From NCBI GenBank assembly GCA_964468475.1, contig CAYXUL010000001.1, positions 150,439-214,438 of the forward strand: a stretch of DNA of 64,000 nucleotides, written 5' to 3'. Below, piece by piece: positions 1 to 64,000 of this stretch. The number at the start of each line of letters is the position of its first letter. Within the stretch, counting starts at the first letter, position 1. Under the pieces are notes generated by a model, which worked only from the letters and a program-made list of their open reading frames with translations, did not search any database and was not told where the DNA came from. The translations under genes and the position numbers were made by a program. Origin of the DNA: an uncultured Ignavibacteria bacterium (GTDB lineage Bacteria > Zixibacteria > MSB-5A5 > CAIYYT01).

Positions 1-650
1 GTCGAGTCGGAGTCTGCTATTACGCCTGATTTTTCAGCAGCGGAGGCGAATTCCTCGAATTCGATGTTGCCTTGAAGATCTTTCTCGCCCTCCTTGTGAG
101 GTAGAACTTCCGACAATTTCGGCAGCTGCGTTAGATCTGATATGCCAAAGTATTCCAGGAACTTAGATGTTGTAGCATAAAGTAGAGGTTTACCGATTCG
201 CTCCGCCCTGCCAGTCGGTTTGACCAGCTTGCGTTCGAGCAAAGTCTGTACTACCCCGTCAGAAGATACTCCGCGAATCTGCTCAATTTCGCCCTTGGTG
301 ATTGGCTGCTTGTAGGCAATTATCGCTACCGTCTCAAGACCTGCAGGAGTCAACCTTCTTTCCCTCTCGACTGAGAAATACTTCTCTACTTTCGAGGCGT
401 AGTCCGGGAGAAGGTAATATTGATAGCCTTCGGCGATTTCCCGAATTCTGAAGGCGCGATTGTCGGCGTCGTAGCGCTCATTCAGGTGATCGATGATGCT
501 CTTGATTCCGCCCTTGTGTCGCGATTTCAGGACTTTCTTAAGGTCCTTGAGCGGCATCGGTTGCGGAGACGAAAACAGCACCGCTTCGATCAGATTCACT
601 TCTTCTTCATTATAATTTACACCCGCTTGATCAGTCGAGTCGGATGACAT
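1..650 (-). CDS. scpB: Segregation and condensation protein B (ScpB); C-terminus cut by window edge
   Basis: Not in the ORF track because no stop lies inside the window. The reverse complement from 650 reads MSSDSTDQAGVNYNEEEVNLIEAVLFSSPQPMPLKDLKKVL...ETVAIIAYKQPITKGEIEQIRGVSSDGVVQTLLERKLV, a typical ScpB winged-helix pattern. The ATG at 650-648 overlaps the scpA 3' end (stop 631-633) by 20 nt. Confidence 0.85.
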   Translation of the reverse strand, partial: MSSDSTDQAGVNYNEEEVNLIEAVLFSSPQPMPLKDLKKVLKSRHKGGIKSIIDHLNERYDADNRAFRIREIAEGYQYYLLPDYASKVEKYFSVERERRLTPAGLETVAIIAYKQPITKGEIEQIRGVSSDGVVQTLLERKLVKPTGRAERIGKPLLYATTSKFLEYFGISDLTQLPKLSEVLPHKEGEKDLQGNIEFEEFASAAEKSGVIADSDS

Positions 651-1398
651 ATATCTCTCCAAAATGCTGATGTTGTTTCGCAGTAATTCGTTGAAGTTTG
701 ACCAGTTCGAGCAGGGCCAGAAAAGTCACGACGTAGTAAAGCCGATGCTGGTTCTCTTTGACCAGTTTCGTAAGCGAAGTCTCCTTTTGGTTCTCGAGGA
801 CGGCCAGGATGTAGTTGACTTGTTCGTCGATCGAGATCTCGTAATTCTCAACCTCGTGATGCGGCTGTTCGGCAGCCATCTTCATGACGTCGTGAAAGGC
901 CCGCACCAAGTCGTACAGAGACGCATCGACTGTGAAGTGCTCCTGCACGGAAGGGCTGAGGTACGAGAAATCACCGCGCCTGAGAATTTGTCGCTCCTTT
1001 ACCTCCATGATCGCCATTTTCTCGGAGGCTTCCTTGAAACGTCTGTACTCCAGCAGAGCCATAATCAATTCTTCGCGCGGATCATCATCTTCACTCATCT
1101 CGCCGGCGTGTTTAGGCATCAACAAGCGAGCTTTGATCCGCAGTAGCGTGGCAGCCATCAGCAGATATTCGCCGGCGACTTCAAGATTCAGTGCCTGCAT
1201 CATCTCGATGTAATCGAGGTATTGCCGCGTGATCTTGGCGACCGGGATGTCGTAAATGTCGATTTCCTGATTACGGATAAGGTAAAGCAAAAGATCGAGC
1301 GGACCTTCAAAGCCTTCAATCTTGACTGGAAATGACTGCTCTTCCGTGAGTGGCTCGATATCGTCGTAGAAATTCTGCGTTGTCTTGTCTTGTGTCAT
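631..1398 (-). CDS. scpA: Segregation and condensation protein A (ScpA, kleisin)
   Basis: The 255-aa ORF contains FEGPLDLLLYLIRNQEIDIYDIPVAKITRQYLDYI and EYLLMAATLLRIKARLLMP, which are characteristic of ScpA. It overlaps trpS by 4 nt and sits upstream of scpB. Confidence 0.9.
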   Translation of the reverse strand: MTQDKTTQNFYDDIEPLTEEQSFPVKIEGFEGPLDLLLYLIRNQEIDIYDIPVAKITRQYLDYIEMMQALNLEVAGEYLLMAATLLRIKARLLMPKHAGEMSEDDDPREELIMALLEYRRFKEASEKMAIMEVKERQILRRGDFSYLSPSVQEHFTVDASLYDLVRAFHDVMKMAAEQPHHEVENYEISIDEQVNYILAVLENQKETSLTKLVKENQHRLYYVVTFLALLELVKLQRITAKQHQHFGEIYVIRLD

Positions 1399-2372
1399 CT
1401 CAGGTGCATTTTCTCCCTGACCAGTGCCATTGTTTCCTGGGCGCGGGCGCGGGCGCGGTTGGCGCCGTCATTGAGAACATCGTTGACATAATCAATGTCC
1501 CGCTCCAGCTCCCGTCTCCGGGCTCTGATAGGTTCTAACGCATTATTAAGGTTTTCGGCAAGAGCTTTCTTATCAGCGACACATCCCAATTCTCCGCTGC
1601 GGCAGGTGCGATCGATCACCTCAATATCTTCTTTTGAAGTGTAGAGCTGATGCAGCGCAAACACCGGGCAGATTTCGGGGCGGCCAGGATCATTCTTGCG
1701 CAGCTTCTGCGGATCGGTAAACATCTTCTTGAGCTTGGCGGCAGTCTCTTCCGGCGTCTCGGCGATAGTGATCTCGTTGTTGTAGGACTTTGACATTTTC
1801 TCACCATCGATGCCCGGCACGACGGGCGCTTTGGTGAGCTTGGCATCCGGCTCGGGAAACACTTCGCCATAAAGATTATGAAATCTGCGCGCTACCTCGC
1901 GAGTCAGCTCGATATGCGGTAGTTGATCTTTACCCACCGGCACCCAGTTAGCGCGATAGAGAAGGATATCTGCCGCTTGTAACAGCGGGTAGCCGAGGAA
2001 ACCGTAGCTGTCAAGGCCAAGCTTATCCGCTTTCTCCTTGTAGGAAGGCACCCGTTCCAGCCACGGTGTTGGGGTTATCATGGAAAAGAGCAAGTGCAGC
2101 TCGGCGTGCTCCTTCACCTGCGACTGAATGAAGATGGCGCATTTCTCAGGGTCGAGACCTGCTGCGAGATAGTCGATTGCCATCTGGACGATCTTTTCGT
2201 CCAGATCAGCGGTGTCGTTGAAGTCTGCCGTCAAGGCATGCCAGTCGACGATACAACAGTACATATCGTAGTCGTCTTGCAGCGCGACCCAGTTTGCCAG
2301 CGCCCCCTCCAGATTACCCAAATGGAGGCGGCCCGTTGGCTGCATCCCCGATAGAACTACTTCAGTTGCCAT
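1395..2372 (-). CDS. trpS: Tryptophan--tRNA ligase
   Basis: The 325-aa ORF has a class I aaRS N-terminus (SGMQPTGRLHLGNLEGAL), a KMSKS motif and a typical TrpRS length. Confidence 0.95.
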   Translation of the reverse strand: MATEVVLSGMQPTGRLHLGNLEGALANWVALQDDYDMYCCIVDWHALTADFNDTADLDEKIVQMAIDYLAAGLDPEKCAIFIQSQVKEHAELHLLFSMITPTPWLERVPSYKEKADKLGLDSYGFLGYPLLQAADILLYRANWVPVGKDQLPHIELTREVARRFHNLYGEVFPEPDAKLTKAPVVPGIDGEKMSKSYNNEITIAETPEETAAKLKKMFTDPQKLRKNDPGRPEICPVFALHQLYTSKEDIEVIDRTCRSGELGCVADKKALAENLNNALEPIRARRRELERDIDYVNDVLNDGANRARARAQETMALVREKMHLR

Positions 2373-2389
2373 AAATTCCTTATCACTGC

Positions 2390-2902
2390 CTATCCGAAAA
2401 ACAAATACTTATTCCACACTTCGTCACCCTTACCGATCGACTGCCGGATAAAGGTCAGGTGACTGGGTTTGCGCGGCCGGTTCAACAGCCTCATTCCCGC
2501 CTGCTCAGGCGTGCGATTGCCTTTCTTATTGTTGCAGCGATCGCAGGCGCAGACCAGATTCTCCCAGTTGTCATCCCCGCCGCGAAGCCTCGGTACCACG
2601 TGGTCGACAGTCATCACGCCCGACGTGGTTCCGCAGTACTGGCAGCGGCCGCCATCGCGTTTGATGACATTCTTGCGGTTCAGCATTACCTGGCGATATG
2701 GCACACGGGCATAAAACTCCAAGCGCACGATCGAGGGCTCATCGTAAGCGCGCGAAACGGAGCGGATCTTGTGGCCGTTGCGAGTTTCCACCATGGTCGC
2801 CTTACCAAGATACATCATCACGATCGCCCGTTTCACACTGGTGACGATCAGGGGCTCATAATTCTGGTTCACTACCAGGACTCTGTTAGTCAATACCTTC
2901 AT
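2390..2902 (-). CDS. HNH endonuclease family protein
   Basis: The 170-aa ORF has CQYCG...DHVVPRLRGGDDNWENLVCACDRCNNKKGN, an HNH/zinc-finger core. It lies 17 nt upstream of trpS on the same strand. Confidence 0.85.
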   Translation of the reverse strand: MKVLTNRVLVVNQNYEPLIVTSVKRAIVMMYLGKATMVETRNGHKIRSVSRAYDEPSIVRLEFYARVPYRQVMLNRKNVIKRDGGRCQYCGTTSGVMTVDHVVPRLRGGDDNWENLVCACDRCNNKKGNRTPEQAGMRLLNRPRKPSHLTFIRQSIGKGDEVWNKYLFFG

Positions 2903-3061
2903 GGTGTCACATCAATTTTAGCCTTAATACTACTGGTTGAAAATACGGCTGTCAAACTAAAATGTACCTCGATAATTGATAAATCAGCCCACTGCAGTGC
3001 GTTCCCGCAAATGCGAAAAAAGTAATTGTGCAAGCCGAGGCTAATTGTCAGATTCGACTGC

Positions 3062-4015
3062 ATGAGCAGCAGGAGAGAAGCGAAGGAGCAAAAAACGCAG
3101 CCACGCATCAAGTATCGACGTATGCGCGAGAAGGATCAACTTGAGGCGGAGCGGATGTTCTTGCGTTCGCTCAATCATCTGCGCAATCAGGCGAATCTTC
3201 CGCCAGTCAAGACCAAAATCACGCAACCGTCTCCGCTGCTGCTGCATTTTCTCCGTACCGACCCGGAAGGACATTTCGTGGCAGTGAATGAGAAGAATCG
3301 AATCGTTGGCTATGCCAGCTCGATAGTGCGGGAGTTCGAGTGGTTCCTGGCGATGCTCTTTGTAACGCCCTCTTGTCAGACCAGTGGAATTGGCCGCAAG
3401 TTACTTGAGCGGGCGATGAAATATGGTGAGAAGGCAGGCTGTACCAGATTGGCGCTGGCGACGTTTTCCTATAATCCGCAGGCGATCGCTGTTTATTCCA
3501 AGCAGGGAATGCCGCCCAATGCTGCCGTACTGATGCTCAGCAGAGGCGAAAAGACGGGTCGGCGCGGAAAGCTCAAACCTGAGTTGACGCTGAATATGAA
3601 CGAGGTCACCGACGAAGGCAAGCTAGGTCGACTGAGTGATCTCGATCGCAAAGTTCGTGGAATTGCGCGCCCCGAGGAACATTTTTTCTGGCTGGGGAGT
3701 GAGGGTTACAAAACATTTGAATTCCGCGATGGTCGCAAGTTCGCGGGGTATGCCGTCATGAGCAAGACAGGTCTCATTGGCCCTATTGCCACCACTAAGC
3801 CGGAGTATCTTGAACCAATTCTGGTTCATTGCCTCAATAGCAGTCCCTTTCCGGAGACGGCGAGAAATGTCATCTTTGTCCACGGCGAACAGAAGCGGCT
3901 GTTACAGACTCTCTTAGGTGCCGGCTTCCGGATCGAGGAAGTGACACTGGTTATGGCATCGGAGAGGTTTTCTGATCCAATGCGGTATCTACCGGGCACT
4001 CTCGCACACTATTAA
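3062..4015 (+). CDS. GNAT family N-acetyltransferase (two-domain); start uncertain
   Basis: The ORF track gives 3026..4015 with a TTG start. An acetyl-CoA binding-like motif is present (QTSGIGRKLLERAMKYGEKAGCTRLAL...NPQAIAVYSKQGM). The ATGs at 3062 and 3122 are alternative starts. Confidence 0.7.
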   Translation: MSSRREAKEQKTQPRIKYRRMREKDQLEAERMFLRSLNHLRNQANLPPVKTKITQPSPLLLHFLRTDPEGHFVAVNEKNRIVGYASSIVREFEWFLAMLFVTPSCQTSGIGRKLLERAMKYGEKAGCTRLALATFSYNPQAIAVYSKQGMPPNAAVLMLSRGEKTGRRGKLKPELTLNMNEVTDEGKLGRLSDLDRKVRGIARPEEHFFWLGSEGYKTFEFRDGRKFAGYAVMSKTGLIGPIATTKPEYLEPILVHCLNSSPFPETARNVIFVHGEQKRLLQTLLGAGFRIEEVTLVMASERFSDPMRYLPGTLAHY

Positions 4016-4172
4016 TTTCCCCCTAATTTGGAATTATCTAAGAAGTTATGCGGACGCTCCCGATGTCAAACCGTATAAGAACCGTAACAAAACTGCGTGG
4101 GCGGCATTGGCTTGTTGACGCTTCCCCCACAAATTGGAACCGAATTAGTCCTGACTGGTTATTACGGTAAGA

Positions 4173-5498
4173 ATGCGCTTTCACTTAACACTCATAGCCG
4201 GTGCGTTTGTGCTGGTGCTCAGCCTTGGGCAGTTACTGGTATTTCGCACCCTTAACTCAATCTGGTGGCACCGGAAACCGCTGCGGCTCATTTCGCTGGG
4301 GCTGGTAGCATTTACACTTGTTGCGGCTGTGCTCTGGTCGCTGTCGAGCTATCTGCGCGAGTACACTCTTAGCTATGTATTCGCTACTGCAGCCTCTCTG
4401 GCCGCGATTTTGAACCTGGCGCTGCTCGTATCACTGCCGCTGTCAGGCGTTATCAACACGACCTACTATTGGTGGCAGCGAATTCGTGCAAAGAATAAGA
4501 ACACCGCCAGCGAGGCACACTCTGATGAAAGCGCTGTGATGGTCAAGCCGGAAGAGGTTCAGCCTGAGGCTTCCCCGCGCAAGCAGCGTGTATCGAAGAA
4601 CCGACGCCTGGTGCTGCAAGGAGCGGCGGCAATCTTCCCGGTGAGCGCGGTGGCGCTGGGCAGTGGCGGCATGACCGAGGCCTTCGCCACGGCGAATGTC
4701 CGCAAGAAGGAATTCTACTATCCCAACTTGCCCGATGATCTCGACGGACTCAAGATATTCCACGTCAGCGACAGCCACCTGGGGCCGTACGTCGACAACG
4801 ACGATATGGAAGCGCTGATGCTGCGCGCTGAGCCGTACAAGCCGGACATCGTCGTGTACTCGGGGGATGTCGCCGATGACCTGCGCATGTTGCCGGGGTG
4901 TATCGAGCTGGTTGAAGGATTGAAGGCGAAATATGGCGCCTACGCCTCAATGGGCAACCACGACTACTATCGTGGCGCACCGCAGGTAAAGGCACATTTT
5001 GCACGCAGTTCGATTCCGATGTTGATAAATGAGGGCGTGCACTTGAAGATCGGAAAATCGGAAGTTTACATCGGCGGCGCGGATGATCCCCGCAGAATTG
5101 GCGTTCCCGTCTGGGGATTTCTGAAAGACACTGTCGAGCGCACACTTGCTGGTGCGCACAGTGATGCTTTCAAAGTAATTATGACCCACCGCCCCAACGG
5201 GTTCAACTATACAGCGCAGCACGGTGTCGAGCTTACCGTTGCCGGTCACACCCACGGTGCTCAGATTGGTTTTATGGGACGATCAGTCTTCAGCGAATGG
5301 GGAGGCGAGCGCTATCTTTGGGGAGAGTATCGCATCGGGGCTTCGCGTCTTTATACATCAAGCGGCGTGGGACACTGGTTTCCGTTCAGACTGGGGTGTC
5401 CTACCGAGGCTCCAATCATTGTACTGAGAAAAGGGAAAGATCCACATCCTGCCCAATTTCTGGACGTCAGCAAAATCTCCAGGCAAATTACAGCTTGA
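4173..5498 (+). CDS. Membrane-anchored metallophosphoesterase (calcineurin-like)
   Basis: The N-terminus has several hydrophobic helices. The metallophosphoesterase motifs FHVSDSHLG, SGDVADD, GNHDY and AGHTHGAQ follow. Confidence 0.8.
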   Translation: MRFHLTLIAGAFVLVLSLGQLLVFRTLNSIWWHRKPLRLISLGLVAFTLVAAVLWSLSSYLREYTLSYVFATAASLAAILNLALLVSLPLSGVINTTYYWWQRIRAKNKNTASEAHSDESAVMVKPEEVQPEASPRKQRVSKNRRLVLQGAAAIFPVSAVALGSGGMTEAFATANVRKKEFYYPNLPDDLDGLKIFHVSDSHLGPYVDNDDMEALMLRAEPYKPDIVVYSGDVADDLRMLPGCIELVEGLKAKYGAYASMGNHDYYRGAPQVKAHFARSSIPMLINEGVHLKIGKSEVYIGGADDPRRIGVPVWGFLKDTVERTLAGAHSDAFKVIMTHRPNGFNYTAQHGVELTVAGHTHGAQIGFMGRSVFSEWGGERYLWGEYRIGASRLYTSSGVGHWFPFRLGCPTEAPIIVLRKGKDPHPAQFLDVSKISRQITA

Positions 5499-7587
5499 GG
5501 CCCGTGCTAAGCGAAGCATCATCTTCTGCCAGGTGAAATTCGCGCGAGGCCAATCTCGCCCGGGTTCGCTTTAGCGCTATCTCATTGTGCCGGCACTCGG
5601 TTAGGGCTTGGATGGCGGAGGTAATCCGCTGCGCCTGTTTCTTTATCACTTGCAGATTTCGGTTGGCTTCACTGTCACTGTCCCCTACTGACTGCAGCAG
5701 AAGTTCGCTGCGCGCCATGATTGAGGTTAGCGGTGTGGCCAGCCTTCGCGGCAAATCTGCAAAGATCTCTCCGACACGGTAGTTAGTCTCGAAGCTGTCA
5801 AGCCGTTCGCGCAGCTCGTGAGCAATCTGCCGGCTCGGTTCCTGCGCCAGCACCTGCGCGGCAATCAACGCAATCCCCTGCGCAAGCTTGATATCGGTAA
5901 GCGTGAAGCTGCGACGTGAATGATCTCTTACCTCGCTGATAGTGATCACACCTGCGACGGCGTCGCGCGACATGATGGGAAGGATCAGGGCGGATTTCAT
6001 TTGCGGACAGCTGGTCAGCCCAACTTCGTGATCATCCATGCGAAATTCTTGATCCTGCTGGCTTACGACCATATATCGGGCTTTATCCACGACTTTGTGA
6101 TGCCACCTCGTCTCAGCCAGTGGAACCGGCTGTGCGACTCGCACCAGAGCTGCAATCGATTTGGCCTGAGCTCGCGCTACCGGCGTGATTGTCTGGTTCG
6201 CGTGATCGCAAGTCCAGATTTGACAAAGGGAGGCCGGCAGCTCGGCGACCAGGCAGTCAGCGAGCACCTGCAGGCCATGTTCAGGTGTTCGCGCTTGTGA
6301 CTGGAGCTTCAAAGCATTGCCAAGCTTGAGAAAGTTGCGGCTGGCCAGATCGAGTTCCCGCTTGAGATTGTCAGAACGAATGATCGGAAGTATCGCCGCA
6401 GTGGCTTCTTCAGCGATGACTTTGGCGTCTTCGTCTGCAATCTTACGTCCGGAACCGGCCAGCGTAAGGACTGCATCGACGCAATTCACATTCCCCAGCG
6501 GAATCGACAGCGACCACTCGGCGCCACAAGTTCCGAGGAAACGCAGATCGTCATGTTTGGATTCAGCGAGATTGCTGCAGCGACGAAATTCCATTGAGCT
6601 GAACAACTGCCTCATCTCGGTGACCCCGGCGACAACTGAGCGGTCAAGTTCGTTCAGGAGATTACCGTTGGGCCCGAGACAGTACTGGCGAACGATTGAG
6701 CCGCGAGCTTCGAATACACCCAGTCGCAGTATTTCAAAGCCTGCGAAGCAGTGCAGCGCAGAGTAAAGAAGCGGTACAGCCTGCTCGAGACTCTTGACTT
6801 CATGCTGGTCATGTGCCAATTCTCTCAGTCTCTCCCGAAGCTCACTGTTGCGGGACTCCTCGATTACTTCTGGCAGACCGTCGTTTGTCGGACGTACGTT
6901 GAGTAATCGCGTAAGCCTCTGCAACAGTTCCACATCGTTCACGGAATCGCCCTCTCTCTCAATCCAGTCAAGGGTGACAACACCCCAGACCGGATAAGAC
7001 GCGGATACGGGCAGCAGCGCGCGCGCATGCTTCTGATTCGAAGCAAGCGGAGTCAGGTACACACAGGTCCCACTCTGGAGAATGCAAGCGTGTTCTTCGC
7101 CGTAGGCTTCCTCAGCTTCGGAAATCGAGCCAATAACACGGAATCTACAAAGGGAGTGCGCAAACAGCGCTCTCAGTCCTGCCTGGAGTTGGTCGACCAG
7201 CCGCTCGTAGCCGCGTGGCAGTCCCGCCAATTGGGGAGCAAGCTCCAACAATTCATTCTTCTTTTCGAGTCGGTAATACTCGCTCCTCGAATCGACCAAA
7301 CGCTTCAGCCAGGTCACTAGTGCCGAGATTACGAAAATTCCACCGCCCACCAGCAGCACCGTATCAATCAAGAGCCAGGCTTCGTCTGACATGGTCAGAT
7401 CCCAACCCATAGCCGCAAAAGTTAGTCGAATCACCTTGGAAGCCACCAGACTGATCCAGAGCAAGGCTCCGAACTGAAGGGTATTGTAAATATCAGAGTC
7501 TGCTTGCAGATATGTAGATTTGGCACGATAGGTGAGATAACTCAGACCGATCAGTGCCAATATGATCAGGTACAGGACGATTGCCAT
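5488..7587 (-). CDS. Membrane GAF-domain sensor with degenerate HisKA/DHp-like C-terminus and no ATPase domain
   Basis: The 699-aa ORF has about 4 N-terminal TM helices and GAF-like central regions. The C-terminal FADLPRRLATPLTSIMARSELLL aligns to the HisKA H-box (SHELRTPLTsI) with His replaced by Arg (codon 5746-5748). No HATPase_c motifs follow. Confidence 0.7.
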   Translation of the reverse strand: MAIVLYLIILALIGLSYLTYRAKSTYLQADSDIYNTLQFGALLWISLVASKVIRLTFAAMGWDLTMSDEAWLLIDTVLLVGGGIFVISALVTWLKRLVDSRSEYYRLEKKNELLELAPQLAGLPRGYERLVDQLQAGLRALFAHSLCRFRVIGSISEAEEAYGEEHACILQSGTCVYLTPLASNQKHARALLPVSASYPVWGVVTLDWIEREGDSVNDVELLQRLTRLLNVRPTNDGLPEVIEESRNSELRERLRELAHDQHEVKSLEQAVPLLYSALHCFAGFEILRLGVFEARGSIVRQYCLGPNGNLLNELDRSVVAGVTEMRQLFSSMEFRRCSNLAESKHDDLRFLGTCGAEWSLSIPLGNVNCVDAVLTLAGSGRKIADEDAKVIAEEATAAILPIIRSDNLKRELDLASRNFLKLGNALKLQSQARTPEHGLQVLADCLVAELPASLCQIWTCDHANQTITPVARAQAKSIAALVRVAQPVPLAETRWHHKVVDKARYMVVSQQDQEFRMDDHEVGLTSCPQMKSALILPIMSRDAVAGVITISEVRDHSRRSFTLTDIKLAQGIALIAAQVLAQEPSRQIAHELRERLDSFETNYRVGEIFADLPRRLATPLTSIMARSELLLQSVGDSDSEANRNLQVIKKQAQRITSAIQALTECRHNEIALKRTRARLASREFHLAEDDASLSTGLKL
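5593..5769 (-). other. Degenerate DHp/H-box segment (His->Arg) of the GAF sensor
   Basis: PRRLATPLTSI compared with the consensus SHELRTPLTSI. The CGA (Arg) codon at 5746-5748 occupies the phospho-acceptor position. Confidence 0.55.
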
Positions 7588-7693
7588 ATAAGCTCCCCTG
7601 CTCCTCTTTCTGCCAGGTTATTCTGCCTCTTACCTTTATCGGAAATCGACACGGAAAATTAATGACTCAGGGTCAATCTGAAACAAAGCTGGG

Positions 7694-8548
7694 TCAGAGA
7701 AGCTTGGGTATCTCGGATGGCGGATAGGCACCGTCGGGCAAAAGGAACGTTGTTACCAACTCTGAAGGTGTTTTTTCGAAGAGAGAGGCGCGCTCTGTAT
7801 CTGAACTTTGCTCTCTGAAGCGGGCTGAGACAAGTTTGGTCTTATCTGCGACGACATAAAACGGCATGGAGCGTTTAGCAGCCCCTCTTGCCAGCTCTAG
7901 CGTGCCAACCTTGTTCACGAAATACTCTTCCGAAATCCAATCGGCGCCGACGACAACTGCAACCGCCTTGGGCAGCCACTGTGAGGCATCCGCGTCAGGG
8001 AAAGTAGTGACTGAATATCCCTGCTGAGACAACTCCCTGGCAAGTTTCAGGCCCTCCCTGTCAGGTTTGGCTTCGGAAAGGAAGAGATTGACATTTTTAG
8101 CAACGGCTGCGAGAACAGCGCTCTTAAGCGTGCCGGAGTAGCTGTGGAGCATGAGGGCGTCACAATGCGCTACCAGCGGTTTCATGATTTCAGCAATAAG
8201 CGGAACCGCAGAGTCCACCTCTCGCTCCAACTCATCGAACAGATCCATCAGCGATTGTCTTTCGGGAGCAGGCTCGACGAGCTGGTTGATTCGACCTGCC
8301 AGGTAGTGAAACGGCGCCATTTCAGGGCGAACCTGTGACACTGCCTCTGCCAATGAGCGGAAGTCTATCGATTCTGGTGGTTGGGAGTTCAGGTACGCGC
8401 TCAGGGTCGCAAGCAACGCTCGGTAGAGCTGCGAAGCACCCCGCTCGCGGTCTGATTTGATTGGCTCAACGAGCTCTTGCCACGAGGTCACGGATTTTCT
8501 TGCTGTTTTTGAAATGAAGTTTGGCCACTTTGCGAAGGTCGGCATCAT
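7694..8548 (-). CDS. eIF-2B alpha/beta/delta-like family protein (short form); start unresolved
   Basis: YSGTLKSAVLAAVAKNVNLFLSEAKPDREG...VVVGADWISEEYFVNKVGTLELARGAAKRSMPFYVVADKTKL matches the eIF-2B/MtnA/R15P-isomerase Rossmann core. The track ORF runs to 8707 but overlaps the upstream RNase H gene. Candidate starts are ATG 8581 (GGAGG 11 nt upstream), ATG 8548/8545 and GTG 8491. Confidence 0.65.
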   Translation of the reverse strand: MMPTFAKWPNFISKTARKSVTSWQELVEPIKSDRERGASQLYRALLATLSAYLNSQPPESIDFRSLAEAVSQVRPEMAPFHYLAGRINQLVEPAPERQSLMDLFDELEREVDSAVPLIAEIMKPLVAHCDALMLHSYSGTLKSAVLAAVAKNVNLFLSEAKPDREGLKLARELSQQGYSVTTFPDADASQWLPKAVAVVVGADWISEEYFVNKVGTLELARGAAKRSMPFYVVADKTKLVSARFREQSSDTERASLFEKTPSELVTTFLLPDGAYPPSEIPKLL

Positions 8549-9113
8549 TATTCGTCTGCACAAATCGGCTGCCTGTTTCATCGACCGGAGCGCCTCCGCC
8601 CTTGGGAAAGGTGAGTCCCCATTTACGCGAGAGCTGATCGAGAGCACGCAGGAATTCAGCACGCGCCAGGATCGAAGCCGCCGCCACAGACATTTCCGAT
8701 TCGCCACGCACCTTCTGCTCGACCTTGACGGCGCGGGCCTTTTCCATCAACGCCCGTTCCAGCACGTGGCTTTTTGCGAATTGATCGCTGATAACCCGTT
8801 CGGCATCAACTTCATCCAACAGATTCTCGATCGAGCGAGCATGCGCCCAGGCAAGCAGTTTGTTGAGATTCCCTATTTTCTCGTACAGTTCGTTGTACTT
8901 CTCGGGCATTATCGCCACTATGTTATGCGGAATCAGTGCCTTGAGTCTGCCGGCGATGGTAGAAATGCGGGCATCGGTGATCTTCTTGGAATCACGAACA
9001 TAGAGCTCCTGAAGCGTACTGAAGTGTTCCGGAGCCACAGCCGCTGCAACCACGACCAGCGGGCCAAAGAAGTCTCCCTTGCCTGATTCGTCGACGCCAA
9101 TCGTATACATCAC
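8466..9113 (-). CDS. Type 2 ribonuclease H with RNase HIII-like motifs, lacking an N-terminal domain
   Basis: The 215-aa ORF has GVDESGKGDFFGPLVV, RDSKK and ESEMSVAAASILARAEF, the type 2 RNase H catalytic motifs. DESGKGD is the HIII-style variant. Confidence 0.8.
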   Translation of the reverse strand: MMYTIGVDESGKGDFFGPLVVVAAAVAPEHFSTLQELYVRDSKKITDARISTIAGRLKALIPHNIVAIMPEKYNELYEKIGNLNKLLAWAHARSIENLLDEVDAERVISDQFAKSHVLERALMEKARAVKVEQKVRGESEMSVAAASILARAEFLRALDQLSRKWGLTFPKGGGAPVDETGSRFVQTNNDADLRKVAKLHFKNSKKIRDLVARAR

Positions 9114-9138
9114 TTGAGATGATCTTGAAAATGCGCTA

Positions 9139-9699
9139 TCAGTTGGAGCGCTCGACGTAGTTGCCGTTGGAAGTGTCGATCTTGATCTTGTCGCCGATCT
9201 TGATGAACGGCGGCACCTTGACCTCGAGGCCGGTCTCGACCTTACAGGTCTTCGTTATATTCGAGACGGTGTCACCCTTGGCCACCGGTTCGGTTTCGAT
9301 AACCTCCAGAATCACGTGCGGGGGCATATCAATATTGATCGGTTTGCCCTCGAAGTAGAGTATCGAGTAATTCTCATTCTCCTGAAGGAACTCGCGGTAG
9401 TCGGCAACCTGATCCTTGGTTAGAAAGAACTGCTCGAAAGTATCATTGTCCATGAAGTGCCACTGCTCGCCATCGTTGTAGAGATACTGGCATTTCTTAT
9501 GATCAAAATCGGGCTGGGGAAAGCTCTCTCCTGAGGAGAAAGTTCGTTCAATCACTTGTCCGGTGATGATATTCTTAAGTTTGGTGCGCACATTGGCGCG
9601 ACCGCGCCCGGTCTGCGAGCGCAGAAAGTCGACTATATAGAACGGTTCACCGTCAATCGCTATCTTCATTCCCGTGCGGAAATCACTTGTCGTGATCAT
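9139..9699 (-). CDS. efp: Elongation factor P
   Basis: The 186-aa ORF aligns end to end with E. coli EF-P (DFRTGMKIAIDGEPF...YLYNDGEQWHFMDNDTFEQ). GGAGG lies upstream of the ATG. Confidence 0.95.
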   Translation of the reverse strand: MITTSDFRTGMKIAIDGEPFYIVDFLRSQTGRGRANVRTKLKNIITGQVIERTFSSGESFPQPDFDHKKCQYLYNDGEQWHFMDNDTFEQFFLTKDQVADYREFLQENENYSILYFEGKPINIDMPPHVILEVIETEPVAKGDTVSNITKTCKVETGLEVKVPPFIKIGDKIKIDTSNGNYVERSN

Positions 9700-9795
9700 T
9701 GCTCCTCCGATATGGGGGCTGTGTGTTCATGCAGTCGTTCGTTACAAATAGCTATTATAATGAAAACCCCTTTCTCGCAGAAACGATTTTTGTGG

Positions 9796-10746
9796 TTAGC
9801 GGCTGGCGTTCGCGTCAAGAGTGCCCCGGGCAAGCTTCAATACTGCTTCACGTAAAGTAGATGGCTCGAGAACGGTGATCGACGCGCCGAATCCCACCAG
9901 CCAACGTGAGATTTCGGAGAGCCCCGCGACTGTAGCCCGGTACTCAATCTCATTGTCACTTATTCGTTCAATCTGCTCGTTGCGATGATGCTTCGAGTCA
10001 AGCATGATCCGCGCTGCTGTGCCACGGAAGCGAACGACGATTGGCGTGGGCTTGCCCACCTCAACATCCCATGAATCGCGGAAGTACCGCTCCGGAGTAA
10101 GTGAGTAATTGGCTGGAAAGTGTTTGTCCTCTTTGGCAATTGAGCCCATACGATCGACACGGAAGAGACGGACATCCTGCCGTGAACGACAATACCCGAC
10201 GAGGTACCACGAATGACGGCGGAATACCACAAAATAGGGTTCAACCTCGCGCAGCGAGATTCCGCTTTCGAGCGAATGGTAGCTCAGCTTCACAACCTGG
10301 AAATCCTCAGCCGCCTCCCGCAATAGAGTGAGTTTAGCTTCAAGTTTGTCTGAGTTGGTGACCGACTTCAGAGATATTGCCTGTTTGGGTGCGCGCCGCT
10401 TCAGTTTCTCAGGGATCAGGCTGTTGACGGCCTGGTTTACCTTTGCCAGTACTGACTTAACCGCTTCGCCGCCATGCCTCATTCTGGTAAACGGCGATCC
10501 TTCCAGGGCCGCTTTCAGTACCAGGTACTCTTCGATATTCAAATTGAGCGGCGGCAGGAAGGTTCCCGGCAGGAGCTTATAGCCGTTGTCGTAGAAAATC
10601 GGCGCTCCCGCCTCCGACAGCGCCACCACGTCACGATAAATCGTTCGCTCAGATACACCGCACTGACGCGCCAATTCGGCGGCCGTACAGCTGCGATTGC
10701 TGCGAATAATATTGAGAATTTTGAGCAGTCTTCCCGCTTTGGACAT
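9796..10746 (-). CDS. HTH + WYL domain transcriptional regulator (YafY-like)
   Basis: The N-terminal HTH is RLLKILNIIRSNRSCTAAELARQCGVSERTIYRDVVALSEAG. The central WYL-like region is EPYFVVFRRHSWYLVGYCRSRQDVRLFRVDRM. The gene is divergent from the 11021-15986 operon. Confidence 0.85.
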   Translation of the reverse strand: MSKAGRLLKILNIIRSNRSCTAAELARQCGVSERTIYRDVVALSEAGAPIFYDNGYKLLPGTFLPPLNLNIEEYLVLKAALEGSPFTRMRHGGEAVKSVLAKVNQAVNSLIPEKLKRRAPKQAISLKSVTNSDKLEAKLTLLREAAEDFQVVKLSYHSLESGISLREVEPYFVVFRRHSWYLVGYCRSRQDVRLFRVDRMGSIAKEDKHFPANYSLTPERYFRDSWDVEVGKPTPIVVRFRGTAARIMLDSKHHRNEQIERISDNEIEYRATVAGLSEISRWLVGFGASITVLEPSTLREAVLKLARGTLDANASR

Positions 10747-11020
10747 CGTTTCCCTCTTTAGCCGAAGTCCACTTTCAGGCCCGTTGACATTCTATTCTAC
10801 GTTATGACACGTTCCTGTCAAGTCATTTTGGGAGAGTTGACCCATCCCCTGTGGTATGGGAGTTGTCCCACATTTCCTGCCCGAAAACACCCCCGCTGCA
10901 ACCTGAAACACCCACAGTAACAACCCGGCATTTATTCACTTACGCCGAATTGTGTGAGCGGCACGAGCATTGCATTGAAGTGGTCGACACCTACGCCTTT
11001 TGGGAGAGGTAACAACTTAA

Positions 11021-12982
11021 ATGAATTGGGCTAACATCCTTAAGATCATTGTGGCCGCAGCGGTGTGCATTGTCGTGTTCCTGCTGCTTGGTTGCTCGAT
11101 CGAATCACCGCAGGCACCAAGTTGGGACGTGCCGATCACGATTCCACTGATCGATCGCTCCTACACCTCCGGTGAGCTATTTCAGAAGATAAGTAGTGAC
11201 AACATCGAGGTCGCTGACGATGGCAGCGCCAGTTTCGTGGTTAATCACGGCCTTGAGGATGTCAACTTCGAATCTCTGCTCCAGTACAACGACGTCCACG
11301 ACACGCATGCAGAGCAGATCGGGCTGCTTCCCCTACCCAAAGCCGCTGACCAGCAAGTGGCCTACAACCTCTCCGACTATGTTTCGCTGGTCGCCGGCGA
11401 AGTTCCCGCAGCGGGGGTTACGGCTACTGCAGGGGTCGGTCAACCATCAACTTTCGCCGCAGCCGAATTTGCCTCGGGTACGCTGAGTCTGCAGGTCACC
11501 AACAACACCGGTCTGGCGCTTGATTCGGTAACTGTCACGCTGCTCGATCTAAACGGCGCGGTAACGACTACCAGCATCAGCGGTGGCCTTGGTGTGGGCG
11601 AACTATACTCCACCGACATCTCTGTCGCCGGCAAGATCGTCACCGGCAATCTTTCTCTGGAAACCTATTTCCATACGCAAGGTGGGGCACTGCTCAGCCT
11701 TGCCGAGAAAACGCTGGATGTCACGCTATCGTACGGTGATGACCTTATGGTCAGTTCCCTTACGGGACAGGTGGGTCAATTTCAGAGAGTGTACCACGAG
11801 GAGAACTCGGTTAACGATGAGTCTTCAATTATTTCCGCACAACTCAAGTCGGGAAAGCTGGTGCTCAACTGGACCAATCAGCTGCCGGTGCCCGTCAGTA
11901 TTAATGCCACATTCCCGGAAATTACCAATCAATCCGGATTGCTGGATCTAGCGGTAAGTCTGCCTGCCTATTCGCAAGCTACTCAGGATTATTCGCTGGA
12001 TGGTTGGCACATAGAGCCGGCCAACAACAGGCTCGGGGTTGATGTCGTTACCAACGTCGCCGGCAGCGGTGGAACGCAGGTAACGATGTCGTCCAGCGAT
12101 CAGTTCTCGGTTGAAGTTGAACTGAGTGACCTTCAGGCAGAATCTGCTGAGATCATACCTCAACCCACTGACATAACCTGGAATCAAACACAGCTTAACA
12201 TAGATGTCCCCACCGGTTTTGAGCATGTATCGCCGGCACTGGTAGAACTTGAAATTGCGGTGCAAAACTACTCCGAGCTAAGCGGAACGGTGCAGCTCAA
12301 TTTGACCGCTGATAACGGCAAGAGTCTTATGGTTAACGGTGAGGTCACCGCCGGCTCAGCTGCCTCTCCCCGGGAGAGCATAATTTACTCTGATCAGCTG
12401 GCAGACCTGTTGACGCCGATCCCGAATCAGATCGAGGTTTCGGGGCTGGCTGTGGTAGGCGATGGCGCGACCACGGTAAACCTCAACTCCAGCGATCATC
12501 TGGAAGCGACGGCGACTATCAGCGCGCCGATGTCGGTCAAACTCGACGACGCCACGGTCGAGGGTGATCCCAACGAACTCAATATCGACAGGGACCTTGC
12601 CAACAAAGCAGATCGTCTTCTGGAAGGCAGATTCCAGGGGACAATCTCGAATCACTTACCCCTGGGTGCTTCCGTGAGCATCTACTTCGCCACCAGCGAA
12701 GCGGAGTTGTTTTCCAATCCACAGACAATCATTGGTCCCTTTACCGTCAATGCCGGGCAGGTTGACGGTAGTGGAGTCGTCGGCTCGACCACTGATACGC
12801 AGAACGACGTCAGCCTGACTGCTGAAGATCTAGCCGTCTTCCAAAATCAGCGGCTCTATATCGCGCCGGTAATCAACCTGCAGGGCACCAACGGTGAGGT
12901 CGTCCATATCCGGGCTGCGGACTATCTCGATATCAGCGGCCTGGTTACCATCACGACCCGGTTGGGTGGGAAGGACTTCTAA
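11021..12982 (+). CDS. Large secreted lipoprotein of unknown function (multi beta-sandwich-like)
   Basis: The 653-aa ORF has a signal peptide with a lipobox (VFLLLGCS). Segments of the form G.L.L.V.N...P...V recur and suggest Ig/LEA-like sandwiches. Its stop overlaps the next start (TAATG at 12980-12984). Confidence 0.7.
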   Translation: MNWANILKIIVAAAVCIVVFLLLGCSIESPQAPSWDVPITIPLIDRSYTSGELFQKISSDNIEVADDGSASFVVNHGLEDVNFESLLQYNDVHDTHAEQIGLLPLPKAADQQVAYNLSDYVSLVAGEVPAAGVTATAGVGQPSTFAAAEFASGTLSLQVTNNTGLALDSVTVTLLDLNGAVTTTSISGGLGVGELYSTDISVAGKIVTGNLSLETYFHTQGGALLSLAEKTLDVTLSYGDDLMVSSLTGQVGQFQRVYHEENSVNDESSIISAQLKSGKLVLNWTNQLPVPVSINATFPEITNQSGLLDLAVSLPAYSQATQDYSLDGWHIEPANNRLGVDVVTNVAGSGGTQVTMSSSDQFSVEVELSDLQAESAEIIPQPTDITWNQTQLNIDVPTGFEHVSPALVELEIAVQNYSELSGTVQLNLTADNGKSLMVNGEVTAGSAASPRESIIYSDQLADLLTPIPNQIEVSGLAVVGDGATTVNLNSSDHLEATATISAPMSVKLDDATVEGDPNELNIDRDLANKADRLLEGRFQGTISNHLPLGASVSIYFATSEAELFSNPQTIIGPFTVNAGQVDGSGVVGSTTDTQNDVSLTAEDLAVFQNQRLYIAPVINLQGTNGEVVHIRAADYLDISGLVTITTRLGGKDF

Positions 12983-14238
12983 TGAAAAAGTTTACCTTCA
13001 TGCAGACAATAGCTGCCGCGATGCTTATGGCAGTCGTCGCCGGTACTTCCCTGATGGCGCAATCGCTGCAAAGTGCGCATAGCCTGGGAATGGCCGACAG
13101 CTACATGCAGCTTAGCGAGAATTGCGAAGCGGCGTCAGCCAATCCCGCCAACCTGGCTTCACCTGAGCAGCAAAAACTCAGCATCAAGCTAATTTCAGCA
13201 GCGGCACACTTCGCCAACAACTCCTTTACGCTTGCAGACTACAATCGTTACAACGGCGCCTACCTAACCGAAGCCGATAAGCAGGACATCCTGAGGAAAA
13301 TTCCCGATGGCGGCCTGGTGTTCGCTTACGACGCCTCTGCGTCGGCAGTTTCGTTCTCGTATGGAGCTTTTGCATTCACCGCCGCAGGTATTGGCGGAGG
13401 ACGTGGCAGCGTCGCTAAGGACCCGATCGAGTTAGCGTTGATGGGCAACAAGATCGGTGAGGTTCACACCGCCAGTGACTCCTACGCCGACAATTGGGCC
13501 GCACTTTCATTCGGCGGCAGCTTCGGCGCCCGGCTATTCGAAATGAACGGCTTTACCGTAGATGGTGGGGTCACTGTCAAGTACCTACAGGGACTGGCGT
13601 ACTATGGCGTCACCGAGCTGACCGCGGAAGCGGTAACGCAGGCGACAGGTATCTCCGGCGAGGGTGGATTAACGACACTTGAAGCCCAGGGAGGCAGCGG
13701 CTACGCAGCTGATCTGGGATTGTCAGTAACAGGCAATTCCACCCGCTACGGTTTGGTGCTGCACAACGCACTAGCGAGTATCAACTGGAATCGTGACGTC
13801 AAGAAGACGATCTACAGCTTCTACCTCGAAAACATGAATATAGAAAATGCCGGCAGCGATTCCGTTTCGGTATCTGACGAGGTCGACGTACCGACAGACA
13901 ATTTTTCCACCCGTCCACCGCTTGAATTAGAGTTGGGCGCGTCCCGGCATTTCGGAAAGCTCCTCGCTGCCGCTGATCTCAAACAGGGTTTTGCGGAGAC
14001 AGCCTTTGTTTCTAAGACTCCGCGGCTGGCTGCGGGTATTGAATATCCCCTGGTATCATCTCTGGTGCTGCGCTCCGGCCTGGCGGCTGGAGGCGTTGAC
14101 AAGTACTCTGCCGCTGTAGGGGGCGGATTCAATTTCGGCATCGTAAATCTCGATCTGGCTTATGCGTCGACCGGCACGCTGCTGCCATTCGGCGGTCGTG
14201 GAGCCCGGCTGGCTTTTGCAACGATTCTGGAATTTTAG
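12982..14238 (+). CDS. Outer-membrane beta-barrel protein (PorV/PorQ- or TraF-like)
   Basis: The signal peptide is MLMAVVAGTSLMAQS. The N-terminal motif AHSLGMADSYMQ...ASANPANLAS resembles the PorV/FadL-like signature. The sequence has alternating beta-strand character and a terminal aromatic residue (TILEF). Confidence 0.6.
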   Translation: MKKFTFMQTIAAAMLMAVVAGTSLMAQSLQSAHSLGMADSYMQLSENCEAASANPANLASPEQQKLSIKLISAAAHFANNSFTLADYNRYNGAYLTEADKQDILRKIPDGGLVFAYDASASAVSFSYGAFAFTAAGIGGGRGSVAKDPIELALMGNKIGEVHTASDSYADNWAALSFGGSFGARLFEMNGFTVDGGVTVKYLQGLAYYGVTELTAEAVTQATGISGEGGLTTLEAQGGSGYAADLGLSVTGNSTRYGLVLHNALASINWNRDVKKTIYSFYLENMNIENAGSDSVSVSDEVDVPTDNFSTRPPLELELGASRHFGKLLAAADLKQGFAETAFVSKTPRLAAGIEYPLVSSLVLRSGLAAGGVDKYSAAVGGGFNFGIVNLDLAYASTGTLLPFGGRGARLAFATILEF

Positions 14239-14240
14239 AA

Positions 14241-15986
14241 ATGTCTTTTATAAGGAGGTGCGACGTGAAAGCGCAAAATCGATTGGTGATGGCCCTGTTG
14301 TCCATCGGCGTGCTGTTCTGGGCTGTTGGGGCCGCAGTAGCAATGCCGCCATATCCGGGTCTGCTGGACAGCCTCAAGGCGAACGGCAGTGATATGTCTC
14401 ATGTCCTGCAGAGTTGCCCCTTTGCCAAACTGCAGCAGCAAGGTGGGGTACCTGCCTACGCCGGTGAACCTATTCATTTGAATCCTGCTGCACCGATCTC
14501 AGAGAACATCCTCTGTGTCCTCGTAGAGTTCTCAGATAAGCCGATGCAGGTGAATCCAGGCTTCTTTGACACGCTGTTGTTTGAAAATCAGCCCGGTTGC
14601 GTGCGGCACTACTATAATGAAGTCACCTACGGCTCATTCGATGTTGTGACGGTCAATCTTCCGTCCGATCTGGGCTGGCAGACAGCACCGCAGACTTACG
14701 CTTACTATTGCAACGGCAACAACGGTATGGGTGCCTATCCGCAGAATTCGCAGAAGCTGGTCGAGGATATCGTCGACGCGATTGATTCACTGGTTGATTT
14801 TGCGGTATATGACAATAACAGTGATGGCTACGTTGACGGACTGATGATAGTCCATACGGGACCAGGCGCCGAGCTTACGGGAAGTGCTAACGATATCTGG
14901 TCGCACAAATGGGGTATCACACCGCGGCTCAAGGACGGTGTGTTTATCTCCACCTACGCGATCGAGCCCGAATATTGGCTGAATCCCGGAGATATGACCC
15001 TGGGCGTATTTGCCCATGAGATGGGGCACGCCTTCTTTGATTTACCTGACCTCTATGACGTTGACTACTCCTCCAATGGAATTGGCAAGTGGTCACTCAT
15101 GGCTGGCGGCTCGTGGAACGGTTCGCTCGGGAACTCGCCGGCGCATTTCGACGCCTGGTCGAAAGTTACTGCAGGCATTTGCTCGGCGACGAATGTGACC
15201 TCCAATATCAGCGGACAGTCGATTCCTGATGTGGAGACCAATGATACCGGCGCGATTTTCCGCCTGTGGACCAACGGCTCGGCGGGTGACGAGTACTTCC
15301 TGATCGAGAACCGCGAAAAAACCGGCTACGACTCAGGATTGCCCGGTCAGGGATTGCTGATCTGGCACATCGATGAAGCACAGACTACCGTCGACAACAC
15401 CGACAATGCCAATGAATGGTACCCGGGGCACACTGCTTCCGGTCACTACCGCGTAGCGCTGGAACAGGCTGACGGTCTGTACGAGCTTGAAAAGAAACTT
15501 GATCAGGGAGATGGGGCTGATCCTTATCCGGGTTCAACAAGCAACACCAGTTTCAATGCGCTGTCAAGTCCGTCATCGAATGACTACAATGACCAGGAAA
15601 CGCTGGTGGGAGTGACGAATGTCTCGGCGCCGGGCGCGACGATGACGGCAGACCTCTCAGTTAGCCTGCTGGCAGACGTAGACGATTATGGCTACTCAGC
15701 GACTCTGCCGGAGAGCTACGACTTGAAGCAGAATTATCCGAACCCGTTCAATCCGACGACCAGGATCACGTTTGACCTACCCCATTCGGGACACGTCAAC
15801 CTATCCGTGTTTAACGTCCTGGGAGAACAAGTCGATCAACTCATCGATAATGATCTCCCCGCCGGCAGGCACAGCATCAGCTGGGTCTCCGAATCGCACG
15901 GAGGAGCGTTGCCGTCAGGGGTGTACTTCTACAAACTCAGCACGCGCGACATCACGCTGACAAAAAAGATGTTACTACTGAAGTAG
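14241..15986 (+). CDS. M6 (immune inhibitor A-like) metalloprotease with T9SS-type (FlgD-Ig-like) C-terminal domain
   Basis: VFAHEMGHAFFDLPDLYD is the M6 zinc motif. The C-terminus is NYPNPFNPTTRITFDLP...GVYFYKLSTRDITLTKKMLLLK. A signal peptide is present. Confidence 0.85.
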   Translation: MSFIRRCDVKAQNRLVMALLSIGVLFWAVGAAVAMPPYPGLLDSLKANGSDMSHVLQSCPFAKLQQQGGVPAYAGEPIHLNPAAPISENILCVLVEFSDKPMQVNPGFFDTLLFENQPGCVRHYYNEVTYGSFDVVTVNLPSDLGWQTAPQTYAYYCNGNNGMGAYPQNSQKLVEDIVDAIDSLVDFAVYDNNSDGYVDGLMIVHTGPGAELTGSANDIWSHKWGITPRLKDGVFISTYAIEPEYWLNPGDMTLGVFAHEMGHAFFDLPDLYDVDYSSNGIGKWSLMAGGSWNGSLGNSPAHFDAWSKVTAGICSATNVTSNISGQSIPDVETNDTGAIFRLWTNGSAGDEYFLIENREKTGYDSGLPGQGLLIWHIDEAQTTVDNTDNANEWYPGHTASGHYRVALEQADGLYELEKKLDQGDGADPYPGSTSNTSFNALSSPSSNDYNDQETLVGVTNVSAPGATMTADLSVSLLADVDDYGYSATLPESYDLKQNYPNPFNPTTRITFDLPHSGHVNLSVFNVLGEQVDQLIDNDLPAGRHSISWVSESHGGALPSGVYFYKLSTRDITLTKKMLLLK

Positions 15987-16065
15987 TTTTGTGCCCTGAA
16001 AGTACGCAGCTGCCGACGGCGCCAAGAATCTCTTAGTAAAGATTCCTGCCGAAATCAGCCACTCG

Positions 16066-16095
16066 GGGGAGTCCTGTGGTAAACCAGGACTCCCC
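16066..16095. terminator. Hairpin between convergent genes (possible bidirectional terminator)
   Basis: ggggagtcctg (16066-16076) pairs with caggactcccc (16085-16095), an 11-bp stem. It is followed on the + strand by ttaggtttta and sits between the M6 protease stop and the zinc-ribbon gene stop. Confidence 0.5.
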
Positions 16096-16389
16096 TTAGG
16101 TTTTAGGGGCGGAATCGGAGTCGCCGTCACCGTTCCTGTCGTCGTCCGGGTATTTGAAACCAGGATCGTCCATGTCGACATCCAATGGCGAGTCGTATTC
16201 CGCAGGCCTGTTTGTGTAACCGTTGCTGCCGCGCCGCCCGTTATTCTTGTATTCGGCGTAACATGAACGGCATCGTTTCGGGTCCTCGGTATAACCCTTC
16301 TCGAAAAAGTACTCTTGAGCTCCAGCCGTGAAAGCAAATTCTTCCTTGCAGTCAACGCAAATCAGAATCTTGGTTTTGAAATCTTCCAT
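16096..16389 (-). CDS. Zinc-ribbon domain protein with acidic tail
   Basis: The 97-aa ORF has ILICVDCKEEFAFTAGAQEYFFEKGYTEDPKRCRSC, a CxxC...CxxC ribbon of a widespread bacterial family. Confidence 0.75.
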   Translation of the reverse strand: MEDFKTKILICVDCKEEFAFTAGAQEYFFEKGYTEDPKRCRSCYAEYKNNGRRGSNGYTNRPAEYDSPLDVDMDDPGFKYPDDDRNGDGDSDSAPKT

Positions 16390-16695
16390 AAATCCCCCCG
16401 TCCAGGTTTATGGATGTTTAGGTACTAATAGTGCGAAGTAGCTAGGCTCCATCCTCTCGTAAAATGTGTGTCCCTACACTAAGTTTCCATTTCAGCGAAC
16501 CCAGTGTCGACTGAAATGGTGATCTCCACGGACCAAAAGCTCATGAACGACTAATTTTGTATTAGTTCGATTTGAGTATATTCCTAAGTGCACCAAAATG
16601 TCAACTAAAACTTTTGAAAAACTAGTGGAGAGAGTTTTGAGGATGATGAATTATCTTAAAGCGTCAAGGTCGACAGCAGGGTCAACCTTAAACAG

Positions 16696-19600
16696 CTACT
16701 GCAATTTCATCATTTTGCGGATTTCTAAATAGTGTGGGGTCTCGAGGCGATAGAAATAAACACCGGAAGATACCTGCCGCCCTGCCTGATCGGCGCCGTT
16801 CCAGATAACATACTTAAAGCCCGGCCCTTCATCCTTATCCACCAGCACTTTGACGGTCTGTCCGAGGATGTTATGGACGGTCAAGCGGACATGAGTGGCC
16901 TCCGGCAGAGTGTAGCTAATTCTGGTATCGGGATTGAAGGGATTCGGATGATTCTGCCACAGCGAGTACCCTTCCGGAAGCGTGGCATCACCCGAGAAAC
17001 TTTCTATTACCTGGATCAGCTTGTCCCCGACATCGCTTCCTGCCATACTACTGATAATTTGCCGCAGGCGCTTGAAATTCTCCTGGTGGGCAGAGAAATC
17101 ATAATCTACGGAGAGGGTCGGCGACGAATACTGATGTGTACTTCCCCAGTTTGGACCGATTGCCAGAACATCGAGCTCGTCGATAGTCCCATCACCGTTA
17201 GCATCCGCATAAGTTGCGCGAGGGTCATCCCACAACTCCGCCGGTTTCCCCTCCCAATTAGTGGTGGAGGTTGGGCGTGCCGGCCCCTGCATGCCGAAAA
17301 ACACGCCGATAGGCAACACATCAATCTCGTTCACGACACCATCGTTGTTGCAGTCGCCCGGATATACCGCCGGCCCGGTGATGAAAGTAAAGTCGTAGTC
17401 ATCTGTCGGTGAACCTTCGCCGACTCCGTTACCGTTACCATCAAGCGTATTACCAACCAGGTCGGCAACGGTCCCACTCACGGTGACATCCACGGTGTCA
17501 AACGGCGGGAAGTTGGCATCCGGAACAAACTGCCAATGGGTCTTATTGTCGACCGGACCGCCCTCCTGCAGCGTGCCGGCAACCAAGCCAGCCATTCTCT
17601 CGGAGAATACCTGCACCACGCCCGGCTGATCCGGTGTAGTACTCAGCAGCTCTGAGAAGTCGATATCAATGCGAGTATCGACCATTGCCCCGTCCGAGCC
17701 TGCGACCGGGGTTGTTGACTCCACGAGCGGAGGTTGTCGTTCAACACCGCCCACACCGGTAAGATCCACAGTCTTTTCCGGATCGCGCGGGTCATCGGTG
17801 GTTATCGTTAGGGTGCCGTCGAAGCGTGCCAGAGCATTTGGGTGAAACTCGACCTTCACCCAGAAAAATTGCCCCGGAATAATCGATGGTGAGGTGGTAG
17901 TCACCGGCACGAATTGACCGGTTGAACTCGCGACATTGAGCACCTTGAGGTTCAAACCGCTAAACAAAGCAGCCGTGTTCTGGACCTTAACCGAGTCAAC
18001 CTTAACCGAATCCACTACGACGGTATCGAAGTCTATTGAATTGGGCGTCAGCGCGCAGATCGTCGCTGAACTGGAATAGAAAGGGATCTCCAGAGTATCC
18101 ACCGGAAGGTTCGACGGTGGTTTGCCAATGATCCGCAGCAGGTAGTCACCAACGGCCAAATCCGGGGAAAGCTGCAGGGTCACGGAAGTGGTGTCGAGCG
18201 CTTTGATCGGATTGTTGGCGAATGTTGCCTGAACTGACCCACGGCGAGGATTAGCGGGCTCTATCCTTGCGGTAAGGTTAATGTTACGATTGTATGCCCC
18301 TATCAGCGTGTCCGCCCAGAAGGAGTAAACCTTCATTTGCGGGTCAAGCGAATCTGCACTGATAAAGTTGAGATCAAAACCGCTCACCTGTATCGGCTGG
18401 GAAGCGGAAACTACCACTCCTTCACCACAATCATTGATACCCATGGCAGTTGGCGTGAATATGCCGGGTTCCTGGTAAGTGTGATTAATCGTCAGCGCCG
18501 GGAAAGTGCTGACGCCCGTACTGCCGTCACCAAAGTCCCATTGAATTGAAGTCAACTGTTGCAGGCTTTGCGCCGTGAACTGCACGGGCAGCGGCGCGTC
18601 TCCCAATTGCGGCGAGACGGTGAAGCTAACGGTCGGTACCTCCTGAACGGAGATTGTCATGCTGTCAATATCTGAGCCACAGAAATTGCTTCGCTGCAGT
18701 ACAACATTATAACTGCCGGCAACAGCGAACTCATGCACGGGCTTTGCGGATGTAGAGGTTGTACCATCTCCGAAGTCCCAACGGTCGCTGGATGTGGTCA
18801 AACTATCTTCGTAGAAAAAGCTTACGGTCAACGGTACGCAACCGCTCTCGATATCGGCGAGCGGAGTCGCATCTGGGGGCGCCGTTACGATGATATCGGT
18901 AGAATCGGAAGACGTGTCGGTCGGACACACCAGTGTCATCCTGACCCGATAGGTTCCGGCATTCGCATACGAAGTTGTCGCCATCGTCGGCAGATCCGGA
19001 TTGTAAGTAATTGTATCCACTTCCCCGTTGCCATAATCCCAGACTGTGTAGTCGAAGAAACCATCTGACAGGTTTGTGAAGGCGACTATATCTCCCGTAC
19101 AAGGCGTCAGCGGCGTATAATCAAAATTCGGGACCAGGTTGCACTCGATGTACTCGTACGGTCCGATGTCGATTGCGGAGCCGGAGGTGCGCGGATAACC
19201 CGCATAGTCTATCGAGACAGATTCGAGCGGCAGTGCGGTACCCTTGTTGATCAGCGCTGAACCAGCCTTGAGCCTGAAATCGCCGTTGGCGGCATCTTCA
19301 AATTGCGGGTCGACGTTGAAAATATCATTGGACCCAAGAATACAATCGGGCGTCGTCGTAGGCGTGTTGCCGTAGTAGGCGTTCGTGAAGAAGTTGTAAC
19401 CATAATTGCTGCCACATTGAATAGCGTAATTTTGATTCGCCGCAAAAATATTGTTTTGCAGCAGCGGCTCAACGAACTGCGCCAAACCGATGGCGCCACC
19501 GACACTCTGAGATACATTCTGATAAAACAGGTTGTTCATGATATTCGAACCACTGTTGTCGGTATACAGGGCTGATCCGGAGAATCCGGAAGTATTGCTG

Positions 19601-20301
19601 CGAAATATGTTATTTTGCACGACCGAGTAAGCCTCAGTGGGTGAGCCGTAATTAAATGAGATTGCGCCGCCGGAAGAGTCCGCCAGATTGTTGAGGAACT
19701 CGTTGTTAAATATATAGGCGGCTGAAGACGCACAGAATATTGCGCCACCGTCCCGGCTCGCGTGGTTCCCAGAGAAGGAATTGTCGTGGATGTACGAAAG
19801 TGAATATGACATGTCAATTCCGCCACCGGAGGCACTCGCTCCCGGCGCGTTGTCGAAAATCCTGCAGTCCCTTATCTCCGGAGACGAGTAAACATCGGAG
19901 TTGCCCAGAATGCGAATGTTGGAGGGTGAGCCGCGTGTGATCGAGAATCCCTCCAGAACAGTCGTTGCTGTTATTCCTGCCTGAAAGGCAATGGGAACAC
20001 CAAGCAGTTGACCATTCAGGGTAGTCGAATCCGCACCGAGCTGGCTGGTGATGTAAACATCGCGATCCACCGAAACACCATCGATGTAGGTGCCCGGCTT
20101 GACCATAATTGTATCGATCGGAACTTTGGTGGATGCTATCGAGACCGCATAGCCGATGTGCTGCACCGGGCTAAGCTGGGTGCCGGAGTTGGCATCATTG
20201 CCGGTAGTGGCCACCCAGATGGTTCGCGCGGAAACAGCGCTGCTGAGGAATAGCAACGCTGCAACAATACGACCAAGAAAGATTTTCTGACTACCGCGCA
20301 A
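16696..20301 (-). CDS. Giant secreted protein: DUF1565/parallel beta-helix + 3 PKD + Ig-like (ASH / SbsA-like) + dockerin + T9SS-type CTD
   Basis: The 1201-aa ORF has a signal peptide. Its N-terminus is [22 protein letters not shown]. PbH1-like repeats are present (IHDNSF, IFNNEF, VQNNIF, IMNNLF, LQNNIF). Three PKD signatures are present ([23 protein letters not shown]). The dockerin and CTD are listed as separate features. Confidence 0.85.
   Translation of the reverse strand: [1201 protein letters not shown]
16699..16974 (-). other. T9SS type-A-like / FlgD-Ig-like C-terminal domain of the giant protein
   Basis: [40 protein letters not shown]...[22 protein letters not shown]. The M6 protease has the same architecture at its C-terminus. 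Confidence 0.7.
17143..17361 (-). other. Canonical two-repeat dockerin module inside the giant protein (aa 981-1053)
   Basis: [22 protein letters not shown] ... [22 protein letters not shown]: two EF-hand-like Ca-binding loops (DxNxDGxxxxxD), each followed by a helix. Confidence 0.7.
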
Positions 20302-21112
20302 CGGCTTCTACCTCCCCGTTCTCGATGTAAAGCTGCCCGGCAGCCGGCAAATGATTTCCCTGCCAGTCAACGAGTTGAATTGTGTCGGGGTTGATCGTAA
20401 TGTCGGTAGTACCCGAAGCTGTACCGGGTAACAAATCAAATGTTGCAACTATCCCGCCGCCGTCCACGCCTTGCTGTGTTTGGTTCCCCTGAATCGTCAA
20501 GCCGACGGCAACATAATTTCCCTCGTTCCGGGAAAAGAATATCGTCTGATTTTGCCCGAAAATTGAACCTTCAGTCACGTTTCCAACCTTCACAATTGTC
20601 GAATCAAATTCGATGCGAAAACTCGCCCCAAACAGCGCATTTACATTGTGGATTTCCACTCTCAGCTGATTCGTTTCCGAAGTGCTGGTCAATTGCTGGT
20701 AAAGTGGCGTCACCCGAATCATCGGCACCTGTGGCTCTAACTTGATATTAACTGTTGCTGAGCCGACCGGGGCGATCTGCGTTACTTCGCTGCCCTGATA
20801 CAACACAGTGCCCTCGATATCCATCGCCATCATCGTAAAGGTCAAATCCTGCCCGGTGGGAACCTCGACCTCAAATGTGGCAATGCCATCCACGAAAACT
20901 GTGTCTTTAACAATATCTTCAATACCGTCGCCGGTGATAGTCAGCCTTACATTCGTTACACTGCTGCCGAGATCTGCCTGCTTCAAAACTGCCTGCACCG
21001 TAAGTTGATTGTTCTGCCCCGTCGGCGAGTCGCTCAGAGAGCAGGAAGAGAGCAGCAATGCTGCTGCGAGCAAAGTTGCAGCAGTGACCAGGCGCGAGAT
21101 TCTTAGAACCAT
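20291..21112 (-). CDS. Lipoprotein with Ig-like N-domain and cohesin-like C-domain
   Basis: The lipobox is LLLSSC (Cys24). Residues 131-268 are LRVEIHNVNALFGASFRIEFDSTIVKVGNVTEGSIFGQN...GGGIVATFDLLPGTASGTTDITI, matching the cohesin pattern (v.v..v..l.g.qf.l.yD...l.v..v..G). The ORF overlaps both neighbours, by 10 nt and 11 nt. Confidence 0.6.
   Translation of the reverse strand: MVLRISRLVTAATLLAAALLLSSCSLSDSPTGQNNQLTVQAVLKQADLGSSVTNVRLTITGDGIEDIVKDTVFVDGIATFEVEVPTGQDLTFTMMAMDIEGTVLYQGSEVTQIAPVGSATVNIKLEPQVPMIRVTPLYQQLTSTSETNQLRVEIHNVNALFGASFRIEFDSTIVKVGNVTEGSIFGQNQTIFFSRNEGNYVAVGLTIQGNQTQQGVDGGGIVATFDLLPGTASGTTDITINPDTIQLVDWQGNHLPAAGQLYIENGEVEAVAR
20309..20722 (-). other. Cohesin-like domain
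   Basis: See the parent CDS. This is a fold-level call from the sequence pattern only. Confidence 0.5.
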
Positions 21113-22260
21113 GCGCGTCCTCCCACTGCGACCTCCGCACCGGACACCTTGATCTCTCCATCCGGATCGTTCTTATCGGCCGTACCGGTGCTGATAACAA
21201 TTCTGCCATAGATGCTGTAGTTCTTGGAAGGAGCGCGGTATTCGGCCCCACCACCGAAGCTCACAATTGATGACTTACCGAAATAGTCGGGTGCGTCGAC
21301 GGCAAGATCATTGGCACTGAGATAACGATAACCCAGCATGAGATTGCCGATTACATCCTCAGTCAGAGAATACCCTACCGTGCCGCTTACAACACTCTTG
21401 TTGTTATTGGAATTGTTTGACTCGCTGTTAAGTGAACTTCCAAACTGCAGCGAGTTCTTATTGCGGAATATCTGGGCGATGGTCAGAGTGGCTTTTACTT
21501 TCTCCACCTTATAGATTCCACGCGCGACCGCGGCTACGACGGCGCCGTTCTTGAACACCTCGGTACCACCAATCTTATCGGCGAAGAAATTGCGGTAGGA
21601 CAAGTCAACGTCAAGCGAGGCCTGCTTGGAGAGCGCCGTGCCGGAGACCTGGAATGTCAGCTCATCGCCCGGATTGTAGTCGGCACCATCCTTGAAATAA
21701 GAGTACGATCCCCTCAGGTTGTAGGTAACCGATGCGCCGTACAGAAACCAGTCTGCATACTGGTTGGCGCCACCAACCTGCGCAACCACTCCGAACCCTT
21801 CTCCGACCCGTTTCACGGGGATGTTGAGGTAATCGTCGGCGATCAGCTGCGTCACTTGGACTTCAAGGGAGTCATATCCGGTCTTACCGGTGGGCAGCAC
21901 CAGGCCGAACGACGCGAAGGCATGGCCATTGGCAAATGCTCGAAACACGCGCGCCTGGGTGTCCGTGAGAGTGGAGATTGTCTGATTCAGCGCGACTTTG
22001 TCGTCCACATTGGTGTGCGAGAAGGCACTACTGAGGTGAAGCTGCCAGTCATTGGCAATCGGCACGTAGACCCGGAAGGGAACAGCCGACTGCGACAGGC
22101 TGGTCTCCACACCGCCCTGCTTCAGTTTCCAACCCTGGTAGATAATTTCTGCAGATACGCTGTTGCGCTGGCTGTAGACGATCTGACCCTGTGCGGCTAC
22201 TGCCAGCAGGAGCGTCAGTGCAATTGAAAAAATGAAAGCTGTCCGATAGCTAATCTTCAT
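21103..22260 (-). CDS. Outer-membrane beta-barrel protein
   Basis: The 385-aa ORF has a signal peptide (LLLAVAAQGQ), an amphipathic strand pattern with frequent Y/G/N turns, and a terminal GGRAWF. Confidence 0.7.
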   Translation of the reverse strand: MKISYRTAFIFSIALTLLLAVAAQGQIVYSQRNSVSAEIIYQGWKLKQGGVETSLSQSAVPFRVYVPIANDWQLHLSSAFSHTNVDDKVALNQTISTLTDTQARVFRAFANGHAFASFGLVLPTGKTGYDSLEVQVTQLIADDYLNIPVKRVGEGFGVVAQVGGANQYADWFLYGASVTYNLRGSYSYFKDGADYNPGDELTFQVSGTALSKQASLDVDLSYRNFFADKIGGTEVFKNGAVVAAVARGIYKVEKVKATLTIAQIFRNKNSLQFGSSLNSESNNSNNNKSVVSGTVGYSLTEDVIGNLMLGYRYLSANDLAVDAPDYFGKSSIVSFGGGAEYRAPSKNYSIYGRIVISTGTADKNDPDGEIKVSGAEVAVGGRAWF

Positions 22261-22303
22261 AATCCTCTACTTCGCTGCAACTCCGTCGCGATTTTCCACT
22301 GCC

Positions 22304-23617
22304 TTAGTCTGCGCTTCCCGTAACCGTCACGGTTGCGCTGCCACGTTGCGGGGTAGGCTGGGGATTTTCATCTGTCGAGGGTGCACCCTCGGTGGAACCC
22401 TGCAGCCTTTGCATGATATCTCCCTGGCTGATCACCGCCTGCGACTCCGGTTTAACATCAAGCTGCACCATTTCAGCGAGCGCCGTTACCGGACGAGGCG
22501 CTCCTTCAAATTTCGAAAGGCCGCTGTAATCCTGCGCCGCCTGAGTGGCGAGCCCGAAATTGGGATCGTCCCTCACCGCCTCTTTGAATTCCGCCTCTGC
22601 GAGCTGATACATGCCCCGGTCGGCATAGTCGAGCCCGCGTGAATAGGCGATCAGCGCGAGAACCGATTCGGTCTGAGACTTGTCGATCGCAGCTTTGATC
22701 TCCGGGGTTATCTTATATCCAAGTTTTTCGATTATATCGAATGTCAGCTTCTTCTGCAGTCCAAAGATGTCCGAGACTTTACCTTCTTGTTTCTGAGGAT
22801 ATTGTGCCAGCGCGGGGCCAACAGCCACGATTCCGGCGTCGATCTGAAGTTCATTCTTGCCCGGCTCGTCAATCTGTCCTGTGATCACTTTCGAGGCCCC
22901 CACGATCTTGCCGACGCGGGGTGAGTTGTATTGGTCCGCAAGCTGGGACTGGCTCAGCTTTAGCTCCTGCTGCAGCTGGGAAATCTCCAGCCTTTCGACC
23001 AGAGTCAAACCGGGAACATGAGAGAGATCATTATAGATTAGCTCAGCAATTCCGCGTCCAAGAGGCTTGTATTGATCGGAAAGTTTGCTGGCATCGAAGC
23101 GCACAACCGCCACCGTGTTCTTCGGAATAGTCGAAGCATCGATCTTGCTTTCATTCGCTATCGCATTAGCCACAATCTTTTGCAGATGCTGATCCTCCAG
23201 CCAGTGGAGCCGATAGCGGATTTCAGGCGCGAGGCTCTTGTCAGGATTGAGCGACAGGTAGCTGCGGTAAAGCGCCAGAGCAGCCTCAGTCTGCCCGCGC
23301 TCCTCATGAATCATTCCTCGATAAAGGATCGATTGCGGGTTGTTCGGTTCGAAGCGATCCGCCTGATCAAAGGCTTCCAGGGCTTCATCATACCTTTGTA
23401 AATGGAAATAAGCGACTCCCAGGTTTCGCCAGAGGCGTGCACTTTGCGGGCTGCGTGCCAGTTCCCCCTGGTAATGGGAGATAGCCTGTTCATAATCGCC
23501 CTTCGCCAGCAGGCTGTCGCCGCCACTTCCCGTAGCGGCGCAACCGGCCAGAACGGCTGTTGCCATAGCGATTAAGGACAGGCTGACTATGAGTTCTCGG
23601 AAATCATGCCAGCGCAT
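22304..23617 (-). CDS. Lipoprotein with TPR repeats and a CsgG/LpoB-like domain
   Basis: The lipobox is VLAGCAA. TPR segments are present (YEQAISHYQGELARSP, WRNLGVAYFHLQRYDEALEAFDQADRFEPNN, and others). The CsgG-like core is TVAVVRFDAS...LGRGIAELIYNDLSHVPGLTLVERLEISQLQQEL...GKIVGASKVITGQI. Confidence 0.7.
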   Translation of the reverse strand: MRWHDFRELIVSLSLIAMATAVLAGCAATGSGGDSLLAKGDYEQAISHYQGELARSPQSARLWRNLGVAYFHLQRYDEALEAFDQADRFEPNNPQSILYRGMIHEERGQTEAALALYRSYLSLNPDKSLAPEIRYRLHWLEDQHLQKIVANAIANESKIDASTIPKNTVAVVRFDASKLSDQYKPLGRGIAELIYNDLSHVPGLTLVERLEISQLQQELKLSQSQLADQYNSPRVGKIVGASKVITGQIDEPGKNELQIDAGIVAVGPALAQYPQKQEGKVSDIFGLQKKLTFDIIEKLGYKITPEIKAAIDKSQTESVLALIAYSRGLDYADRGMYQLAEAEFKEAVRDDPNFGLATQAAQDYSGLSKFEGAPRPVTALAEMVQLDVKPESQAVISQGDIMQRLQGSTEGAPSTDENPQPTPQRGSATVTVTGSAD

Positions 23618-23699
23618 ATAGCAATTGACTCTCTAATGACTCCTGTAAGTTTTTCAAATCCTCTGGAGCGATTGCTTTACGGCATTCGCTCCGCTTCGC

Positions 23700-24707
23700 T
23701 TACTCGCCTGCAGCTTTCATTTCTAATTCTACACGTTGTTGACGATCTGACGCAAGCACAAAATCGGGTGAAATATCGAGAGCCTGTGCGTAAAATTGCT
23801 CCGCCTTGTTGTAGTTGCCCTCTTCTTCCTGGGCAAATCCCTGAGAATAAGCCAGCAACGCAGCCAGATTTACGTTCGGAACCTTGGCTTTGGCTTCGTC
23901 GATCGCCTTCGCTTCGACCTTGAAATATGCCATTATCGAATCAGCCAATTCCATTGAAAGGTCGCCGATCTTGCTGTCTTTTCCTTCAACACTGAAAGTT
24001 TTCTTCGGGAGGGTGGTCTCGGTATCAATGACCCGGGCCATAATCCTGACCTTGTCCTTTTGCATCTTCATGAACGTCCCGAAAATAAAATTCGATGCGC
24101 CAATGACTTTGCCGGTCTGAATTTTGTAGTTTTCGTCGGTCATTCCCTTCTGCGAATTCTCTATCTCCTGCTTGAGATAATTGAAATGCGAGCGCGAAGG
24201 GACATACACCAAACCTGACGAGATCAGGTTGTAGCGCACCAGCTCAGAAATTCCCAGCCCTGCCGTCTTGTACTTATCGGCATCGACTATGGAGCCATTG
24301 TCAAACTCGACCACTGCCACGGTCAGCATCTTCTTGAATTGACCCGGTTTGAAGCCGGTGTCATTGACAAATTTCGCCCATGCTTTCGACACCAAGGCCG
24401 GTTCGTCGCCGGTATCGAAATTGGTATTAGGGTCCAGCTTGACCAGCGCCGCAAAATAGCTTTGTGCCTGATCCGGCTGTTTGTTCTGAGCGCAGGCGCG
24501 TGACAGCCAACGCAGAACGCCCGCGCTGTCTGCTGCAGACAATCCCTGCTTGTCAAGCATATCACTTGCCTTCATGACCACGTCAGCAAACTGCCCACGG
24601 CGGTAAAGCGTGCCCAACTCATCTATCTGACTTCCCGAGTCTGCCCAGACGAGCGTGAAGGGGATAACCAGCAAAAGCGCTATTAGTATTCCGTTAATGC
24701 GTTTCAT
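23700..24707 (-). CDS. Secreted TPR + CsgG/LpoB-like domain protein (paralog of 22304..23617)
   Basis: A signal peptide is present. The core is TVAVVEFDNGS...GLGISELVRYNLISSGLVYVPSRSHFNYLKQEI...GKVIGASNFIFGTF. The C-terminal TPR is EEGNYNKAEQFYAQALDISPDF. Confidence 0.7.
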   Translation of the reverse strand: MKRINGILIALLLVIPFTLVWADSGSQIDELGTLYRRGQFADVVMKASDMLDKQGLSAADSAGVLRWLSRACAQNKQPDQAQSYFAALVKLDPNTNFDTGDEPALVSKAWAKFVNDTGFKPGQFKKMLTVAVVEFDNGSIVDADKYKTAGLGISELVRYNLISSGLVYVPSRSHFNYLKQEIENSQKGMTDENYKIQTGKVIGASNFIFGTFMKMQKDKVRIMARVIDTETTLPKKTFSVEGKDSKIGDLSMELADSIMAYFKVEAKAIDEAKAKVPNVNLAALLAYSQGFAQEEEGNYNKAEQFYAQALDISPDFVLASDRQQRVELEMKAAGE

Positions 24708-24759
24708 GGCGTTTTTCCTTTCACAAAACTAACGGTTTAATATTTCCACTCAACATAAA

Positions 24760-26772
24760 TTACTTCTTTCGCAGCTTGAATTCGACAGTCTTTGCGCTGC
24801 TGATGTCGACGTACTGCGGTCCGCCCATAGTCTCATAATCGGGATGTTCGATCCAGATTTTATGCATTCCGTTCATTACATCCTGCCGAAACGGGGTGTC
24901 TCCGTCCTTGATTTTGACATTGTCGATGTACACCTGGGCCGGAACAAAATCATCTGGATTCGCCGGGACCAGCGATGTCACAGTCAGGCGGCTCTGTTTG
25001 TTGTTCGGCTTAAACGTCGCATTGACTGTATTGCCGCTCACTGAGACACGTTCGGTTAGACGTCCGACATCGGTAATAATACCGACTTCGTGGCTGCCTT
25101 CTTTAAGATCGTTAAAATTCACTGGCGTACCCTCATATTGTACGCTCTTACCGTCGAAATACACCTTAACTGGTTCAAATATCTTGTAATCCTCGACACT
25201 AACCGTAATCTCGCCGGTAGCCGGCGCTTCGGCGCTCGATAGCGTAAACGATTGCGATACAACGTCTTTATCTACTTTGACGCTCTGATTTATCGGCTTG
25301 GCGCCTTTGCCGGAAACATCGATCGTGTACTCACCCGGCTTCAACCCGGAGAAATTCAATTGTCCGCCGGTGAAGTCCTTGCTTTGTCCGTTAATCGACA
25401 CTGTAACCGGCGCGAAATCCTTATAATTCGCAATCGATACTGCAATCCCACCCGGAACCGCCTGCTGCTCCTTGACAACTTGACCCCACAGTTGCACTAC
25501 CGCCGGGGGAAAACGGTCATCAAACGTAAGATCAGGATTGGAAGAGTACAGCTTCTTTAGCTCCGTCTGCGCTTCTTCAAAGTTACCTTCCAACAGCTGC
25601 GCCGCTGCCTGAAACTGCGCGATCTCGAGCCGATCCTGATCGCTGGCTGATGCCGAGGTCTGTAAGTTTTGTAGCATAGGCAGCGCCTTGGAGTAATCTT
25701 CACTATTCACGTAACCAATCGCGACCTTGAGCGAGTCTGCAAAGGTCGTCGCCTCCACCGAGCCTTTTCCTCCGCCGGGACGTACTACCAGCCACAACAC
25801 CACCGCAATCACGACCAGCGCAACGGCGGCCAGACCAATCTTCTTCCACATGCCGCCACCGCCGATTGAAGGCGGCTCAACAACCAGCTCCGTCTTTTCC
25901 AGCTCCGGCATGACCTGCTTGACCGTCTTCTCGCCCGACAGATCGATACTAGCCAATGCATCGTTCATATCGGCAGCGGACTGAAATCGTCTGGCCGGAT
26001 CTTTCTGCAACGCTTTGAGAATTAGCGACTCCGCCCCGGGATCGACATCGCTGCGGAATGTACGCGGCGACGGCGGTGTCTTTTCGAGATGACCGGTCAT
26101 TATTTCATATTCTGAATCCGCCGCGAACGGTGTATGCCCTGTCAAAACCTGATAGAGAGTGATCCCCACAGAGTAGAGATCCGAACGATTATCGATCTTT
26201 TCGCGCTTGCCGCGAATCTGCTCAGGTGACATGTACAACAGCGAACCGGCGCCGGTGCCGGTGCGTGTCAGCTTGGCGCCATCGGTTACCATCGCAATGC
26301 CGAAATCGGTGATCTTGACGGTACCATTACTGGTGATCATGATATTCGAAGGTTTGATGTCGCGATGGATTATTCCGTGATCATGGGCGTAACCTATACC
26401 GCTCAGTAGCTGCCGGAAAATCGGAGCAGCCTCAGCGATGCTAAGATATTTCCTTTCGCGCAATATCGCATCGAGATTGGTGCCATCGATGTATTCCATC
26501 ACGATGAAGGTGACATCGTCGATTTTATCGTAGTCGGAAACTCGAACGATGTTCTGGTGCTCAAGCTGGCCCAGGGCGAGGGCTTCCCGCTCAAAGTAGG
26601 CGGAGAGCATTTCGTCCTTGGCTACTTGCGGATGAAGCACCTTTAGGGCGAATTGCTTTCGTAGTTTGACGTGTCGTGCGAGAAAAACCGAACCGAATCC
26701 CCCTTCACCGATCTTCTTAATGATCTCGTATTTACCAATCTTTTCTAATTCCATAGTCTCAGCCGGGTACAA
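24760..26772 (-). CDS. Transmembrane Ser/Thr protein kinase with periplasmic TPR-like and PEGA-like domains
   Basis: Hanks kinase motifs are present: IGEGGFGSV, ALKVL, HRDIKPSNIM, DFGIA, SPEQ. One TM helix follows (GLAAVALVVIAVVLWLVV). Then come 3 repeats of about 65 aa, such as GEYTIDVSGKGAKP and GMHKIWIEHPDYET. Confidence 0.9.
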   Translation of the reverse strand: MYPAETMELEKIGKYEIIKKIGEGGFGSVFLARHVKLRKQFALKVLHPQVAKDEMLSAYFEREALALGQLEHQNIVRVSDYDKIDDVTFIVMEYIDGTNLDAILRERKYLSIAEAAPIFRQLLSGIGYAHDHGIIHRDIKPSNIMITSNGTVKITDFGIAMVTDGAKLTRTGTGAGSLLYMSPEQIRGKREKIDNRSDLYSVGITLYQVLTGHTPFAADSEYEIMTGHLEKTPPSPRTFRSDVDPGAESLILKALQKDPARRFQSAADMNDALASIDLSGEKTVKQVMPELEKTELVVEPPSIGGGGMWKKIGLAAVALVVIAVVLWLVVRPGGGKGSVEATTFADSLKVAIGYVNSEDYSKALPMLQNLQTSASASDQDRLEIAQFQAAAQLLEGNFEEAQTELKKLYSSNPDLTFDDRFPPAVVQLWGQVVKEQQAVPGGIAVSIANYKDFAPVTVSINGQSKDFTGGQLNFSGLKPGEYTIDVSGKGAKPINQSVKVDKDVVSQSFTLSSAEAPATGEITVSVEDYKIFEPVKVYFDGKSVQYEGTPVNFNDLKEGSHEVGIITDVGRLTERVSVSGNTVNATFKPNNKQSRLTVTSLVPANPDDFVPAQVYIDNVKIKDGDTPFRQDVMNGMHKIWIEHPDYETMGGPQYVDISSAKTVEFKLRKK

Positions 26773-27092
26773 GTTGTGATTTCAATGCAATCAAAAGGAA
26801 CCGTAGTGGAGTAAGAGAGTCAACAAAAAACGCTGGATATGAAGCTCCTGTGAATACGATACGTTCTTAAGCGCGGCACAGCCGGGCATCAAGTTGCTAT
26901 CATGCCGACAAGTCTAATCATTACAAACTAAGTACAGCTAACGCATGTCGGGGATTGCAGGAATAATAATCAATTAGAACTGTCCATTTCCTCGTGTTTT
27001 GTGAAATTCGTTCGTAACATTCTTACGAGAGTCAAGTCAACCACCGGACTGGCAGCACGTCTAGCTGCCTCTTCACGGAAAGGAGTATTTCA

Positions 27093-27485
27093 GTGAGTAA
27101 TAACCTTGAAGTGCTGAAGACAGGTTACGAGAACTTCGCAAAGGGTAACATCCCTGCAGTGTTAGAAACGTTTGATCCCAAAATCGAATGGAAAGAGCCA
27201 AAAGGCTCGTTCTACGGCGGGACATATACAGGACCTAATGATGTCGCCAAGAACGTTTTCGAAAAGGTCAATGAAGATTGGGCCGATTTCACGCTGCAGC
27301 CAAACAAATACATCGAAAGCGGTGATGAAATCGTAGTCCTTGGCAAATGTAAAGGAACTCATAAAGCCACGGGGAAGCCCTTCGAGACGAGCTTTGCACA
27401 CGTCTGGACCGTGCATGATGGGATTGCTCAGAGTTTTGAGGATTTCATGGACACGGCCATGGCGCACGAAGCAGCGAAATCCTGA
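27093..27485 (+). CDS. SnoaL-like / NTF2-fold protein
   Basis: The 130-aa ORF starts LEVLKTGYENFAKGNIPAVLETFDPKIEW, typical of ketosteroid-isomerase-like proteins. Confidence 0.75.
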   Translation: MSNNLEVLKTGYENFAKGNIPAVLETFDPKIEWKEPKGSFYGGTYTGPNDVAKNVFEKVNEDWADFTLQPNKYIESGDEIVVLGKCKGTHKATGKPFETSFAHVWTVHDGIAQSFEDFMDTAMAHEAAKS

Positions 27486-27598
27486 AGAACGCTGCAGCAG
27501 GTTGAATCAATTTGACGGGGGATTATAGATTAACTGCCCACCTCTGCTGTATCGCTTCTTGGGGAGATGTAGTTGAAATCTGACAACTCCTGAAGATG

Positions 27599-29686
27599 TT
27601 ATCCCTGGATTGCATTGCACGGCGGGTAGGGTCCGCCGCCGAAGATATAGTTTATCAGAAAAACCGCGTCGGCGATGCTGATGCTTCCATCGCAATTGGC
27701 ATCGCCCGCCTCCAGTGCTGGAGTCGGCGCGGGACCACCCCCAAAGATGTAGTTTACGAGGTAGACACCGTCGCTGATGCTAAGACTGCCGCTCTGGTCG
27801 CTGTCTCCGTGTTGCAGGAAGACCTCTACCGCCCCGGAGTCAGAATCGCTCACCCCGACAACTGAGCTCGCCTGCGCAGTCAGAGTTATCGAGTTGACTG
27901 AGCCGATTGCCGCACTTGGCGGCGCCGTGACCACTACATTAAACTGACCGGTCTGTCCTGAATTCAGTGACAGACTACCGCTCGTCGGGCTCACTGGCCA
28001 GCCAAGTTGATCCGCCACGGTAATGTCGAAGTCGTCAGGCTGCAGACCGACATTCTCCACACTAAACTTGACCGTCACTGTGGAATTGGAATAGACGCTA
28101 TCATCCGCTATAGAGCTGACATCGATCGCGTACGCGGGACTGGAAACGTAATCGGCGCCGTAGCTGTAATTACGATTGTCGAGCGTCTGGCTGACGTTGG
28201 CGATCACCATGGCGAGCTCATCTTTGTCACCAACCGGGCTCAGGGTAAACTCGCCCGCCCCACTCCCGTCCAGAGGCATCTGATATTCTGTATAGTCGTT
28301 TGTCGACGTGTTACGGGCGAGCATGGTAACGATCCAGCTGACGCCGTCTTCACCGTCAAAGTCGACCGTGAACGAAAATGCATCTGAGGGGATATTGAAC
28401 ACTATGTAATTCGCACCCATCCCGTCCGGATACTTCCCCGTGACCGGCCCCAGGCCTGAAACCGGATAAGTCGAATGAGTGCGGGTGATGGCGATCAGCG
28501 GATAATTCTCAGCTTCCTCATAGTGATTGCCGTCGTTGCGCGAGGCTGTGACATAATTCCACGCCCAGAACTCCGCCACTTCCTGCGGGACAGTGGCTCC
28601 CTTGGCAGCGAGCACCGTGCTGAATGCCGGGTAGGGGCTGGTTGTAATCAATTGATTCCAAATATCGGGAAATGTTTGCGCACCGAAATTCTCCTGCAGA
28701 TACTTGCCCCAGATAAATGCTGAATACATATGCCCATTAGTGATGGAGTGCAGGGACCAATCGGGATCATTGAAAAGGGTTGGAAGATAATTGTAGTTGT
28801 CGTTGACTACGTCGTAAACATAATCCTCCATCCAGGTCGACGAGGTTTCCATGAACCACACCTGCTCGCCGACGTCATAAGCGAACTGAATCGCATGATA
28901 GAATTCGTGCGCAACGGTGACTTTCGCCGCTCCCTTCTGATTTCCATCAGGGTCGGTGTTGGGCGGGAACCCAATGAAATTGCGATGCACAGATATGTAA
29001 CTGTAGGCATCGTTCCACGGCTCCGGACCAGCGCCCTCAGGCTGAGTGTAGCCATAGTACGGCATTTCCTCGGTATAGATATCGTAGAGGCTATCGCCTC
29101 CGAGAGTACCGTCGGCGGGCGGCGTCAGCTGGCCAAGTCCGATAATCTCGGTTCTATAGGAACTGTCTGCGTAATCGGCAATCCACTGCACGAAGTCGGG
29201 AATTCCATCAGCCGGATCGACATCGGTACTCGGCACCGCGTTGGAACCGGATAGGTCATAGTGTATGCGAAAATGTCCTTCCGGGCTGACAATACTGTAC
29301 GTCTGGCTCGGCCGTGTCAGCATAGATGACAATGCGTCACGTGTTGAACCATCAAGCTTATTCCACTGCTGGCGCACCTCCAACAGCACGGGCGTTGCAC
29401 AACGGCCCTGATCTATCACATTCGATTGATACTCGACCGGCAGCGCACCGGGCCGCTTGATCGATTCCACTGAGTAGAGGAGTCGCTGCTGTTCAGTCAG
29501 CTTGCCCTGGTCGTAGGCTTCCCGGATTAGAGTCAGTGAGGATTTCCCGTTCGCAGCGCGTGCCGGCTGCAATCCGAGCGTTACAAGCAACGCTGCAAGC
29601 GCAACGATAATCGAGTGGTAGTGGTATCGCATAGCTGAGCTTTCTAACCTGTCAGAGTCGATTCTTGATTGATGTCGAGCAGTCAC
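27599..29686 (-). CDS. Secreted HExxH putative zinc metalloprotease with C-terminal twin dockerin-like module
   Basis: VTVAHEFYHAIQFAYDVGEQVWFMETSSTWMEDYVY contains the HExxH motif. The probable true start is Met19 (29632), giving the signal peptide MRYHYHSIIVALAALLVTLGLQPARA. The C-terminal module spans 27602-27808. Confidence 0.75.
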   Translation of the reverse strand: MTARHQSRIDSDRLESSAMRYHYHSIIVALAALLVTLGLQPARAANGKSSLTLIREAYDQGKLTEQQRLLYSVESIKRPGALPVEYQSNVIDQGRCATPVLLEVRQQWNKLDGSTRDALSSMLTRPSQTYSIVSPEGHFRIHYDLSGSNAVPSTDVDPADGIPDFVQWIADYADSSYRTEIIGLGQLTPPADGTLGGDSLYDIYTEEMPYYGYTQPEGAGPEPWNDAYSYISVHRNFIGFPPNTDPDGNQKGAAKVTVAHEFYHAIQFAYDVGEQVWFMETSSTWMEDYVYDVVNDNYNYLPTLFNDPDWSLHSITNGHMYSAFIWGKYLQENFGAQTFPDIWNQLITTSPYPAFSTVLAAKGATVPQEVAEFWAWNYVTASRNDGNHYEEAENYPLIAITRTHSTYPVSGLGPVTGKYPDGMGANYIVFNIPSDAFSFTVDFDGEDGVSWIVTMLARNTSTNDYTEYQMPLDGSGAGEFTLSPVGDKDELAMVIANVSQTLDNRNYSYGADYVSSPAYAIDVSSIADDSVYSNSTVTVKFSVENVGLQPDDFDITVADQLGWPVSPTSGSLSLNSGQTGQFNVVVTAPPSAAIGSVNSITLTAQASSVVGVSDSDSGAVEVFLQHGDSDQSGSLSISDGVYLVNYIFGGGPAPTPALEAGDANCDGSISIADAVFLINYIFGGGPYPPCNAIQG

Positions 29687-29692
29687 TGCTTC

Positions 29693-31447
29693 CTAATTGC
29701 ATGGTGGCGGACCTGACGCGAAGATGTAGTTGATTATGTAAACGACATCGCTGACGGAATAAGTCCCGCTGCAATCGACGTCCATTGTTTCAATCGGGTT
29801 GGGGGCCGGACCTCCTCCGAAGATGTAGTTGATCCCGTAAACCGCATCCGAGATTGAGACATTATCGTTGTCATCGAGGTCTCCACGAGTACGGAAATGG
29901 AAATTATAAGTGTAGTTGAATTGAGTTCCATATTGCGAGCCGATGCTGGGAATATATATGATACGCAGCACATCCTGAAGATTGGCGATGCTCACTCGCT
30001 GTTTGCCGTCATCCAGCGGGCTTATAGTCTTTTCATCGTACGTACCATTGCCATAATCCACTATATACGAAAGTCCCCAGACAGCGGTATTGAGCCCGGT
30101 GAAATCGAAAGTGAGTATGCCGCTGTAACCGGTGAGATTGTCGAAAATGATGTAGTTGGAGGCAAGCGGCTGGGGTGGAAGTGTTGAACTGTTATTGGAG
30201 TCAGGAACCACATCGTGGTGCGCCATTATCGCTACTTGTGGATAGGCGGCGCCCTCCTCGAAGTGCAGGGTGTCGGCCCGGGAACCAGTGAAATAATTCC
30301 AGCGGGCGAATTCCCCAAATGCTTTATCGAGTGACGAGCCGTGCGCGGCCAGGTTGGTTGACCACGCCGAGATCGCAGAATTGTAGCGGCAATCATTCCA
30401 CATATCGTGGAGAATGCCAATTCCGTATTTTTCGATCAGGAACTTGGGCCAGATGAAAGAAGCGTACTCATGGCCGTTGTCAGATTGCAGCCCCGTTTCC
30501 GGCGCGTCGAAAAAGAACGGAAGGTAGTTGTAGTTGTCATTTACCGCAGGAAAGACGACTTCCTCCATGCAGGTGGAAGTTTCTTCCATGAAGTACGGTG
30601 CTTCGTAGACATCGTAGGCAAACTGAATCGCGTGATGGAATTCGTGGGCAATTGTCACTTTCAAGGCACCGTAAACGTCTCCATCCGGATCATCATTGGG
30701 AGGAAAACCGGGCGAGAAACGGCTGTGAACTTTTGCAAATGAGCTGTAATCGTTCCAATCAGCCGGGCCCGCCGTCTCCGGAGTGGTGAAGCCGTAATAG
30801 GGTATTACCTGGAAGTAGATATCGTACAGGCCAAGGCCACCACCCTGAGTAAGGTCGGATACCGGTTCGTAATAACCGAGGTTGTTGACATACTCATCCC
30901 ACGCACTGTCGGCGGCCATCATGGCAAAGTCAATGAAGTCGGGAATTCCATTGCTATTGAGGTCAGCTGATGGCACCGAGTCCTGGCCCGAAGTATCAAA
31001 GTGAAGACGGAAATGCCCCCCCGGCGTATCAATGTAAAATTGCGTTGACGGACGCGTAACCAATGCCTCACGGTAGCTGCCATACTTCTCGGGATTGCCT
31101 TCAATTACGGCCAGAGCCTCTGTCATAAGGTCGGTGCCGCACTTGCCGTAGACCATCTCCGACGACTGGTACTCGGTCGGTAGATCAGCTTGGTTGGTTG
31201 CTGACAGCGCCTTGTAAATAGTTCCGAGATCCCTGGATAGCTGCCCTGATGCCACCGCGGCGTCAATCTTCTGTAGTGAATTCTGCGCCGACATCAATGG
31301 ACTTGCACACAAGCAGAGAGCAATGGTTGCCGTGAAGATAAATATGAGACCAGGTTTTGTGTTCACAATCTTTACGAAGTATCGAGGTTCACCGGACCCT
31401 AAACTACGGTACAATTGAAATTTAGGGGCTTTACCCAAAACCGTCAA
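29693..31447 (-). CDS. Secreted HExxH putative zinc metalloprotease, tandem paralog, with twin dockerin-like module
   Basis: VTIAHEFHHAIQFAYDVYEAPYFMEETSTCMEEVVF. The domain order matches the neighbour, and the two genes are 6 nt apart. The C-terminal module spans 29696-29884. The start may be GTG 31366. Confidence 0.75.
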   Translation of the reverse strand: MTVLGKAPKFQLYRSLGSGEPRYFVKIVNTKPGLIFIFTATIALCLCASPLMSAQNSLQKIDAAVASGQLSRDLGTIYKALSATNQADLPTEYQSSEMVYGKCGTDLMTEALAVIEGNPEKYGSYREALVTRPSTQFYIDTPGGHFRLHFDTSGQDSVPSADLNSNGIPDFIDFAMMAADSAWDEYVNNLGYYEPVSDLTQGGGLGLYDIYFQVIPYYGFTTPETAGPADWNDYSSFAKVHSRFSPGFPPNDDPDGDVYGALKVTIAHEFHHAIQFAYDVYEAPYFMEETSTCMEEVVFPAVNDNYNYLPFFFDAPETGLQSDNGHEYASFIWPKFLIEKYGIGILHDMWNDCRYNSAISAWSTNLAAHGSSLDKAFGEFARWNYFTGSRADTLHFEEGAAYPQVAIMAHHDVVPDSNNSSTLPPQPLASNYIIFDNLTGYSGILTFDFTGLNTAVWGLSYIVDYGNGTYDEKTISPLDDGKQRVSIANLQDVLRIIYIPSIGSQYGTQFNYTYNFHFRTRGDLDDNDNVSISDAVYGINYIFGGGPAPNPIETMDVDCSGTYSVSDVVYIINYIFASGPPPCN

Positions 31448-31724
31448 GCTTAATTCGCTGACCTTCTGTGCCTACTAACTCTCTATTAACGAATAAGTTC
31501 CCCTGCCCGCTTCTCCCAATTGTACCTATCGGCTTCAGATTGTCGTGATCGGCCCGCTTGTCGACAGTATTTTACTCCTCTCATCTTTATCGGTAAGTTG
31601 CAGCAAAGTAATGAGATAGGCTCTGCGGATCGCTCGAACTTCATTGCCGTTCCGTGAGACAACCGCGTGACGCAATTGGCTGTTTCGCAACGGCTTGGGC
31701 ACTGCGTTTCGCAATGACATTATT

Positions 31725-31752
31725 TTGACACGCTCCATTGAGTTGCTATATT
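31725..31752 (+). promoter_or_regulatory. Strong promoter-like element (TTGACA-N16-TATATT; also fits the Bacteroidetes-type TTTG...TAnnTTTG)
   Basis: TTGACA lies at 31725-31730 and TATATT at 31747-31752. TATATTTG at 31747-31754 also matches TAnnTTTG. The ATG at 31759 sits exactly 7 nt after the -10 hexamer. Confidence 0.55.
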
Positions 31753-31758
31753 TGCCCA

Positions 31759-34122
31759 ATGTCGATTCTCAAAACCTCTTTCAGACTCTATCTGCCGCTC
31801 TTCCTGACTACAGCCTCTACTCTGCTGTTGGAATTGTCACTGACCAGGCTGTTCTCCGTGCTAATGTACTATCATTTCGCTTTTCTCGCGGTATCGCTGG
31901 CATTATTCGGATTATCGGCTGCAGGCTTGTTTCTGCATTTCCGGCGGAAGGGATTCACCCGGGAAAAGGTCGAGGCAAAACTGGTGTTCGCCAGCATCGC
32001 CTTCGCTGTGACGACCTGGATCTGTCTGGCGGTCGTTACCTCCCTACCGATTGAAGTCGATTATTCCACCGCCAACGTTCTACGGCTCTGCATTATCTAT
32101 CTGGTATCGCTGGCTCCCTTCTTCTTTTCCGGTCTTGTAGTCTCTGCCCTGATCTTCGTGCATTCGGAAACCATTTCGACGGTGTACTTTGTCGATCTTT
32201 GTGGCGCTGCGGTGGGTGCGGTCCTAACGGTGCCGTTGCTCAACCTGTTCGGACCATTAAATCTACTGCTGTTGATCGCGGTGCTTGCGTCGCTGAGTGC
32301 CGTGTCGTTTTGCCTGCGCACACGCTGGCTGACCCGCGGTTCTGCTATTGCATCACTGCTGATCGCGCTGACATTGTTTGTCGTAAATCTCAACGATGGT
32401 TTCGTCGGGATCCACTTCTACAAAGGCAAGAAGCGGGCGCAGATCGAATACAGCCACTGGAATGCACTCTCGCTGGTCACGGTGGAGAACCAGCCGGGTC
32501 AGCCCAATGTGAAGTCGATGGAGATTGATGCCGATGCGCGCACCTATATTCTGCGCGACCCTCTCCGGCTGCTGGGCACCGAGAAAATCCGACACGAGGT
32601 CGCTTCGGAATGGGTATCCCATTATGCGGACGTACTGCTCGATTCTGCAGAGGTGCTTGTTATCGGGCCGGGAGGCGGCCTGGACGTCGTCTTCGCGCTC
32701 GCGTGGGGGGCCAGGCATGTTGATGCGGTAGAAATCAACCCCACCATCGTGAATGGAGTAATGCGTGGCGCCTACCGCGATTTCTGCGGCGATCTCTACG
32801 ACCGCAGAGACGTCACCGTACATGTCGGCGAGGGGCGTTCGTACCTCTCCCGCTCACCCAAGCAGTACGATATGATTCAGCTTACCCTGGTAGACACCTG
32901 GGCTGCCAGCTCCGCCGGAGCTTTCAGCCTGACCGAAAACCACCTCTACACGGTAGAAGCCTTCCGCGACTACTACCGCCACTTGAAACGCAACGGCATT
33001 TTATCCGTGACGCGGTGGCTGGCGCCGAAGCGTAAGGAGAGTCTGAGGCTTTTCACACTCGCGCTCAAGGCTGCTGAAGCCGAGTGGGTGGACCACCCCG
33101 AGGAACATTTCGTGCTGATCAGTAGCGGCACCGACCACAACAGCTACCACATGATGACGCTGTTGTTCAAGAAGACTCCGTTCGAACCGGAGGAGTTGAG
33201 ACGATTGCGTGTGCGCGCCAGGAATTTCAAGAACGAGATCATCTTCAGCCCGGAAATGAGCGACACCAATCTATTTACGATTGCCGCCGACCGCGACCGT
33301 CGCGACTCATTGATTGCCGCGTATCAGTTCAATCTCACACCACCGACCGACGATCGACCTTTCTTCTTTAACACCGCCCGCCTGAGCGAGATTCTGGGAC
33401 TCGCCAAGTTCGATTTCGAATCTCGCAAGAACAACCTGGGACTGTTCAATCTTTACATTGCCGCGGCGCTGTCGCTTCTATTGGTCATTGCCTTTCTGAT
33501 CGTACCGCTCTGGTTCAGCAGAAAGCAGGAGGAAACGAGAATAACACTGACCATGGTACGGTCGGTGTCTTACTTCATTTTCATCGGGCTGGGGTTCATT
33601 CTGGTCGAAATAGCACTGATGCAGAAGTTAATCCTCTACCTGGGTCATCCCATCTATGCGCTGGCCGTGGTGCTGACTACGCTGCTGATTGCCGCCGGAC
33701 TTGGGGCGCTCTCCACCAACCAGTTCAACCACCGCACCAGCAGACGTTATGGACTTTATCTCTTTCCAACAATCGTGGTAGTAATCCTGATTACGGTTAT
33801 GTTGCTGCCGGTGATAACCAGAGTGACCTTCCAGTGGCCACTGATAATGAGGATTATCGCTGCGATCGTGATTACGGCGCCGGTGGGATTCCTATTGGGG
33901 CAACCGTTTCCGCTTGAAATCATGTATCTGGATGTAGTAGACCACAAGACGATCCCCTGGTGCTGGAGCCTGAATGGCGCCGCCTCAGTGCTGGGTTCAG
34001 TAGCTGCAATCGTCGTCGCAATGAGCCTGGGGTTCCAGCACGTCTTTCTGCTCGGCGCTGCCTGCTATCTGTTATCGTACCTGACCCGTAGCTGGAAAGT
34101 CCCGGAGACGGATCAAGCCTGA
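31759..34122 (+). CDS. Polytopic membrane protein fused to a spermidine-synthase-like methyltransferase-fold domain
   Basis: There are about 7 N-terminal TM helices. The central region is VLVIGPGGGLDVVFALAWGARHVDAVEINPTIV...IQLTLVDTW, a spermidine synthase-like fold. More TM helices follow at the C-terminus. The track ORF starts at TTG 31738, and I prefer ATG 31759. Confidence 0.8.
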   Translation: MSILKTSFRLYLPLFLTTASTLLLELSLTRLFSVLMYYHFAFLAVSLALFGLSAAGLFLHFRRKGFTREKVEAKLVFASIAFAVTTWICLAVVTSLPIEVDYSTANVLRLCIIYLVSLAPFFFSGLVVSALIFVHSETISTVYFVDLCGAAVGAVLTVPLLNLFGPLNLLLLIAVLASLSAVSFCLRTRWLTRGSAIASLLIALTLFVVNLNDGFVGIHFYKGKKRAQIEYSHWNALSLVTVENQPGQPNVKSMEIDADARTYILRDPLRLLGTEKIRHEVASEWVSHYADVLLDSAEVLVIGPGGGLDVVFALAWGARHVDAVEINPTIVNGVMRGAYRDFCGDLYDRRDVTVHVGEGRSYLSRSPKQYDMIQLTLVDTWAASSAGAFSLTENHLYTVEAFRDYYRHLKRNGILSVTRWLAPKRKESLRLFTLALKAAEAEWVDHPEEHFVLISSGTDHNSYHMMTLLFKKTPFEPEELRRLRVRARNFKNEIIFSPEMSDTNLFTIAADRDRRDSLIAAYQFNLTPPTDDRPFFFNTARLSEILGLAKFDFESRKNNLGLFNLYIAAALSLLLVIAFLIVPLWFSRKQEETRITLTMVRSVSYFIFIGLGFILVEIALMQKLILYLGHPIYALAVVLTTLLIAAGLGALSTNQFNHRTSRRYGLYLFPTIVVVILITVMLLPVITRVTFQWPLIMRIIAAIVITAPVGFLLGQPFPLEIMYLDVVDHKTIPWCWSLNGAASVLGSVAAIVVAMSLGFQHVFLLGAACYLLSYLTRSWKVPETDQA

Positions 34123-34233
34123 CCGGTCGGAACCGGCTCCCGAAATTCCATCAACCCTTTGTGGGGCACCCCTTTCAGTTACGACCCCAGCCTTGCGCCG
34201 CCCCCCTGGCCTTTAATAGCCGTTTTTCCGGGC

Positions 34234-34410
34234 CTATCCCTCAAAGGTCCTGGCGCAATGGCTGGTGTCAAGCAAACCGTAGTCACCCGAAATGATCTTG
34301 TTGACAATTCTGACGAATTTTTTCGATACGAGTGACTGAAGTTCGTAAGGGTGCCAAAGATCTTTCTCGCCCTTGTGAGCGAACTCCTCATGCTTCTTGT
34401 GACGCGGCAT
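34234..34410 (-). CDS. Small hypothetical protein (58 aa), not in ORF track
   Basis: The reverse complement reads MPRHKKHEEFAHKGEKDLWHPYELQSLVSKKFVRIVNKIISGDYGLLDTSHCARTFEG*. AGGAGG lies 7 nt upstream of the ATG (gcAGGAGGtggaggaATG). This competes with the 82-aa track ORF 34179..34427, which has no RBS. Confidence 0.45.
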   Translation of the reverse strand: MPRHKKHEEFAHKGEKDLWHPYELQSLVSKKFVRIVNKIISGDYGLLDTSHCARTFEG

Positions 34411-34580
34411 TCCTCCACCTCCTGCATTAGGTTTGGTGAAGTCAGCTAGTCAAGCGGTTAGTGATTTAAGGTAGACCGGCGCATCGAACCGAGACGTACC
34501 TCTGCTCGGACACTAATGAGGATTAATGGCGGTGAGGGTAAAGATGAAGCTTTCCATCTATCAGACTTTTGACATACAGT

Positions 34581-34895
34581 TCAAACACTTAGCTTTTCCT
34601 GTAAGCGTTTGATTGCTCTCCACTTATAAATGTGAACGACTTGCTGAGTAATTCCCAGAATCGTCGCAGCCTCTCGTTCGGTCTTCCCGGAAAGGATCAA
34701 TATCAGAGTTTGTTTCTGTCGCTCAGATAATGAATTGCGCACGTGCCACATCAACTTGCGGTGGTATGACGAGCGCCTGCTGCTTTGCGCACCCGAAATT
34801 CCCTTCCCATAATAAGGAGACATTTCAAGACTGAATTGCTCCATGATTACCGGATCAACCGAGACCTCGGCGAATTTATATTCTGAACTGCCCAT
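34581..34895 (-). CDS. Stand-alone sigma-70 region-4-like HTH protein
   Basis: The 104-aa ORF has LSERQKQTLILILSGKTEREAATILGITQQVVHIYKWRAIKRLQEKL, which matches a sigma region 4 / LuxR-like HTH. No regions 2 or 3 are present. Confidence 0.65.
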   Translation of the reverse strand: MGSSEYKFAEVSVDPVIMEQFSLEMSPYYGKGISGAQSSRRSSYHRKLMWHVRNSLSERQKQTLILILSGKTEREAATILGITQQVVHIYKWRAIKRLQEKLSV

Positions 34896-34976
34896 TTAAC
34901 AAAGTTGTCGTGATTATTGTTCTCTCTACAAACAAGCTCCCTTTCGCTGATTTAGCAAGTCTAAATCGAAAACTTT

Positions 34977-36362
34977 TCAATCGAGAGATTTGCGCAGCGC
35001 ATCCATCGCCGGTTTGGAAATCACGCTGCGGTACTTCCCCGCGCTGGTAGCCTCGATCTTGTCGACTACCTCGACCGCGATTTTGAATTCGCCCTTGAAT
35101 TCCTCGAAGAAGGCTGTCTCGACAAGTTTACGATCCCTGTTTTCATTGTAATTCTGCGAGGGAACGATACGGACGATAATCTCATCGCCGGAAACTTGTT
35201 CAAGCTGCACACGGTGATAGATCAAGAGGTTATTGCGGCGCAACACGGACGAAATGTAGGGCAGCTTCAAGCCGTTGCGGGTAAGAATGAGATCCTTGCC
35301 ACGACCGCCGAGGACTTCCATTGCCGGAAATGGGTACGGGCTGTCGTCTTGATACCCGAAGTAGCGTCCCAGGTCCTCAGTGTGATATCGAATGAGCGGG
35401 AAGGCATAATTGTCGAGACTGGTTGAAATGATGTTTCCCTGTGAGGCAAGTGAATCGTTACCAGGGTCGTTAGCAGAATCGTCATCAAATTCGAGATAGC
35501 AGTAGTCGGAGAAAATCAGCAGGTTGCCGGCGTGGTCGCTTCCTGCTGCCGCAGTATTCTCGCGATTGCCATAGTAGTTGTAAAGAGTACCCCCGTAAAA
35601 CTCCGTAATCAGCTTTCGATACTCAGGGTAAATCAACTCCCCTATTGAAAGGAAGATCGGAACCTGCAGGGGTTCCAGGTCAAGTTCCCTGCAGAGACTG
35701 GCAAGTATGGCGGCGCTCGCTGGCTGCGCCTGGATCATACGCGGACGGAAATCTCTAATCTGTTCATAGACCGTTCGCGCGAGGTCGCGGTTGATTGCGT
35801 GCGGGTGAACGTAAATGCAGTTTTCATTCAGGTCGATCGGAAACTGATCGACTGGCTGATCCTTGTGAAACGCGGTCGTCAGCCTGGCGCGCCGCTGCCG
35901 AAAATCGTAGCCGATACTTCTTCGGTATCGCCAGACTATGGCATTGCGATGTGCTTCCAACTCTCGCGAGCGATACAGCAGCAGGCCGTCTCGGGTGGTG
36001 CCGCTGGTGATCGTGCTGATAGGGTCGAATTTATCGAACTCATCAGACTTCAGTTCTTCCCGATTCAAGTCCACGTCATCTTTGGCCAATACCGGAATCT
36101 GCTTGAAGTCGCTCCAGTGCTGAATATCGGCAGGACTGATCCCCTTCTCCCTAAACTTGCGCGTGTAATAGGGAACGTGTTGGTAGGCATAGTCGATTAA
36201 CGCTTTCAAACGACTCCACTGGTAGTCCTCGATTTCTTCGCGAGAACGCGACAGGTTAGCCTCGTACCCAGAGAGTGCTTTTCGGAAGGTGCTGCCATAT
36301 TTGAGCTGAAGTGGTACGGCGGTGTGGTATAGCTTTCGCAGATAGTGAAACGGGCTGCTCAT
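34977..36362 (-). CDS. Adenylate-forming enzyme of the phenylacetate-CoA ligase / F390 synthetase (CapK-like) family
   Basis: The 461-aa ORF has ITSGTTRDGLLLYRS (the SGTTG-like P-loop of PaaK-type ligases) and a C-terminal GKYRSV. The ATG at 36362 lies 3 nt after the upstream GNAT stop. Confidence 0.75.
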   Translation of the reverse strand: MSSPFHYLRKLYHTAVPLQLKYGSTFRKALSGYEANLSRSREEIEDYQWSRLKALIDYAYQHVPYYTRKFREKGISPADIQHWSDFKQIPVLAKDDVDLNREELKSDEFDKFDPISTITSGTTRDGLLLYRSRELEAHRNAIVWRYRRSIGYDFRQRRARLTTAFHKDQPVDQFPIDLNENCIYVHPHAINRDLARTVYEQIRDFRPRMIQAQPASAAILASLCRELDLEPLQVPIFLSIGELIYPEYRKLITEFYGGTLYNYYGNRENTAAAGSDHAGNLLIFSDYCYLEFDDDSANDPGNDSLASQGNIISTSLDNYAFPLIRYHTEDLGRYFGYQDDSPYPFPAMEVLGGRGKDLILTRNGLKLPYISSVLRRNNLLIYHRVQLEQVSGDEIIVRIVPSQNYNENRDRKLVETAFFEEFKGEFKIAVEVVDKIEATSAGKYRSVISKPAMDALRKSLD

Positions 36363-36365
36363 CAA

Positions 36366-37229
36366 TCATCCCCCCGACGTGTCCGTCGAGTTATCATCGG
36401 AATAAAAACACTTCTCTGGTTTGCTGTTAGCGTCGCCGGATACTTTTTTGGTTAACAGCATTTCTTCATACTCACAAATAACCTCGAACCCGACGCGTGC
36501 ATACGTTGCCCGCGCAGCTTCATTATCTCGACCTACGTTCAAACCGATCAGATCGATACCATCACGACGTAACTGGTGACACACATGAAGCGTCAGCCCT
36601 TTAGCCAACCCTCGACCTCTATACTCAGGCGCAGTCGCAATGTTCCCCAGCGCCGCAACGCGATACTTCCGCGAGACGACATGCACACCTGCCACCGCGA
36701 TTAGTGCGCGACCTTCACGGATTCCATAATAGTAACCCGCCGTCATCATCTGTGGCTCAAACCAGTGTTCGGGATAGACGTGGTCGTAGAAATGCTGTAA
36801 TTCGGTTGCGTCAGCAGCGCCCAGTTCAGTTGGTGGGGGCAAAGATGCCTCCTGGATCTCAACATGGTTTTGCAGAGTCATCTTAAGACAGCGACTCCGC
36901 CTGCTGCAATCATATTCAGACACTAGAGATTCAATATGATCGTGCTGCAGATGGGCATAAACTCGATCCGGCAGGATGGAGCCCAGTTTGGACAGCAAGT
37001 TCCGGGAAGCAGCCATATTCGTTCTATCGACAGAAATTAACGTCGGCAGGGACAAACCGGTAAAGTAAAGCGCGGTCGCCTCCAGTTTGCCGTTGCTTTC
37101 CCAGCCGAACCAGCGAGTGTTGGGCCAATAGAAATCGCCGAGATCACCCAGCTGGTAGACATTCAAGTCACGATCGCGCAGAAGATAATCAGCAATTCTT
37201 TCGCGATCCTGTAGCTCGAGTTCCGGCAC
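36366..37229 (-). CDS. GNAT family N-acetyltransferase
   Basis: ALGNIATAPEYRGRGLAKGLTLHVCHQLRRDGIDLIGLNVGRDNEAARATYARVGFEV is the Q/RxxGxG/A acetyl-CoA motif. Confidence 0.8.
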   Translation of the reverse strand: MPELELQDRERIADYLLRDRDLNVYQLGDLGDFYWPNTRWFGWESNGKLEATALYFTGLSLPTLISVDRTNMAASRNLLSKLGSILPDRVYAHLQHDHIESLVSEYDCSRRSRCLKMTLQNHVEIQEASLPPPTELGAADATELQHFYDHVYPEHWFEPQMMTAGYYYGIREGRALIAVAGVHVVSRKYRVAALGNIATAPEYRGRGLAKGLTLHVCHQLRRDGIDLIGLNVGRDNEAARATYARVGFEVICEYEEMLLTKKVSGDANSKPEKCFYSDDNSTDTSGG

Positions 37230-37239
37230 GGCTGTCAGC

Positions 37240-37782
37240 CTACTTCACGATATTAAGGACTGCTTTGAACTGCTCACCCCTGGCCACGCGCAGTAATTCG
37301 AAAAGGCACATCTCGGTGGACACTACACCTGCACCTTTTGCCCTCATCCGTTCCAGGCCCAGTTGCTTGTTCTGTGCCGTTCGTGATGAGACGGCGTCAT
37401 AAACAACCTCGACCTGGTAGTCTTGTTCCAGCAGTTGCGAAGCCGTCTGATAAATGCAAACGTGAGTTTCGATTCCGGTAAGTAGCAATTGTCGCCGGTT
37501 CAACTGCTTCAGTGCGTCCACAAAATTGTCGTCGTCACAGCAGCTGAAAGTGTCCTTGACGAGCGGCCGCAGATCGGGCATTAACTGCGCAATATCCGGA
37601 TCAGTGGGCCCGAGCCCTTGCGGGTATTGTTCGGTCCAGAGGATCGGGAGACCGAGGATTTTCGCACCCTTTATCATGCGTTTCAGGTTGGCAAACAGCT
37701 CTTCCCTGTTGTACATAAGTTGCGCGAGCTTTCCCTGCACATCGATCACTACCAGGGCGGTATTTTCCTTCTTCAGTTGCAT
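37240..37782 (-). CDS. Isochorismatase-family cysteine hydrolase
   Basis: ALVVIDVQGKL (catalytic Asp region) and LLLTGIETHVCIYQTA (catalytic Cys). Confidence 0.85.
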   Translation of the reverse strand: MQLKKENTALVVIDVQGKLAQLMYNREELFANLKRMIKGAKILGLPILWTEQYPQGLGPTDPDIAQLMPDLRPLVKDTFSCCDDDNFVDALKQLNRRQLLLTGIETHVCIYQTASQLLEQDYQVEVVYDAVSSRTAQNKQLGLERMRAKGAGVVSTEMCLFELLRVARGEQFKAVLNIVK

Positions 37783-37939
37783 ATGGCTACTCCCGGTTTA
37801 CTTAAGCAGATTCATCCAGGTAATTTAGCTAAGTGAGAAGCAGACGCAAGCTGTAGCTTCAGCCCCCTCCGCAATGCATACTCACCAACTTTGAGCTTAA
37901 ATTCCTCGTTAAGATGTATCCATTAACTCCTTTTTGGAA

Positions 37940-37967
37940 TTGACTTTATCAAAACAGATCGTATACT
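37940..37967 (+). promoter_or_regulatory. Sigma-70-like promoter upstream of the fibre cassette (TTGACT-N16-TATACT)
   Basis: TTGACT lies at 37940-37945 and TATACT at 37962-37967, about 170 nt upstream of the first fibre gene. Confidence 0.5.
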
Positions 37968-37977
37968 GGAACAGGCT

Positions 37978-38010
37978 GATTTCTGATACCCGCAAGGGTC
38001 ATCAGAAATT
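37978..38010 (+). promoter_or_regulatory. 5'-proximal stem-loop with GNRA (GCAA) tetraloop in the fibre-operon leader
   Basis: gatttctgataccc GCAA gggtcatcagaaatt forms about 13 bp with one bulged C. It starts about 4 nt after the predicted TSS. Confidence 0.45.
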
Positions 38011-38137
38011 GCCTGCATCACCAACGATATTACCTAAAGCTAGCGTGAGACCTTCTCGTTGCTCAGTACACCTATATCGCAACAACAGCAATACAGTACG
38101 TGTTTTGAAATGTCGAGATAACTGACGAATAATTCCC

Positions 38138-39883
38138 ATGCGAAGGAGACTACAACAAATGCGACAGCTCAGAGAAACCGACAGAAACTCGCTTGCCATA
38201 ACGATTGCTTTCGTTTTTTGCTTATCGCTCGCACTCAATGCAGCCGTGCCGCCCCTGCTAAGTTACCAGGGACGACTTCAGGACAGTGGCGGCAATCCAC
38301 TGGACGGCACATATGGGATGACATTTACAATCTACGATGCACCGACCGGTGGCAGTATTCTCTGGAGCGAAAGCCAGATCGATGTAGCCGTATCAGGCGG
38401 CTTGTTCGCTACGCAATTGGGAAAAGTTAACCCGCTGCCTGCTTCAGTCTTTGAGACCGAAGATGTTTATCTCGGGATCACAGTTGGAGCCGATCCGGAA
38501 ATGAGCCCGCGCCAGCGGATCGTAACCAGCGCGTACTCGGATCGCGTGCAGACTGTCGACGGTGCCGAAGGTGGCAGGATTGACGGAAACCTGCGGCTCA
38601 CTTATCCGGCGGCGCCGACCGGACCGCCCCTGACAGCCCTGCATCTTGAAACGGAAGATATTGGTTTGACTTCGGGTGCCCTGGAGCAGGATCGCGTTGT
38701 CGTTGAGGCTGCCGACGCTGTGTTAGGGCTCTATAGCAACAATACAGGTGTAACCGGGTCGGGGCTGGCGTTCGGTGAAATCGATGGTGGTAAGTTTTCG
38801 GACAAGTGGGGCATCATTCGTGAAACCTCCGGCTCCGGTAGTGCTCTGGTACTTACTTATGGTAGCAAAGCAAGCATTTCCGCAAATTCTGCGGCTCTCT
38901 GGATAAATTCCAATCGGGAGGTCGGCGTTGGTACCACAGCTCCGGATGCAACCCTGAATATTCAAGGCGGGAGATGGAATTTAGATTCGGGTGAGGGCGA
39001 TTTCAAAGTTGGCAATGATACCTACCGCTTCAAAATCGGTGTTGCCACCGGTGGCGGCGGCGCCGGGATCACCAGGATGCGATCGCAGGGTGGAGCGAAT
39101 GCGCTCGTGCTGGGAGCAGATTCAAGTGACGTGCTCACGGTAAGAAGTAATGGGGTTGCCGTCAACAGCCTTGATCCCACGAACCCCCTGACAGTCTATG
39201 GCTTCGGTACCTCTTCCGGAGCATTCAGCGGTGAAGCCAACGTTGTCACCCGATTCCGTAACAGCGCTCCGGGGGAGTATACGGTCGTTTCACTTGATGC
39301 ACCGTCGGATCAGGCTTCAAGACTCGTATTTTCCAGTAACAATGTCGGTAAAGCTGGATTAACTTACTACAATTTCATCGACAGATTCCTGATTGGTTTC
39401 GACGGATGGTACGAGATTCGCATCGATGAATCCAACCACAATGTCGGCATTGGCCGCAATCCAGACGCCAGCTATCAGCTCGCTGTCGCGGGAGATATGC
39501 GAGCGACCGATATCTGCTACAGCGGCACAATCGGCGCCTGCTCCGACCGTCGTTTCAAGAAGAACATCACTCCCCTTACCGGATCGTTGGATAAGGTCAT
39601 GAGCCTCCGTCCGGTCAATTACGAGTGGCGGCGCGAGGAATTTCCTGATCGCGGCTTCGGCGAAGGCAATAAGATCGGGCTCATCGCTCAGGAAGTCGAA
39701 GATATCGTCCCCGAAGTCGTCAAGAAGCAAGGTGACGGCTACTATTCGGTGGACTATGGACGGCTAACTCCTATATTGATTGGAGCTGTTCAGGAACAGC
39801 AAGCGACAATCAAAGAATTGAAGTCTCAGCTTGCTCAGGCGCTTAAACGTCTCGACGACGTTGAGAGTAAGCTCAGACAATAA
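38138..39883 (+). CDS. Secreted tail-fibre-like protein 1 with C-terminal S74 intramolecular-chaperone domain
   Basis: A signal peptide is present. The shared N-domain is SYQGRLQDSGGNPLDGTYGMTFTIYDAPTGGSILWSE...DPEMSPRQRIVTSAYS. The C-terminus is CSDRRFKKNITPL...IGLIAQEVEDIVPEVV...YSVDYGRLTPILIGAVQEQ, i.e. the SDxRxK autocleavage motif plus chaperone. An alternative start is ATG 38159, downstream of AAGGAG. Confidence 0.8.
   Translation: MRRRLQQMRQLRETDRNSLAITIAFVFCLSLALNAAVPPLLSYQGRLQDSGGNPLDGTYGMTFTIYDAPTGGSILWSESQIDVAVSGGLFATQLGKVNPLPASVFETEDVYLGITVGADPEMSPRQRIVTSAYSDRVQTVDGAEGGRIDGNLRLTYPAAPTGPPLTALHLETEDIGLTSGALEQDRVVVEAADAVLGLYSNNTGVTGSGLAFGEIDGGKFSDKWGIIRETSGSGSALVLTYGSKASISANSAALWINSNREVGVGTTAPDATLNIQGGRWNLDSGEGDFKVGNDTYRFKIGVATGGGGAGITRMRSQGGANALVLGADSSDVLTVRSNGVAVNSLDPTNPLTVYGFGTSSGAFSGEANVVTRFRNSAPGEYTVVSLDAPSDQASRLVFSSNNVGKAGLTYYNFIDRFLIGFDGWYEIRIDESNHNVGIGRNPDASYQLAVAGDMRATDICYSGTIGACSDRRFKKNITPLTGSLDKVMSLRPVNYEWRREEFPDRGFGEGNKIGLIAQEVEDIVPEVVKKQGDGYYSVDYGRLTPILIGAVQEQQATIKELKSQLAQALKRLDDVESKLRQ
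39542..39880 (+). other. Peptidase S74-type intramolecular chaperone autoprocessing domain (fibre 1)
   Basis: S-D-R-R-F-K-K-N-I followed by GLIAQEVE...VDY..L, as in endosialidase and tail-spike chaperone domains. Confidence 0.7.
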
Positions 39884-39902
39884 GAAAGGTGGATATCGTC
39901 CA

Positions 39903-41309
39903 ATGCAATTCTTAAGAAACAAGCCTTACTTTGCCCTGCTATCCATTCTGTTCGTTGCAACGACTTTCAGCAGCGTCATAGCTTCAACCCCGAGTGCGAT
40001 GAACTACCAGGGATACCTCACTGATTCGGGTGGCAAGCCGATCGACGGCAATTTTAACCTTACTTTTAGCATCTATTCCGAGGAAAACGGCGGCACTCTG
40101 TTCTGGCAGGAGACACAAAACGTTGATGTCAGTGATGGATTGTTTGCAGTCATCCTTGGAGACAACACGCCTTTGACAAGTGCTGTCTTCACCACCGAAA
40201 AGGTATACCTCGGCATAGCAGTCGACTCCGATCCGGAGATGTCACCTCGCCAGCGGATCACGACGGCAGCTTTCTCGCATCGCGTGACTACCATCGACGG
40301 TGCTCAGGGTGGCTCGGTTTCAGGGGATGTTGAGGTCCTCGGCAATTTCACCAACGGCAACTATGCATTTCTCAATCAGCTCCGTTTGGGAAGTCCTTCC
40401 CTCTCTGGGAAACTTGACCTGTTTCAGGATGGTTCCAGCAATCCGATTGCTGAACTTCAACCGCACCCAACAGCAGGTGGCGGCGAGTTCAGGATCTATG
40501 ATCCATCCCACGGCCAGTCCGTTTACGCTTCACATGATGTCAGCGCCGGCGGCGGCGGTTTTCTCAGCGTCTACCGTAACGCGGCTTCGACCGTTGGTTT
40601 TGTAGTCGATGGTAACTACAATGGTACCACCTCGCCCAGGGTTATTATTCAGGATGCCAACAGGGCGATGATCTTCGATACTGGCGTTGATGGCGACTCG
40701 GCGGTTATGCTCCCGTACGGGACAATCAATTCAATTGAAACTGCAAATGAGGCCGGTGTGTCGGAGGCGGCGGAATACATCGATCTCACGCTGGATGACA
40801 CGTTTTCGACCCCTCAGACTCTGATATCTCAGTCTATAGACTGTCCCCGATCTGGCTACGTGTTGGCGTTAGGATCCGCGAGCGTTTACTTTCACAATAG
40901 TAGTGGCATCTGGGCAGACGTTGATTTTGGCTTGAGCACAAATTCGAGCATACTGCAGACATACAAATACACTTACAGGCACCATTCACCGATTGCTACC
41001 GGCGAGGAGCAGATACCGATTACGATTCACCGAGTCTTTCAGGTGAGTGAAGGACAAAAAGTGATCAATTTCCTGGCAAAGACCCAGGGCCTCATAGATG
41101 TGACAATCCTGAATGCACAGATAAGCCTGATTTATCTCCCTACCTGGTATGGTCCACGCACACCCGGGGCGCAAGACTCTCAGCAGGATATCGATCAGCT
41201 GGTAGACGAACGTGTGAAGGAAGAAACCGCGCGACTGGAAAAGCAATTCGAACGGCGTTTGCGAGAAGTTGAGACGGCAATCCAGGAGCAGCAGGGAGCG
41301 ACAGACTAA
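39903..41309 (+). CDS. Secreted tail-fibre-like protein 2 (shared N-domain, no S74 domain, C-terminal coiled coil)
   Basis: The ATG at 39903 follows AAGGTGGA. The sequence is MQFLRNKPYFALLSILFVATTFSSVIA/STPSAMNYQGYLTDSGGKPIDGNFNLTFSIYSEENGGTLFWQE...DPEMSPRQRITTAAFS. The C-terminus is IDQLVDERVKEETARLEKQFERRLREVETAIQEQQ. Confidence 0.75.
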   Translation: MQFLRNKPYFALLSILFVATTFSSVIASTPSAMNYQGYLTDSGGKPIDGNFNLTFSIYSEENGGTLFWQETQNVDVSDGLFAVILGDNTPLTSAVFTTEKVYLGIAVDSDPEMSPRQRITTAAFSHRVTTIDGAQGGSVSGDVEVLGNFTNGNYAFLNQLRLGSPSLSGKLDLFQDGSSNPIAELQPHPTAGGGEFRIYDPSHGQSVYASHDVSAGGGGFLSVYRNAASTVGFVVDGNYNGTTSPRVIIQDANRAMIFDTGVDGDSAVMLPYGTINSIETANEAGVSEAAEYIDLTLDDTFSTPQTLISQSIDCPRSGYVLALGSASVYFHNSSGIWADVDFGLSTNSSILQTYKYTYRHHSPIATGEEQIPITIHRVFQVSEGQKVINFLAKTQGLIDVTILNAQISLIYLPTWYGPRTPGAQDSQQDIDQLVDERVKEETARLEKQFERRLREVETAIQEQQGATD

Positions 41310-41403
41310 GATACACTTCCCGGACACAGGCGCGATCGTAAGATGGTTGACAAAAATATAACTATAATATGGACTAATAGAATCTATTTGGAGGGCTATA
41401 AGA

Positions 41404-42963
41404 ATGTATTTGGTAAAACAAAATCAAAGGTGCATTTCCGGCTTTGCGCTGCTGGCGCTAACCCTGTTTTCTTTTCCCGTTTTTGCCACCCCACAGGGAA
41501 TTAGTTATCAGGGGCGGCTCACTGACTCGGGTGGCAGCCCGCTCACAGGCACATACAATCTGAACTTTGGTATATACACTACCCCGAGCGGGGGGGCTCC
41601 GCAGTGGAGTGAGGACCACGTCAGCGTAAATGTTGATGGCGGCATATTCACGGTGATCCTGGGTACAATGACCCCTTTTCCGGCAGGTCTTTTTCAAGAC
41701 GGCGATTTGTTCCTGGGGATCAGCATTGACGGTGGCGCGGAAGCAAACCCGCGGCAACAGCTTCTCTCAGTTCCTTTCGCTCAAACCGTCGAAACGATTG
41801 ACGGCAGTTCCGGAGGAACGATTCAGGGTCAGGTTTCGATCCCTGATGGTCTGATTGTGGGAATTGGTGACATGGTGGGCGACAGCGCCGGCGTGGCAAT
41901 CGGGCACTCAAATAGTGCCAGCGGGGTGTATTCATCGGTAGCGGGCGGGGAAGAAAATGAGGCGACCGGGCGTAACTCGTTCGTTGGCAGTGGAATTCAA
42001 AATTCGGCAAGCGGCGTAAACTCAGCCCTGTTGGGTGGCAATCAAAACAGAACTTCCGGTGAGCTTTCGTTTATCGGTGGGGGTTCCCATGTACAGGCGG
42101 ACGGCCTGGAATCAGTGATTGCAGGTGGATTCTATAATGGAGCGCAAGGTGAACAAGCGGCAGTCCTCGGGGGTTCCTTTAACCATGCTGATGGGGTGGT
42201 GTCAGCAATTGGAGGGGGAAGTACCAATCAGATAAGTGCTGACTACTCCGTGATTTCAGGCGGAATCTTCAATGAATGCCGTGATCAATACGGCGCGGTC
42301 GTGGGAGGTGGAGAGAACATCAATTATGGGTCCTACAGCACCATCCTCGGCGGCTTCGGTTGTCAAATACGAGATACAACCTCAATCCAGTCAAGCTACT
42401 CGATGGCATTCGGGCACAACGTTGTACTTGCAGGTGTCACCGATGTCGTAGGACTTTTTGATGGTGAAAACTCAGGCCTGTTGGCCATCAATCACGATAC
42501 CGATGACGGTCCGATTTCCTACCCGATAGAGGTCGGCACCAACTCCGCCAACGGCAACGGCGCTCACCTGACCGCAGGCGGCGTCTGGACAAACGCTTCC
42601 AGCAAGGAGTTTAAGGAAAACTACACTCCCCTCGACCGGCAGGAGTTGTTTGAGAAGATCAAGTCTCTGAATATCGAGGGTTGGAATTACCGCAGTAGTG
42701 AAGAATACCATATCGGCCCTTACGCCGAAGAGTTCGTGAAGGCCTTCGACGTGGGCACGATCGACGAACAGACCGGAGAGCGAGTTAACACCTACCTCGC
42801 CGCCGGTGATGTAGCGGGCGTCGCATTGGCTGGAGTCAAAGGCCTGCTGGCCGAAAACGCTCGCCTGAAGGAGCAGCTGGCGCTAAACAGAAGCCAGACT
42901 GAAGATCTCCGGAAACGAGTAAAAAAGCTGGAGCAAGCTCTTGAAATACTTGCGAAAAATTAA
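41404..42963 (+). CDS. Secreted tail-fibre-like protein 3: shared N-domain + ~14-residue beta-roll repeats + S74 chaperone domain
   Basis: The shared N-domain is ISYQGRLTDSGGSPLTGTYNLNFGIYTTPSGGAPQWSE. Repeats of the form SxxxGGxxNxAxG run from about 41900 to 42360. The C-terminus is ASSKEFKENYTPLDRQELFEKIKSLNIEGWNY...LAAGDVAGVALAGVKGLLAEN. Confidence 0.8.
   Translation: MYLVKQNQRCISGFALLALTLFSFPVFATPQGISYQGRLTDSGGSPLTGTYNLNFGIYTTPSGGAPQWSEDHVSVNVDGGIFTVILGTMTPFPAGLFQDGDLFLGISIDGGAEANPRQQLLSVPFAQTVETIDGSSGGTIQGQVSIPDGLIVGIGDMVGDSAGVAIGHSNSASGVYSSVAGGEENEATGRNSFVGSGIQNSASGVNSALLGGNQNRTSGELSFIGGGSHVQADGLESVIAGGFYNGAQGEQAAVLGGSFNHADGVVSAIGGGSTNQISADYSVISGGIFNECRDQYGAVVGGGENINYGSYSTILGGFGCQIRDTTSIQSSYSMAFGHNVVLAGVTDVVGLFDGENSGLLAINHDTDDGPISYPIEVGTNSANGNGAHLTAGGVWTNASSKEFKENYTPLDRQELFEKIKSLNIEGWNYRSSEEYHIGPYAEEFVKAFDVGTIDEQTGERVNTYLAAGDVAGVALAGVKGLLAENARLKEQLALNRSQTEDLRKRVKKLEQALEILAKN
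42598..42960 (+). other. S74-type intramolecular chaperone domain (fibre 3, variant SSKEFK cleavage motif)
   Basis: SSKEFKEN replaces SDRRFKKN. The downstream chaperone pattern is conserved. Confidence 0.6.
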
Positions 42964-43003
42964 GCGTGAACTATATTTACCTATAATCAAGGAGATCCCA
43001 CAC

Positions 43004-43651
43004 ATGAAAGTTACTCGCCTGCCTCTCATAGCGGCGTTTTCCTTTTCCGTTCTCTTGATCCTGTCTGCTTCGGTAACTGCTGCGAAGAAGGACAAACTCG
43101 CGGCTAAGGAAAAGAAGGCGACGACTACTCAAGCAGAAGCTCACAAGAGTTCGTCGTCCGTCAAAGCTGCACCTCGTACTTCGGCAACTAATACCGGCGC
43201 TACCAATTTGCCCGGAACCCCGACCGGGCCCATAGATGGCAGCAATCTGCTGCCAAGCTCACCTCAGACCGGCGAGCAAATCAACTGGGATGTCATCTCC
43301 TCGGGGGGCGGCCCGATGACTTCGACTAATTTCATGCTGGACGGGACAATTGGTCAGACGGTAGCAGGTCCTTCCAGTTCAACGAACTTCGTGCTCAACA
43401 GCGGCTACTGGCAGAATTTTGGTACCGGCCCGAGTTACGTCTGCGGAGACGCGGACGGTGACGGCCAGGTTATCATTTCAGACGCGGTATATTTAATAAA
43501 CTACATCTTCGCCGGCGGCCCGGCCCCCGATCCGCTCGTCAGCGGCGATGTCGATTGTGACGGCGTGCCAATCATTTCTGACGCCGTTTATATCGTCAAC
43601 TACATCTTTGCCGGCGGCCCGGCGCCGTGCGCAGCGTGCCCGCAGACGTAA
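43004..43651 (+). CDS. Small secreted protein with twin dockerin-like C-terminal module
   Basis: AAGGAG lies 9 nt upstream of ATG 43004. The signal peptide is MKVTRLPLIAAFSFSVLLILSASVTA. A low-complexity linker follows, then STNFMLDGTIGQTVAGPSSSTNFVLNSGYWQNF. The twin module spans 43445-43648. Confidence 0.75.
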   Translation: MKVTRLPLIAAFSFSVLLILSASVTAAKKDKLAAKEKKATTTQAEAHKSSSSVKAAPRTSATNTGATNLPGTPTGPIDGSNLLPSSPQTGEQINWDVISSGGGPMTSTNFMLDGTIGQTVAGPSSSTNFVLNSGYWQNFGTGPSYVCGDADGDGQVIISDAVYLINYIFAGGPAPDPLVSGDVDCDGVPIISDAVYIVNYIFAGGPAPCAACPQT

Positions 43652-43747
43652 CGCCAGGCAACGGAATTTTCAGCTGGACGACTCGGAGTCGACTAAGCAG
43701 GCATCCGGCGATCGGACCGAAAAAAGTCAAAATCAACCGACAGCCTC

Positions 43748-43775
43748 TTGACAAAAGGCTGTCGGTTCGTATTAT
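43748..43775 (+). promoter_or_regulatory. Sigma-70-like promoter for rplM-rpsI (TTGACA-N16-TATTAT), -35 box in the loop of a hairpin
   Basis: TTGACA lies at 43748-43753 and TATTAT at 43770-43775. The hairpin pairs aaccgacagcc (43735-43745) with ggctgtcggtt (43757-43767). Confidence 0.55.
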
Positions 43776-43812
43776 ACGGGTCTTGTATTTTCGATTTGCG
43801 TAGGAGAACTGT

Positions 43813-44247
43813 GTGAAAACTTATATCCCGAAGACAGATTCGGTTGAGCGCAATTGGTACGTTGTTGATCTCAAGGACCAGATCCTTGGACGACAGGCGG
43901 CTCGCATTGCCCGAATTCTGATGGGCAAAACCAAGCCGCAGTATACGCCGTTCATGGATGTGGGCGATTTCGTCGTCGTGATCAATGCCGGAAAGGTGCG
44001 TCTGTCGACTCCCAAGAAGGAGTTCGAGAAAGAATACCACTGGCATACGGGTTATCCGGGTGGACTGCGTCAGACGACATTCACCAAAGCCGTTGTGCAA
44101 CGTCCCGAATGGGTCATCCGTCGCGCCGTCTGGGGAATGCTGCCCAAGGGTCGCCTGGGGCGCAAGATGATCAAGAAGCTGAAAATCTACCCGGGCGCCG
44201 AGCATCCGCACGCGGCTCAGAAGCCGGAACCTCTGGTGCTCAAGTAG
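43813..44247 (+). CDS. rplM: 50S ribosomal protein L13
   Basis: GTG start with AGGAG 6 nt upstream. The sequence is KTYIPKTDSVERNWYVVDLKDQILGRQAARIARILMGK. Confidence 0.95.
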   Translation: MKTYIPKTDSVERNWYVVDLKDQILGRQAARIARILMGKTKPQYTPFMDVGDFVVVINAGKVRLSTPKKEFEKEYHWHTGYPGGLRQTTFTKAVVQRPEWVIRRAVWGMLPKGRLGRKMIKKLKIYPGAEHPHAAQKPEPLVLK

Positions 44248-44295
44248 AGATCTATGCTGATGATGAATTCAGGCTTTGACTTATAAAGGAGTCGA

Positions 44296-44688
44296 ATGGC
44301 TACCGAAGAAATCCATGCCACCGGCCGTCGCAAAGATGCTGTTGCCAGCCTCTGGATCAGCGCCGGTACAGGCAAAATTGAAGTAAACGGAAAAGAACTT
44401 CTCCCCTATCTCACGCGTGAATCGCTGGTGACTCATGCCACCGAGCCGTTTCGGACCGTAGAGATGGAGGGTCGTCTCGATGTGCGAATTCGTGCCCGTG
44501 GCGGTGGTTTGTCGGGACAGGCAGGCGCAATCAGGCACGCCCTGGCGCGCGCGCTGGCGAAGTTTGATCCGGAATTTCGTAAACCGCTTAAGGCCGCCGG
44601 AATGTTGACCCGCGATGCGCGCATGGTTGAGCGCAAAAAGTATGGTCAGGTGAAAGCGCGCAAGCGGTTCCAGTTCTCGAAACGTTAG
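44296..44688 (+). CDS. rpsI: 30S ribosomal protein S9
   Basis: ATGRRKDAVASLWISAGTGKIEVNG...GGGLSGQAGAIRHALARAL...KKYGQVKARKRFQFSKR. Confidence 0.95.
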   Translation: MATEEIHATGRRKDAVASLWISAGTGKIEVNGKELLPYLTRESLVTHATEPFRTVEMEGRLDVRIRARGGGLSGQAGAIRHALARALAKFDPEFRKPLKAAGMLTRDARMVERKKYGQVKARKRFQFSKR

Positions 44689-44914
44689 TATTGAGTTCAA
44701 TCTGCAGACGGCTATCGGCGGCGGTTTCGGGAATTAATCCTGATTCCAGCTGTCAATAGCAGGTTTGCGGTTGCTATAGAAACAACGACACACGCTCGGG
44801 GATTCGCCCGGGTGGTCTGAAGCTGACGGATCCAGCATGTTCTCGTCAGCATCAGTCCCGGTCCAACGCGAAAGTGATCCGAGCGGAGGTTTAACCGAAT
44901 TTCAGGAGTTCTGC

Positions 44915-45742
44915 ATGACTGAAGTCACAGTTCGTGACCTTCTCGAAGCTGGCGTCCATTTTGGGCACCAGACCCGCCGCTGGAATCCGAAGATGAAGAA
45001 ATTCATCTTCACCGCCAAAAACGGCATCTACATTATCGATCTCAACAAAACCCTCGATTCGCTCCGCATCGCCTGTCGCAAAGTCAACGAAGTAATCGCG
45101 AAGAATCAGTATGTTCTCTTCGTGGGCACAAAGAAGCAGGCGCAGGAAGTGATCAAAGCCGAAGCGCAGCGCAGCAGCCAATTCTATGTCACCGAACGCT
45201 GGCTGGGCGGGATGCTCACCAATTTCCAGACTATCAAGCGCAATATCAAACGCCTGAAGGATATCGAACGGATGGAGGAGGACGGCACCTTCCAAAAGTT
45301 GTCGAAGAAGGAAATCTCCATGCTCAACCGTGAGCACGAGAAGCTTAACAAGGTTCTCGGCGGAATCCGTGAGATGAATCGCCTCCCCGGGCTGGTTTTT
45401 GTCGTTGATTGTAAGAAAGAGAAGATCGCGGTGGCAGAAGCGCGTAAACTGGGAATACCGATTATTGGCATTATCGATACCAACTCGGATCCTGATCCCA
45501 TCGACTTCCCTATCGCCGGCAACGACGATGCGATTAAGTCGATTAAGGTCATCACCAAGCGCGTATCAGACGCTGTTCTTGAGGCTCAGCAACGTCTTGC
45601 GGATGAAACCGAGCAAGCGATGCTCGAGGCTGCAAACGGTGACAAGAAGGCCGCCGAAGCAGGTGGTGGTGCGGAGGGCGCTGCAACAGCCAGGCCGGCA
45701 GCGGCAGCTCAGACCAATGAGAGTGCTAAGGAAGGAAAGTAG
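44915..45742 (+). CDS. rpsB: 30S ribosomal protein S2
   Basis: [32 protein letters not shown] is the canonical S2 N-terminus. The ATG at 44915 follows CAGGAG. The track ORF begins earlier, at 44837. Confidence 0.95.
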
Positions 45743-45748
45743 ATAGAG

Positions 45749-46342
45749 ATGGCTATTACAGCAACCCAGGTTAAACAACTGCGCGAAAGCTCCGGCGCCG
45801 GCATGATGGAATGCAAGAAAGCGCTGGTTGAAGCTGATGGCGATATGGAAAAGGCGATCACGATTCTGCGTGAGCGCGGGATCAGTAAGGCCGCCAAGAA
45901 ATCAGAACGTGAAACCAAAGAGGGCATCATCGGCACTTATGTTCATCCCGGTGACAAGCTGGCGGTGATGGTGGAGGTTAACTGCGAGACCGATTTTGTC
46001 GCCCGTACCGATGACTTCCGCGAGATGGTACGAAATCTCGCCATGCATATCGCGGCTTCGAATCCGCTGGTCGTCGATCGCGACCAGGTCGATAACAACA
46101 TGCTGGATAAAGAACGCGAAGTTTATCGCCACCAAGCGCTCAACGAGGGCAAGCCCGAAAAGATAATCGACAAGATCGTTGAGGGCAAAATCGAGAAATA
46201 CTATTCGGAGATTGTCCTGCTGGAACAGCAGTACGTCAAAGACCCCGACATGACTATTAAGGACTTTATAACGAATGCGATAGCCAAGCTGGGGGAGAAC
46301 ATATCGGTGGGTCGCTTCGTCAGATACCGCTTAGGGGAGTAA
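45749..46342 (+). CDS. tsf: Elongation factor Ts (short form)
   Basis: ITATQVKQLRESSGAGMMECKKALVEADGDMEKAITILRERG. Confidence 0.95.
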   Translation: MAITATQVKQLRESSGAGMMECKKALVEADGDMEKAITILRERGISKAAKKSERETKEGIIGTYVHPGDKLAVMVEVNCETDFVARTDDFREMVRNLAMHIAASNPLVVDRDQVDNNMLDKEREVYRHQALNEGKPEKIIDKIVEGKIEKYYSEIVLLEQQYVKDPDMTIKDFITNAIAKLGENISVGRFVRYRLGE

Positions 46343-46343
46343 A

Positions 46344-47063
46344 ATGGCGGACGAACCGGCCTATAGAAGAATCCTGCTCAAACTTTCGGGCGAGCAACTC
46401 GCCGGAGAGCAGGGATTCGGGATCGACCCGAAACAGCTTGAGTTCGTCACCCGGGAAGTCAAAGCGGTCAAGGAAAAGGGAGTGGAAATTGGTATTGTAG
46501 TCGGCGGCGGGAATATCCATCGTGGTATCCAGGGTATCGAAATGGGAATCTCCCGCGCTACCGGCGATTACATGGGGATGCTGGCGACAGTCATCAATGC
46601 GATGGCGCTACAATCTACCATGGAAAATAATGGCTTATTCACCCGCGTCTTGAGCGCTATCCGCATCGAGGCGGTTGCGGAATCTTATATTCGACGGCGC
46701 GCGATTCGGCATATGGAGAAGGGTCGCATCGTCATTATGGCGGCCGGCACCGGTAACCCCTATTTCACCACCGACACGGCAGCGGTGCTTCGCGGAGTGG
46801 AAACCGAAGTAGATGTCGTGCTTAAAGCTACCAAGGTCGAAGGCATTTTCGATGATGATCCGGTAAAGAACTCTCACGCCAAGAGGTTTGACCGGCTCAC
46901 CTACGAAGAGGCTCTGACGCGTCACCTGCGCGTGATGGACGGGACGGCGTTCACGTTGTTGGAAGAGAACGAACTGCCACTGGTCGTTTTTAAGTTGACC
47001 GAGCCGGGCAATCTGCTTAAAGTCGTCATGGGCGAAGACGTAGGCACGAAAGTTACCCATTAG
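46344..47063 (+). CDS. pyrH: UMP kinase
   Basis: YRRILLKLSGEQLAGEQGFGID...IVVGGGNIHRG...MAAGTGNPYFTTDTAAVLRG. Confidence 0.95.
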   Translation: MADEPAYRRILLKLSGEQLAGEQGFGIDPKQLEFVTREVKAVKEKGVEIGIVVGGGNIHRGIQGIEMGISRATGDYMGMLATVINAMALQSTMENNGLFTRVLSAIRIEAVAESYIRRRAIRHMEKGRIVIMAAGTGNPYFTTDTAAVLRGVETEVDVVLKATKVEGIFDDDPVKNSHAKRFDRLTYEEALTRHLRVMDGTAFTLLEENELPLVVFKLTEPGNLLKVVMGEDVGTKVTH

Positions 47064-47103
47064 ATTTTCCAGTTGACCACGTAACAGAGCGGGAGGAGTT
47101 GCA

Positions 47104-47661
47104 ATGCTGAAGGAGCTAACGGCTGATGCTGACAGCAAAATGAGCAAGACCGTCACAAACTTGAAGCAGCATTTCGGAACAGTTCGCTCCGGCAAGGCGA
47201 ATATCCACATGCTCGATGACATCAGTGTCGACTACTACGGAACCGAAACGCCGCTGAATCAGGTCTCGACCATCTCCACGCCCGAGCCGCAGCTAATCGT
47301 GATTCAGCCGTGGGAAAAGCAGACGGTTGGCGAAATAGTTAAGGCGATTCAAAAATCAAATCTTGGATTCAATCCGCTGTCGGATGGTCAGGTAGTGCGC
47401 GTTCCCGTACCCGCGCTCAGTGAGGAGCGGCGCCGGGAGATGGTGAAACTGGTCAGTAAGATGGCTGAGGAAGCCCGCGTCGCCATCCGCAACATCCGTC
47501 GTGACATGATTGACCAGTTGCGCAAGGGTGAGAAGGACGGCGACCTCTCCGAGGATGGGCGCCGCAACGGCGAAATCGATGCTCAGGAGTTGACCGACAA
47601 GTACATCGCCGAGATCGACAAAGTCAGCAAGGCCAAAGAAGAAGAGGTGATGGAGGTCTGA
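47104..47661 (+). CDS. frr: Ribosome recycling factor
   Basis: MSKTVTNLKQHFGTVRSGKANIHMLDDISVDYYGTETPLNQV...RNIRRD. Confidence 0.95.
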   Translation: MLKELTADADSKMSKTVTNLKQHFGTVRSGKANIHMLDDISVDYYGTETPLNQVSTISTPEPQLIVIQPWEKQTVGEIVKAIQKSNLGFNPLSDGQVVRVPVPALSEERRREMVKLVSKMAEEARVAIRNIRRDMIDQLRKGEKDGDLSEDGRRNGEIDAQELTDKYIAEIDKVSKAKEEEVMEV

Positions 47662-47729
47662 CCCCATCACAACTCACCGATATCGAATCTCTCCGCGCCA
47701 GAATCGCACAGGAGAAACTCCCCAGACAT

Positions 47730-48410
47730 GTGGCCATCATCATGGACGGCAACGGGCGCTGGGCAAAGAAACGGGGCCTGAAGCGCTCTGACGGCCATAA
47801 GGCAGGTGTCAAGGCAGCGCGCGGCGTCGTGGAAGCCTGCGGCAAGCTTGATATCGCCTGCCTGACCCTTTATACATTCAGCGTCGAAAACTGGAATCGC
47901 CCGCGCGCCGAAGTGAATTTCCTCTTCAAACTGCTTACCGACACGGCTCGCTCGGAACTGAAAGATCTGATCGCGAATAACGTGCGCCTGATCGTCACCG
48001 GCCAAATAGAAAAACTCCCCTACTCCCGCCGCAAGGCAATTGAACAGGCAATCAAGAAGACTTCTACCAATACCGGGTTGGTCCTGAACCTGGCGCTTAA
48101 TTATGGTGGACGTACCGAGATTCTCGAAGCCGTCAAGAAGATCGCGCACGATTACAAACTCGGAAAGATTCGGCTCAAGGATGTTAATGAGGATCTTTTC
48201 TCAACCTACCTTTTCACTCATCCTCTGCCTGATCCGGATTTACTGATCAGAACCTCCGGTGAACAGCGCCTCTCTAATTTCCTGCTGTGGCAAACATCAT
48301 ATACGGAGCTCTATATTACGTCAGTGCTCTGGCCTGACTTCAATGAAAGAGAGTTCCTGCAAGCGATCCTGGATTATCAGAAACGCGAACGGCGGTTCGG
48401 GAAGCTGTAG
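47730..48410 (+). CDS. uppS: Undecaprenyl-diphosphate synthase (start codon uncertain)
   Basis: AIIMDGNGRWAKKRGLKRSDGHKAG...YTFSVENWNRP...LIRTSGEQRLSNFLLWQTSYTELY. The frame is open back to the frr stop but has no ATG/GTG/TTG before GTG 47730. Confidence 0.9.
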   Translation: MAIIMDGNGRWAKKRGLKRSDGHKAGVKAARGVVEACGKLDIACLTLYTFSVENWNRPRAEVNFLFKLLTDTARSELKDLIANNVRLIVTGQIEKLPYSRRKAIEQAIKKTSTNTGLVLNLALNYGGRTEILEAVKKIAHDYKLGKIRLKDVNEDLFSTYLFTHPLPDPDLLIRTSGEQRLSNFLLWQTSYTELYITSVLWPDFNEREFLQAILDYQKRERRFGKL

Positions 48411-48426
48411 AGGATAGATAGTAGCG

Positions 48427-49254
48427 ATGGCTCTAATCTCCCGAAATCTAACCTTGAGGATACTGGTGGCGGTCATCTTCGGGCCGCTGCTGCTTTATAC
48501 CTGTTATTTGGGTGGAGTTGCGCTCCTCATCCTGGTAGAGCTATTGCTGCTCTTGTCCCTCTGGGAATTCTTTAACCTGACAAAGATCAGGGTTTACCTC
48601 CCGCAGAAATTGCTCCTCATACTGGTCGCACTCTTCATCCCCTATTCAATTCAGCAGCTCGGTGGGGAATATTTGATGGAAGCAATCGTCGCAGCGGTGA
48701 TGATAGCAACCTTGCCTCACACCTTCGTCAGCGAAGTAGGTGACATCGGTCGCTCAATGGCAATGGGGCTGCTTGCAACCCTATATCTGACAGTGGGCTT
48801 CGCCAGCATGATTCTGATTGACGACAGAGGAATAATCGTTGGCTCTCCTGCCGGAAACTGGCTCATTTTCTTGTTTGCCACCCTTTGGATTGCTGATACT
48901 GCTGCATACTTCTTCGGCTGGAAATTCGGTAAGACCAAGTTGTCGCCTGCCATCAGCCCGAACAAAACCATAATCGGATTCATCGGTGGCTTTGTCGGGG
49001 CTCTTCTCTCAGCGCTGATATTCAATTTTGTATTTCTCAGCGAAGCCGGTTTTCTCATCTTAATCGGTCCAGCATTCGCCATCGCTCTTTTTGGTCAACT
49101 GGGGGACCTTGTCGAATCAATCTTCAAACGTGAAATGGGCGTCAAGGACTCGTCGAATATCATCCCCGGGCACGGTGGCATTCTTGACCGGTTCGATTCA
49201 TTGGTATTTGCGGCACCGGCATTGTATCTGTATCTCAAATGGTTCTTTCAGTAA
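48427..49254 (+). CDS. cdsA: Phosphatidate cytidylyltransferase
   Basis: A polytopic membrane protein with the C-terminal signature SIFKREMGVKDSSNIIPGHGGILDRFDS. Confidence 0.9.
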   Translation: MALISRNLTLRILVAVIFGPLLLYTCYLGGVALLILVELLLLLSLWEFFNLTKIRVYLPQKLLLILVALFIPYSIQQLGGEYLMEAIVAAVMIATLPHTFVSEVGDIGRSMAMGLLATLYLTVGFASMILIDDRGIIVGSPAGNWLIFLFATLWIADTAAYFFGWKFGKTKLSPAISPNKTIIGFIGGFVGALLSALIFNFVFLSEAGFLILIGPAFAIALFGQLGDLVESIFKREMGVKDSSNIIPGHGGILDRFDSLVFAAPALYLYLKWFFQ

Positions 49255-49348
49255 GATCCTCTGTCTCCCGTTTACTCAGAATCGCCATGTTTTTGTTGAA
49301 ACCCGGAAAAGCTGACACCATACTACTTGGAGAGAACACGATCAGATC

Positions 49349-50314
49349 ATGAAGAAACTATTCGACTACATTTTCCTGATGCGCCCAATGCTGATTGTGC
49401 CGGTTTGGACAATTGCGCTTCTGGGCACGCGGGCGGCATCGTGGCGTGAACGCGGCCTGACGCCGTTCAAACTCGACCACTACCCCTTCGCCACCTTTCA
49501 ATCGCTCGATGCCAACCTGCTGCTGATGTTGCTGTTCGGCACCCTGCTGGCGGGAGCGATATTTATCCTTAATCAGATTTATGACATCGAATCGGACCGG
49601 CAGAATGAGAAGCTGTTCCTGCTGGCTGACGGCCACGTTAGTGTTTCCGAAGCCCGAGTCTTGTATTGGGTGCTGACCGTGATCGCAATAGCCGGAGCCT
49701 TCTGGCTGAATTGGCAGTTGGGTATTCTCTTCATTGTCGGCGCCGGCCTGGGATTTCAGTACTCCTTCCCACCGCTCAAGGTGCGCGAGAATGCCTACAA
49801 GGCTTTCCGGAATAACATCGTCGGCCACGGCATGGTGGCTTTCCTGTTCGGCTGGGTGATCTACACAAACTTCAGTCTTGAGGGCGTCCTTAAGTCTCTG
49901 CCTTATGTCTTCGCGGTGGGCGCGGTCTATTTGACAACGACCCTGCCAGACATCAAGGGTGATGTTGACACCGGCAAGAAGACTTATGCCGCCGAGTGGG
50001 GAATCACCAGGACTATCAAAAACGCTGCCTGGATGGTAGTAGTGGCGCTGATTCTGTCGGTAATGGCCGGTGACTATGGATTCACCATTACCGCGGGAAT
50101 CACTGCCCCCGTTCTTATCGCTGCCGCACTCCGCAATTCGGTAGACCTTGCGCTCATTGCCAGCAAGATCGCCATCCTGGTATTGTCGTTGTTTGCAGCC
50201 ATGTACTTTCCGATTTATTTCGTCATCCTGATTGTGACATATGCAGCAACACGTCTCTACTATGCGAAGAGATTCGGCTTGGCCTACCCTGCCTTTTCGG
50301 GGCACAACAAGTGA
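49349..50314 (+). CDS. UbiA-superfamily prenyltransferase (substrate unknown)
   Basis: The protein has 8-9 TM helices. The first Asp-rich motif is NQIYDIESDRQN (NxxxDxxxD). The second is LPDIKGDVDTGKKT. Confidence 0.8.
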   Translation: MKKLFDYIFLMRPMLIVPVWTIALLGTRAASWRERGLTPFKLDHYPFATFQSLDANLLLMLLFGTLLAGAIFILNQIYDIESDRQNEKLFLLADGHVSVSEARVLYWVLTVIAIAGAFWLNWQLGILFIVGAGLGFQYSFPPLKVRENAYKAFRNNIVGHGMVAFLFGWVIYTNFSLEGVLKSLPYVFAVGAVYLTTTLPDIKGDVDTGKKTYAAEWGITRTIKNAAWMVVVALILSVMAGDYGFTITAGITAPVLIAAALRNSVDLALIASKIAILVLSLFAAMYFPIYFVILIVTYAATRLYYAKRFGLAYPAFSGHNK

Positions 50315-50904
50315 TCGCGCGGGCGGGCATAGTCGGCCTGCTTTTGCTGCTGTTGATTTCGTGCACGGCCGCGGTGCGCTACAGCAATAACCCCGATAAT
50401 CAAAACCGCCCGAAGAAACATGAGCGCGAGCGGCAAGCCGCTACCGAAACAACCACTGCTACTGGTGCCTCAGATACTCAGCAGGACCAGCAGGGCGATG
50501 GCGAATTTCGGCTGCCACACGAGCAAAAGTCCCAACTCGATCGCACGCGCATGAACCGCATTATCGCCAATTACCTTGGCACCCCCTATGAATATGGCGG
50601 CACCGGCAAGATGGGAATCGACTGCTCCGGCCTGATGTATGTTCTCTATCGAGACTACAACGGCACCCGCTTGCCCCTCTCTACGGAGGCGCTTTTCAGG
50701 CTCGACGGCCGCGTCGAATACGACAACCTCAGCTACGGCGATCTCGTCTTTTTCCGACTTTCGGGGCGCAAGGTTTCTCACGTCGGCATGTATCTAGAAA
50801 ACGGGCGTTTCGTGCACGCTTCCGAATCCCACGGCGTTACGGTCGATGATATCACCACCGAATACTATGCTACTTCCTACGCCGGTGCGCGGCGCATCAG
50901 GTAG
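50311..50904 (+). CDS. NlpC/P60 (C40) peptidoglycan hydrolase lipoprotein
   Basis: The lipobox is LLLLISCTA. Further motifs are GTPYEYGGTGKMGIDCSGLMYVLY (catalytic Cys) and HVGMYLENGRFVHAS. The GTG start overlaps the UbiA stop by 4 nt. Confidence 0.85.
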   Translation: MIARAGIVGLLLLLLISCTAAVRYSNNPDNQNRPKKHERERQAATETTTATGASDTQQDQQGDGEFRLPHEQKSQLDRTRMNRIIANYLGTPYEYGGTGKMGIDCSGLMYVLYRDYNGTRLPLSTEALFRLDGRVEYDNLSYGDLVFFRLSGRKVSHVGMYLENGRFVHASESHGVTVDDITTEYYATSYAGARRIR

Positions 50905-50964
50905 GCCCGTCGAATTGCCCCACCGCCCTATTTGCGTGACGGTCGCGCGCGTACAATAACTGAG

Positions 50965-52824
50965 ATGAACGACACAAATTCGATTCTGGCGCAGAAACTA
51001 CAGGACCTCCCGACAAAACCCGGTGTCTACCTCATGAAGGATGTAAAGGGGAAGATTATCTACATCGGTAAGGCAAAAAGTCTGCGAAATCGGGTGCGCA
51101 CCTACTTCAGTTCCGCGACGGAACTTCACCCCAAAGTCGCGGCCTTAAAGAGCAAAATCGCTGATTTTGAATTGATGGTTACGGACAACGAAATTGAGGC
51201 GCTGATCCTCGAGGCGAATCTTGTCAAGAAACATCGCCCCCGTTACAATGTGAATCTAAAGGATGATAAACGCTTCCCTTATCTCAAACTGACTCAGGAC
51301 GATGACTTCCCGCGCTTGATCGTCACCCGCCGTAACGATCGCCCCGATGGTATCTATTTCGGGCCTTTTGCGAATGCCGGTGCAATGCGCGAGATGCATC
51401 GAATGATCTCGCGGCTGTTCAAACTGCGTGACTGCAAGCTGAAGATCCCTCACCCCAAGGGCGACGGTCATTACAAAGTCTGCTTGCAGTATCACATTAA
51501 GCGTTGCGACGGCCCCTGCGAGGGACTGGTCGAAAAGGAAATTTACGACCAGGAAGTTGAGAAAGTGCTCAAGCTCTTGCAGGGTAAGACAGCCAGCTTA
51601 ATCGAGCAGCTCGAGACTGAGATGCAGGAGCTGGCTGAACGTCAAGAGTACGAAGAAGCAGCACGAGTACGTGACCAAATCGTTGCGATCAAGTCGGTAA
51701 TGCAGAAGCAGAAAGTCTCAAACGTCGAAGGCGGAGACCGCGATATTATCGCCTTCGCGCGCGCGGGTGATGATTGCTCAGCAGTGGTGCTGCAGTTGCG
51801 GGAGGGCTTACTCATCGGCAGGCAGAACTATCACCTGCGGTCCGGTAAGGGCGACGGTGAATCCGAAATCGCCGAGCAGTTCTTCAAGCAGTATTATGTC
51901 GGTGCCGCGCAAATCCCGGAAGAAATTTACAGCTCCTACAAGCCGGAGGATGAAGCCCTGATCCGTTCCTGGTTGGCTGACAAGCGCAGAGGGCGCGTTG
52001 AATTGAAGTTCCCGCAAATCGGCGAGAAGGCGCGCATTGTGGAGATGGCAGAAGCCAACGCCCGCCTGCTCCTCGGAGAGCTGGTACGCCAAAAGCAGGA
52101 GCGCTCCTCCCAACTGCCGCATGCCGTGTCATCGCTGCAGCGTGACTTGTACCTGAAGAAACCACCGGTGGAAATTTGTGCGTTCGATATCTCCAACTTG
52201 GGACAGACTGACCCGGTAGGTTCGATGGTCTACTTCCGCAACGGCAAGCCGCTAAAATCAAACTACCGCCATTTCAAGATTAAGACCGTGGGTGGACAGG
52301 ATGACTTCGCCATGATGCGCGAAATTGTTTCACGCTACTTCACCCATGTGCTGGAGGGTGACGCTGACTCTCCCGATCTCTGCCTGATTGACGGTGGTCG
52401 CGGACAGCTCAACGCAGCCCTGGCGGCACTCGACGAACTTGGTGTCGATGACCAACAGATTTGCGGCCTCGCCAAACGATTGGAGGAAGTGGTCTTGCCG
52501 CAAGAGAAGAAGATGCTGACGTTGCCAAAGACATCCGCGTCACTGAAACTGCTGCAGCGCGTTCGTGATGAAGCACACCGATTTGCGATCACCTACCATC
52601 GCAAGTTGCGCGACAAGAAGACTGCCAAGTCGCTTCTCGATTCAATACCGGGAGTAGGCGCCAAGCGCAAGGAGGCGTTGCTGAAGTCATTTCCTTCGAT
52701 TGATGCCATCAGCGAAGCCTCACTGGAAGAGATCAATGCGATCGTCCACAATCAGAAGACAGCCACAGCGATCCGTGAGTTCTTTGATCGCCAGATCGAA
52801 GAAACGACCGTCTCCAAAGACTGA
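50965..52824 (+). CDS. uvrC: Excinuclease ABC subunit C
   Basis: The GIY-YIG region is PGVYLMKDVKGKIIYIGKAKSLRNRVRTYF. A UVR domain (EYEEAARVRDQI) and a C-terminal HhH are also present. The ATG at 50965 is preferred over the track start at 50932. Confidence 0.95.
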   Translation: MNDTNSILAQKLQDLPTKPGVYLMKDVKGKIIYIGKAKSLRNRVRTYFSSATELHPKVAALKSKIADFELMVTDNEIEALILEANLVKKHRPRYNVNLKDDKRFPYLKLTQDDDFPRLIVTRRNDRPDGIYFGPFANAGAMREMHRMISRLFKLRDCKLKIPHPKGDGHYKVCLQYHIKRCDGPCEGLVEKEIYDQEVEKVLKLLQGKTASLIEQLETEMQELAERQEYEEAARVRDQIVAIKSVMQKQKVSNVEGGDRDIIAFARAGDDCSAVVLQLREGLLIGRQNYHLRSGKGDGESEIAEQFFKQYYVGAAQIPEEIYSSYKPEDEALIRSWLADKRRGRVELKFPQIGEKARIVEMAEANARLLLGELVRQKQERSSQLPHAVSSLQRDLYLKKPPVEICAFDISNLGQTDPVGSMVYFRNGKPLKSNYRHFKIKTVGGQDDFAMMREIVSRYFTHVLEGDADSPDLCLIDGGRGQLNAALAALDELGVDDQQICGLAKRLEEVVLPQEKKMLTLPKTSASLKLLQRVRDEAHRFAITYHRKLRDKKTAKSLLDSIPGVGAKRKEALLKSFPSIDAISEASLEEINAIVHNQKTATAIREFFDRQIEETTVSKD

Positions 52825-52877
52825 TTGGTTGAAGCTTACAGCAAAAGGCAGGAATGCCGGGAAGACACCAATAGAAG

Positions 52878-53876
52878 CTAGTCAGACCAGCGGCCGCACT
52901 TGATTACTTGCTGGTCCGTGATAATGGCGCTGATCAAGTCGTGGGGAGTGATGTCAAAAGCGGGATTGAAGACCTTGACGGAATCCGGCACCAATTGCTT
53001 TCCCCCACAGCGCGCCACCTCATCGCTGTCGCGCTGTTCAATGACAATATCGACACCGGAGGCCATACGATTGTCGAAGGTCGATGTGGGCGCCGCCACG
53101 AAAAACGGAATCCCATGCTCCTTGGCAAGTACCGCCAGGCTGTAGGTACCGATCTTATTGGCGACATCATAATTGATGGCAATCCTATCGGCGCCGAGAA
53201 TCACACAATCAATCTTACCGAGCGACATCAGGTAACCGGCCATATTGTCGGTGATGACGGTTACATCGACTCCCTCGCGCGCCAATTCCCAGGCACTCAG
53301 TCGCGCGCCCTGCATCACCGGACGCGTTTCGCAGGCGTAGACTTTGAGTCTCTTTCCCGAACTCTGCGCATGATAAACAACACTCAGGGCCGTTCCACTG
53401 CCTCCGGTGGCGAGTGCACCCGCGTTGCAGTGCGTCAAAACCGCGCCCGTAGCCGGCATTAAGCCCACTCCGTTAATTCCAATCTGTTCGCACATTCGTG
53501 CATCTTCGGAGTGAATCTGCCTGGCTGTCTCCAGCAGTCGCTCGGTACGATCAGGCAATTCGGCGTAGGCGTGATAGTTTATCAGCATGCGCTCCACCGC
53601 CCAGCTCAGATTAACTGCGGTCGGCCGGGCCGATTTGATCTCATTGACCGCGATTGCGAACTCCACTTTGTTGCGACACTGCTCCGAGGCCAGCACCACG
53701 GCATAAGCCCCCGCAATTCCAATCAGGGGAGCGCCGCGAACACGCAACGATTTTATCGCTTCAACGATTTCCCGGTAGTCGGTCAGCCTGGAATACACCT
53801 CACGCTCGGGAAGTCGCGTTTGATCCAGAATTTCAACTCCTCCGTCATCCCAGCGAATTGTGTAGAAGTTCAGCAT
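52878..53876 (-). CDS. mtnA: S-methyl-5-thioribose-1-phosphate isomerase
   Basis: IRWDDGGVEILDQTRLPEREVYSRLTDYREIVEAIKSLRVRGAPLIGIAGAY...HCNAGALAT...GADRIA.NYDVANKIGTY. Confidence 0.85.
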   Translation of the reverse strand: MLNFYTIRWDDGGVEILDQTRLPEREVYSRLTDYREIVEAIKSLRVRGAPLIGIAGAYAVVLASEQCRNKVEFAIAVNEIKSARPTAVNLSWAVERMLINYHAYAELPDRTERLLETARQIHSEDARMCEQIGINGVGLMPATGAVLTHCNAGALATGGSGTALSVVYHAQSSGKRLKVYACETRPVMQGARLSAWELAREGVDVTVITDNMAGYLMSLGKIDCVILGADRIAINYDVANKIGTYSLAVLAKEHGIPFFVAAPTSTFDNRMASGVDIVIEQRDSDEVARCGGKQLVPDSVKVFNPAFDITPHDLISAIITDQQVIKCGRWSD

Positions 53877-53915
53877 TCTCGTTACAGCCTTGAGTTTAAT
53901 CCAATGACGCCCGAT

Positions 53916-53945
53916 ACTAGTAGTGGCGAAACTAGTAGTGGCGAA
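53916..53945. repeat. Perfect tandem duplication of a 15-mer (actagtagtggcgaa x2)
   Basis: Read directly at 53916-53930 and 53931-53945, in the mtnA / HAD divergent intergenic region. Confidence 0.9.
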
Positions 53946-54075
53946 TTTTATCGTTGCACCGATAGGCGCAAAGGCAGTATTTACATAATTCCAGCTGCAA
54001 AATCAAAGCAAATCAGGGTAGCTGACAAGCGCCTGTGCTTTTTTCTACCGAAAGGATTCGGGAAGGTTTGAGAAA

Positions 54076-54852
54076 ATGGACTGGAAGAAGATTCGCGGAT
54101 TATTGATCGATCTGGATGGCGTTCTGACCATCGACAACGAACCCCTGCCGGGAGCGGTGGAAACCCTGCAGCGGCTGCGCAAGGAGAACATCCCCTTTCG
54201 TATCTGCACCAATACTACAACCAAGTCCAACGCTACGCTGACATCGACGCTGAATCAAGCAGGGCTCGATGTGGAAGCCGGTGATTTCTTCAGCGCTCCG
54301 ATAGCAGCGGCACGCTATCTTCGCAAGAATGGATTTCGTCGCTGCTACCTGTTGATGCGTGACGATGTCAAACGAGAATTCTCGGAGTTCGAGCACGTTG
54401 AGAAGAAGCCGGAAGTCATTGTAGTTGGTGACATCGGCGAGGCTTGGAACTATCAGCTTATGAGCCAGCTCTTTGCTGCACTGATGGACGGCGTCAAGCT
54501 GGTAGCCATGCACAAAGGCAAATATTGGAAATCTGAGAGCACTCTAAAGCTTGATATCGGGGCATTCATAGTTGGGCTGGAGTACGCAACCGGCGAACAG
54601 TCGATACTCGTGGGAAAGCCTTCGCGGACGTTCTTTGAGGAAGCTCTCTCGGAACTGGGCTTACCCCCGGAACAGGTGGCTATGGTCGGAGATGATATCG
54701 ACAGCGATGTGGGAGGAGCGCAGCGAGTGGGCATAAAGGGCGTCCTGGTTAGCACCGGCAAGTTCCGCAAGAGCGATCTTAAAAAATCTGCCACGAAACC
54801 GGATGATGTGTTCGAGTCGATTGAGGTGCTGCTGAATCGACTTGGGGAATAA
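54076..54852 (+). CDS. HAD-superfamily subfamily IIA hydrolase
   Basis: LIDLDGVLTIDNEPLPGAVETLQRLRKENIPFRICTNTTTKS (DxDG motif I) and MVGDDIDSDVGGAQRVG (motif IV). Confidence 0.85.
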   Translation: MDWKKIRGLLIDLDGVLTIDNEPLPGAVETLQRLRKENIPFRICTNTTTKSNATLTSTLNQAGLDVEAGDFFSAPIAAARYLRKNGFRRCYLLMRDDVKREFSEFEHVEKKPEVIVVGDIGEAWNYQLMSQLFAALMDGVKLVAMHKGKYWKSESTLKLDIGAFIVGLEYATGEQSILVGKPSRTFFEEALSELGLPPEQVAMVGDDIDSDVGGAQRVGIKGVLVSTGKFRKSDLKKSATKPDDVFESIEVLLNRLGE

Positions 54853-55022
54853 GCCTATATCAGTCTTGGATTTGCAGTTGACATCTATAGTTCAATCAAT
54901 AACTTTCCGATAATCTGAAACTAACCGTCGCTGTTGGGTAAAAATAGCATAAGCCGCTTGGAGACCGGGCAAGACGTGAATTTTGAAATTTTGAAGGTAT
55001 ACTGTAGATACAGAGGAGAACT

Positions 55023-56003
55023 ATGAGGCTCACGAAAGTCTTAATTCCAATACTAGTGCTGGCTTCATTGCTGCTGGCCACAGTCTCATCGTCGGGCGCG
55101 GTTACGGTCAAGCCCGGCGACACGGTCGCTTTTCTGAGAAATAACGATATCTGGCTCATGAACGCAGACGGCTCAAATCAGAGGCCTTGGGTAGCGGGTC
55201 TCGGCAATGTCCGTGGCCGCCTTAGCTGGTCTCCCACCAACAAGAACCTGGTGTTCGCGCGCCAGGGAAACCTGCAACTGCGCTATCCCGACGGTGGTGG
55301 CGGCAGCCATATGATCTATGATCTTTTCTACGCGTACGCCGATTCCAGCAACAACTGGTGGGAGGGAATCACCCAGACGATGGGAGCACTGGCACCCGAG
55401 TTCACTTCCGATGGCAGCAAGGTGCTTTTTGTGTATGATCTCAACGCCAATAAGATAAATTCCACCTTTCCCAAGTATCGCCTCGCACTCTGGGACACCA
55501 AGACGTTCAAAATCAAGACCCTGGAATTTGACCCGGCTTCGGAGATGGTGGCCTTTACGCCGACAATGTCGCCCGACATGACACAGGTAGCTTTTGTGGT
55601 AATGAGGTTGAGGGGGCAACAGCTAACCCCTACTGGAATCGCTATCGCAAAGCTGAGCGAATTCCCGCTTGCGGATGATGTTCTTGAGCAGCGTGCGGAA
55701 AAACTGGGCAACGGCACAGCTCCGTCATGGTCACCGGATGGCAAATGGATCGCCTACGTTTCCAACGATATGTCACACCCCGGGATTCATCTCGTGTCTC
55801 CTGATCTCTCGCAGACGAAAGTCGTATACGAACCCAAAGCACCCACAGCCATCAGCGCTACCGCGCCGTCATGGTCGCCGGACTCGAAGATGTTGTTGTT
55901 CAGTACGCAGGATGGTGCGATCTACAAGATCTCGATTGATGGCGGAGACCCGGTACGGCTCTCCGGTCCCGGAAATGACTACAATCCATCGTGGTGTAAT
56001 TAG
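55023..56003 (+). CDS. Secreted PD40/TolB-like beta-propeller repeat protein
   Basis: A signal peptide is present. PD40-like repeats recur: SWSPTNKNLVFAR, FTSDGSKVLFVY, SWSPDGKWIAYVS, SWSPDSKMLLFST. Confidence 0.75.
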   Translation: MRLTKVLIPILVLASLLLATVSSSGAVTVKPGDTVAFLRNNDIWLMNADGSNQRPWVAGLGNVRGRLSWSPTNKNLVFARQGNLQLRYPDGGGGSHMIYDLFYAYADSSNNWWEGITQTMGALAPEFTSDGSKVLFVYDLNANKINSTFPKYRLALWDTKTFKIKTLEFDPASEMVAFTPTMSPDMTQVAFVVMRLRGQQLTPTGIAIAKLSEFPLADDVLEQRAEKLGNGTAPSWSPDGKWIAYVSNDMSHPGIHLVSPDLSQTKVVYEPKAPTAISATAPSWSPDSKMLLFSTQDGAIYKISIDGGDPVRLSGPGNDYNPSWCN

Positions 56004-56028
56004 CTTCGGCAGTCGGGCGAGCAGGTCG

Positions 56029-57519
56029 TTACAGATTACAAAGTAGTTCAGTCAGCACTCTGACTCCGAATCCGCTGGCGCCTCGGGGAATATATTCAGA
56101 GGCTTCATATTGCATATCCATGGCGGCGATATCCAGATGAAGCCAGGGTATCCCGGCGGTGAATTCCTTGAGCAGCATCGCCGCTGTAATCGTTCCCGCC
56201 GCAGCTCCACCCGTATTCTTCATGTCCGCAAGATCCGAGTCTATTTGCTTACGATACTCATCCCAGAGCGGCAACCGCCACACCTTCTCTCCACTCACGC
56301 GTGACGCCTCTTCGAATTTCGAAGCGAGGGTATCCGATGTTGTCAGGTACGGCGCCGCGACATGACCCAAAGCATATCTAGTTGCGCCCGTCAGTGTAGC
56401 GACATCGAGCAGAAAATCGGGTTTCTGCTTCGAGGCGTACCCCAGGGCGTCGGCAAGCAGCAGTCTGCCCTCGGCATCAGTGCTGAGCACTTCAATGGTC
56501 TTGCCAATACAGGTAGTGACGATATCTCCAGGTTTGAAGGCTTTTGCGTCGGGCATATTCTCGCTGCTCGGTACAAATGCGGTCACAGCGATGTTTGGCT
56601 TTAATCTCGCAATAGCGGCCATGGTTGCTATAGTCACTGCGGCGCCGGTCATGTCTTGCTTCATCTCGAGCATCTTGTCAGGTGTTTTCAGTGACAATCC
56701 ACCTGTATCAAAGGTTACCCCTTTACCAACCAGACAAGCCCTCTTTCTCGGCCTTCCTGTGGGAAGATATTCCATCGTGATGAACTTCGGCTCTTCCGTC
56801 GATCCCCTCGCAACCGCAAGAAAGGCTCCCATTTTCAGTCTTTCAATACCGGCCCGCCCCGATATCGACACTTTTAGCCCCGTCTCCTTCCCCAACCTGC
56901 GGGCTTCTTTTGCCAGAAATGAAGGTGTCATGATTGAAGCGGGATAAGCGGAAAAGTCTCGAGCCTTGCACTGCATTTTCGCCACGATCAAGCCCAGCTC
57001 GGCCTCCGAGTTGAAACGCAAAAGGTTTGATCGAGTCGCAATGAGAATCTTGAGCGAATCGAGAGGCGATCGTTTTCTCGTGCCACTCTTGAACGTGTCA
57101 AGATAGTAATTTCCCAGCTTCACACCTTCAGCGAGTGCCCGAACAGCGAACTCCGGGGAAACGGGTGAGTTGCTTAAATCCGGCAAAACTACAACGGCAG
57201 AACGGATCGAAGTGCTGGTTGACCTGCCGCCGATTAGTCCGCCTGCCTTTCGCAGCAGCTCCGGCGTTGCCATGCGTTTCTTCCCAAGCCCGATAAACAT
57301 TGCCTCGCTATAGGCCGCGACGGCTTGAGGGTAGTAGGATAGCTGTGCCAGCTGCTTCCCCTTGAAGTGGCCGCCGCTCTTGAGTGCGGAGATGTAGCCA
57401 CCAAGCAGCGCATCGGTCTGCTTGACGGCCGGGTCTGCGAAACCATCCTCGCAGATGAGAACACACAGCAGGTCCGATTTGGGCATTTGCTTCGTTAGTG
57501 ACTCACACTGAATCCGCAT
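56029..57519 (-). CDS. pepA: Leucyl aminopeptidase (M17)
   Basis: VGKGVTFDTGGLSLKTPDKMLEMKQDMTGAA and STDAEGRLLLADAL are the M17 metal-binding motifs. Confidence 0.9.
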   Translation of the reverse strand: MRIQCESLTKQMPKSDLLCVLICEDGFADPAVKQTDALLGGYISALKSGGHFKGKQLAQLSYYPQAVAAYSEAMFIGLGKKRMATPELLRKAGGLIGGRSTSTSIRSAVVVLPDLSNSPVSPEFAVRALAEGVKLGNYYLDTFKSGTRKRSPLDSLKILIATRSNLLRFNSEAELGLIVAKMQCKARDFSAYPASIMTPSFLAKEARRLGKETGLKVSISGRAGIERLKMGAFLAVARGSTEEPKFITMEYLPTGRPRKRACLVGKGVTFDTGGLSLKTPDKMLEMKQDMTGAAVTIATMAAIARLKPNIAVTAFVPSSENMPDAKAFKPGDIVTTCIGKTIEVLSTDAEGRLLLADALGYASKQKPDFLLDVATLTGATRYALGHVAAPYLTTSDTLASKFEEASRVSGEKVWRLPLWDEYRKQIDSDLADMKNTGGAAAGTITAAMLLKEFTAGIPWLHLDIAAMDMQYEASEYIPRGASGFGVRVLTELLCNL

Positions 57520-57746
57520 GCACTGGCCTCCTCATTATCGCCGGTAAATTCCATCGAGCTTCGAGCAGCTACCTCGAATGGCTATATAGCATTTACGGGT
57601 GAGCTACGGGAAGATTATTTGCAGCGTTAGAGCTGCAGCGGCGAAATCCTTTGCGCGAGACCTAATCGGTCGCGCCAACTCCCGTAGTTGTGGAAAGCCG
57701 GCTTGCCGTTACATACGCGTGGAATTGAAGAGTACTTTTGCTAAAC

Positions 57747-59057
57747 TCAGACTTGCTGCAATACCGATGACCGCTCGATCGCTTCCATTCGCTCTTTGAT
57801 ACGCTCATCAATGTTGATGGCATCGGAATCGTTATAGAAGTCCTCCGTGTCAAAGCGCGACAATGATTTGAGTTCAGCCAATACTGCGAGGACTTTAGTG
57901 ATCGAACGCTCAATAACCAAAAGCGAGTTCGGTATCTTACCGCTGTTGTCAATCAATTCACCGCTGGCAAGTGACATTTGCATTAACTGCACCCGCCCGC
58001 TGATGGCGGTGGCAACATTGTTCAAGTAATGGGATAGCGTGGCAATCGCGATGTTTTTCGAACGAATCATTCCCGCCATGCGCTCCTCTTCAAGAAGCTT
58101 GCCCGAGAGCTCGCTGCGCTCCCTGAACAGATTCTCGATCATCAGGTAAGACTTGCACAATTCACGGTTGGCACGATTCAGTAATTCGGTAGGATCGCCA
58201 ACGTCCATTCCAAAGCTGCCCGCGATCGTGATCGTTTCGTCAAGCATCAGGAATGCCAGACTATCCATGAATTGTTGATCCAGCCCCAGCAAGTCGCGCA
58301 GTTCGCCCACAAGACCGCGGTTCCGTTCCATGACTCGCAGGTTCGGTGCCTGAATATTGCGAGCCATAATATCGGAAAGGCGTACTATCGCGAGCATGCG
58401 ATCAGTATTGGGGCCGACCTCCATATGATGGTGACTGCGGATGACCGCCTGAAGCTCTTCCGGCAGGCGCCAGCGGTTTGCCATGACGCTCCCAAGTTCT
58501 GCGTGGTCGACATCGAAATAGCGCCGTTCCACCTCAACTATGTCTTCGCCGAGATCGGACTCTTTGCGAATCTGCTGGTAGATATCCGGGCAGGCATTGA
58601 GGATAAGTAACTCACCGAGATCGTGCAGCAACCCGGCTACAAACGCTTCTTCCGCAATAGCCAGCTTGGTGTGCTGCGCTATCTTCTTTGCGAGCAGCCC
58701 GACTCCAACACAGTGAAAGAAGAAGGATCGGATCACCTCGGGGTCAAGATTAGAGTCTTTGTTGGGGGGCTGGAAAATCGATACCGACAGCGCGATGCAC
58801 TTAATTGCGTTCGCTCCCAGAACGCGAATACCGTGCTGAACCGTTCTGATTCGAGTGCCACGCATGTAAAAGCTCGAATTGGCCATCCTGAGCACTTTTG
58901 CCGTCAGAGAGGGATCCTTGCGGATAATTGCGGCGAGTTGGTCGGGAGCACACTCGTCCTGCGAAACAGCGTCCAAAACTTCGGCGAGGGTGTCAGGAAT
59001 CGTGAGCAGATCGTGTGTAGCTTCGACGCGCTCCAACAAACTTACTTTTTCGATCAT
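57747..59057 (-). CDS. HDOD domain protein with C-terminal DHp (HisKA-like) helix pair and no ATPase domain
   Basis: The HDOD region is PDTLAEVLDAVSQDECAPDQLAAIIRKDPSLTAKVLRMANSSFY...HDLGELLI. The C-terminal ATLSHYLNNVATAISGRVQLM resembles the NtrB-type H-box AHEINNPL. The His codon is at 58029-58031. Confidence 0.8.
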   Translation of the reverse strand: MIEKVSLLERVEATHDLLTIPDTLAEVLDAVSQDECAPDQLAAIIRKDPSLTAKVLRMANSSFYMRGTRIRTVQHGIRVLGANAIKCIALSVSIFQPPNKDSNLDPEVIRSFFFHCVGVGLLAKKIAQHTKLAIAEEAFVAGLLHDLGELLILNACPDIYQQIRKESDLGEDIVEVERRYFDVDHAELGSVMANRWRLPEELQAVIRSHHHMEVGPNTDRMLAIVRLSDIMARNIQAPNLRVMERNRGLVGELRDLLGLDQQFMDSLAFLMLDETITIAGSFGMDVGDPTELLNRANRELCKSYLMIENLFRERSELSGKLLEEERMAGMIRSKNIAIATLSHYLNNVATAISGRVQLMQMSLASGELIDNSGKIPNSLLVIERSITKVLAVLAELKSLSRFDTEDFYNDSDAINIDERIKERMEAIERSSVLQQV

Positions 59058-59161
59058 GCAGTCATGCCTGTCCTGCTATTATCTTTATTCCTATGGGTTT
59101 GCAGAGCCTAGCCCCTTTTAGATTATCGGACAAGATGCTCGATTCTGTAGAAGGATTATGC

Positions 59162-61930
59162 TTAAGAACCGATTTGGGAGCAGGCGGAACTGATCATCTC
59201 TGTTAGCTGCTCCATCTTAAAGGGTTTCGTGAGTACAAAGTCAGCATTGTGCCCCCCGGCATTGCTCTCCTCCGGAACCGCTTCCCAGCCCGAAAGCACG
59301 ATGGCCTTTACTTCCGGATTCCCCGCCTTGATTCGCCTTGTCAGTTCCCAGCCGGAAAGGTCCGGCAGTTCGGCTTCCGCAATGACAATATCATACGGGT
59401 CGCGCTGTAGCTCAGCCAGGGCTTCACTGCCGGAGGAGACTGTAACAATCCGGTGTCCCATGCGGCGGATTATATTGGTGAGCAGTTCCCGGATAACTTC
59501 CTGATCATCTATGCCAAGAATATTCAGGCGTCTTTCACGCTCCGGCTTCTTGGAGACTCGCGGAAGGCGCCAAACGATACTCCTGAGCCTGTCATTTTCA
59601 CCCTCGGTGCGGGTCATAAACTCTCCTGCCAGCGAGCGAAAACTATTCGGGAGTTCGTCGGCAAACGGGCAGGGTCGCCACTCGGTGGGCATTATGGCGC
59701 CAATTTCGCGATTTCGGAAATGCTGCCAATCGGTTTCATTGAGCGAGGCCAGATAGTATAAGTGTGTTTCGTCTGCGAAATGTGAGAGATATACTTTACT
59801 GCCCGGTGATATTGAGAAAGCATCCCGCAGCAACTCTTCGACAATCGGCAGCAGGTTCTCGTCGCGGATAGCGGCAAGATCGCTGCCGTCCAGATCAGCC
59901 TCGACCTTGCTCCAGATATCACGCGATTCTGGAGAACTGAGTGCCGGCGCGTTGCTATTGCTGTTACTTTTCTCCTCGGTAAGAGGCCCGGTCTCGAAGA
60001 TCGGCGGATGAGATTCGGCCACAGGAATTTCAGTGCTTGTCGTCTGCTGTGGTTCGTGCCGCAACTGCGCCGGCTTCAGCAACCACGCAAGGCGCAGCGC
60101 CGCCAGATCGATCAGCCGTTGCAGGAGTCGCATACCCTCTGCGGGCGCCGGCTCGTCGTTACTCACAAACAAAATATAGAGTCCCAGCAGTCGGCTGTCC
60201 TGCCTGAGCGGCAGATAAAGGACAGAGAGCTTGCCTCCAAATGATTGTGCCCATTGGTAGAGAAGAACCCGGGCGTCACCGTCAAGATGTTCCGCTACCT
60301 GATCCAGTGAAAATGCCTTCCCCTCAGTAGTCGAGAGGTAATCGTAGGCAGACACCAGCTGACTCAGCAGCTCTTGCTGAGCCCCTCCTCTGCCAACGGC
60401 CCCGGTACGCAACCCCAGGGCATCAATGCCGCCGATACGGCGTGTCGACTCTCTCTCCAGCACGGCTGCTATATGCGCCCGCGCAGTGGGAATCAATCGT
60501 GAGCCTGCTTCCACCAGTTTCGCTGTACTTTTTTGCAGTGATTCAATAGCCAGAATTTCTGCCAGGGCTTCTTCGAGATGTCGAACGGAATTGCGCTGTC
60601 GGTCACCGTCTCGTTTTGCCATGAAGAGAAAATGGAGATCGGCGAGGTAAACAGAGGCAACGCGGACAGCGGAGAGCTTTTCCTCGGAAAATTGCAGTGA
60701 CGCCTTCTCACTCTCAAGCAACAACACCAGGTCGTCCCTTTCAGGATAGGGAACCGGAATAAACAGGGTCTGCCGCGGCATCGAGTCGTGACCGTTTCCC
60801 GCGGGAGATGATTTCGGCGCCGAGAGCAGCAGTAGTTTTTTCTCAGCAACAGCTCGATTCAACCCGGGATTCTTGCGAGGATCAAGTCGCAGACCGGTTT
60901 CTGCGCCGCCGGAGGAAGCCTTGATCCTGAATTCCTCATCGCTATCCTTAAATACTAGTTTGATTGAATCCGCATCAAAGAATTTGCGCACTCGCTCGAA
61001 TTCAACGGCTTCCCGCAGTTCCAGGTTTCCGCCAATTCCGCGTCGGAAGAAAAGCTCCTCGGTTATCCTCTTCGCTTCTTCCGCAGGGCGCATGCGATCC
61101 TTCAGGCGCTTGATCTCCTTCTCATCACGTACCGATTCAAGTAGCGATGCGACCTGATTAACCGCGACTGATATTGCGGCCTGTCGACGAGAATTAAAAT
61201 GAAACGGACGCGACGAAAAAATCGCGACGACCCCTGCCACGCGCGCCCGCGAGCGCAAAGGGAAAGCCGCCGTGGATAGAAATCCGGAAGCTGACAGCAA
61301 GTCGCGGGTCGCTTGATCGGCTTCGGCAACATTTGCCACATTCTGCAAACGCGCCAGCTTTTGAACTCTGCCGATTATGTCGCCCCCCACTTCGCGACGC
61401 TCCAGTCTCTTGATGACATCAGGTGAGAGATTCGAAAACGCCGCAAGTATTAACTCGTCGGTGTTCTCTTTATGCAGGAGCACCGCGGCGCCATCGGCCT
61501 CGGACCGCTGCAGAAGCTGGTTAATTGAAAGGTTGACGATCTCAACGAATGAAAACGGCTGCTGCGTCAGGTCCTGCAGGTAGAGATAGAAACTGCGCCA
61601 TTCATCCTCAGACGACTCCTGAGCCTCGATTTGTTCCACTGAGGTAAACATTCCGATCAGGCCCCAGCCGAACATCAGCACGCCAAGCACAATTGCAGCA
61701 AAGCCGACCACTTGCAGCCAACTAGCTGCCTCCGGTACAAACAGACTCATTAGTCCCGGCCACTGTGTGCAGAGCAAAGCGATACCGCCAACCGCGAACA
61801 GCACGAATCCGGCAGCCAGTTTGCCCCAGCTTGCTCCCACCCTTCCGCGTGACTGGTCGCGTTTACGCCGTGCCGCTAATAGCCAAAGCAGTGCAACAAG
61901 TGTGATCAGGATGCTAAGTACTGCTAACAT
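59162..61930 (-). CDS. Membrane GAF-domain protein with C-terminal receiver domain (Asp->Glu at the acceptor position)
   Basis: The 922-aa ORF has N-terminal TM helices and GAF-like regions. The REC domain spans 59165-59527: LNILGIDDQEVIRELL...YDIVIAEAELPDLSGWEL...KAIVLSG...FVLTKPF. Confidence 0.8.
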   Translation of the reverse strand: MLAVLSILITLVALLWLLAARRKRDQSRGRVGASWGKLAAGFVLFAVGGIALLCTQWPGLMSLFVPEAASWLQVVGFAAIVLGVLMFGWGLIGMFTSVEQIEAQESSEDEWRSFYLYLQDLTQQPFSFVEIVNLSINQLLQRSEADGAAVLLHKENTDELILAAFSNLSPDVIKRLERREVGGDIIGRVQKLARLQNVANVAEADQATRDLLSASGFLSTAAFPLRSRARVAGVVAIFSSRPFHFNSRRQAAISVAVNQVASLLESVRDEKEIKRLKDRMRPAEEAKRITEELFFRRGIGGNLELREAVEFERVRKFFDADSIKLVFKDSDEEFRIKASSGGAETGLRLDPRKNPGLNRAVAEKKLLLLSAPKSSPAGNGHDSMPRQTLFIPVPYPERDDLVLLLESEKASLQFSEEKLSAVRVASVYLADLHFLFMAKRDGDRQRNSVRHLEEALAEILAIESLQKSTAKLVEAGSRLIPTARAHIAAVLERESTRRIGGIDALGLRTGAVGRGGAQQELLSQLVSAYDYLSTTEGKAFSLDQVAEHLDGDARVLLYQWAQSFGGKLSVLYLPLRQDSRLLGLYILFVSNDEPAPAEGMRLLQRLIDLAALRLAWLLKPAQLRHEPQQTTSTEIPVAESHPPIFETGPLTEEKSNSNSNAPALSSPESRDIWSKVEADLDGSDLAAIRDENLLPIVEELLRDAFSISPGSKVYLSHFADETHLYYLASLNETDWQHFRNREIGAIMPTEWRPCPFADELPNSFRSLAGEFMTRTEGENDRLRSIVWRLPRVSKKPERERRLNILGIDDQEVIRELLTNIIRRMGHRIVTVSSGSEALAELQRDPYDIVIAEAELPDLSGWELTRRIKAGNPEVKAIVLSGWEAVPEESNAGGHNADFVLTKPFKMEQLTEMISSACSQIGS

Positions 61931-62021
61931 GATCCTCCAAACGCGCCCGGACCGAAAGTGGGGTGTAGTGAAATCCTCTCAATCAGGAGAGGTAACTTAA
62001 GCACCATTCTCCGCCCTCCTC

Positions 62022-62192
62022 TCAATCCCGCTTCCACTTTCTGCCGGGTCTCTTTGACGACAGCAGCATCGAAATACCCAGCGCGATTAACGCCAGCGGC
62101 CAGATGTACTTCCAGATATCCCCGCTTAGAAAGCCGGCGTTCCGGAGCAAGAATAGAACCCCCAGCGCTAATACGAATATTCCGACAAACAC
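62022..62192 (-). CDS. Small two-helix membrane protein (56 aa, LiaF/DUF5668-like hairpin), not in ORF track
   Basis: The reverse complement reads (GTG)FVGIFVLALGVLFLLRNAGFLSGDIWKYIWPLALIALGISMLLSSKRPGRKWKRD*. A TAG lies two codons upstream of the GTG. The ORF sits directly upstream of the GAF-REC gene on the same strand. Confidence 0.45.
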   Translation of the reverse strand: MFVGIFVLALGVLFLLRNAGFLSGDIWKYIWPLALIALGISMLLSSKRPGRKWKRD

Positions 62193-62315
62193 GAACTAAC
62201 CCTACAGTGAAGTATTCAGGGCAATAACACAGAGTCACTATTAAACGCCACTAAGCAATTGAGCAAGGCATTTCTTTTTGCATTCTGTCAATTTCGTGAG
62301 CTGAAATCTTGATGA

Positions 62316-62353
62316 ACAGAAAAGCGGAGACAATCCCATAAGATTGTCTCCGC
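62316..62353 (-). terminator. Rho-independent terminator downstream of the BACON-like/dockerin gene
   Basis: A perfect 12-bp stem pairs gcggagacaatc (62324-62335) with gattgtctccgc (62342-62353), with loop ccataa. On the minus strand it is followed by TTTTCTGT. Confidence 0.7.
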
Positions 62354-62414
62354 TTCAAACAAATGCCAAATCGGTCGGCCCAGGCCGGGAAGTCCCGGCT
62401 TTGTGCGGCAAATG

Positions 62415-64000
62415 TTAGAACAAGCAGGGAGCCGGGCCGCCTCCGAATAGATAATTAAGCAAGTAGACGCAATCGCCTATTGAGATTGTCCGGTCGCAGT
62501 TCACATCTCCGGTAATGAATATTGGCACAGGAGCAGGACCGCCACCGAAAATGTAGTTCAGAATATAGACACAATCCCCAATCGATATATATCCACTACC
62601 GTCGGCATCACCGAAGGTGTACACCCAGACCACGACTGGAAGCGTGACTGGCGAGTTGGAGGCTTCAGCGCTGGTGAAGATCACTTCACCGTTATTTCTC
62701 CCGAGGGGTAAGCCCACCGCATCGGCGCGGATTTGCACTCCAACAGTCGTTGAGGTGTCATCCGGGGTGGGAGTCAGCCACGGCACAGTGGCACTGGCCT
62801 GAAATGGCACACAACCGCCATTCTCGTTGTAAACCGTAACAGTCTGGAAAGCACTACCGAGCTGAGTGTATTTGAATATGTACACCAGCGAATCGGCGTT
62901 GAGATGCAGGATCTTAGTTGACGGTGTCGGCTGAACGGTAAACGTTACCGGAATCTTCGTCGGGGGATTCAAAGAAACATCGGAAGCAACAGTAATCGTG
63001 TCCATGTAGCTTCCCGGAGATAGCCCGGTTACGTCGACGCTCACGGCCACGGATGTCGCATTTGTACCGGCAGCCTGACTTACACTCAGCCACGGCGCAG
63101 TGAAAGTAATTGTCCACGGTACCGGCGGGGTCGGCTGGGCGGTCGAAATTGCGATGTTCTTTGGTTGAACTCCCGGGTAGCTGCCACATTCGACTTCGGA
63201 GAACGACATGGAGCTGGGAGTCACGTACATGATTTGCGGCACTTCCATTTTCCAGAAGGTAACCGGAACCCGCACCGGTGAATTGATCGCTGACCCGGAA
63301 GTAATCTCCAGCGTGTCAAAGTTCAGCCCAAAACCCACCAGGCTGCGGTCAAACGATAGTGTGACCGAGCTCGGGAAACCTTGTACCGCTGAGCCGGTAT
63401 CGGAATCAACGCTGAGCCAGGCACTGTTCTTGGTTAGTGTCCAACTCAGTACACCTCCGCCGTTATTCTCAATAGTCAGAACGCGGTCATAGGGATTTAC
63501 GCTTCCTGAGCCGATGGCGTAGATGCTGTCAGGAATCGGATTGATTACCGGGAATGCCGAGAAAACCTCAAACACGACCTGCACATATTGCGGATTGTTC
63601 GATGCCGTTGGGTCACTTATCTCGATCGATGTCGAGTATACACCCGCTGTAAGGCCGGTATTGTCAATGCTCACCGTGACAGTCGATGGCGCAGTGCCCG
63701 AGGTCATGTCCAGGCTAAGCCATGAAACCGATTCCGTAGCGGTCCAGTTGAGTGTGGTGCCAGCAGCACCATTTGTGATGTCGAAACTCTGGTCGGGAGG
63801 ATTTGCGTCATCCTGCAGGCCCTGGAAATGGAGGCTATCGGGATTGAGCACAATCAATGGCGGCGGCACGGTCATTACCAGCGTAACCACGAATTCCTGT
63901 GGAGAATTCGTTGCACCTGCCGCCGAAACTTCAACGCTGTCGGTATAGGTACCGGCTCCCAATCCAGTCGTGTTGACTGCCACTACGACGGTGCTGGGGG
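62415..64000 (-). CDS. Secreted protein with at least 5 BACON-like Ig repeats and C-terminal twin dockerin-like module; N-terminus outside the window
   Basis: Repeats: LNWTATESVSWLSLDMTSGTAPSTVTVSIDNTGLTAGVY, LSWTLTKNSAWLSVDSDTGS, VPWTITFTAPWLSVSQAAGTNATSVAVSVDVTGLSPGSY, and others. The frame stays open to position 64000, and the first residues (..VVVAVNTTGLGAGTY) are the tail of another repeat. The twin module spans 62418-62612. Confidence 0.8.
   Translation of the reverse strand, partial: PSTVVVAVNTTGLGAGTYTDSVEVSAAGATNSPQEFVVTLVMTVPPPLIVLNPDSLHFQGLQDDANPPDQSFDITNGAAGTTLNWTATESVSWLSLDMTSGTAPSTVTVSIDNTGLTAGVYSTSIEISDPTASNNPQYVQVVFEVFSAFPVINPIPDSIYAIGSGSVNPYDRVLTIENNGGGVLSWTLTKNSAWLSVDSDTGSAVQGFPSSVTLSFDRSLVGFGLNFDTLEITSGSAINSPVRVPVTFWKMEVPQIMYVTPSSMSFSEVECGSYPGVQPKNIAISTAQPTPPVPWTITFTAPWLSVSQAAGTNATSVAVSVDVTGLSPGSYMDTITVASDVSLNPPTKIPVTFTVQPTPSTKILHLNADSLVYIFKYTQLGSAFQTVTVYNENGGCVPFQASATVPWLTPTPDDTSTTVGVQIRADAVGLPLGRNNGEVIFTSAEASNSPVTLPVVVWVYTFGDADGSGYISIGDCVYILNYIFGGGPAPVPIFITGDVNCDRTISIGDCVYLLNYLFGGGPAPCLF

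Follow-up and report, generated by a model that had tools for sequence, protein, structure and literature searches.

A block of genes in the 64-kb window analyzed here (the term denotes the whole stretch of DNA, which comes from a Zixibacterium) combines a PEGA-bearing Ser/Thr kinase, two TPR proteins (TPRa and TPRb), a predicted beta-barrel, a lipoprotein with a cohesin head and a giant secreted protein with a dockerin (Table 1), which raises the question of what such a combination does and whether its cohesin and dockerin form a pair. The initial annotation had read the block as a six-gene unit encoding an envelope-spanning assembly and display machine. This interpretation was partly supported: its parts list, the cohesin and the synteny held, but the canonical dockerin and the six-gene unit did not. 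All six ORFs were recovered co-directionally on the minus strand at identical coordinates, with the same intergenic gaps of 52, 82, and 43 nt; only two junctions overlap, however, and not the last three as had been stated, namely barrel/lipoprotein by 10 nt (21103-21112) and lipoprotein/giant by 11 nt (20291-20301). A GGAGG-like motif lies 5-9 nt 5′ of each of the two overlapping starts, as GGAGG at the 10-nt overlap, and the 11-nt overlap recurs in the gene calls of relatives. Promoter and terminator scans of the locus performed no better than on shuffles.

Table 1. Window coordinates of the genes and domains discussed in the text
Feature	Window position	Strand	Length or residues	Architecture or remark
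Ser/Thr kinase	24760-26772	-	670 aa	Cytoplasmic kinase domain, 15-290; transmembrane segment, 307-335; helical extracytoplasmic region; PEGA/CarboxypepD_reg-like beta-sandwiches, ~430-670
TPRa	23700-24707	-	335 aa	Signal peptide without lipobox; TPR-like N-terminus; alpha/beta core; C-terminal TPR; secreted periplasmic protein
TPRa core	23928-24335	-	~125-260	CsgG_N/LpoB/TolB_N/FlgO-like alpha/beta core
TPRb	22304-23617	-	437 aa	Lipoprotein (LAGC, Cys26); three TPRs; alpha/beta core; C-terminal TPR; disordered tail
TPRb core	22718-23125	-	~165-300	Same alpha/beta core as in TPRa
Barrel	21103-22260	-	385 aa	
Cohesin-headed lipoprotein	20291-21112	-	273 aa	Lipoprotein Cys24; Pro-rich, nearly invariant linker (P127-x-V-P-M...P136)
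Lipoprotein N-domain	20738-21013	-	34-125	Conserved N-terminal beta-sandwich
Cohesin	20294-20731	-	128-273	C-terminal
Giant secreted protein	16696-20301	-	1201 aa	Signal peptide; right-handed beta-helix, 30-385; three PKD domains, 395-640; ASH/choice-of-anchor-D Ig, 750-852; Big_5, 856-956
Giant dockerin	17128-17370	-	978-1058	Atypical
Giant CTD	16699-16947	-	1119-1201	T9SS type-A; preceded by ~65-aa linker
MP1	27599-29686	-		MXAN_6640-family HExxH putative metalloprotease; upstream, co-directional
MP2	29693-31447	-		MXAN_6640-family HExxH putative metalloprotease; upstream, co-directional
zf_Tbcl gene	16096-16389	-		Small treble-clef zinc-finger protein; zf_Tbcl, 57 bits

Each domain call in the parts list was verified, and glycoside hydrolases are absent nearby, as had been noted. 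The kinase scored 196 bits for Pkinase and 40.1 bits for PEGA, hydropathy gave a single transmembrane segment, and the kinase-PEGA architecture was retained in eight of ten distant loci; its true start is probably the ATG at 26754 (residue 7) rather than the TTG at 26772, because all orthologue alignments begin there. TPRa and TPRb are paralogues (34% identity over 201 aa, E 7e-21) in which TPR_2 scored 38.7 and 69.6 bits, respectively. The CsgG profile gave 17.8 bits in TPRa, below the cut-off of 20.8 (LpoB, 17.2), and 22.9 bits in TPRb, where the match spans only model positions 8-99 of 210. The initial call of a CsgG-like core was sound for the N-terminal alpha/beta half, the only half matched by either protein; TolB_N, LpoB, and FlgO have this half too, the channel half of CsgG is unmatched, and the match does not speak for a CsgG channel. 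The lipoprotein Cys of TPRb is nearly invariant among 30 family members, and its disordered tail terminates in G-T/R-V-x-V-x-G, a short, conserved motif resembling a strand. With 16,235 representative proteins at E≤1e-3, the TPRb module is widespread. In P0107, a FadL-type barrel is fused to a TPR-CsgG_N-like module, which links this module to outer-membrane barrels.

The barrel protein carries a signal peptide and was predicted by AlphaFold2 as an all-beta barrel of ~16 strands. The model, with 16-17 long strands, is of moderate confidence (pLDDT 74, pTM 0.71); the protein has no Pfam or NCBIfam match and belongs to no described family, and its Foldseek matches are generic (porin, OprD, CymA, FadL, and BcsC barrels at TM ~0.45). 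TPRa, TPRb, and the barrel might alternatively make up a channel through which a polymer or fiber is exported, with the lipoprotein as an accessory, by analogy with AlgK/AlgE, PelB/PelC, BcsC, PgaA, or curli CsgG. Synthase-dependent exopolysaccharide export is typified by TPRs combined with a 16-18-strand barrel, related alpha/beta modules form the rings of PelC and CsgG, and the structural matches include BcsC and OprD-type barrels; nevertheless, those matches are the generic ones, the CsgG match is confined to the non-channel half of the model, and genes for a glycosyltransferase, a synthase, or an amyloid subunit were not recurrent near the cassette in 82 loci, so that such a channel is very improbable.

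The synteny anticipated in relatives was confirmed. The whole six-gene block was kept in 13 Zixibacteria genomes (36-70% protein identity), and the gene order recurs far above chance, in these genomes as well as at dozens of remote loci from metagenomes. With TPRb alone as the seed, a metagenome scan recovered 80 loci with 31-39% identity, in which neighbors were counted as loci with the neighbor over loci with room for it. A barrel gene directly followed TPRb in 68/68 loci, a TPRa-like paralogue lay directly upstream in 53/59, a PEGA kinase upstream in 33/39, and a lipoprotein with a homologous N-domain downstream in 36/51; a different lipoprotein follows in 11 of 16 other metagenomic loci. 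No further recurrent neighbor was present in 82 loci, and because the flanks differ between cassettes, the arrangement represents a functional unit and not inherited gene order. The conserved unit is thus a widespread cassette of five genes (kinase, TPRa, TPRb, barrel, and lipoprotein), with which the giant is associated as a partner gene, often on the opposite strand. Downstream of the giant gene, on the same strand, the position of the zf_Tbcl gene is conserved in Zixibacteria; its membership in the unit is uncertain because it is set off by a 306-nt gap and has its own promoter-like site (16604-16575, match 11/12).

The call of a cohesin in the lipoprotein was upheld both by its Pfam score (33.6 bits, cut-off 24.1) and by the predicted fold: in the AlphaFold2 model of the lipoprotein (pLDDT 86), the best 50 Foldseek matches of this domain in the PDB are cohesins, with 2xdh on top at TM 0.79. 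Cys24, P127, and P136 are invariant in 29 distant homologues, and the N-domain is conserved, whereas the head is exchangeable, being a cohesin, an LRR, or a laminin-G domain in distant loci. Cohesin strand 3 has conserved polar residues on one of its faces; R166 is present in 18 of 22 cohesin-headed loci, and R166 and E168 are invariant in the alignment of the close Zixibacteria family. The giant matched Dockerin_1 at 30.9 bits (cut-off 22.9) and the CTD model TIGR04183 at 25.7 bits (cut-off 23). Its dockerin, initially described as canonical, has both Ca-binding loops intact (D1/N3/D5/D12) but spaces them 50 residues apart, compared with 33-34 residues in the remaining four dockerins encoded by the window, and is better placed in an atypical subfamily. 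Pairwise identity among giants is 71% in the dockerin and 70% in the CTD but 45-50% in the remainder, and a Big_5-dockerin-linker-CTD tail is likewise found in 12 distant partner proteins.

Indirect support for a putative pairing between the cohesin and the dockerin of the giant comes from the adjacency of giant-type dockerins to cohesin-headed cassettes only, and from their covariation. A protein with a giant-type dockerin and CTD was encoded within 6 kb in 11 of 17 loci, on the opposite strand in nine of these. Counting the close relatives L047, L050, and L054, the head was a cohesin in 12/12 loci with such a neighbor and in 2-3 of 6 loci without one. In partial Mantel comparisons over 22 loci, cohesin distances correlated best with those of the giant-type dockerin (r 0.62) among the domains tested, ahead of the lipoprotein N-domain (0.30), CTD (0.27), kinase (0.22), and TPRb (0.13), although the barrel also gave 0.46 and both mirror-tree and partial Mantel values are inflated by shared phylogeny.

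The window encodes exactly one cohesin and one giant-type dockerin, but also four dockerins of the common type scattered across its 64 kb, of which two lie at a distance from the cassette. The dockerins of MP1 and MP2 (NF045524, 222 and 220 bits; Dockerin_1, 27.2 and 27.9 bits), which are of this common type, are possible alternative ligands. If the canonical dockerins of these metalloproteases and of similarly tagged proteins were the real ligands, the locus would specify a minimal non-cellulolytic “cellulosome” of cell-bound proteases, and the dockerin-like module of the giant would bind another partner or calcium only. MP1 and MP2 are equally conserved neighbors, lying directly upstream of the kinase and co-directional with it in all sufficiently long Zixibacteria loci, where their twin-repeat C-terminal dockerins, with canonical 33-34-residue spacing, are retained, and five loci outside this close group (L030, L031, L056, L087, and L091) likewise encode dockerins of this type ahead of the kinase gene. 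We nonetheless consider these ligands unlikely, as across nine genomes the partial r of the cohesin was 0.01 and 0.07 with the MP dockerins but 0.51 with that of the giant, MP-type dockerins are lacking from the majority of distant cassettes with a giant-type dockerin neighbor, and a SnoaL gene on the opposite strand separates MP1 from the kinase in the window. MP1 and MP2 also have no recognizable outer-membrane export signal, which leaves them no obvious place to meet a surface cohesin.

The two domains may also not pair at all, the cohesin-like domain being an interchangeable head, of beta-sandwich or solenoid type, among several that bind external ligands, the dockerin-like module a Ca-stabilized spacer before the CTD, and the neighbors co-regulated surface proteins. 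The exchange of heads between cassettes fits this reading, as do three cohesin-headed cassettes without a giant: L040 and L071, which have room downstream but no giant-type dockerin neighbor, and L025, whose lipoprotein is cohesin-like. Outside cellulosomes, cohesin-like and dockerin-like modules whose partners are unproven are reportedly common (Peer et al. 2009, cited in PMC8542988). However, the restriction of giant-type dockerins to cohesin-headed loci persists despite strand flips of the partner gene, and the conservation of the dockerin far beyond the rest of the giant, its covariation with the cohesin and the conserved polar face of strand 3 make the absence of pairing quite improbable.

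Tethering of T9SS cargo at the cell surface, coupled to the Ser/Thr kinase, is the likeliest function of the cassette and is proposed tentatively. The giant would pass through Sec and subsequently the type IX secretion system, losing its CTD; the dockerin, by then near the new C-terminus, would plug Ca-dependently into the cohesin of the lipoprotein, and the adhesin-like giant would therefore stay attached to the cell by a non-covalent tether. The window itself showed no T9SS core genes and only a weak PorV/PorQ-like match (27 bits, cut-off 90). The barrel would hold or present the lipoprotein at the outer membrane and, by analogy with Slam, LptDE, and the RcsF-OMP pair, may export or thread it. 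Beneath the barrel, the TPR/CsgG_N-like proteins would form a periplasmic scaffold touching the PEGA ectodomain of the kinase, such that cytoplasmic Ser/Thr phosphorylation would report how far the surface complex is occupied, loaded, or assembled. From gene order alone, we infer the tie between the kinase and the periplasmic proteins, and the envelope-spanning nature of the assembly is drawn from the predicted locations of its parts.

Those locations would also accommodate a lipoprotein that faces the periplasm and uses its cohesin to capture the dockerin of the giant in transit from Sec to the T9SS translocon; the cassette would then serve as a chaperone or checkpoint dedicated to its cargo, with the kinase signaling the load of cargo in the periplasm. 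Diderm lipoproteins face the periplasm by default, a periplasmic location is predicted for TPRa, TPRb, and the kinase ectodomain, and the dockerin of the giant adjoins the CTD recognized by the T9SS; moreover, T9SS cargo folds in the periplasm, which fits capture in transit. Such an arrangement would leave the barrel without a role, although it is coupled to the lipoprotein invariably (68/68, overlapping genes), and LRR and laminin-G heads are typical extracellular binding modules. In addition, a conserved C-S-[ED]-[KR] motif follows the lipid-modified Cys in the lipoproteins but not in TPRb, suggesting that the two are sorted differently, and periplasmic capture therefore appears rather unlikely.

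The statement in the initial annotation that no characterized system has this gene combination agrees with a literature search, which found no published account of the combination or the cassette. Since the cassette is widespread and its heads are variable, the cohesin-dockerin pair of this locus would be one variant, particular to its lineage, of a more general machine.

The six minus-strand genes encode, in order, a PEGA Ser/Thr kinase, two TPR proteins (TPRa, a 335-aa secreted protein, and TPRb, a 437-aa lipoprotein), a 385-aa barrel, a 273-aa cohesin lipoprotein and a 1201-aa protein, here called the giant. The main gain of the analysis is to recognise the six genes as one variant of a conserved envelope cassette in which the lipoprotein head is exchangeable. 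The cassette comprises the first five genes, and the giant is a neighbouring partner. All six genes were found in the same order in 13 distinct genomes, at 36-70% protein identity, so the synteny proposed as a check in the initial annotation holds; the homologues are named Zixibacteria or Zixiibacteriota. In Zixibacteria the conserved block is larger than the six genes, with two dockerin-tagged putative metalloprotease genes (MP1 and MP2) upstream, a zf_Tbcl gene downstream and then a divergent trio. Features of the window are collected in the table.

Features of the window with their positions, strand and main observations
Feature	Positions	Strand	Observation
Divergent trio	11021-15986	+	653-aa protein without a family, 418-aa barrel, M6 metalloprotease
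418-aa barrel of the trio	12982-14238	+	weak PorV/PorQ-like match (27 bits, cut-off 90); DUF5723 signal
M6 metalloprotease of the trio	14241-15986	+	clear T9SS CTD (37.5 bits), second CTD protein in the window
Perfect 12-bp GC-rich hairpin	16065-16096		between the convergent M6 and zf_Tbcl genes
zf_Tbcl gene	16096-16389	-	small treble-clef zinc finger (57 bits); always after the giant gene in Zixibacteria
Strong promoter-like site	16604-16575		TTGACA-18-TATACT
Six genes, kinase to giant	16696-26772	-	
TPRb C-terminus	22304-22345	-	long, disordered Pro-rich tail, then a short conserved motif resembling a strand (RGSATVTVTGSAD)
SnoaL/NTF2-like gene	27093-27485	+	SnoaL_2 (52 bits); between the metalloprotease genes and the kinase
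MP1	27599-29686	-	MXAN_6640-family HExxH putative metalloprotease, DUF6055; in tandem with MP2
MP2	29693-31447	-	as MP1
Peptidase_S74 protein	38138-39883	+	'chaperone of endosialidase'
Peptidase_S74 protein	41404-42963	+	'chaperone of endosialidase'
236-aa protein	42941-43651	+	canonical dockerin; after the Peptidase_S74 proteins
BACON_2 protein	62415-63983	-	three BACON_2 domains and a C-terminal common-type dockerin (Pfam 17.5 bits; 88 bits with a metalloprotease-dockerin profile)

After two distant carriers had been sampled, a metagenome scan seeded solely on TPRb (an 11-sequence alignment) yielded 80 loci, nearly all at 31-39% identity. Wherever there was room, the barrel gene directly followed TPRb (68 of 68 loci), a TPRa-like gene directly preceded it (53 of 59), a Ser/Thr kinase gene preceded the TPRa-like gene (33 of 39), and a lipoprotein homologous to that of the window followed the barrel (36 of 51); in loci without this homologue, the next gene encoded a different lipoprotein in 11 of 16. 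Unbiased clustering of all neighbours in 82 loci revealed no further recurrent family, and no glycosyltransferases or synthases. Because the cassette is conserved against such changing backgrounds, we consider it a functional unit. The T9SS CTDs imply that its distant carriers belong to the FCB group. In one metagenomic locus (L025, 13701-21308), the cassette adjoins genes for the type VI secretion proteins TssF, TssG and a VasE-like protein, and the 171-177-aa and 737-aa proteins beside it recur in 8-9 loci.

The ORF list reproduced exactly the gene boundaries of the initial annotation, along with its gaps of 52, 82 and 43 nt. The initial annotation had counted three overlapping junctions, but only two, of 10 and 11 nt, are present. 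A GGAGG-like motif lies 5-9 nt upstream of both overlapping start codons, within the preceding gene, and the 11-nt overlap also appears in independent gene calls of relatives; overlaps and motifs together are compatible with translational coupling, short of proof. The kinase probably starts at ATG 26754 and not at TTG 26772, because orthologue alignments all begin at residue 7. Since the interval between the kinase and metalloprotease genes measures only 160-225 nt in relatives, the SnoaL-like gene that occupies it here on the opposite strand is an insertion specific to the source genome, and the six genes therefore need their own promoter in the window. A promoter and terminator scan of positions 15900-31800 gave counts equal to those of shuffled sequences, and Rfam and tRNA scans of the whole 64-kb window gave no match.

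Profile searches, together with models of the barrel and the cohesin, bore out almost all of the earlier domain calls, with the exception of a 'canonical' dockerin. The kinase is of the Hanks type, with a Pkinase domain (196 bits), one hydrophobic/TM segment (residues 307-335) and an extracytoplasmic PEGA ectodomain (40.1 bits), as first annotated; a kinase with a PEGA domain was present in eight of the ten distant loci sampled. TPRa and TPRb are paralogues, 34% identical over 201 aa (E 7e-21), that both contain TPRs and an alpha/beta core, TPRa behind a plain signal peptide and TPRb behind a lipobox (Cys26). Both had been described as 'CsgG-like', which holds for the alpha/beta core but is no evidence of a CsgG channel: matches to CsgG (PF03783; cut-off 20.8) are confined to the first half of the 210-position model, at positions 8-99 in TPRb (22.9 bits) and, below the cut-off, at positions 7-97 in TPRa (17.8 bits), and neither match reaches the channel-forming half. 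The matched half is the portion common to LpoB, TolB_N and FlgO. Among the CsgG/LpoB/TolB_N/FlgO/PelC modules, the core matches CsgG and LpoB, and the closest multi-domain relatives of TPRa and TPRb match CsgG, FlgO, TolB_N and LpoB jointly; unlike the CsgG pore, however, the pair gives no evidence of transmembrane hairpins, and TPRs on both sides of the core are specific to this family. PDB sequence searches with the CsgG_N-like core alone found no match, and those with the full TPRa/b profile found TPR proteins only. The TPR-alpha/beta module occurs in 16,235 representative proteins at E<=1e-3. TPRb also has a borderline TPR_Slam match (35.6 bits, cut-off 35.2), and its C-terminal motif (consensus G-T/R-V-x-V-x-G-R-x-D in orthologues) could dock by beta-augmentation onto a barrel or a PEGA sandwich.

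The barrel has no Pfam or NCBIfam match, including to PorV, PorP and PorQ models. Its assignment as an outer-membrane barrel was borne out by AlphaFold2, which with 25 homologues returned an all-beta barrel of ~16 strands (pLDDT 74, pTM 0.71), and Foldseek matched this model to generic porin, OprD, CymA, FadL and BcsC barrels only (TM ~0.45). Among the ten longest top matches of the TPR-CsgG_N-like module, fusion partners were further module copies, LysM, FG-GAP, a beta-helix and a FadL barrel, with no kinase fusions. One JGI metagenome protein of 827 aa, P0107, joins a FadL/Toluene_X outer-membrane barrel (137 bits) to TPRs and a CsgG_N-like module; this fusion supports a link between the TPR-alpha/beta module and barrels, and is a Rosetta-stone hint of the CsgG_N-like module acting on the periplasmic face of an outer-membrane barrel. 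A barrel resembling BcsC among others would also suit a polymer-export channel, a very improbable reading of the cassette: synthase-dependent exopolysaccharide export (AlgK/E, PelB/C, BcsC, PgaA) is defined by linkage to a synthase or glycosyltransferase, and the reading was rejected since none is linked or recurs among the neighbours in the 82 loci.

The lipoprotein carries a cohesin. PF00963 matches residues 149-241 with 33.6 bits (cut-off 24.1), and the AF2 model (pLDDT 86) forms the nine-strand jelly roll; the region thus both scores and folds as a cohesin, which removes the first ground on which the initial annotation had said its claim could fail. The best 50 Foldseek PDB matches were all cohesins, led by a non-cellulosomal Archaeoglobus cohesin (2xdh, E 1.5e-9, TM 0.79); TM to solved cohesins, OlpA/OlpC complexes among them, was 0.75-0.79. 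In a profile comparison, the solved ScaC/ScaB cohesins were matched weakly (E 0.066). The 29 lipoprotein members compared have a conserved N-terminal sandwich and an invariant Cys24, P127 and P136, and their C-terminal heads vary, being by Pfam cohesin in six, LRR in eight and laminin-G/ConA-like in three. Presumably the N-domain and the Pro-rich linker work for the machine, and the head for the ligand. A PEGA-like identity of the N-domain was rejected (hhalign probability 3.9%). Lipoproteins of 450-670 aa with little or no cohesin-profile match occur in several metagenomic loci (L034, L037, L039, L045, L063, L083 and others). The lipoproteins share a C-S-[ED]-[KR] motif behind the lipidated Cys that TPRb lacks, and this contrast hints at different sorting of the two. 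That the lipoprotein resides in the periplasm, as a chaperone or sensor of the cargo, is in our view quite unlikely.

The giant consists of a beta-helix, three PKD domains, an ASH-type Ig domain, Big_5, Dockerin_1 and a T9SS type-A CTD, in that order; a PDB sequence search with it found PKD domains only. Its Dockerin_1 domain (PF00404) scores 30.9 bits against a cut-off of 22.9, and both calcium loops are intact (DCNNDGVVNEID at 983, DANGDGTIDELD at 1033), with D1, N/D3, D5 and D12 in each EF-hand-like loop, and are conserved across 22 loci. The label 'canonical' does not fit, as the loops lie 50 residues apart and the module is internal, followed by a ~65-residue linker and the CTD. Type I dockerins are compact and C-terminal, with a ~22-residue duplicated segment and ~33-35 residues between loop starts, and the giant dockerin falls outside this form; loop spacing is 48-56 in its relatives and, among dockerins of the window, 33-34 in the remaining four. 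The subfamily has a sharp consensus, V.PGD.N.DG.V.E.D.LP.G...YADA.G.G..D..NW. The CTD passes TIGR04183 (25.7 bits vs 23) but not Pfam Por_Secre_tail (PF18962, 15 vs 27), which is passed by the CTDs of orthologous partner proteins. Conservation among giant orthologues is 71% in the dockerin and 70% in the CTD, vs 45-50% in the passenger.

Over its 64 kb, the window encodes one cohesin, one giant-type dockerin and four common-type dockerins. In 11 of the 17 loci that offered room, a partner ending in Big_5, a giant-type dockerin, a ~70-aa linker and a CTD was located <=6 kb from the lipoprotein, and because nine of these 11 partners are on the opposite strand, the linkage has survived rearrangement. 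The head was a cohesin in 12 of 12 loci with a giant-type neighbour and in 2-3 of the six without. With background divergence removed, cohesin distances over 22 loci correlated best with those of the giant-type dockerin (partial r 0.62), followed by the barrel (0.46), the lipoprotein N-domain (0.30), the CTD of the same giant (0.27), the kinase (0.22) and TPRb (0.13); these co-variation and co-occurrence figures are inflated by shared ancestry, and some loci are close relatives. Four indirect lines of evidence, neighbourhood, co-occurrence, conservation and co-variation, agree and are suggestive of a cohesin that pairs with the giant dockerin; the absence of any physical cohesin-dockerin pairing is distinctly unlikely.

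The cohesin might instead bind the metalloprotease dockerins and so build a protease complex. The dockerins at the ends of MP1 and MP2 are canonical twin-repeat modules whose terminal Cys is conserved (...ISDAVYLINYIFGGGPxPPC), and both genes are kept on the upstream side of the cassette wherever a Zixibacteria locus is long; neither protein has a recognisable outer-membrane export signal, and in nine Zixibacteria the partial r of the cohesin with their dockerins was 0.01 and 0.07. We judge a protease complex unlikely and favour the giant dockerin as the partner. Elsewhere in the window, the divergent trio could represent a second T9SS cargo with its own PorV-like shuttle. Peptidase_S74 is a domain characteristic of the tail fibres and spikes of phages, and the two Peptidase_S74 genes with the dockerin protein that follows may encode a tail-fibre-like surface structure bearing the same dockerin tag.

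In agreement with the initial annotation, no characterised system with this gene combination was found in the literature on Zixibacteria with dockerin/T9SS, on PEGA kinases, or on CsgG-like proteins with TPRs and a kinase. Its proposed working comes closest to the way in which anchoring cohesins act on the cell surface of cellulosome producers, as in ScaE-CttA. Like the anchoring pairs of Ruminococcus flavefaciens (ScaE with CttA/ScaB X-dockerins) and Clostridium thermocellum (OlpA/OlpC/SdbA), the window combines a single cohesin on a cell-anchored protein with a neighbouring gene for a large, non-enzymatic, adhesin-like protein whose dockerin lies in the C-terminal region. The cassette differs in that it resides in a diderm, with a lipid-modified Cys and a dedicated outer-membrane barrel as anchor in place of sortase/SLH; in that the giant would exit via the T9SS and its dockerin contains 15-20 inserted residues and precedes a linker and the CTD; in that the window lacks a tandem-cohesin scaffoldin and glycoside hydrolases; and in that a Ser/Thr kinase and two TPR/CsgG_N-like proteins belong to the unit. 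The lack of glycoside hydrolases had been noted before, and no GH domain was found: apart from the beta-helix protein, those that carry dockerins are putative metalloproteases and BACON/Ig proteins. With one cohesin, the window falls outside the definition of a cellulosome, a multi-cohesin scaffoldin with dockerin-bearing carbohydrate-active enzymes.

The nearest published in-silico precedent, in the opposite arrangement, is Candidatus Stygibacter (Cloacimonadota), for which a cellulosome-like complex was predicted with a T9SS CTD on a 3,755-aa multi-cohesin scaffoldin and dockerins on the enzymes (PMC8542988). Both belong to the FCB group and combine dockerin-tagged peptidases or hydrolases, a cohesin protein and a CTD for surface attachment; in the window, however, one cargo bears both CTD and dockerin and a small lipoprotein bears the only cohesin, and the kinase/TPR/barrel cassette is not reported for Stygibacter (PMC8542988). 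T9SS cargo retention in Bacteroidota (PorU/PorV/PorQ/PorZ; SprF/PorP-like barrels beside SprB) likewise involves a giant adhesin-like cargo encoded beside a dedicated outer-membrane barrel and accessory envelope proteins, and kept on the cell after export, as is proposed for the giant. Bacteroidota retain such cargo by A-LPS ligation or through a type-B CTD that PorP/SprF binds, whereas the giant has a type-A CTD (TIGR04183), its proposed tether is cohesin-dockerin, and its barrel has no PorV/PorP/PorQ match. Slam (type XI secretion), LptD/LptE and RcsF-OmpA/C/F resemble the cassette in having a periplasmic TPR element and an outer-membrane barrel directly upstream of a lipoprotein, the C-terminal beta-rich domain of which would be displayed; as with RcsF, the cassette would link an outer-membrane lipoprotein to an inner-membrane signalling protein, but with a Hanks kinase and not a phosphorelay. 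In Slam, by definition, an N-terminal TPR domain is joined to a 14-strand DUF560 barrel, whereas the cassette has its TPRs and its barrel on separate proteins, a barrel of ~16 predicted strands that DUF560 does not match, and extra CsgG_N-like modules. Because it fits the definition of none of the families considered, we rate the cassette a new system.

Established are the set of parts with the compartments predicted for them, the cassette itself, its modular head and the link between a cohesin head and a dockerin-CTD partner; on this basis we infer a mechanism for the cassette, the carriers of which are uncultured. The giant would be exported via the T9SS with loss of its CTD, and its dockerin would then plug into the cohesin of the lipoprotein, presented at the cell surface by the barrel. 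TPRa and TPRb would form a scaffold on the periplasmic side in contact with the PEGA ectodomain, and the state of the surface complex would be passed on as phosphorylation by the kinase. This whole chain of export, tethering, scaffolding and signalling stands slightly short of an even chance. More tentatively, and less probably than not, the cassette may be a widespread FCB trans-envelope receptor-kinase system, in which a barrel presents a swap-head lipoprotein (cohesin/LRR/laminin-G) and a TPR/CsgG_N-like ring or scaffold leads to the PEGA kinase, the cohesin version tethering a T9SS giant adhesin through a new dockerin subfamily and signalling its engagement to the cytoplasm. Overall, the earlier observation of the six genes is confirmed and its interpretation partly supported.

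To our knowledge, the host phylum has no cultured members, and the proposed pairing can be tested from recombinant modules without culturing the organism; the modules are also a new candidate for an orthogonal cohesin-dockerin pair with which to display proteins on the surface of Gram-negative hosts. If the mechanism is true, retention of a T9SS cargo by a non-covalent cohesin-dockerin plug would be a third way beside A-LPS ligation and PorP/SprF binding, and this would be the first time that cohesin-dockerin chemistry forms part of a diderm envelope machine that has a barrel and a kinase of its own, and not part of a cellulosome. The cassette of barrel, swap-head lipoprotein, TPR/CsgG_N-like pair and Hanks kinase is found in dozens of unrelated metagenomic contexts, and may represent a common means by which uncultured bacteria of sediments link binding at their surface to Ser/Thr signalling.

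Follow-up and report, generated by a model that had tools for sequence, protein, structure and literature searches.

The closest described relatives of the proteins considered here are the mosaic adhesive trimer (MAT) proteins of Bdellovibrio bacteriovorus (Caulton et al., 2024; PMC10769870). In the passages of that paper drawn on here, members of the superfamily have a signal peptide, a conserved β-rich N-domain directly behind it, a fibre and either an S74 or a non-S74 tip. Surface display, S74 autoprocessing, crystal structures of tips and glycan binding by one member are reported in the same passages, and Supplementary Table S3 lists members from Omnitrophica, Planctomycetes, Micavibrio, Myxococcales and the FCB group. 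What the MAT N-domain binds at the cell surface is described there as unidentified. A second point of comparison is the Pam pilus of CPR bacteria, whose pilins are reported to be exclusive to these organisms, whose predicted tip pilin is PamT (NCBIfam NF058579), and beside whose operons a ‘tail fibre-like protein’ is conserved (bioRxiv 10.64898/2026.03.03.709456).

The cassette analysed here lies within a window of 64 kb, the whole stretch of DNA studied. With a probability of about 0.7, we take it to be a chromosomal operon of a probable member of the Zixibacteria that encodes three Sec-exported fibres of the MAT superfamily (P1, P2 and P3) and a conserved partner protein (P4). Four open reading frames (ORFs), all co-directional on the plus strand, span 38138/38159–43651: P1 (38138–39883, 581 aa), whose likelier start is M8 at 38159 with a GGAG ribosome-binding site; P2 (39903–41309, 468 aa), for which a 492-aa version from a TTG start is less likely; P3 (41404–42963, 519 aa); and P4 (43004–43651, 215 aa), which was called identically in an independent Logan assembly. 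The gaps between the genes are 19, 94 and 40 nt, and a GGAG-like ribosome-binding site precedes each of the four starts. A first-pass annotation of this DNA had placed the four genes behind a good promoter. The gene set stands, but TTGACT-16-TATACT (37940–37967, plus strand, 10 of 12 consensus matches) counts as a consensus match only, since the region holds nine promoter-like sites against 5.5 ± 2.5 expected from shuffled sequences and is thus not significantly above expectation. A second such consensus match lies at 38105–38133 on the same strand. Between P4 and rplM there is a near-perfect palindromic hairpin with 16-bp arms (43735–43767), which probably ends the cassette transcript and which overlaps a near-consensus promoter of the rplM operon (43748–43775). 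The Sec signal peptides claimed for the proteins were found in all four by a rule-based check (basic n-region, hydrophobic core of at least 12 residues, AXA-like site), with predicted cleavage at LNA↓A, VIA↓S, VFA↓T and VTA↓A for P1 to P4.

The three large proteins share, as had been noticed, an N-terminal domain of ∼119 aa that begins right after the signal peptide. Sequence comparison places it at aa 36–154 of P1 (38243–38599), aa 28–146 of P2 (39984–40340) and aa 29–146 of P3 (41488–41841), behind rule-based signal peptides of aa 1–35, 1–27 and 1–28, respectively, all on the plus strand. P1 and P2 are 49% identical over 147 aa (BLASTP E 5e-41) and P1 and P3 45% identical over 119 aa (E 3e-33). 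The alignment of the three domains has 40 invariant columns and reproduces the motif given earlier, although the YLGI/EMSPRQ part deviates in P3 (FLGISIDGGAEANPRQ); elsewhere, P1–P3 show no alignment to one another. The AF2 model of the domain, taken from P2, is all-β with pLDDT 96–98. All three proteins match the NCBIfam model NF053851 (Bdello_MAT_N) with E values of 3e-6 to 1e-8. Unlike the Bdellovibrio proteins, however, they score 27–35 bits, below the curated subfamily cutoff of 60, and the match spans profile positions 3–90 of 162, only the first ∼60 residues of the N-domain. When signal peptides were removed, 28 of 28 mature N-domains matched the same model (best E 3.8e-11). The comparison supports homology at the level of the MAT superfamily over those ∼60 residues, rather than membership of the Bdellovibrio subfamily. 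No Pfam model matched the N-domain in any scan made, and a PDB search with its profile returned nothing (best E 0.62). The statement that the function of such ‘domesticated’ fibres was uncharacterised has to be withdrawn, as the MAT superfamily has already been described and its NCBIfam model is matched by P1–P3.

The likeness to the Bdellovibrio system extends beyond the N-domain. The order of signal peptide, conserved β-rich N-domain, fibre and variable C-terminal tip is the same, S74 and non-S74 members occur in both, TNF-like tips occur there in Bd2439 and Bd2734 and are predicted here for P2, a YapH/UspA-like annotation appears there too, there are several paralogues per genome that are often contiguous, and a VG.G..P...L capping-loop motif lies ahead of S74. 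In contrast, the fibres in the window are about half as long, at 468–581 aa compared with ∼1000 aa, and come from a probable Zixibacterium that is not known to live as a predator; a downstream partner gene is not mentioned in the term-matched passages of the MAT paper (PMC10769870).

Beyond the N-domain, P1 has a phage-fibre-like shaft (aa ∼200–465) with a VGIG..P...L loop just before an S74 chaperone/protease domain (aa 469–529, 39542–39724, plus strand), followed by a C-terminal helix that runs to aa 581. The HMM search proposed for S74 on fibres 1 and 3 bore out the assignment, with Peptidase_S74 (PF13884) scoring 64.4 bits in P1 and 27.4 bits in P3 against the Pfam cutoff of 22. In P1 the Ser-Lys dyad is canonical (S469-D-R-R-F-K474, an S-D-x-x-x-K motif), and this dyad and the preceding capping loop are held in common with phage S74 fibres and tailspikes (endosialidase K1F, T5 pb1, T4-like 6f45) and with eukaryotic MyRF. 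Numerous PHROGs of phage tail fibres are matched by the C-terminal 130 aa of P1 (best E 6e-29) and a few by its shaft, and P1 has a further match to the S74 region of PDB entry 6f45, whose deposited title is ‘Long tail fiber distal subunit’. On a genuine phage contig (L090), the N-terminus of an encoded virion protein is similar to the N-domain over the first ∼72 aa of the latter.

These matches favour an origin of the cassette as a remnant of a prophage, tailocin or contractile injection system, in which the fibres would be components of virions or particles, with signal peptides that are incidental. The genomic setting makes such a remnant extremely improbable. A Pfam scan of the 30 flanking ORFs in the 64-kb window yielded no family of capsid, terminase, portal, tail, baseplate, sheath, integrase or lysis proteins; the matches obtained were all to cellular families (five ORFs had none), and the flanking genes are housekeeping genes. 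The survey for phage genes covered this window, which is part of a 215-kb contig, and two syntenic loci. The window contains no tRNA and no flanking direct or att-like repeats, and the GC content of the cassette (0.52–0.535) equals that of its flanks (0.51–0.55). The same position in two other genomes has the same arrangement of isochorismatase, fibres with P4, and rplM-rpsI-rpsB-tsf, so that the locus is syntenic beside rplM in three genomes; the number of fibres there is one in locus L003 and four in locus L091, and only the N-domain and P4 are conserved between the three loci, apart from one P3-like tip. None of 50,697 phage genomes contains the N-domain, and neither P2 nor P4 has a PHROG match. 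Sec signal peptides on all four proteins also weigh against a phage remnant and, where phage S74 fibres have a virion-attachment domain, the proteins of the window have, behind the signal peptide, an N-terminal base domain of cell type. The non-phage chromosomal setting given in the original annotation is borne out, and its reading of the proteins as probable fibres of the cell surface rather than the virion is supported.

P2 gave no S74 match in the Pfam scan (PF13884). Its AF2 model comprises a shaft of low confidence between N-domain and tip, a β-sandwich tip (aa ∼285–415, 40755–41147, plus strand) that resembles TNF/C1q-like folds in Foldseek, and a C-terminal helix (aa 427–467). The model matches the BC2L-C TNF-like lectin 2wq4 with a TM score of 0.67 and an rmsd of 3.9 Å, and further Foldseek matches are RANKL, C1q and ExsFA. 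From the sizes of the two domains we infer that the 2wq4 match lies on the tip and not on the N-domain; the same structure serves as the comparator for Bd2734 in the passages of the MAT paper (PMC10769870). Against viral structures, Foldseek returned only phage J-type and tail proteins at TM 0.15–0.25 with high rmsd, which is uninformative, and a search of full-length P2 against PDB sequences found nothing.

In P3, the N-domain is followed by a UspA1-head-like GGxxN β-roll (aa ∼155–317, 41866–42354), an S74-like domain (aa 399–449, 42598–42750) and a C-terminal coiled coil, all on the plus strand. The S74-like domain reads S399-S-K-E-F-K404, so the Ser-Lys dyad is kept while the Asp of the S-D-x-x-x-K motif is replaced by Ser. 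The match of aa 155–317 to the UspA1 head (3pr7) has an E value of 1e-17 and, together with the annotation of some relatives as ‘trimeric autotransporter adhesin’, raises the idea that the fibres are type Vc autotransporters. With UspA1/YadA adhesins P3 does share left-handed β-roll repeats and, as predicted here, the form of a trimeric surface adhesin fibre. We nevertheless give the autotransporter reading almost no credence: no YadA-type C-terminal membrane anchor was found in P1, P2 or P3 (Pfam scan, E ≤ 1), the polarity is opposite, with the conserved attachment end at the N-terminus and an S74 domain at the C-terminus that would be cleaved away, and the secretion route differs.

All distal modules of P1–P3 belong to families whose members are obligate trimers (S74, TNF-like, UspA1 head and coiled coils), and on analysis of the whole we read the cassette as one of surface adhesin fibres. 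Export would be by Sec, as the signal peptides suggest, with trimerisation nucleated at the C-terminus. In each fibre the N-domain would form the cell-proximal base and the distal part would differ: a phage-like shaft leading to the S74 intramolecular chaperone in P1, a lectin-type tip of the TNF/C1q-like kind ahead of a coiled coil in P2, and a UspA1-head-like β-roll leading to the S74-like domain in P3. By analogy with the family, the S74 domains of P1 and P3 may fold and then cleave themselves at S469 and S399, thereby exposing the tip. The three fibres may thus present three different binding surfaces for glycans, other cells or particles, as Bd2439 would suggest.

P4 consists of a rule-based signal peptide (aa 1–26), a low-complexity linker, a 50-aa core of three N-aromatic-x-aliphatic (S-x-N-Y/F-x-L) repeats (aa 90–139, 43271–43420) and a two-repeat dockerin (aa 148–212, 43445–43639), all on the plus strand. 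The dockerin tag, already reported in the first-pass annotation, is borne out by PF00404 at 23.7–23.9 bits (cutoff 22.9); it comprises two 22-residue repeats, a duplicated GDxDxDG...ISDAVY.INYIF with two Ca-binding segments, and is modelled by AF2 with pLDDT 92–96. The core reaches only pLDDT 53–58 as a monomer, a value that fits folding-on-binding and a poor model equally. Its profile found nothing among PDB sequences (E 0.18, a chance xylanase match), and homology of the S-x-N-Y-x-L repeat to the first strand of the N-domain (NYQG.L) was rejected, with an hhalign probability of 0.55%. P4 resembles non-cellulosomal dockerin-tagged surface proteins in ending in a two-repeat type I dockerin. 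Unlike those proteins it has no enzyme or carbohydrate-binding domain, its cargo being the 50-aa three-repeat module that is tied to fibre genes.

This tie was followed in related loci retrieved with the three-sequence N-domain alignment. Overall, 38 of 82 loci contain the core module. In 28 of the 71 evaluable fibre runs it stands in a separate ORF with a signal peptide directly downstream of the last fibre gene, and such a run, of one to four fibres, has a single partner; the background is 41 core-bearing ORFs among the 8,629 ORFs in the loci. Reciprocally, an N-domain gene ends 10–60 nt upstream of six of eight P4-like proteins, which had been picked solely by how long a contig carried them. 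The proportion is six of seven among evaluable cases, as the eighth has an upstream gene that starts at the contig end, where any N-domain would be cut off. The C-termini of the partners (n = 35) are dockerins in 13 cases, FlgD_ig/T9SS tails in five and otherwise assorted Ig, PKD and fn3 domains. The dockerin protein, previously treated as an add-on, is instead a conserved and syntenic partner of fibre genes across phyla, and P4 is probably tied to the fibres in function.

What form that tie takes is a more tentative matter. Judging from gene neighbourhood, P4 may bind the N-domain and tether the fibres to the cell surface, possibly aiding export as well, a proposal that we put somewhat below even odds. 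The C-terminal part of P4 would then change with the surface-attachment system of the lineage, a dockerin here and a T9SS C-terminal domain elsewhere. It is unlikely, though conceivable, that the fibres and P4 are simply co-transcribed with no physical contact, P4 being a small adhesin in its own right or a component resembling those of cellulosomes. The dockerin is indeed a general C-terminal tag in this genome, with at least three further secreted dockerin proteins in the window (16696–20301 and 27599–31447), and 43 of the 71 evaluable runs have no adjacent partner. Yet the genes remain adjacent in phyla that are very distant from each other, with variation in both the fibre tips and the C-terminal part of the partner, a pattern typical of interacting pairs, and the reciprocal rate is far above background.

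Phage tail-fibre assembly proteins are also encoded just downstream of their fibres, and P4 might by analogy be a fibre assembly chaperone rather than an anchor. The position of P4-like genes directly downstream of the last fibre gene, one copy per run, and a core that AF2 does not confidently fold alone would both suit a chaperone. We consider this distinctly unlikely: the dockerins, T9SS C-terminal domains and long Ig-like stalks of P4-like proteins are surface-attachment or export modules for which a chaperone acting transiently in the periplasm would have no use, P1 and P3 already bear an S74 chaperone of their own, P4 has no similarity to phage families, and a canonical three-repeat core from a related locus gave no tblastn match in the 50,697 phage genomes.

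A wider and somewhat more doubtful proposal is that S-x-N-Y/F-x-L proteins in general are the surface element that holds MAT-type fibres. A monomeric, pseudo-threefold module would dock on the trimeric N-domain, and an exchangeable C-terminal part (dockerin, T9SS sorting domain, Ig-like stalks, or the body of CPR PamT at the pilus tip) would plug into the attachment or export system of the lineage. Of the 35 P4-like proteins, 24 have weak matches to NF058579 (CPR_pilus_PamT; best E 5e-9). In many partners the N-terminal ∼70 residues, covering the signal peptide and the S-x-N-Y-x-L module, resemble the start of PamT, and they too are encoded near a tail-fibre-like gene. Together with the tail fibre-like protein of the pam operons (bioRxiv 10.64898/2026.03.03.709456), this might suggest that the cassette belongs to a donor-strand-exchange pilus of the CPR (Pam-like) type, in which P4 would take the role of the tip pilin PamT and the fibres would act as adhesins at the tip. 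Such a pilus is highly improbable here, as the relatives of P4 score 17–36 bits, far below the cutoff of 240, over no more than profile positions 6–77 of 241, the window’s own P4 has no match to NF058579 even at E ≤ 10, and a dockerin takes the place of the truncated Ig-like domain of PamT. No PamA/B/C/D-like genes were recognised, the flanking ORFs in the Pfam scan being unrelated cellular families or lacking a match, and the pilins are reported to be exclusive to CPR bacteria. The identification of P4 as PamT was rejected, the matches among its relatives being partial and far below the cutoff.

With these fibres, Zixibacteria join the predators and the few other lineages from which the family was already known, which alone is a modest gain. 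Should the wider proposal be correct, there would be a modular two-gene system of fibre plus adaptor in dozens of bacterial phyla and possibly some archaea, most of whose hosts are not known predators. The conserved partner encoded downstream, whose anchors are specific to each lineage, is a concrete candidate for the MAT surface element, and it allows the pair of PamT and tail-fibre-like protein in CPR pilus operons to be read in another way.

A check on the phyletic spread of the N-domain had been proposed from the outset, and an exhaustive search of representatives now gives 56,105 clusters at 50% identity over many phyla, which makes the cassette an unexceptional representative of a family that is very common; a word-index protein search with the N-domain profile returned short fragments only. 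The domain reaches Dehalococcoidia, Geobacter, Nitrospirota and contigs from ANME-1 MAGs, lineages without a predatory lifestyle, which means that MAT fibres are probably general bacterial surface adhesins and not a speciality of predators. Among 80 full-length relatives, 37 have S74 and 18 a β-roll. The clusters are mostly named ‘hypothetical protein’ or ‘tail fiber domain-containing protein’.

The four genes of the cassette lie on the plus strand: P1 at 38138–39883, with M8 (38159, GGAG upstream) as its likeliest start, P2 at 39903–41309, P3 at 41404–42963 and P4 at 43004–43651. Intergenic gaps are 19, 94 and 40 nt, Shine-Dalgarno-like sequences precede all four starts, and P3 and the 215-aa P4 were called at the same positions in an independent Logan assembly. 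All four N-termini show a basic n-region, then a hydrophobic core (12 residues or more) and a cleavage site of AXA type (LNA↓A, VIA↓S, VFA↓T and VTA↓A, in the order P1 to P4), features which bear out the signal peptides of the first-pass annotation. That annotation also placed a good promoter at 37940; the site does match the consensus at 10 of 12 positions, but such sites are not found in the region above the level of shuffled sequence (within about 1.4 sd). Between P4 and rplM there is a near-perfect palindrome with 16-bp arms (AACCGACAGCCTCTTG/CAAAAGGCTGTCGGTT), whose centre is straddled by the −35 hexamer of a promoter matching the consensus at 11 of 12 positions (TTGACA-16-TATTAT). The whole element (43735–43775) resembles a terminator joined to a promoter for the rplM operon.

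The N-domain, the region of about 119 residues that directly follows the signal peptide in P1–P3, is 49% identical between P1 and P2 (147 aa, E 5e-41) and 45% identical between P1 and P3 (119 aa, E 3e-33), with 40 columns invariant among the three. Outside it no alignment was found between these proteins, and at the DNA level P1 and P2 are alike only over a 129-nt stretch of the N-domain (71% identity), so they are old paralogues and not recent duplicates. No Pfam family matches the N-domain, and P2 as a whole has no Pfam match. Peptidase_S74 is matched by P1 (aa 469–529, 64.4 bits) and by P3 (aa 399–449, 27.4 bits; cutoff 22 for both), and Dockerin_1 by P4, in agreement with the anatomy proposed earlier. 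Both keep the Ser-Lys dyad of S74, P1 as S469/K474 and P3, which has Ser in place of the usual Asp, as S399/K404. Taken together, sequence and comparison establish four predicted secreted proteins, three of which share one base domain and have unrelated distal parts, with the S74 catalytic residues intact.

All three fibres match NCBIfam NF053851 (‘Bdello_MAT_N, mosaic adhesive trimer family chimeric fiber protein’; E 3e-6 to 1e-8), as do 28 of 28 N-domains stripped of their signal peptides, drawn from the window proteins and various relatives (best E 3.8e-11). Since the window fibres score 27–35 bits, below the subfamily cutoff of 60, and their match is confined to roughly the first 60 domain residues, we take the relationship to be at the level of the superfamily. 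[quoted passage not shown] At every point that can be read from sequence the cassette fits this definition, with NF053851 scores below the cutoff. The shaft of P1 resembles phage fibres (PHROG tail-fibre families over aa ~200–570) and carries, right before S74, a VGIG..P...L loop alignable with MyRF, the same ‘capping loop’ as is noted in the MAT paper (PMC10769870). An AF2 model of P2 comprises the N-domain (pLDDT 96–98), an eight-strand beta-sandwich at aa ~285–415 (pLDDT 63–85) and a C-terminal helix. It matches the TNF-like lectin domain of BC2L-C (2wq4; TM 0.67, rmsd 3.9 Å), the structure with which Bd2734 was also compared (PMC10769870), and its other compact PDB matches are RANKL, a C1q domain and ExsFA. 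From the domain sizes, the 2wq4 match probably sits on the modelled tip and not on the 90-residue N-domain. P3 matches the beta-roll of the UspA1 head over residues 155–317 (3pr7, E 1e-17). The distal parts of P1, P2 and P3 are thereby all assigned to families that work as trimers. The initial description of these proteins as domesticated fibres of unknown function is superseded by the NF053851 matches and the architecture, so that they belong to a known kind, in a new phylum.

A non-phage setting had been claimed for the cassette, and it holds up. In a Pfam scan of thirty flanking ORFs no phage family was present and five ORFs had no match; upstream lie isochorismatase, GNAT, a Ser/Thr kinase, TPR proteins, dockerin- and T9SS-tagged secreted proteins and sensor kinases, and downstream rplM, rpsI, rpsB, tsf, pyrH, frr, uppS, cdsA, ubiA, nlpC/P60, uvrC and others. 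Neither tRNA nor att-like repeats were found around the cassette, and its GC content equals that of the flanks. The position is kept in two other genomes. In L003 the order is orf34977-GNAT-isochorismatase, a single 573-aa non-S74 fibre, a P4 homologue (50% identical) and rplM-rpsI-rpsB; in L091, four fibres and a P4 homologue (55% identical) are followed by rplM through nlpC. Only the N-domain (35–50% identity) and P4 are conserved among the three loci, with the exception of one orthologue of the C-terminal half of P3. The cassette is a stable cellular locus with turnover of its fibre content. The 462-aa ORF at 34977–36365 (−), which has no Pfam match, is itself syntenic in L003 (48% identity) beside GNAT and isochorismatase.

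In P4 the signal peptide is followed by a low-complexity linker, a core of 50 aa (GEQINWDVISSGGG...STNFMLDGTIGQ...SSSTNFVLNSGYWQNF) and the dockerin. In relatives the core has three S-x-N-Y/F-x-L repeats, of which the first is followed by a GGG turn, the second by GQ and the third by GFW. It was found in 38 of the 82 loci fetched through the N-domain, never in one ORF with that domain, against a background of only 41 among the 8,629 ORFs of these loci. When partners were defined as core ORFs on the same strand, starting −300 to +400 nt from the last fibre stop, one followed the last fibre in 28 of 71 runs of consecutive fibre genes with at least 700 nt downstream, with one partner per run of one to four fibres. 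In the reciprocal direction, eight P4-like proteins were chosen solely for lying on long contigs: an N-domain gene ended 10–60 nt upstream in six, none was present in one, and the last was not evaluable, as the gene upstream of it begins at the end of the contig, so that an N-domain there would be truncated. By these comparisons of gene order, fibre and partner are established as a conserved gene pair. Partners nearly always have a signal peptide of their own, and the module often begins exactly at the cleavage site, whilst the C-terminal part varies by lineage: dockerin (13/35), a FlgD_ig/T9SS sorting domain (5/35), PKD, fn3, CARDB, PEGA or long Ig-like stalks, or nothing in a few short partners. 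The subfamily with core and dockerin has at least 958 members in a word-index search. In two genomes, L092 and L095, a LytTR two-component system and an FG-GAP/UnbV_ASPIC protein are encoded upstream of the pair; the fibre region of L095 is split among several short ORFs, pointing to pseudogenes or to frameshifts in the assembly.

Judging from the families concerned, the fibres would trimerise from the C-terminus, P1 and P3 would cut off their own chaperones at S469 and S399, the N-domain would remain at the cell and the tips would bind surface glycans or other ligands. Gene neighbourhood leads us to propose, tentatively (probability roughly 0.35–0.4), that the P4 module binds the trimeric N-domain, possibly with one repeat per subunit, and that the dockerin anchors the complex to a surface component bearing a cohesin. 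The sorting domain of the partner in T9SS lineages might also bring the fibre across the outer membrane. The low pLDDT of the P4 core in an AF2 monomer model (53–58) would be compatible with folding on binding and equally with a poor model. What the present analysis adds is a conserved adaptor-like partner, which makes a question from the MAT paper directly testable.

Weak matches to NCBIfam NF058579 (‘CPR-type pilus protein PamT’) were seen in 24 of 35 partners, confined to profile positions 6–77 of 241 and scoring 17–36 bits against a cutoff of 240. [quoted passage not shown] P4 was not classified as PamT, because the matches of its relatives are partial and below cutoff and P4 itself has none. 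An N-terminal module common to partners and PamT, beside a fibre-like gene in another lineage, nevertheless agrees with the view that fibres are bound by this module.

Dockerin tags recur at the C-termini of other window proteins, namely a 1200-aa PKD/Big_5 protein (16696–20301, −) and two DUF6055 proteins (27599–29686 and 29693–31447, both −), and a neighbouring M6 peptidase (14241–15986, +) has a T9SS sorting domain instead, so the organism seems to employ two kinds of surface-targeting tag in parallel. Among the scanned window ORFs none had a cohesin.

An exhaustive profile search with the N-domain returned 56,105 representatives of 50%-identity clusters at E ≤ 1e-3, and 27,604 at E ≤ 1e-10. 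The domain nearly always occupies residues ~22–145, and full-length relatives have an S74 end in 37 of 80 cases and a beta-roll in 18 of 80. Closest are matches from Zixiibacteriota MAGs, and a protein assigned by NCBI to Candidatus Zixiibacteriota falls in the 90%-identity cluster of the L003 P4 homologue; on both counts the host of the cassette is probably a Zixibacterium. Species-representative genomes with the domain belong to Zixibacteria, Ignavibacteria, WOR-3, KSB1, Omnitrophota (including Ca. Velamenicoccus archaeovorus), Planctomycetes, Nitrospirota, Dehalococcoidia, Anaerolineae, Bipolaricaulia, Geobacter and alpha- and gammaproteobacteria, together with contigs binned with ANME-1 and Methanosarcinales archaea. 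MAT members outside Bdellovibrio are already listed in Table S3 of the MAT paper, framed as ‘predator-associated’ (PMC10769870). There was no match in 50,697 GenBank phage genomes, and nine partial matches were found among 2.9 million IMG/VR contigs. One genuine phage contig, L090 (UViG_3300042402_007908; L082–L089 are listed alongside), has terminase, portal, protease and major head protein genes directly upstream of 7941–9233. The product of this gene is a virion structural protein of 430 aa, similar at its N-terminus to the first ~72 N-domain residues (40% identity); through it, the cellular base domain and a virion-attachment domain may be linked in evolution. The contigs assigned to ANME-1 or Methanosarcinales MAGs with N-domain fibre genes are L063, L067 and L077, and in L067 the adjoining partner combines the S-x-N-Y-x-L module with a C-terminal part of PEGA type; these occurrences reflect either cross-domain spread or mis-binning. 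Some relatives (P0066, P0067, P0070, P0091 and P0100) have three or four tandem N-domains, sometimes away from the N-terminus (residues 208–726 in P0070, for example), which does not fit a simple role as the base of the fibre. The sole cultured-consortium organism among the N-domain matches is Ca. Velamenicoccus archaeovorus, of the Omnitrophota (OP3). No core-module partner was detected adjacent to the N-domain fibre gene on its chromosome (L056; NZ_CP019384.1, 772504–788812), and in a note to Table S3 an enrichment of predators and symbionts is ascribed to OP3 (PMC10769870).

Follow-up and report, generated by a model that had tools for sequence, protein, structure and literature searches.

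The closest described relatives of the protein module considered here are the type I dockerins, exemplified by those of Acetivibrio cellulolyticus ScaB (4UYP/4UYQ) and Clostridium thermocellum Doc48S (2MTE). Their duplicated F-hand with DxDxDG...D loops, their three-helix fold with internal two-fold symmetry, their C-terminal position on secreted enzymes and the presence of cohesins in the same genomes all recur in the present case, and the folds superpose with an rmsd of 1.5-2.0 Å. Dockerins depend on an 'intramolecular clasp', in which residues -1 to -3 touch the stretch that follows helix 3 (Slutzki et al. 2013, PMC3821032); mutating it costs up to 20 °C in melting temperature and makes cohesin binding roughly ten-fold weaker (PMC3821032). 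A 2025 cellulosome review mentions no natural dockerin disulfide and cites only one engineered intermolecular cohesin-dockerin disulfide; our own literature search likewise met no natural disulfide in bacterial dockerins. We describe here a subfamily whose conserved cysteine pairs may form such bonds. The best explanation of the data, to which we assign a probability of about 0.7, is a symmetric, cysteine-stapled type I dockerin that is predicted to dock exported cargo to cohesins by means of calcium.

The window, that is, the whole stretch of 64,000 nucleotides analysed here, contains four open reading frames ending in a twin-repeat module of about 64 residues, one on the plus strand (43445-43648) and the other three on the minus strand (Table 1). 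Translation bears out all four coordinates and peptide strings given for these copies in the initial annotation. Searched with a profile HMM built from these modules, the stop-to-stop segments of all six frames give exactly the same four copies, with E-values of 5e-35 to 8e-37; the best further match in the window has an E-value of only about 5, which rules out chance similarity as the source of the four copies. The carriers had been described as otherwise unrelated, but carriers 1 and 2 lie side by side and are paralogous (41% identity over 484 aa, E 5e-105), and the NCBIfam scan assigns both to the MXAN_6640 family of HExxH metalloproteases, so that the four carriers represent three cargo types. 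A 608-aa carrier 1 query is matched over its full length, with 100% identity, by the database entry P0270 (677 aa), which supports the ATG start of carrier 1 at 29632. The true start of carrier 2 is probably downstream of 31447, that of carrier 3 is likely the ATG at 43004 (MKVTRLPL...), and carrier 4 runs off the window, its N-terminus lying outside. The open reading frame of carrier 3 overlaps the end of a tail-fibre-like gene (41404-42963).

Table 1. Features of the window, with coordinates, strand and the basis of each assignment.
Feature	Coordinates	Strand	Basis and remarks
Divergent internal dockerin of the giant PKD/beta-helix protein (16696-20301, 1201 aa)	17161..17361	-	Dockerin_1 30.9 bits, aa 981-1047
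Cohesin lipoprotein, 273 aa, lipobox LLSS-C; only cohesin in the window	20291..21112	-	Pfam Cohesin 33.6 bits (cut-off 24.1)
Carrier 1: 677-aa HExxH metalloprotease; signal peptide, VWA7-type Ig domain, dockerin	27599..29632 (ORF 27599-29686)	-	Pfam and NCBIfam scans
Dockerin module 1, C-terminus of MXAN_6640-type metalloprotease 1	27602..27808	-	Two-Cys pattern; Pfam 27.2 bits; module HMM
Carrier 2: paralogous metalloprotease	29693..31447 (ORF as listed)	-	Translation; NCBIfam scan; comparison with carrier 1
Dockerin module 2, C-terminus of paralogous metalloprotease 2	29696..29884	-	Two-Cys pattern; Pfam 27.9 bits; module HMM
Carrier 3: small secreted protein	42941..43651	+	Pfam scan; translation
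Dockerin module 3, small secreted protein	43442..43648 (including the preceding Cys codon; finding 43445-43648)	+	Four-Cys pattern; Pfam, AlphaFold, Foldseek
Cysteines of module 3	Cys(-1) 43442-43444; Cys38 43556-43558; Cys62 43628-43630; Cys65 43637-43639	+	Translation
Carrier 4: BACON_2-repeat protein, four stretches, cut by the window end	62415..64000	-	Pfam; frame open to 63998
Dockerin module 4, C-terminus of BACON-repeat protein	62418..62612	-	Two-Cys pattern plus Cys14 and Cys47; module HMM E 4e-36

The module belongs to the type I dockerins on every count open to testing, and is neither a new fold nor a new tag. Scanned as whole proteins against Pfam Dockerin_1 (PF00404, curated gathering score 22.9 bits), carriers 1 and 2 (scores in Table 1) and carrier 3 (23.7 bits; 26.9 bits for module 3 by itself) lie above the cut-off and carrier 4 (17.5 bits) under it, and all 59 sampled related carriers match the family, with a best E-value of 6e-35. 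NCBIfam has no model for the module itself. The module profile matches solved type I dockerins over its full length (4uyq_B, E 2e-5), and differs in length from 4uyq_B only by a linker that is three residues shorter in the window modules. Both tandem F-hand segments consist of a 12-residue calcium loop followed by a helix, and the calcium ligand positions 1, 3, 5 and 12, as read from the sequences, are D/N/S/D in eight of eight loops, in the pattern D-x-D/N-x-D/S/N-...-D; calcium-dependent folding of the module is a prediction.

The structural model leads to the same assignment. AlphaFold, given 123 sequences, models the module with a mean pLDDT of 88 and a pTM of 0.78 (89-92 pLDDT in the tail and N-terminal blocks), and places helices at module residues 11-23, 31-34 and 44-56, with helices beginning at loop position 10. 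This three-helix fold is superposable on solved dockerins: the top 31 Foldseek matches in the PDB are all dockerins, most of them at an rmsd of 1.5-2.4 Å over 55-72 columns, the target-normalised TM is mostly 0.7-0.8 and at most 0.80, and 4uyp_B superposes at 1.5 Å over 64 columns. The initial annotation was right about a twin dockerin-like module in four proteins and mistaken about its architecture. According to it the motif NYIFxGGPAP takes the place of the usual helix, yet the model puts NYIF within helices 1 and 3 and makes GGPxP the cap and linker that follow the helix, so the idea of a replaced helix is wrong and the fold is the canonical one. Nor does the module, which had been contrasted with a canonical dockerin in the giant protein, fall outside the dockerin family: it exceeds the PF00404 cut-off, and it is the giant protein's copy that is more divergent.

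Two other known module types were considered and rejected. A canonical EF-hand pair with adjacent loops does not fit, there being no entering helix and the sole EF-hand match in Foldseek, 1scm_B, having a TM of 0.23 and an rmsd of 10.7 Å. The T9SS C-terminal sorting domain (Por_Secre_tail, PF18962) is similar in being a C-terminal module of many secreted proteins of the FCB group, but it is a beta-sandwich of unrelated sequence, whereas the window module is a three-helix calcium-binding domain; neither the four carriers nor the module match Por_Secre_tail or TIGR04183, and the model is helical.

How widespread is the module, and on what is it carried? A word-indexed search gave 432 matches, of which all the named ones come from Candidatus Zixiibacteriota and some are already titled "dockerin type I domain-containing protein"; public pipelines thus already annotate relatives as "dockerin type I". 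When 1.84 billion cluster representatives were searched exhaustively with the profile, 33,089 matched at E <=1e-3 and 10,464 at E <=1e-10. Dockerins of this type are very common in Zixibacteria, and the wider family exceeds 10,000 sequence clusters. A scan of GTDB species, each represented by a single genome, confirmed at least 573 stretches. The best 80 loci of that scan come from 14 MAG assemblies, with up to 16 loci in one assembly; five of the assemblies are titled Zixibacteria or Zixiibacteriota, six "uncultured Ignavibacteria", two "uncultured bacterium" and one "bacterium". We found nothing in a literature search joining dockerin and Zixibacteria, and dockerin went unmentioned in the papers listed by a wider search over related candidate phyla.

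The cargo is varied and not cellulolytic: 59 sampled carriers contain SBBP, TSP_3, PKD, beta-helix and BACON domains and peptidases of families M14, S8, M23 and M43. A search with the protease cargo returned, as its best 120 matches, only orthologues of about 673 aa, 119 of which end in the same dockerin; phylum-identifying names among these 120 point to Zixibacteria, except for two TPA records (Terriglobales and Candidatus Acidoferrum). These best 120 matches thus offer no contrast with other C-terminal tags in other phyla. A role as a cellulosome component was rejected on account of the cargo (metalloproteases, BACON, SBBP, TSP_3, PKD and peptidases) and of the window's cohesin protein, which has a single cohesin.

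Of the 114 modules counted in the best 80 loci, 113 are full-length, and 112 of these end within 8 residues of the stop. The wider family includes many internal or tandem copies (nine in P0121, for example), so that strict C-terminality is limited to this subfamily; the restriction to C-termini claimed in the initial annotation holds for close relatives and fails beyond them. The terminal position of 112 of 113 modules would also be expected if the module were mainly a C-terminal export or sorting signal for a dedicated machinery, similar to T9SS, with a co-opted dockerin fold that binds no cohesin. That a genome has several carriers, with highly varied cargo, that paralogues are extremely conserved in sequence and that five dockerins in the window face a single cohesin, itself of a rare family, speaks for this reading as well. 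Cellulosomal dockerins, however, are likewise usually C-terminal and numerous, and a sorting signal fits poorly with the internal and tandem copies of the wider family, with cohesin domains fused to 18% of the sampled carriers and with the lack of any hydrophobic or sortase-like motif after the module. The same genome, moreover, already has T9SS-type C-terminal domains on other proteins: the giant protein ends in one (FlgD_ig at aa 1128-1185), and Por_Secre_tail is present in the window on a further protein (14241-15986). We therefore regard a sorting signal as unlikely; the suggestion that the module serves as a protein-sorting tag gains no specific support beyond that which any C-terminal dockerin would lend it.

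If the module docks, there should be cohesins, and the lipoprotein that had been called cohesin-like is one by its Pfam score (Table 1) and by structure: its AlphaFold model (pLDDT 62.8) has solved cohesins as top Foldseek matches, with TM of 0.63-0.67. The protein contains one cohesin domain only, and no Cys besides the lipobox Cys. Its gene overlaps the start of the giant protein gene, and the order of cohesin and then giant protein is conserved in L081 and L084, including a 57%-identical homologue. The lipoprotein belongs to a rare family, for which the protein search gave 5 homologues and metagenome contigs 2 loci. This rarity, together with the conserved position beside the giant protein, suggests that it is probably the partner of the giant protein's own dockerin and not a general receptor; the internal dockerin of the giant protein is thus the putative cognate partner of the adjacent cohesin. 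On the same grounds (5 homologues, 2 metagenome loci, conservation next to the giant protein) the window cohesin was rejected as the family-wide partner of the terminal dockerins, for which it is a local candidate only.

Other cohesins are nevertheless found close to the subfamily. A cohesin domain is present in 49 of 269 retrieved carriers (18%), and the profile of this carrier-fused type matches only cohesins in the PDB (4dh2_A, E 3.6e-6). In profile-profile comparison the window cohesin resembles this type only weakly (hhalign probability 28%, E 6e-4; HMM E 1e-4). In related MAGs, four small proteins composed of a signal peptide, a cohesin and a dockerin adjoin other dockerin genes. Symmetric co-variation between positions i and i+33 (MI-APC) includes EF-hand positions 11, 17 and 22, which are known specificity positions of clostridial dockerins, and fits a conserved dual-binding surface. 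Calcium-dependent docking to cohesins is thus most likely the function of the module, a prediction in which the partner is a candidate.

Could the ligand be something other than a protein? The module might be a calcium-binding stabilising or adhesive domain for an envelope glycan, an exopolysaccharide or a mineral surface, its co-occurrence with cohesins being incidental. Many non-cellulosomal dockerins have no known partner, which counts in favour of this possibility, as do the BACON, PKD, SBBP and TSP_3 domains of the cargo, which are typical of adhesins. It is hard to reconcile with the symmetric co-variation of positions that, in solved complexes, touch the cohesin, with the cohesin fusions and neighbouring cohesin genes, or with a fold that superposes on cohesin-bound dockerins, and we consider it improbable.

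The feature that distinguishes the subfamily is its cysteines. In repeat 2 alone, and in all four modules, one Cys occupies position 5 of the GDxDC loop and another follows GGPxP, the latter lying 1, 2, 5 and 6 residues from the stop and not within 0-5 as first reported. Module 3 has two more, which the initial annotation had overlooked, one directly before Gly1 (...YVC-GDADG) and Cys65 (...PCAAC...), three residues past the tail Cys; module 4 has additional cysteines at the symmetric helix positions 14 and 47. Among 103 modules of close relatives, 80 have the four cysteines of window protein 3 and 11 the two of the other three proteins. The consensus of repeat 1 and that of repeat 2 agree at 26 of 30 positions, and the two Cys positions account for two of the four mismatches. 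Both cysteines are kept in 118 of 119 protease orthologues spanning 35-100% identity, with the tail Cys shifting between F55+7 and F55+8, and in a homologue, P0033, the pair is absent from repeat 2 and has been relocated to repeat 1 (positions 5 and 29).

The cysteines also vary together. In the broad set of 492 modules the loop-2 Cys and a Cys at F55+7 are both present in 162, just one of them in 43 + 30 (tail only and loop only, respectively) and neither in 257, an odds ratio of 32; for the N-terminal Cys and the second tail Cys, the close relatives comprise 83 modules with both, 6 with the first only, 1 with the second only and 13 with neither (odds ratio 180), all these co-variation statistics ignoring phylogeny and coming from sampling biased by a collecting profile that contained the cysteines. 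In MI-APC on 717 modules the pair of position 38 and F55+7 ranks fourth, the other top pairs being further Cys pairs or symmetric i/i+33 pairs. The broad set of 492 splits into distinct arrangements, most of them with an even number of cysteines: Cys(-1) with Cys38, F55+7 and F55+10 (71 modules), loop-2 position 7 with F55+9 and F55+11 (58), Cys(-1) with F55+8 (48), Cys38 with F55+7 (37) and none (54). Among 444 modules, 290 have an even number of cysteines and 154 an odd one. Such conservation and co-variation have the signature of disulfides, short of proof, and the proposal that a Cys pair confined to repeat 2 points to an intramodule disulfide is consistent with them. The cysteine pattern of this dockerin subfamily looks undescribed so far.

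What could be the role of such pairs? In the mechanism that we propose, two nearly identical calcium-binding loop-helix (F-hand) repeats form the extreme C-terminus of Sec-exported proteins in a Zixibacteria-type organism, and Cys38, at EF-hand position 4 of the second calcium loop, would be disulfide-bonded to the Cys 7-8 residues past helix 3. The Cys38-Cys62 bond would anchor the otherwise loose end of repeat 2 on the calcium loop of that repeat; repeat 1 would have no such staple because its segment runs on into repeat 2. The commoner four-Cys form would add a second disulfide, linking the Cys directly ahead of Gly1 with the one that follows the tail Cys by three residues. Cys(-1) and Cys65 stand at the clasp positions and, by the two-fold pseudo-symmetry, in place of the peptide bond between repeats 1 and 2, and may thus be read as a covalent clasp. 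Exported proteins pass through an oxidising periplasm, where disulfides are expected. Judged from the sequences, both Cys pairs are putative disulfide staples that probably lock the free C-terminal tail. The cargo, comprising proteases, BACON-repeat proteins and others, would then dock in a calcium-dependent manner on cohesin-bearing proteins of the envelope, probably in a dual-binding mode.

The geometry of the first staple deserves comment. In an antiparallel dockerin the tail emerges from helix 3 close to loop 1; to bond with loop 2, the GGPxP segment would have to double back along the helix, and by our own estimate from the canonical antiparallel topology the Cys38-Cys62 bond is no more than borderline possible. 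The aromatic-x3-GGP arrangement of Y-I-F-x-G-G-P-x-P may resemble the cap W-L-K-D-G-G-P-S-S of the Trp-cage and PP-fold; the Trp-cage cap folds back, and the prolines of the dockerin motif could likewise pack back on the helix. In the dockerin the GGPxP segment is the linker or tail of a larger domain. This at most borderline geometry, the position of the tail Cys 1-6 residues from the C-terminus and the odd number of cysteines in 154 of 444 modules could mean that the cysteines form no intramodule disulfides, and instead bind a metal, form an intermolecular disulfide with the partner or undergo a C-terminal modification. We consider this highly improbable, since the cysteines are gained and lost in pairs, occur in several alternative two-by-two patterns and have moved as a pair to repeat 1 in P0033, and since the window cohesin has no Cys, apart from that of the lipobox, with which to bond.

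The intramodule staples, if true, would make this the first natural disulfide-locked bacterial dockerin in the literature that we searched, and would be useful for designer cellulosomes and protein-assembly tools, which are limited by the instability and calcium dependence of dockerins; if false, what remains is an ordinary, correctly annotated dockerin domain. Real staples would also point to an extensive, so far unstudied network of cohesins and dockerins in a diderm phylum without cultivated members, displaying proteases and adhesin-like proteins and not cellulases. Such a network raises the question of the route by which these proteins reach the cell surface, or whether they do so at all; the whole cohesin-dockerin system could be periplasmic. 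A broader scenario, possible but in our view doubtful, is that Zixibacteria employ the stapled symmetric dockerin as a general C-terminal surface-display tag, with the signal-peptide/cohesin/dockerin proteins acting as self-linking connectors of a non-cellulosomal lattice on or under the diderm outer membrane, in parallel to T9SS anchoring, and with staples that stabilise the module besides or without calcium.

The subfamily thus appears as a very abundant group of short-linker, putatively cysteine-stapled dockerins in a diderm candidate phylum, and its place among known systems can be defined by several comparisons. Relative to clostridial dockerins, its linker is about three residues shorter and rich in proline (...NYIF-x-GG-P-x-P), GGPxP follows each helix, the repeats are almost perfectly symmetric and one or two Cys pairs are conserved. 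The type I dockerins also differ from it in setting, the window's host belonging to a diderm candidate phylum and the cargo consisting of proteases and BACON, PKD and SBBP proteins instead of plant-cell-wall enzymes. In this respect it is closer to the non-cellulosomal systems, represented by the Archaeoglobus fulgidus cohesin 2XDH and the "scaffoldin-containing" non-cellulolytic bacteria (PMC11557425), with which it shares cargo that is not carbohydrate-active, a small number of cohesins and proteins bearing a cohesin and a dockerin together. It differs from them in scale, with over 10,000 representative clusters at E <=1e-10 and MAGs that contain several carriers each, as well as in its cysteine-stapled subtype and its small signal-peptide/cohesin/dockerin proteins. 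The nearest parallel to the staples is the dockerin clasp (PMC3821032), which involves the same segments, residues -1 to -3 and the stretch after helix 3, and stabilises the calcium-bound fold and the cohesin-binding surface. Known clasps, however, are non-covalent, relying on aromatic-Pro stacking and salt bridges, whereas the clasp formed here by Cys(-1) and Cys65 would be covalent and would be accompanied by a second staple to loop 2.

In a set of 717 modules, comprising those of the window, those of retrieved proteins and those of the loci L001-L080 in related genomes, the column pairs that co-vary most strongly are the symmetric ones joining matching positions of the two dockerin repeats (i/i+33: 23/56, 18/51, 21/54, 10/43, 14/47 and 12/45). 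It follows that the dockerin's two repeats evolve together. Module 4, the terminal dockerin of the BACON_2-repeat protein, has extra cysteines in place of the usual alanine at positions 14 and 47, which match each other in the helices of the two repeats; each repeat reads GDCVY here.

Other cysteine arrangements are found in retrieved multi-dockerin proteins with 6-13 tandem copies (P0121, P0123, P0127, P0128 and P0129). One scheme combines a cysteine directly preceding Gly1, the first glycine of the module, with another 8 residues past helix 3, while the alternative pairs loop-2 position 7 with a C-x-C tail. These differing schemes suggest that the dockerin tail has been stapled, that is, fixed by a putative disulfide, repeatedly and independently.

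The only cohesin of the window is encoded in an apparent operon of envelope genes, and the order of the cohesin gene followed by the giant-protein gene is kept in L081 and L084. The internal dockerin of the giant protein is of a different subtype from the other dockerins of the same window: it starts with GDCNNDG, placing a cysteine at position 3 of repeat 1, and its repeats are separated by a linker of ~30 residues. A protein kinase gene lies directly upstream of the operon. Elsewhere in the window, an M6 peptidase bears a Por_Secre_tail domain; the secreted proteases of this genome therefore include some with a T9SS C-terminal domain and others with a terminal dockerin.

Three tail-fibre-like genes stand in a row, and two of them encode a Peptidase_S74 intramolecular-chaperone domain. 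The last part of this row is overlapped by the gene for the small secreted dockerin protein, which may tether the fibres.

Features in the window and in related loci
Feature	Coordinates	Strand
M6 (InhA-like) peptidase, T9SS sorting domain	14241-15986	+
Apparent operon	16696-24707	-
Giant PKD/beta-helix protein (operon; 1201 aa, divergent internal dockerin, T9SS-type C-terminal domain)	16696-20301	-
Its internal dockerin	17161-17361	-
Cohesin lipoprotein (operon)	20291-21112	-
Beta-barrel-like protein, C-terminal end ...AWF (operon)	21103-22260	-
Second TPR + CsgG-like protein (operon)	22304-23617	-
TPR + CsgG-like protein (operon)	23700-24707	-
Ser/Thr protein kinase, C-terminal PEGA domain	24760-26772	-
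Tail-fibre-like run with the small dockerin protein	38138-43651	+
Peptidase_S74 gene	38138-39883	+
Peptidase_S74 gene	41404-42963	+
Module 4	62418-62612	-
Signal-peptide/cohesin/dockerin small protein, L007	3363-4100	
Signal-peptide/cohesin/dockerin small protein, L009	72-893	
Signal-peptide/cohesin/dockerin small protein, L026	1064-1882	
Signal-peptide/cohesin/dockerin small protein, L069	865-1716	-

Four of the related loci encode small proteins of ~250-280 aa in which a signal peptide is combined with a single cohesin and a single terminal dockerin; this dockerin belongs to the subtype of the window's terminal modules. Their cohesin domain has conserved cysteines close to both ends (GCP...DCG), and the genes for these proteins adjoin other dockerin genes. 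Such proteins could link head to tail.
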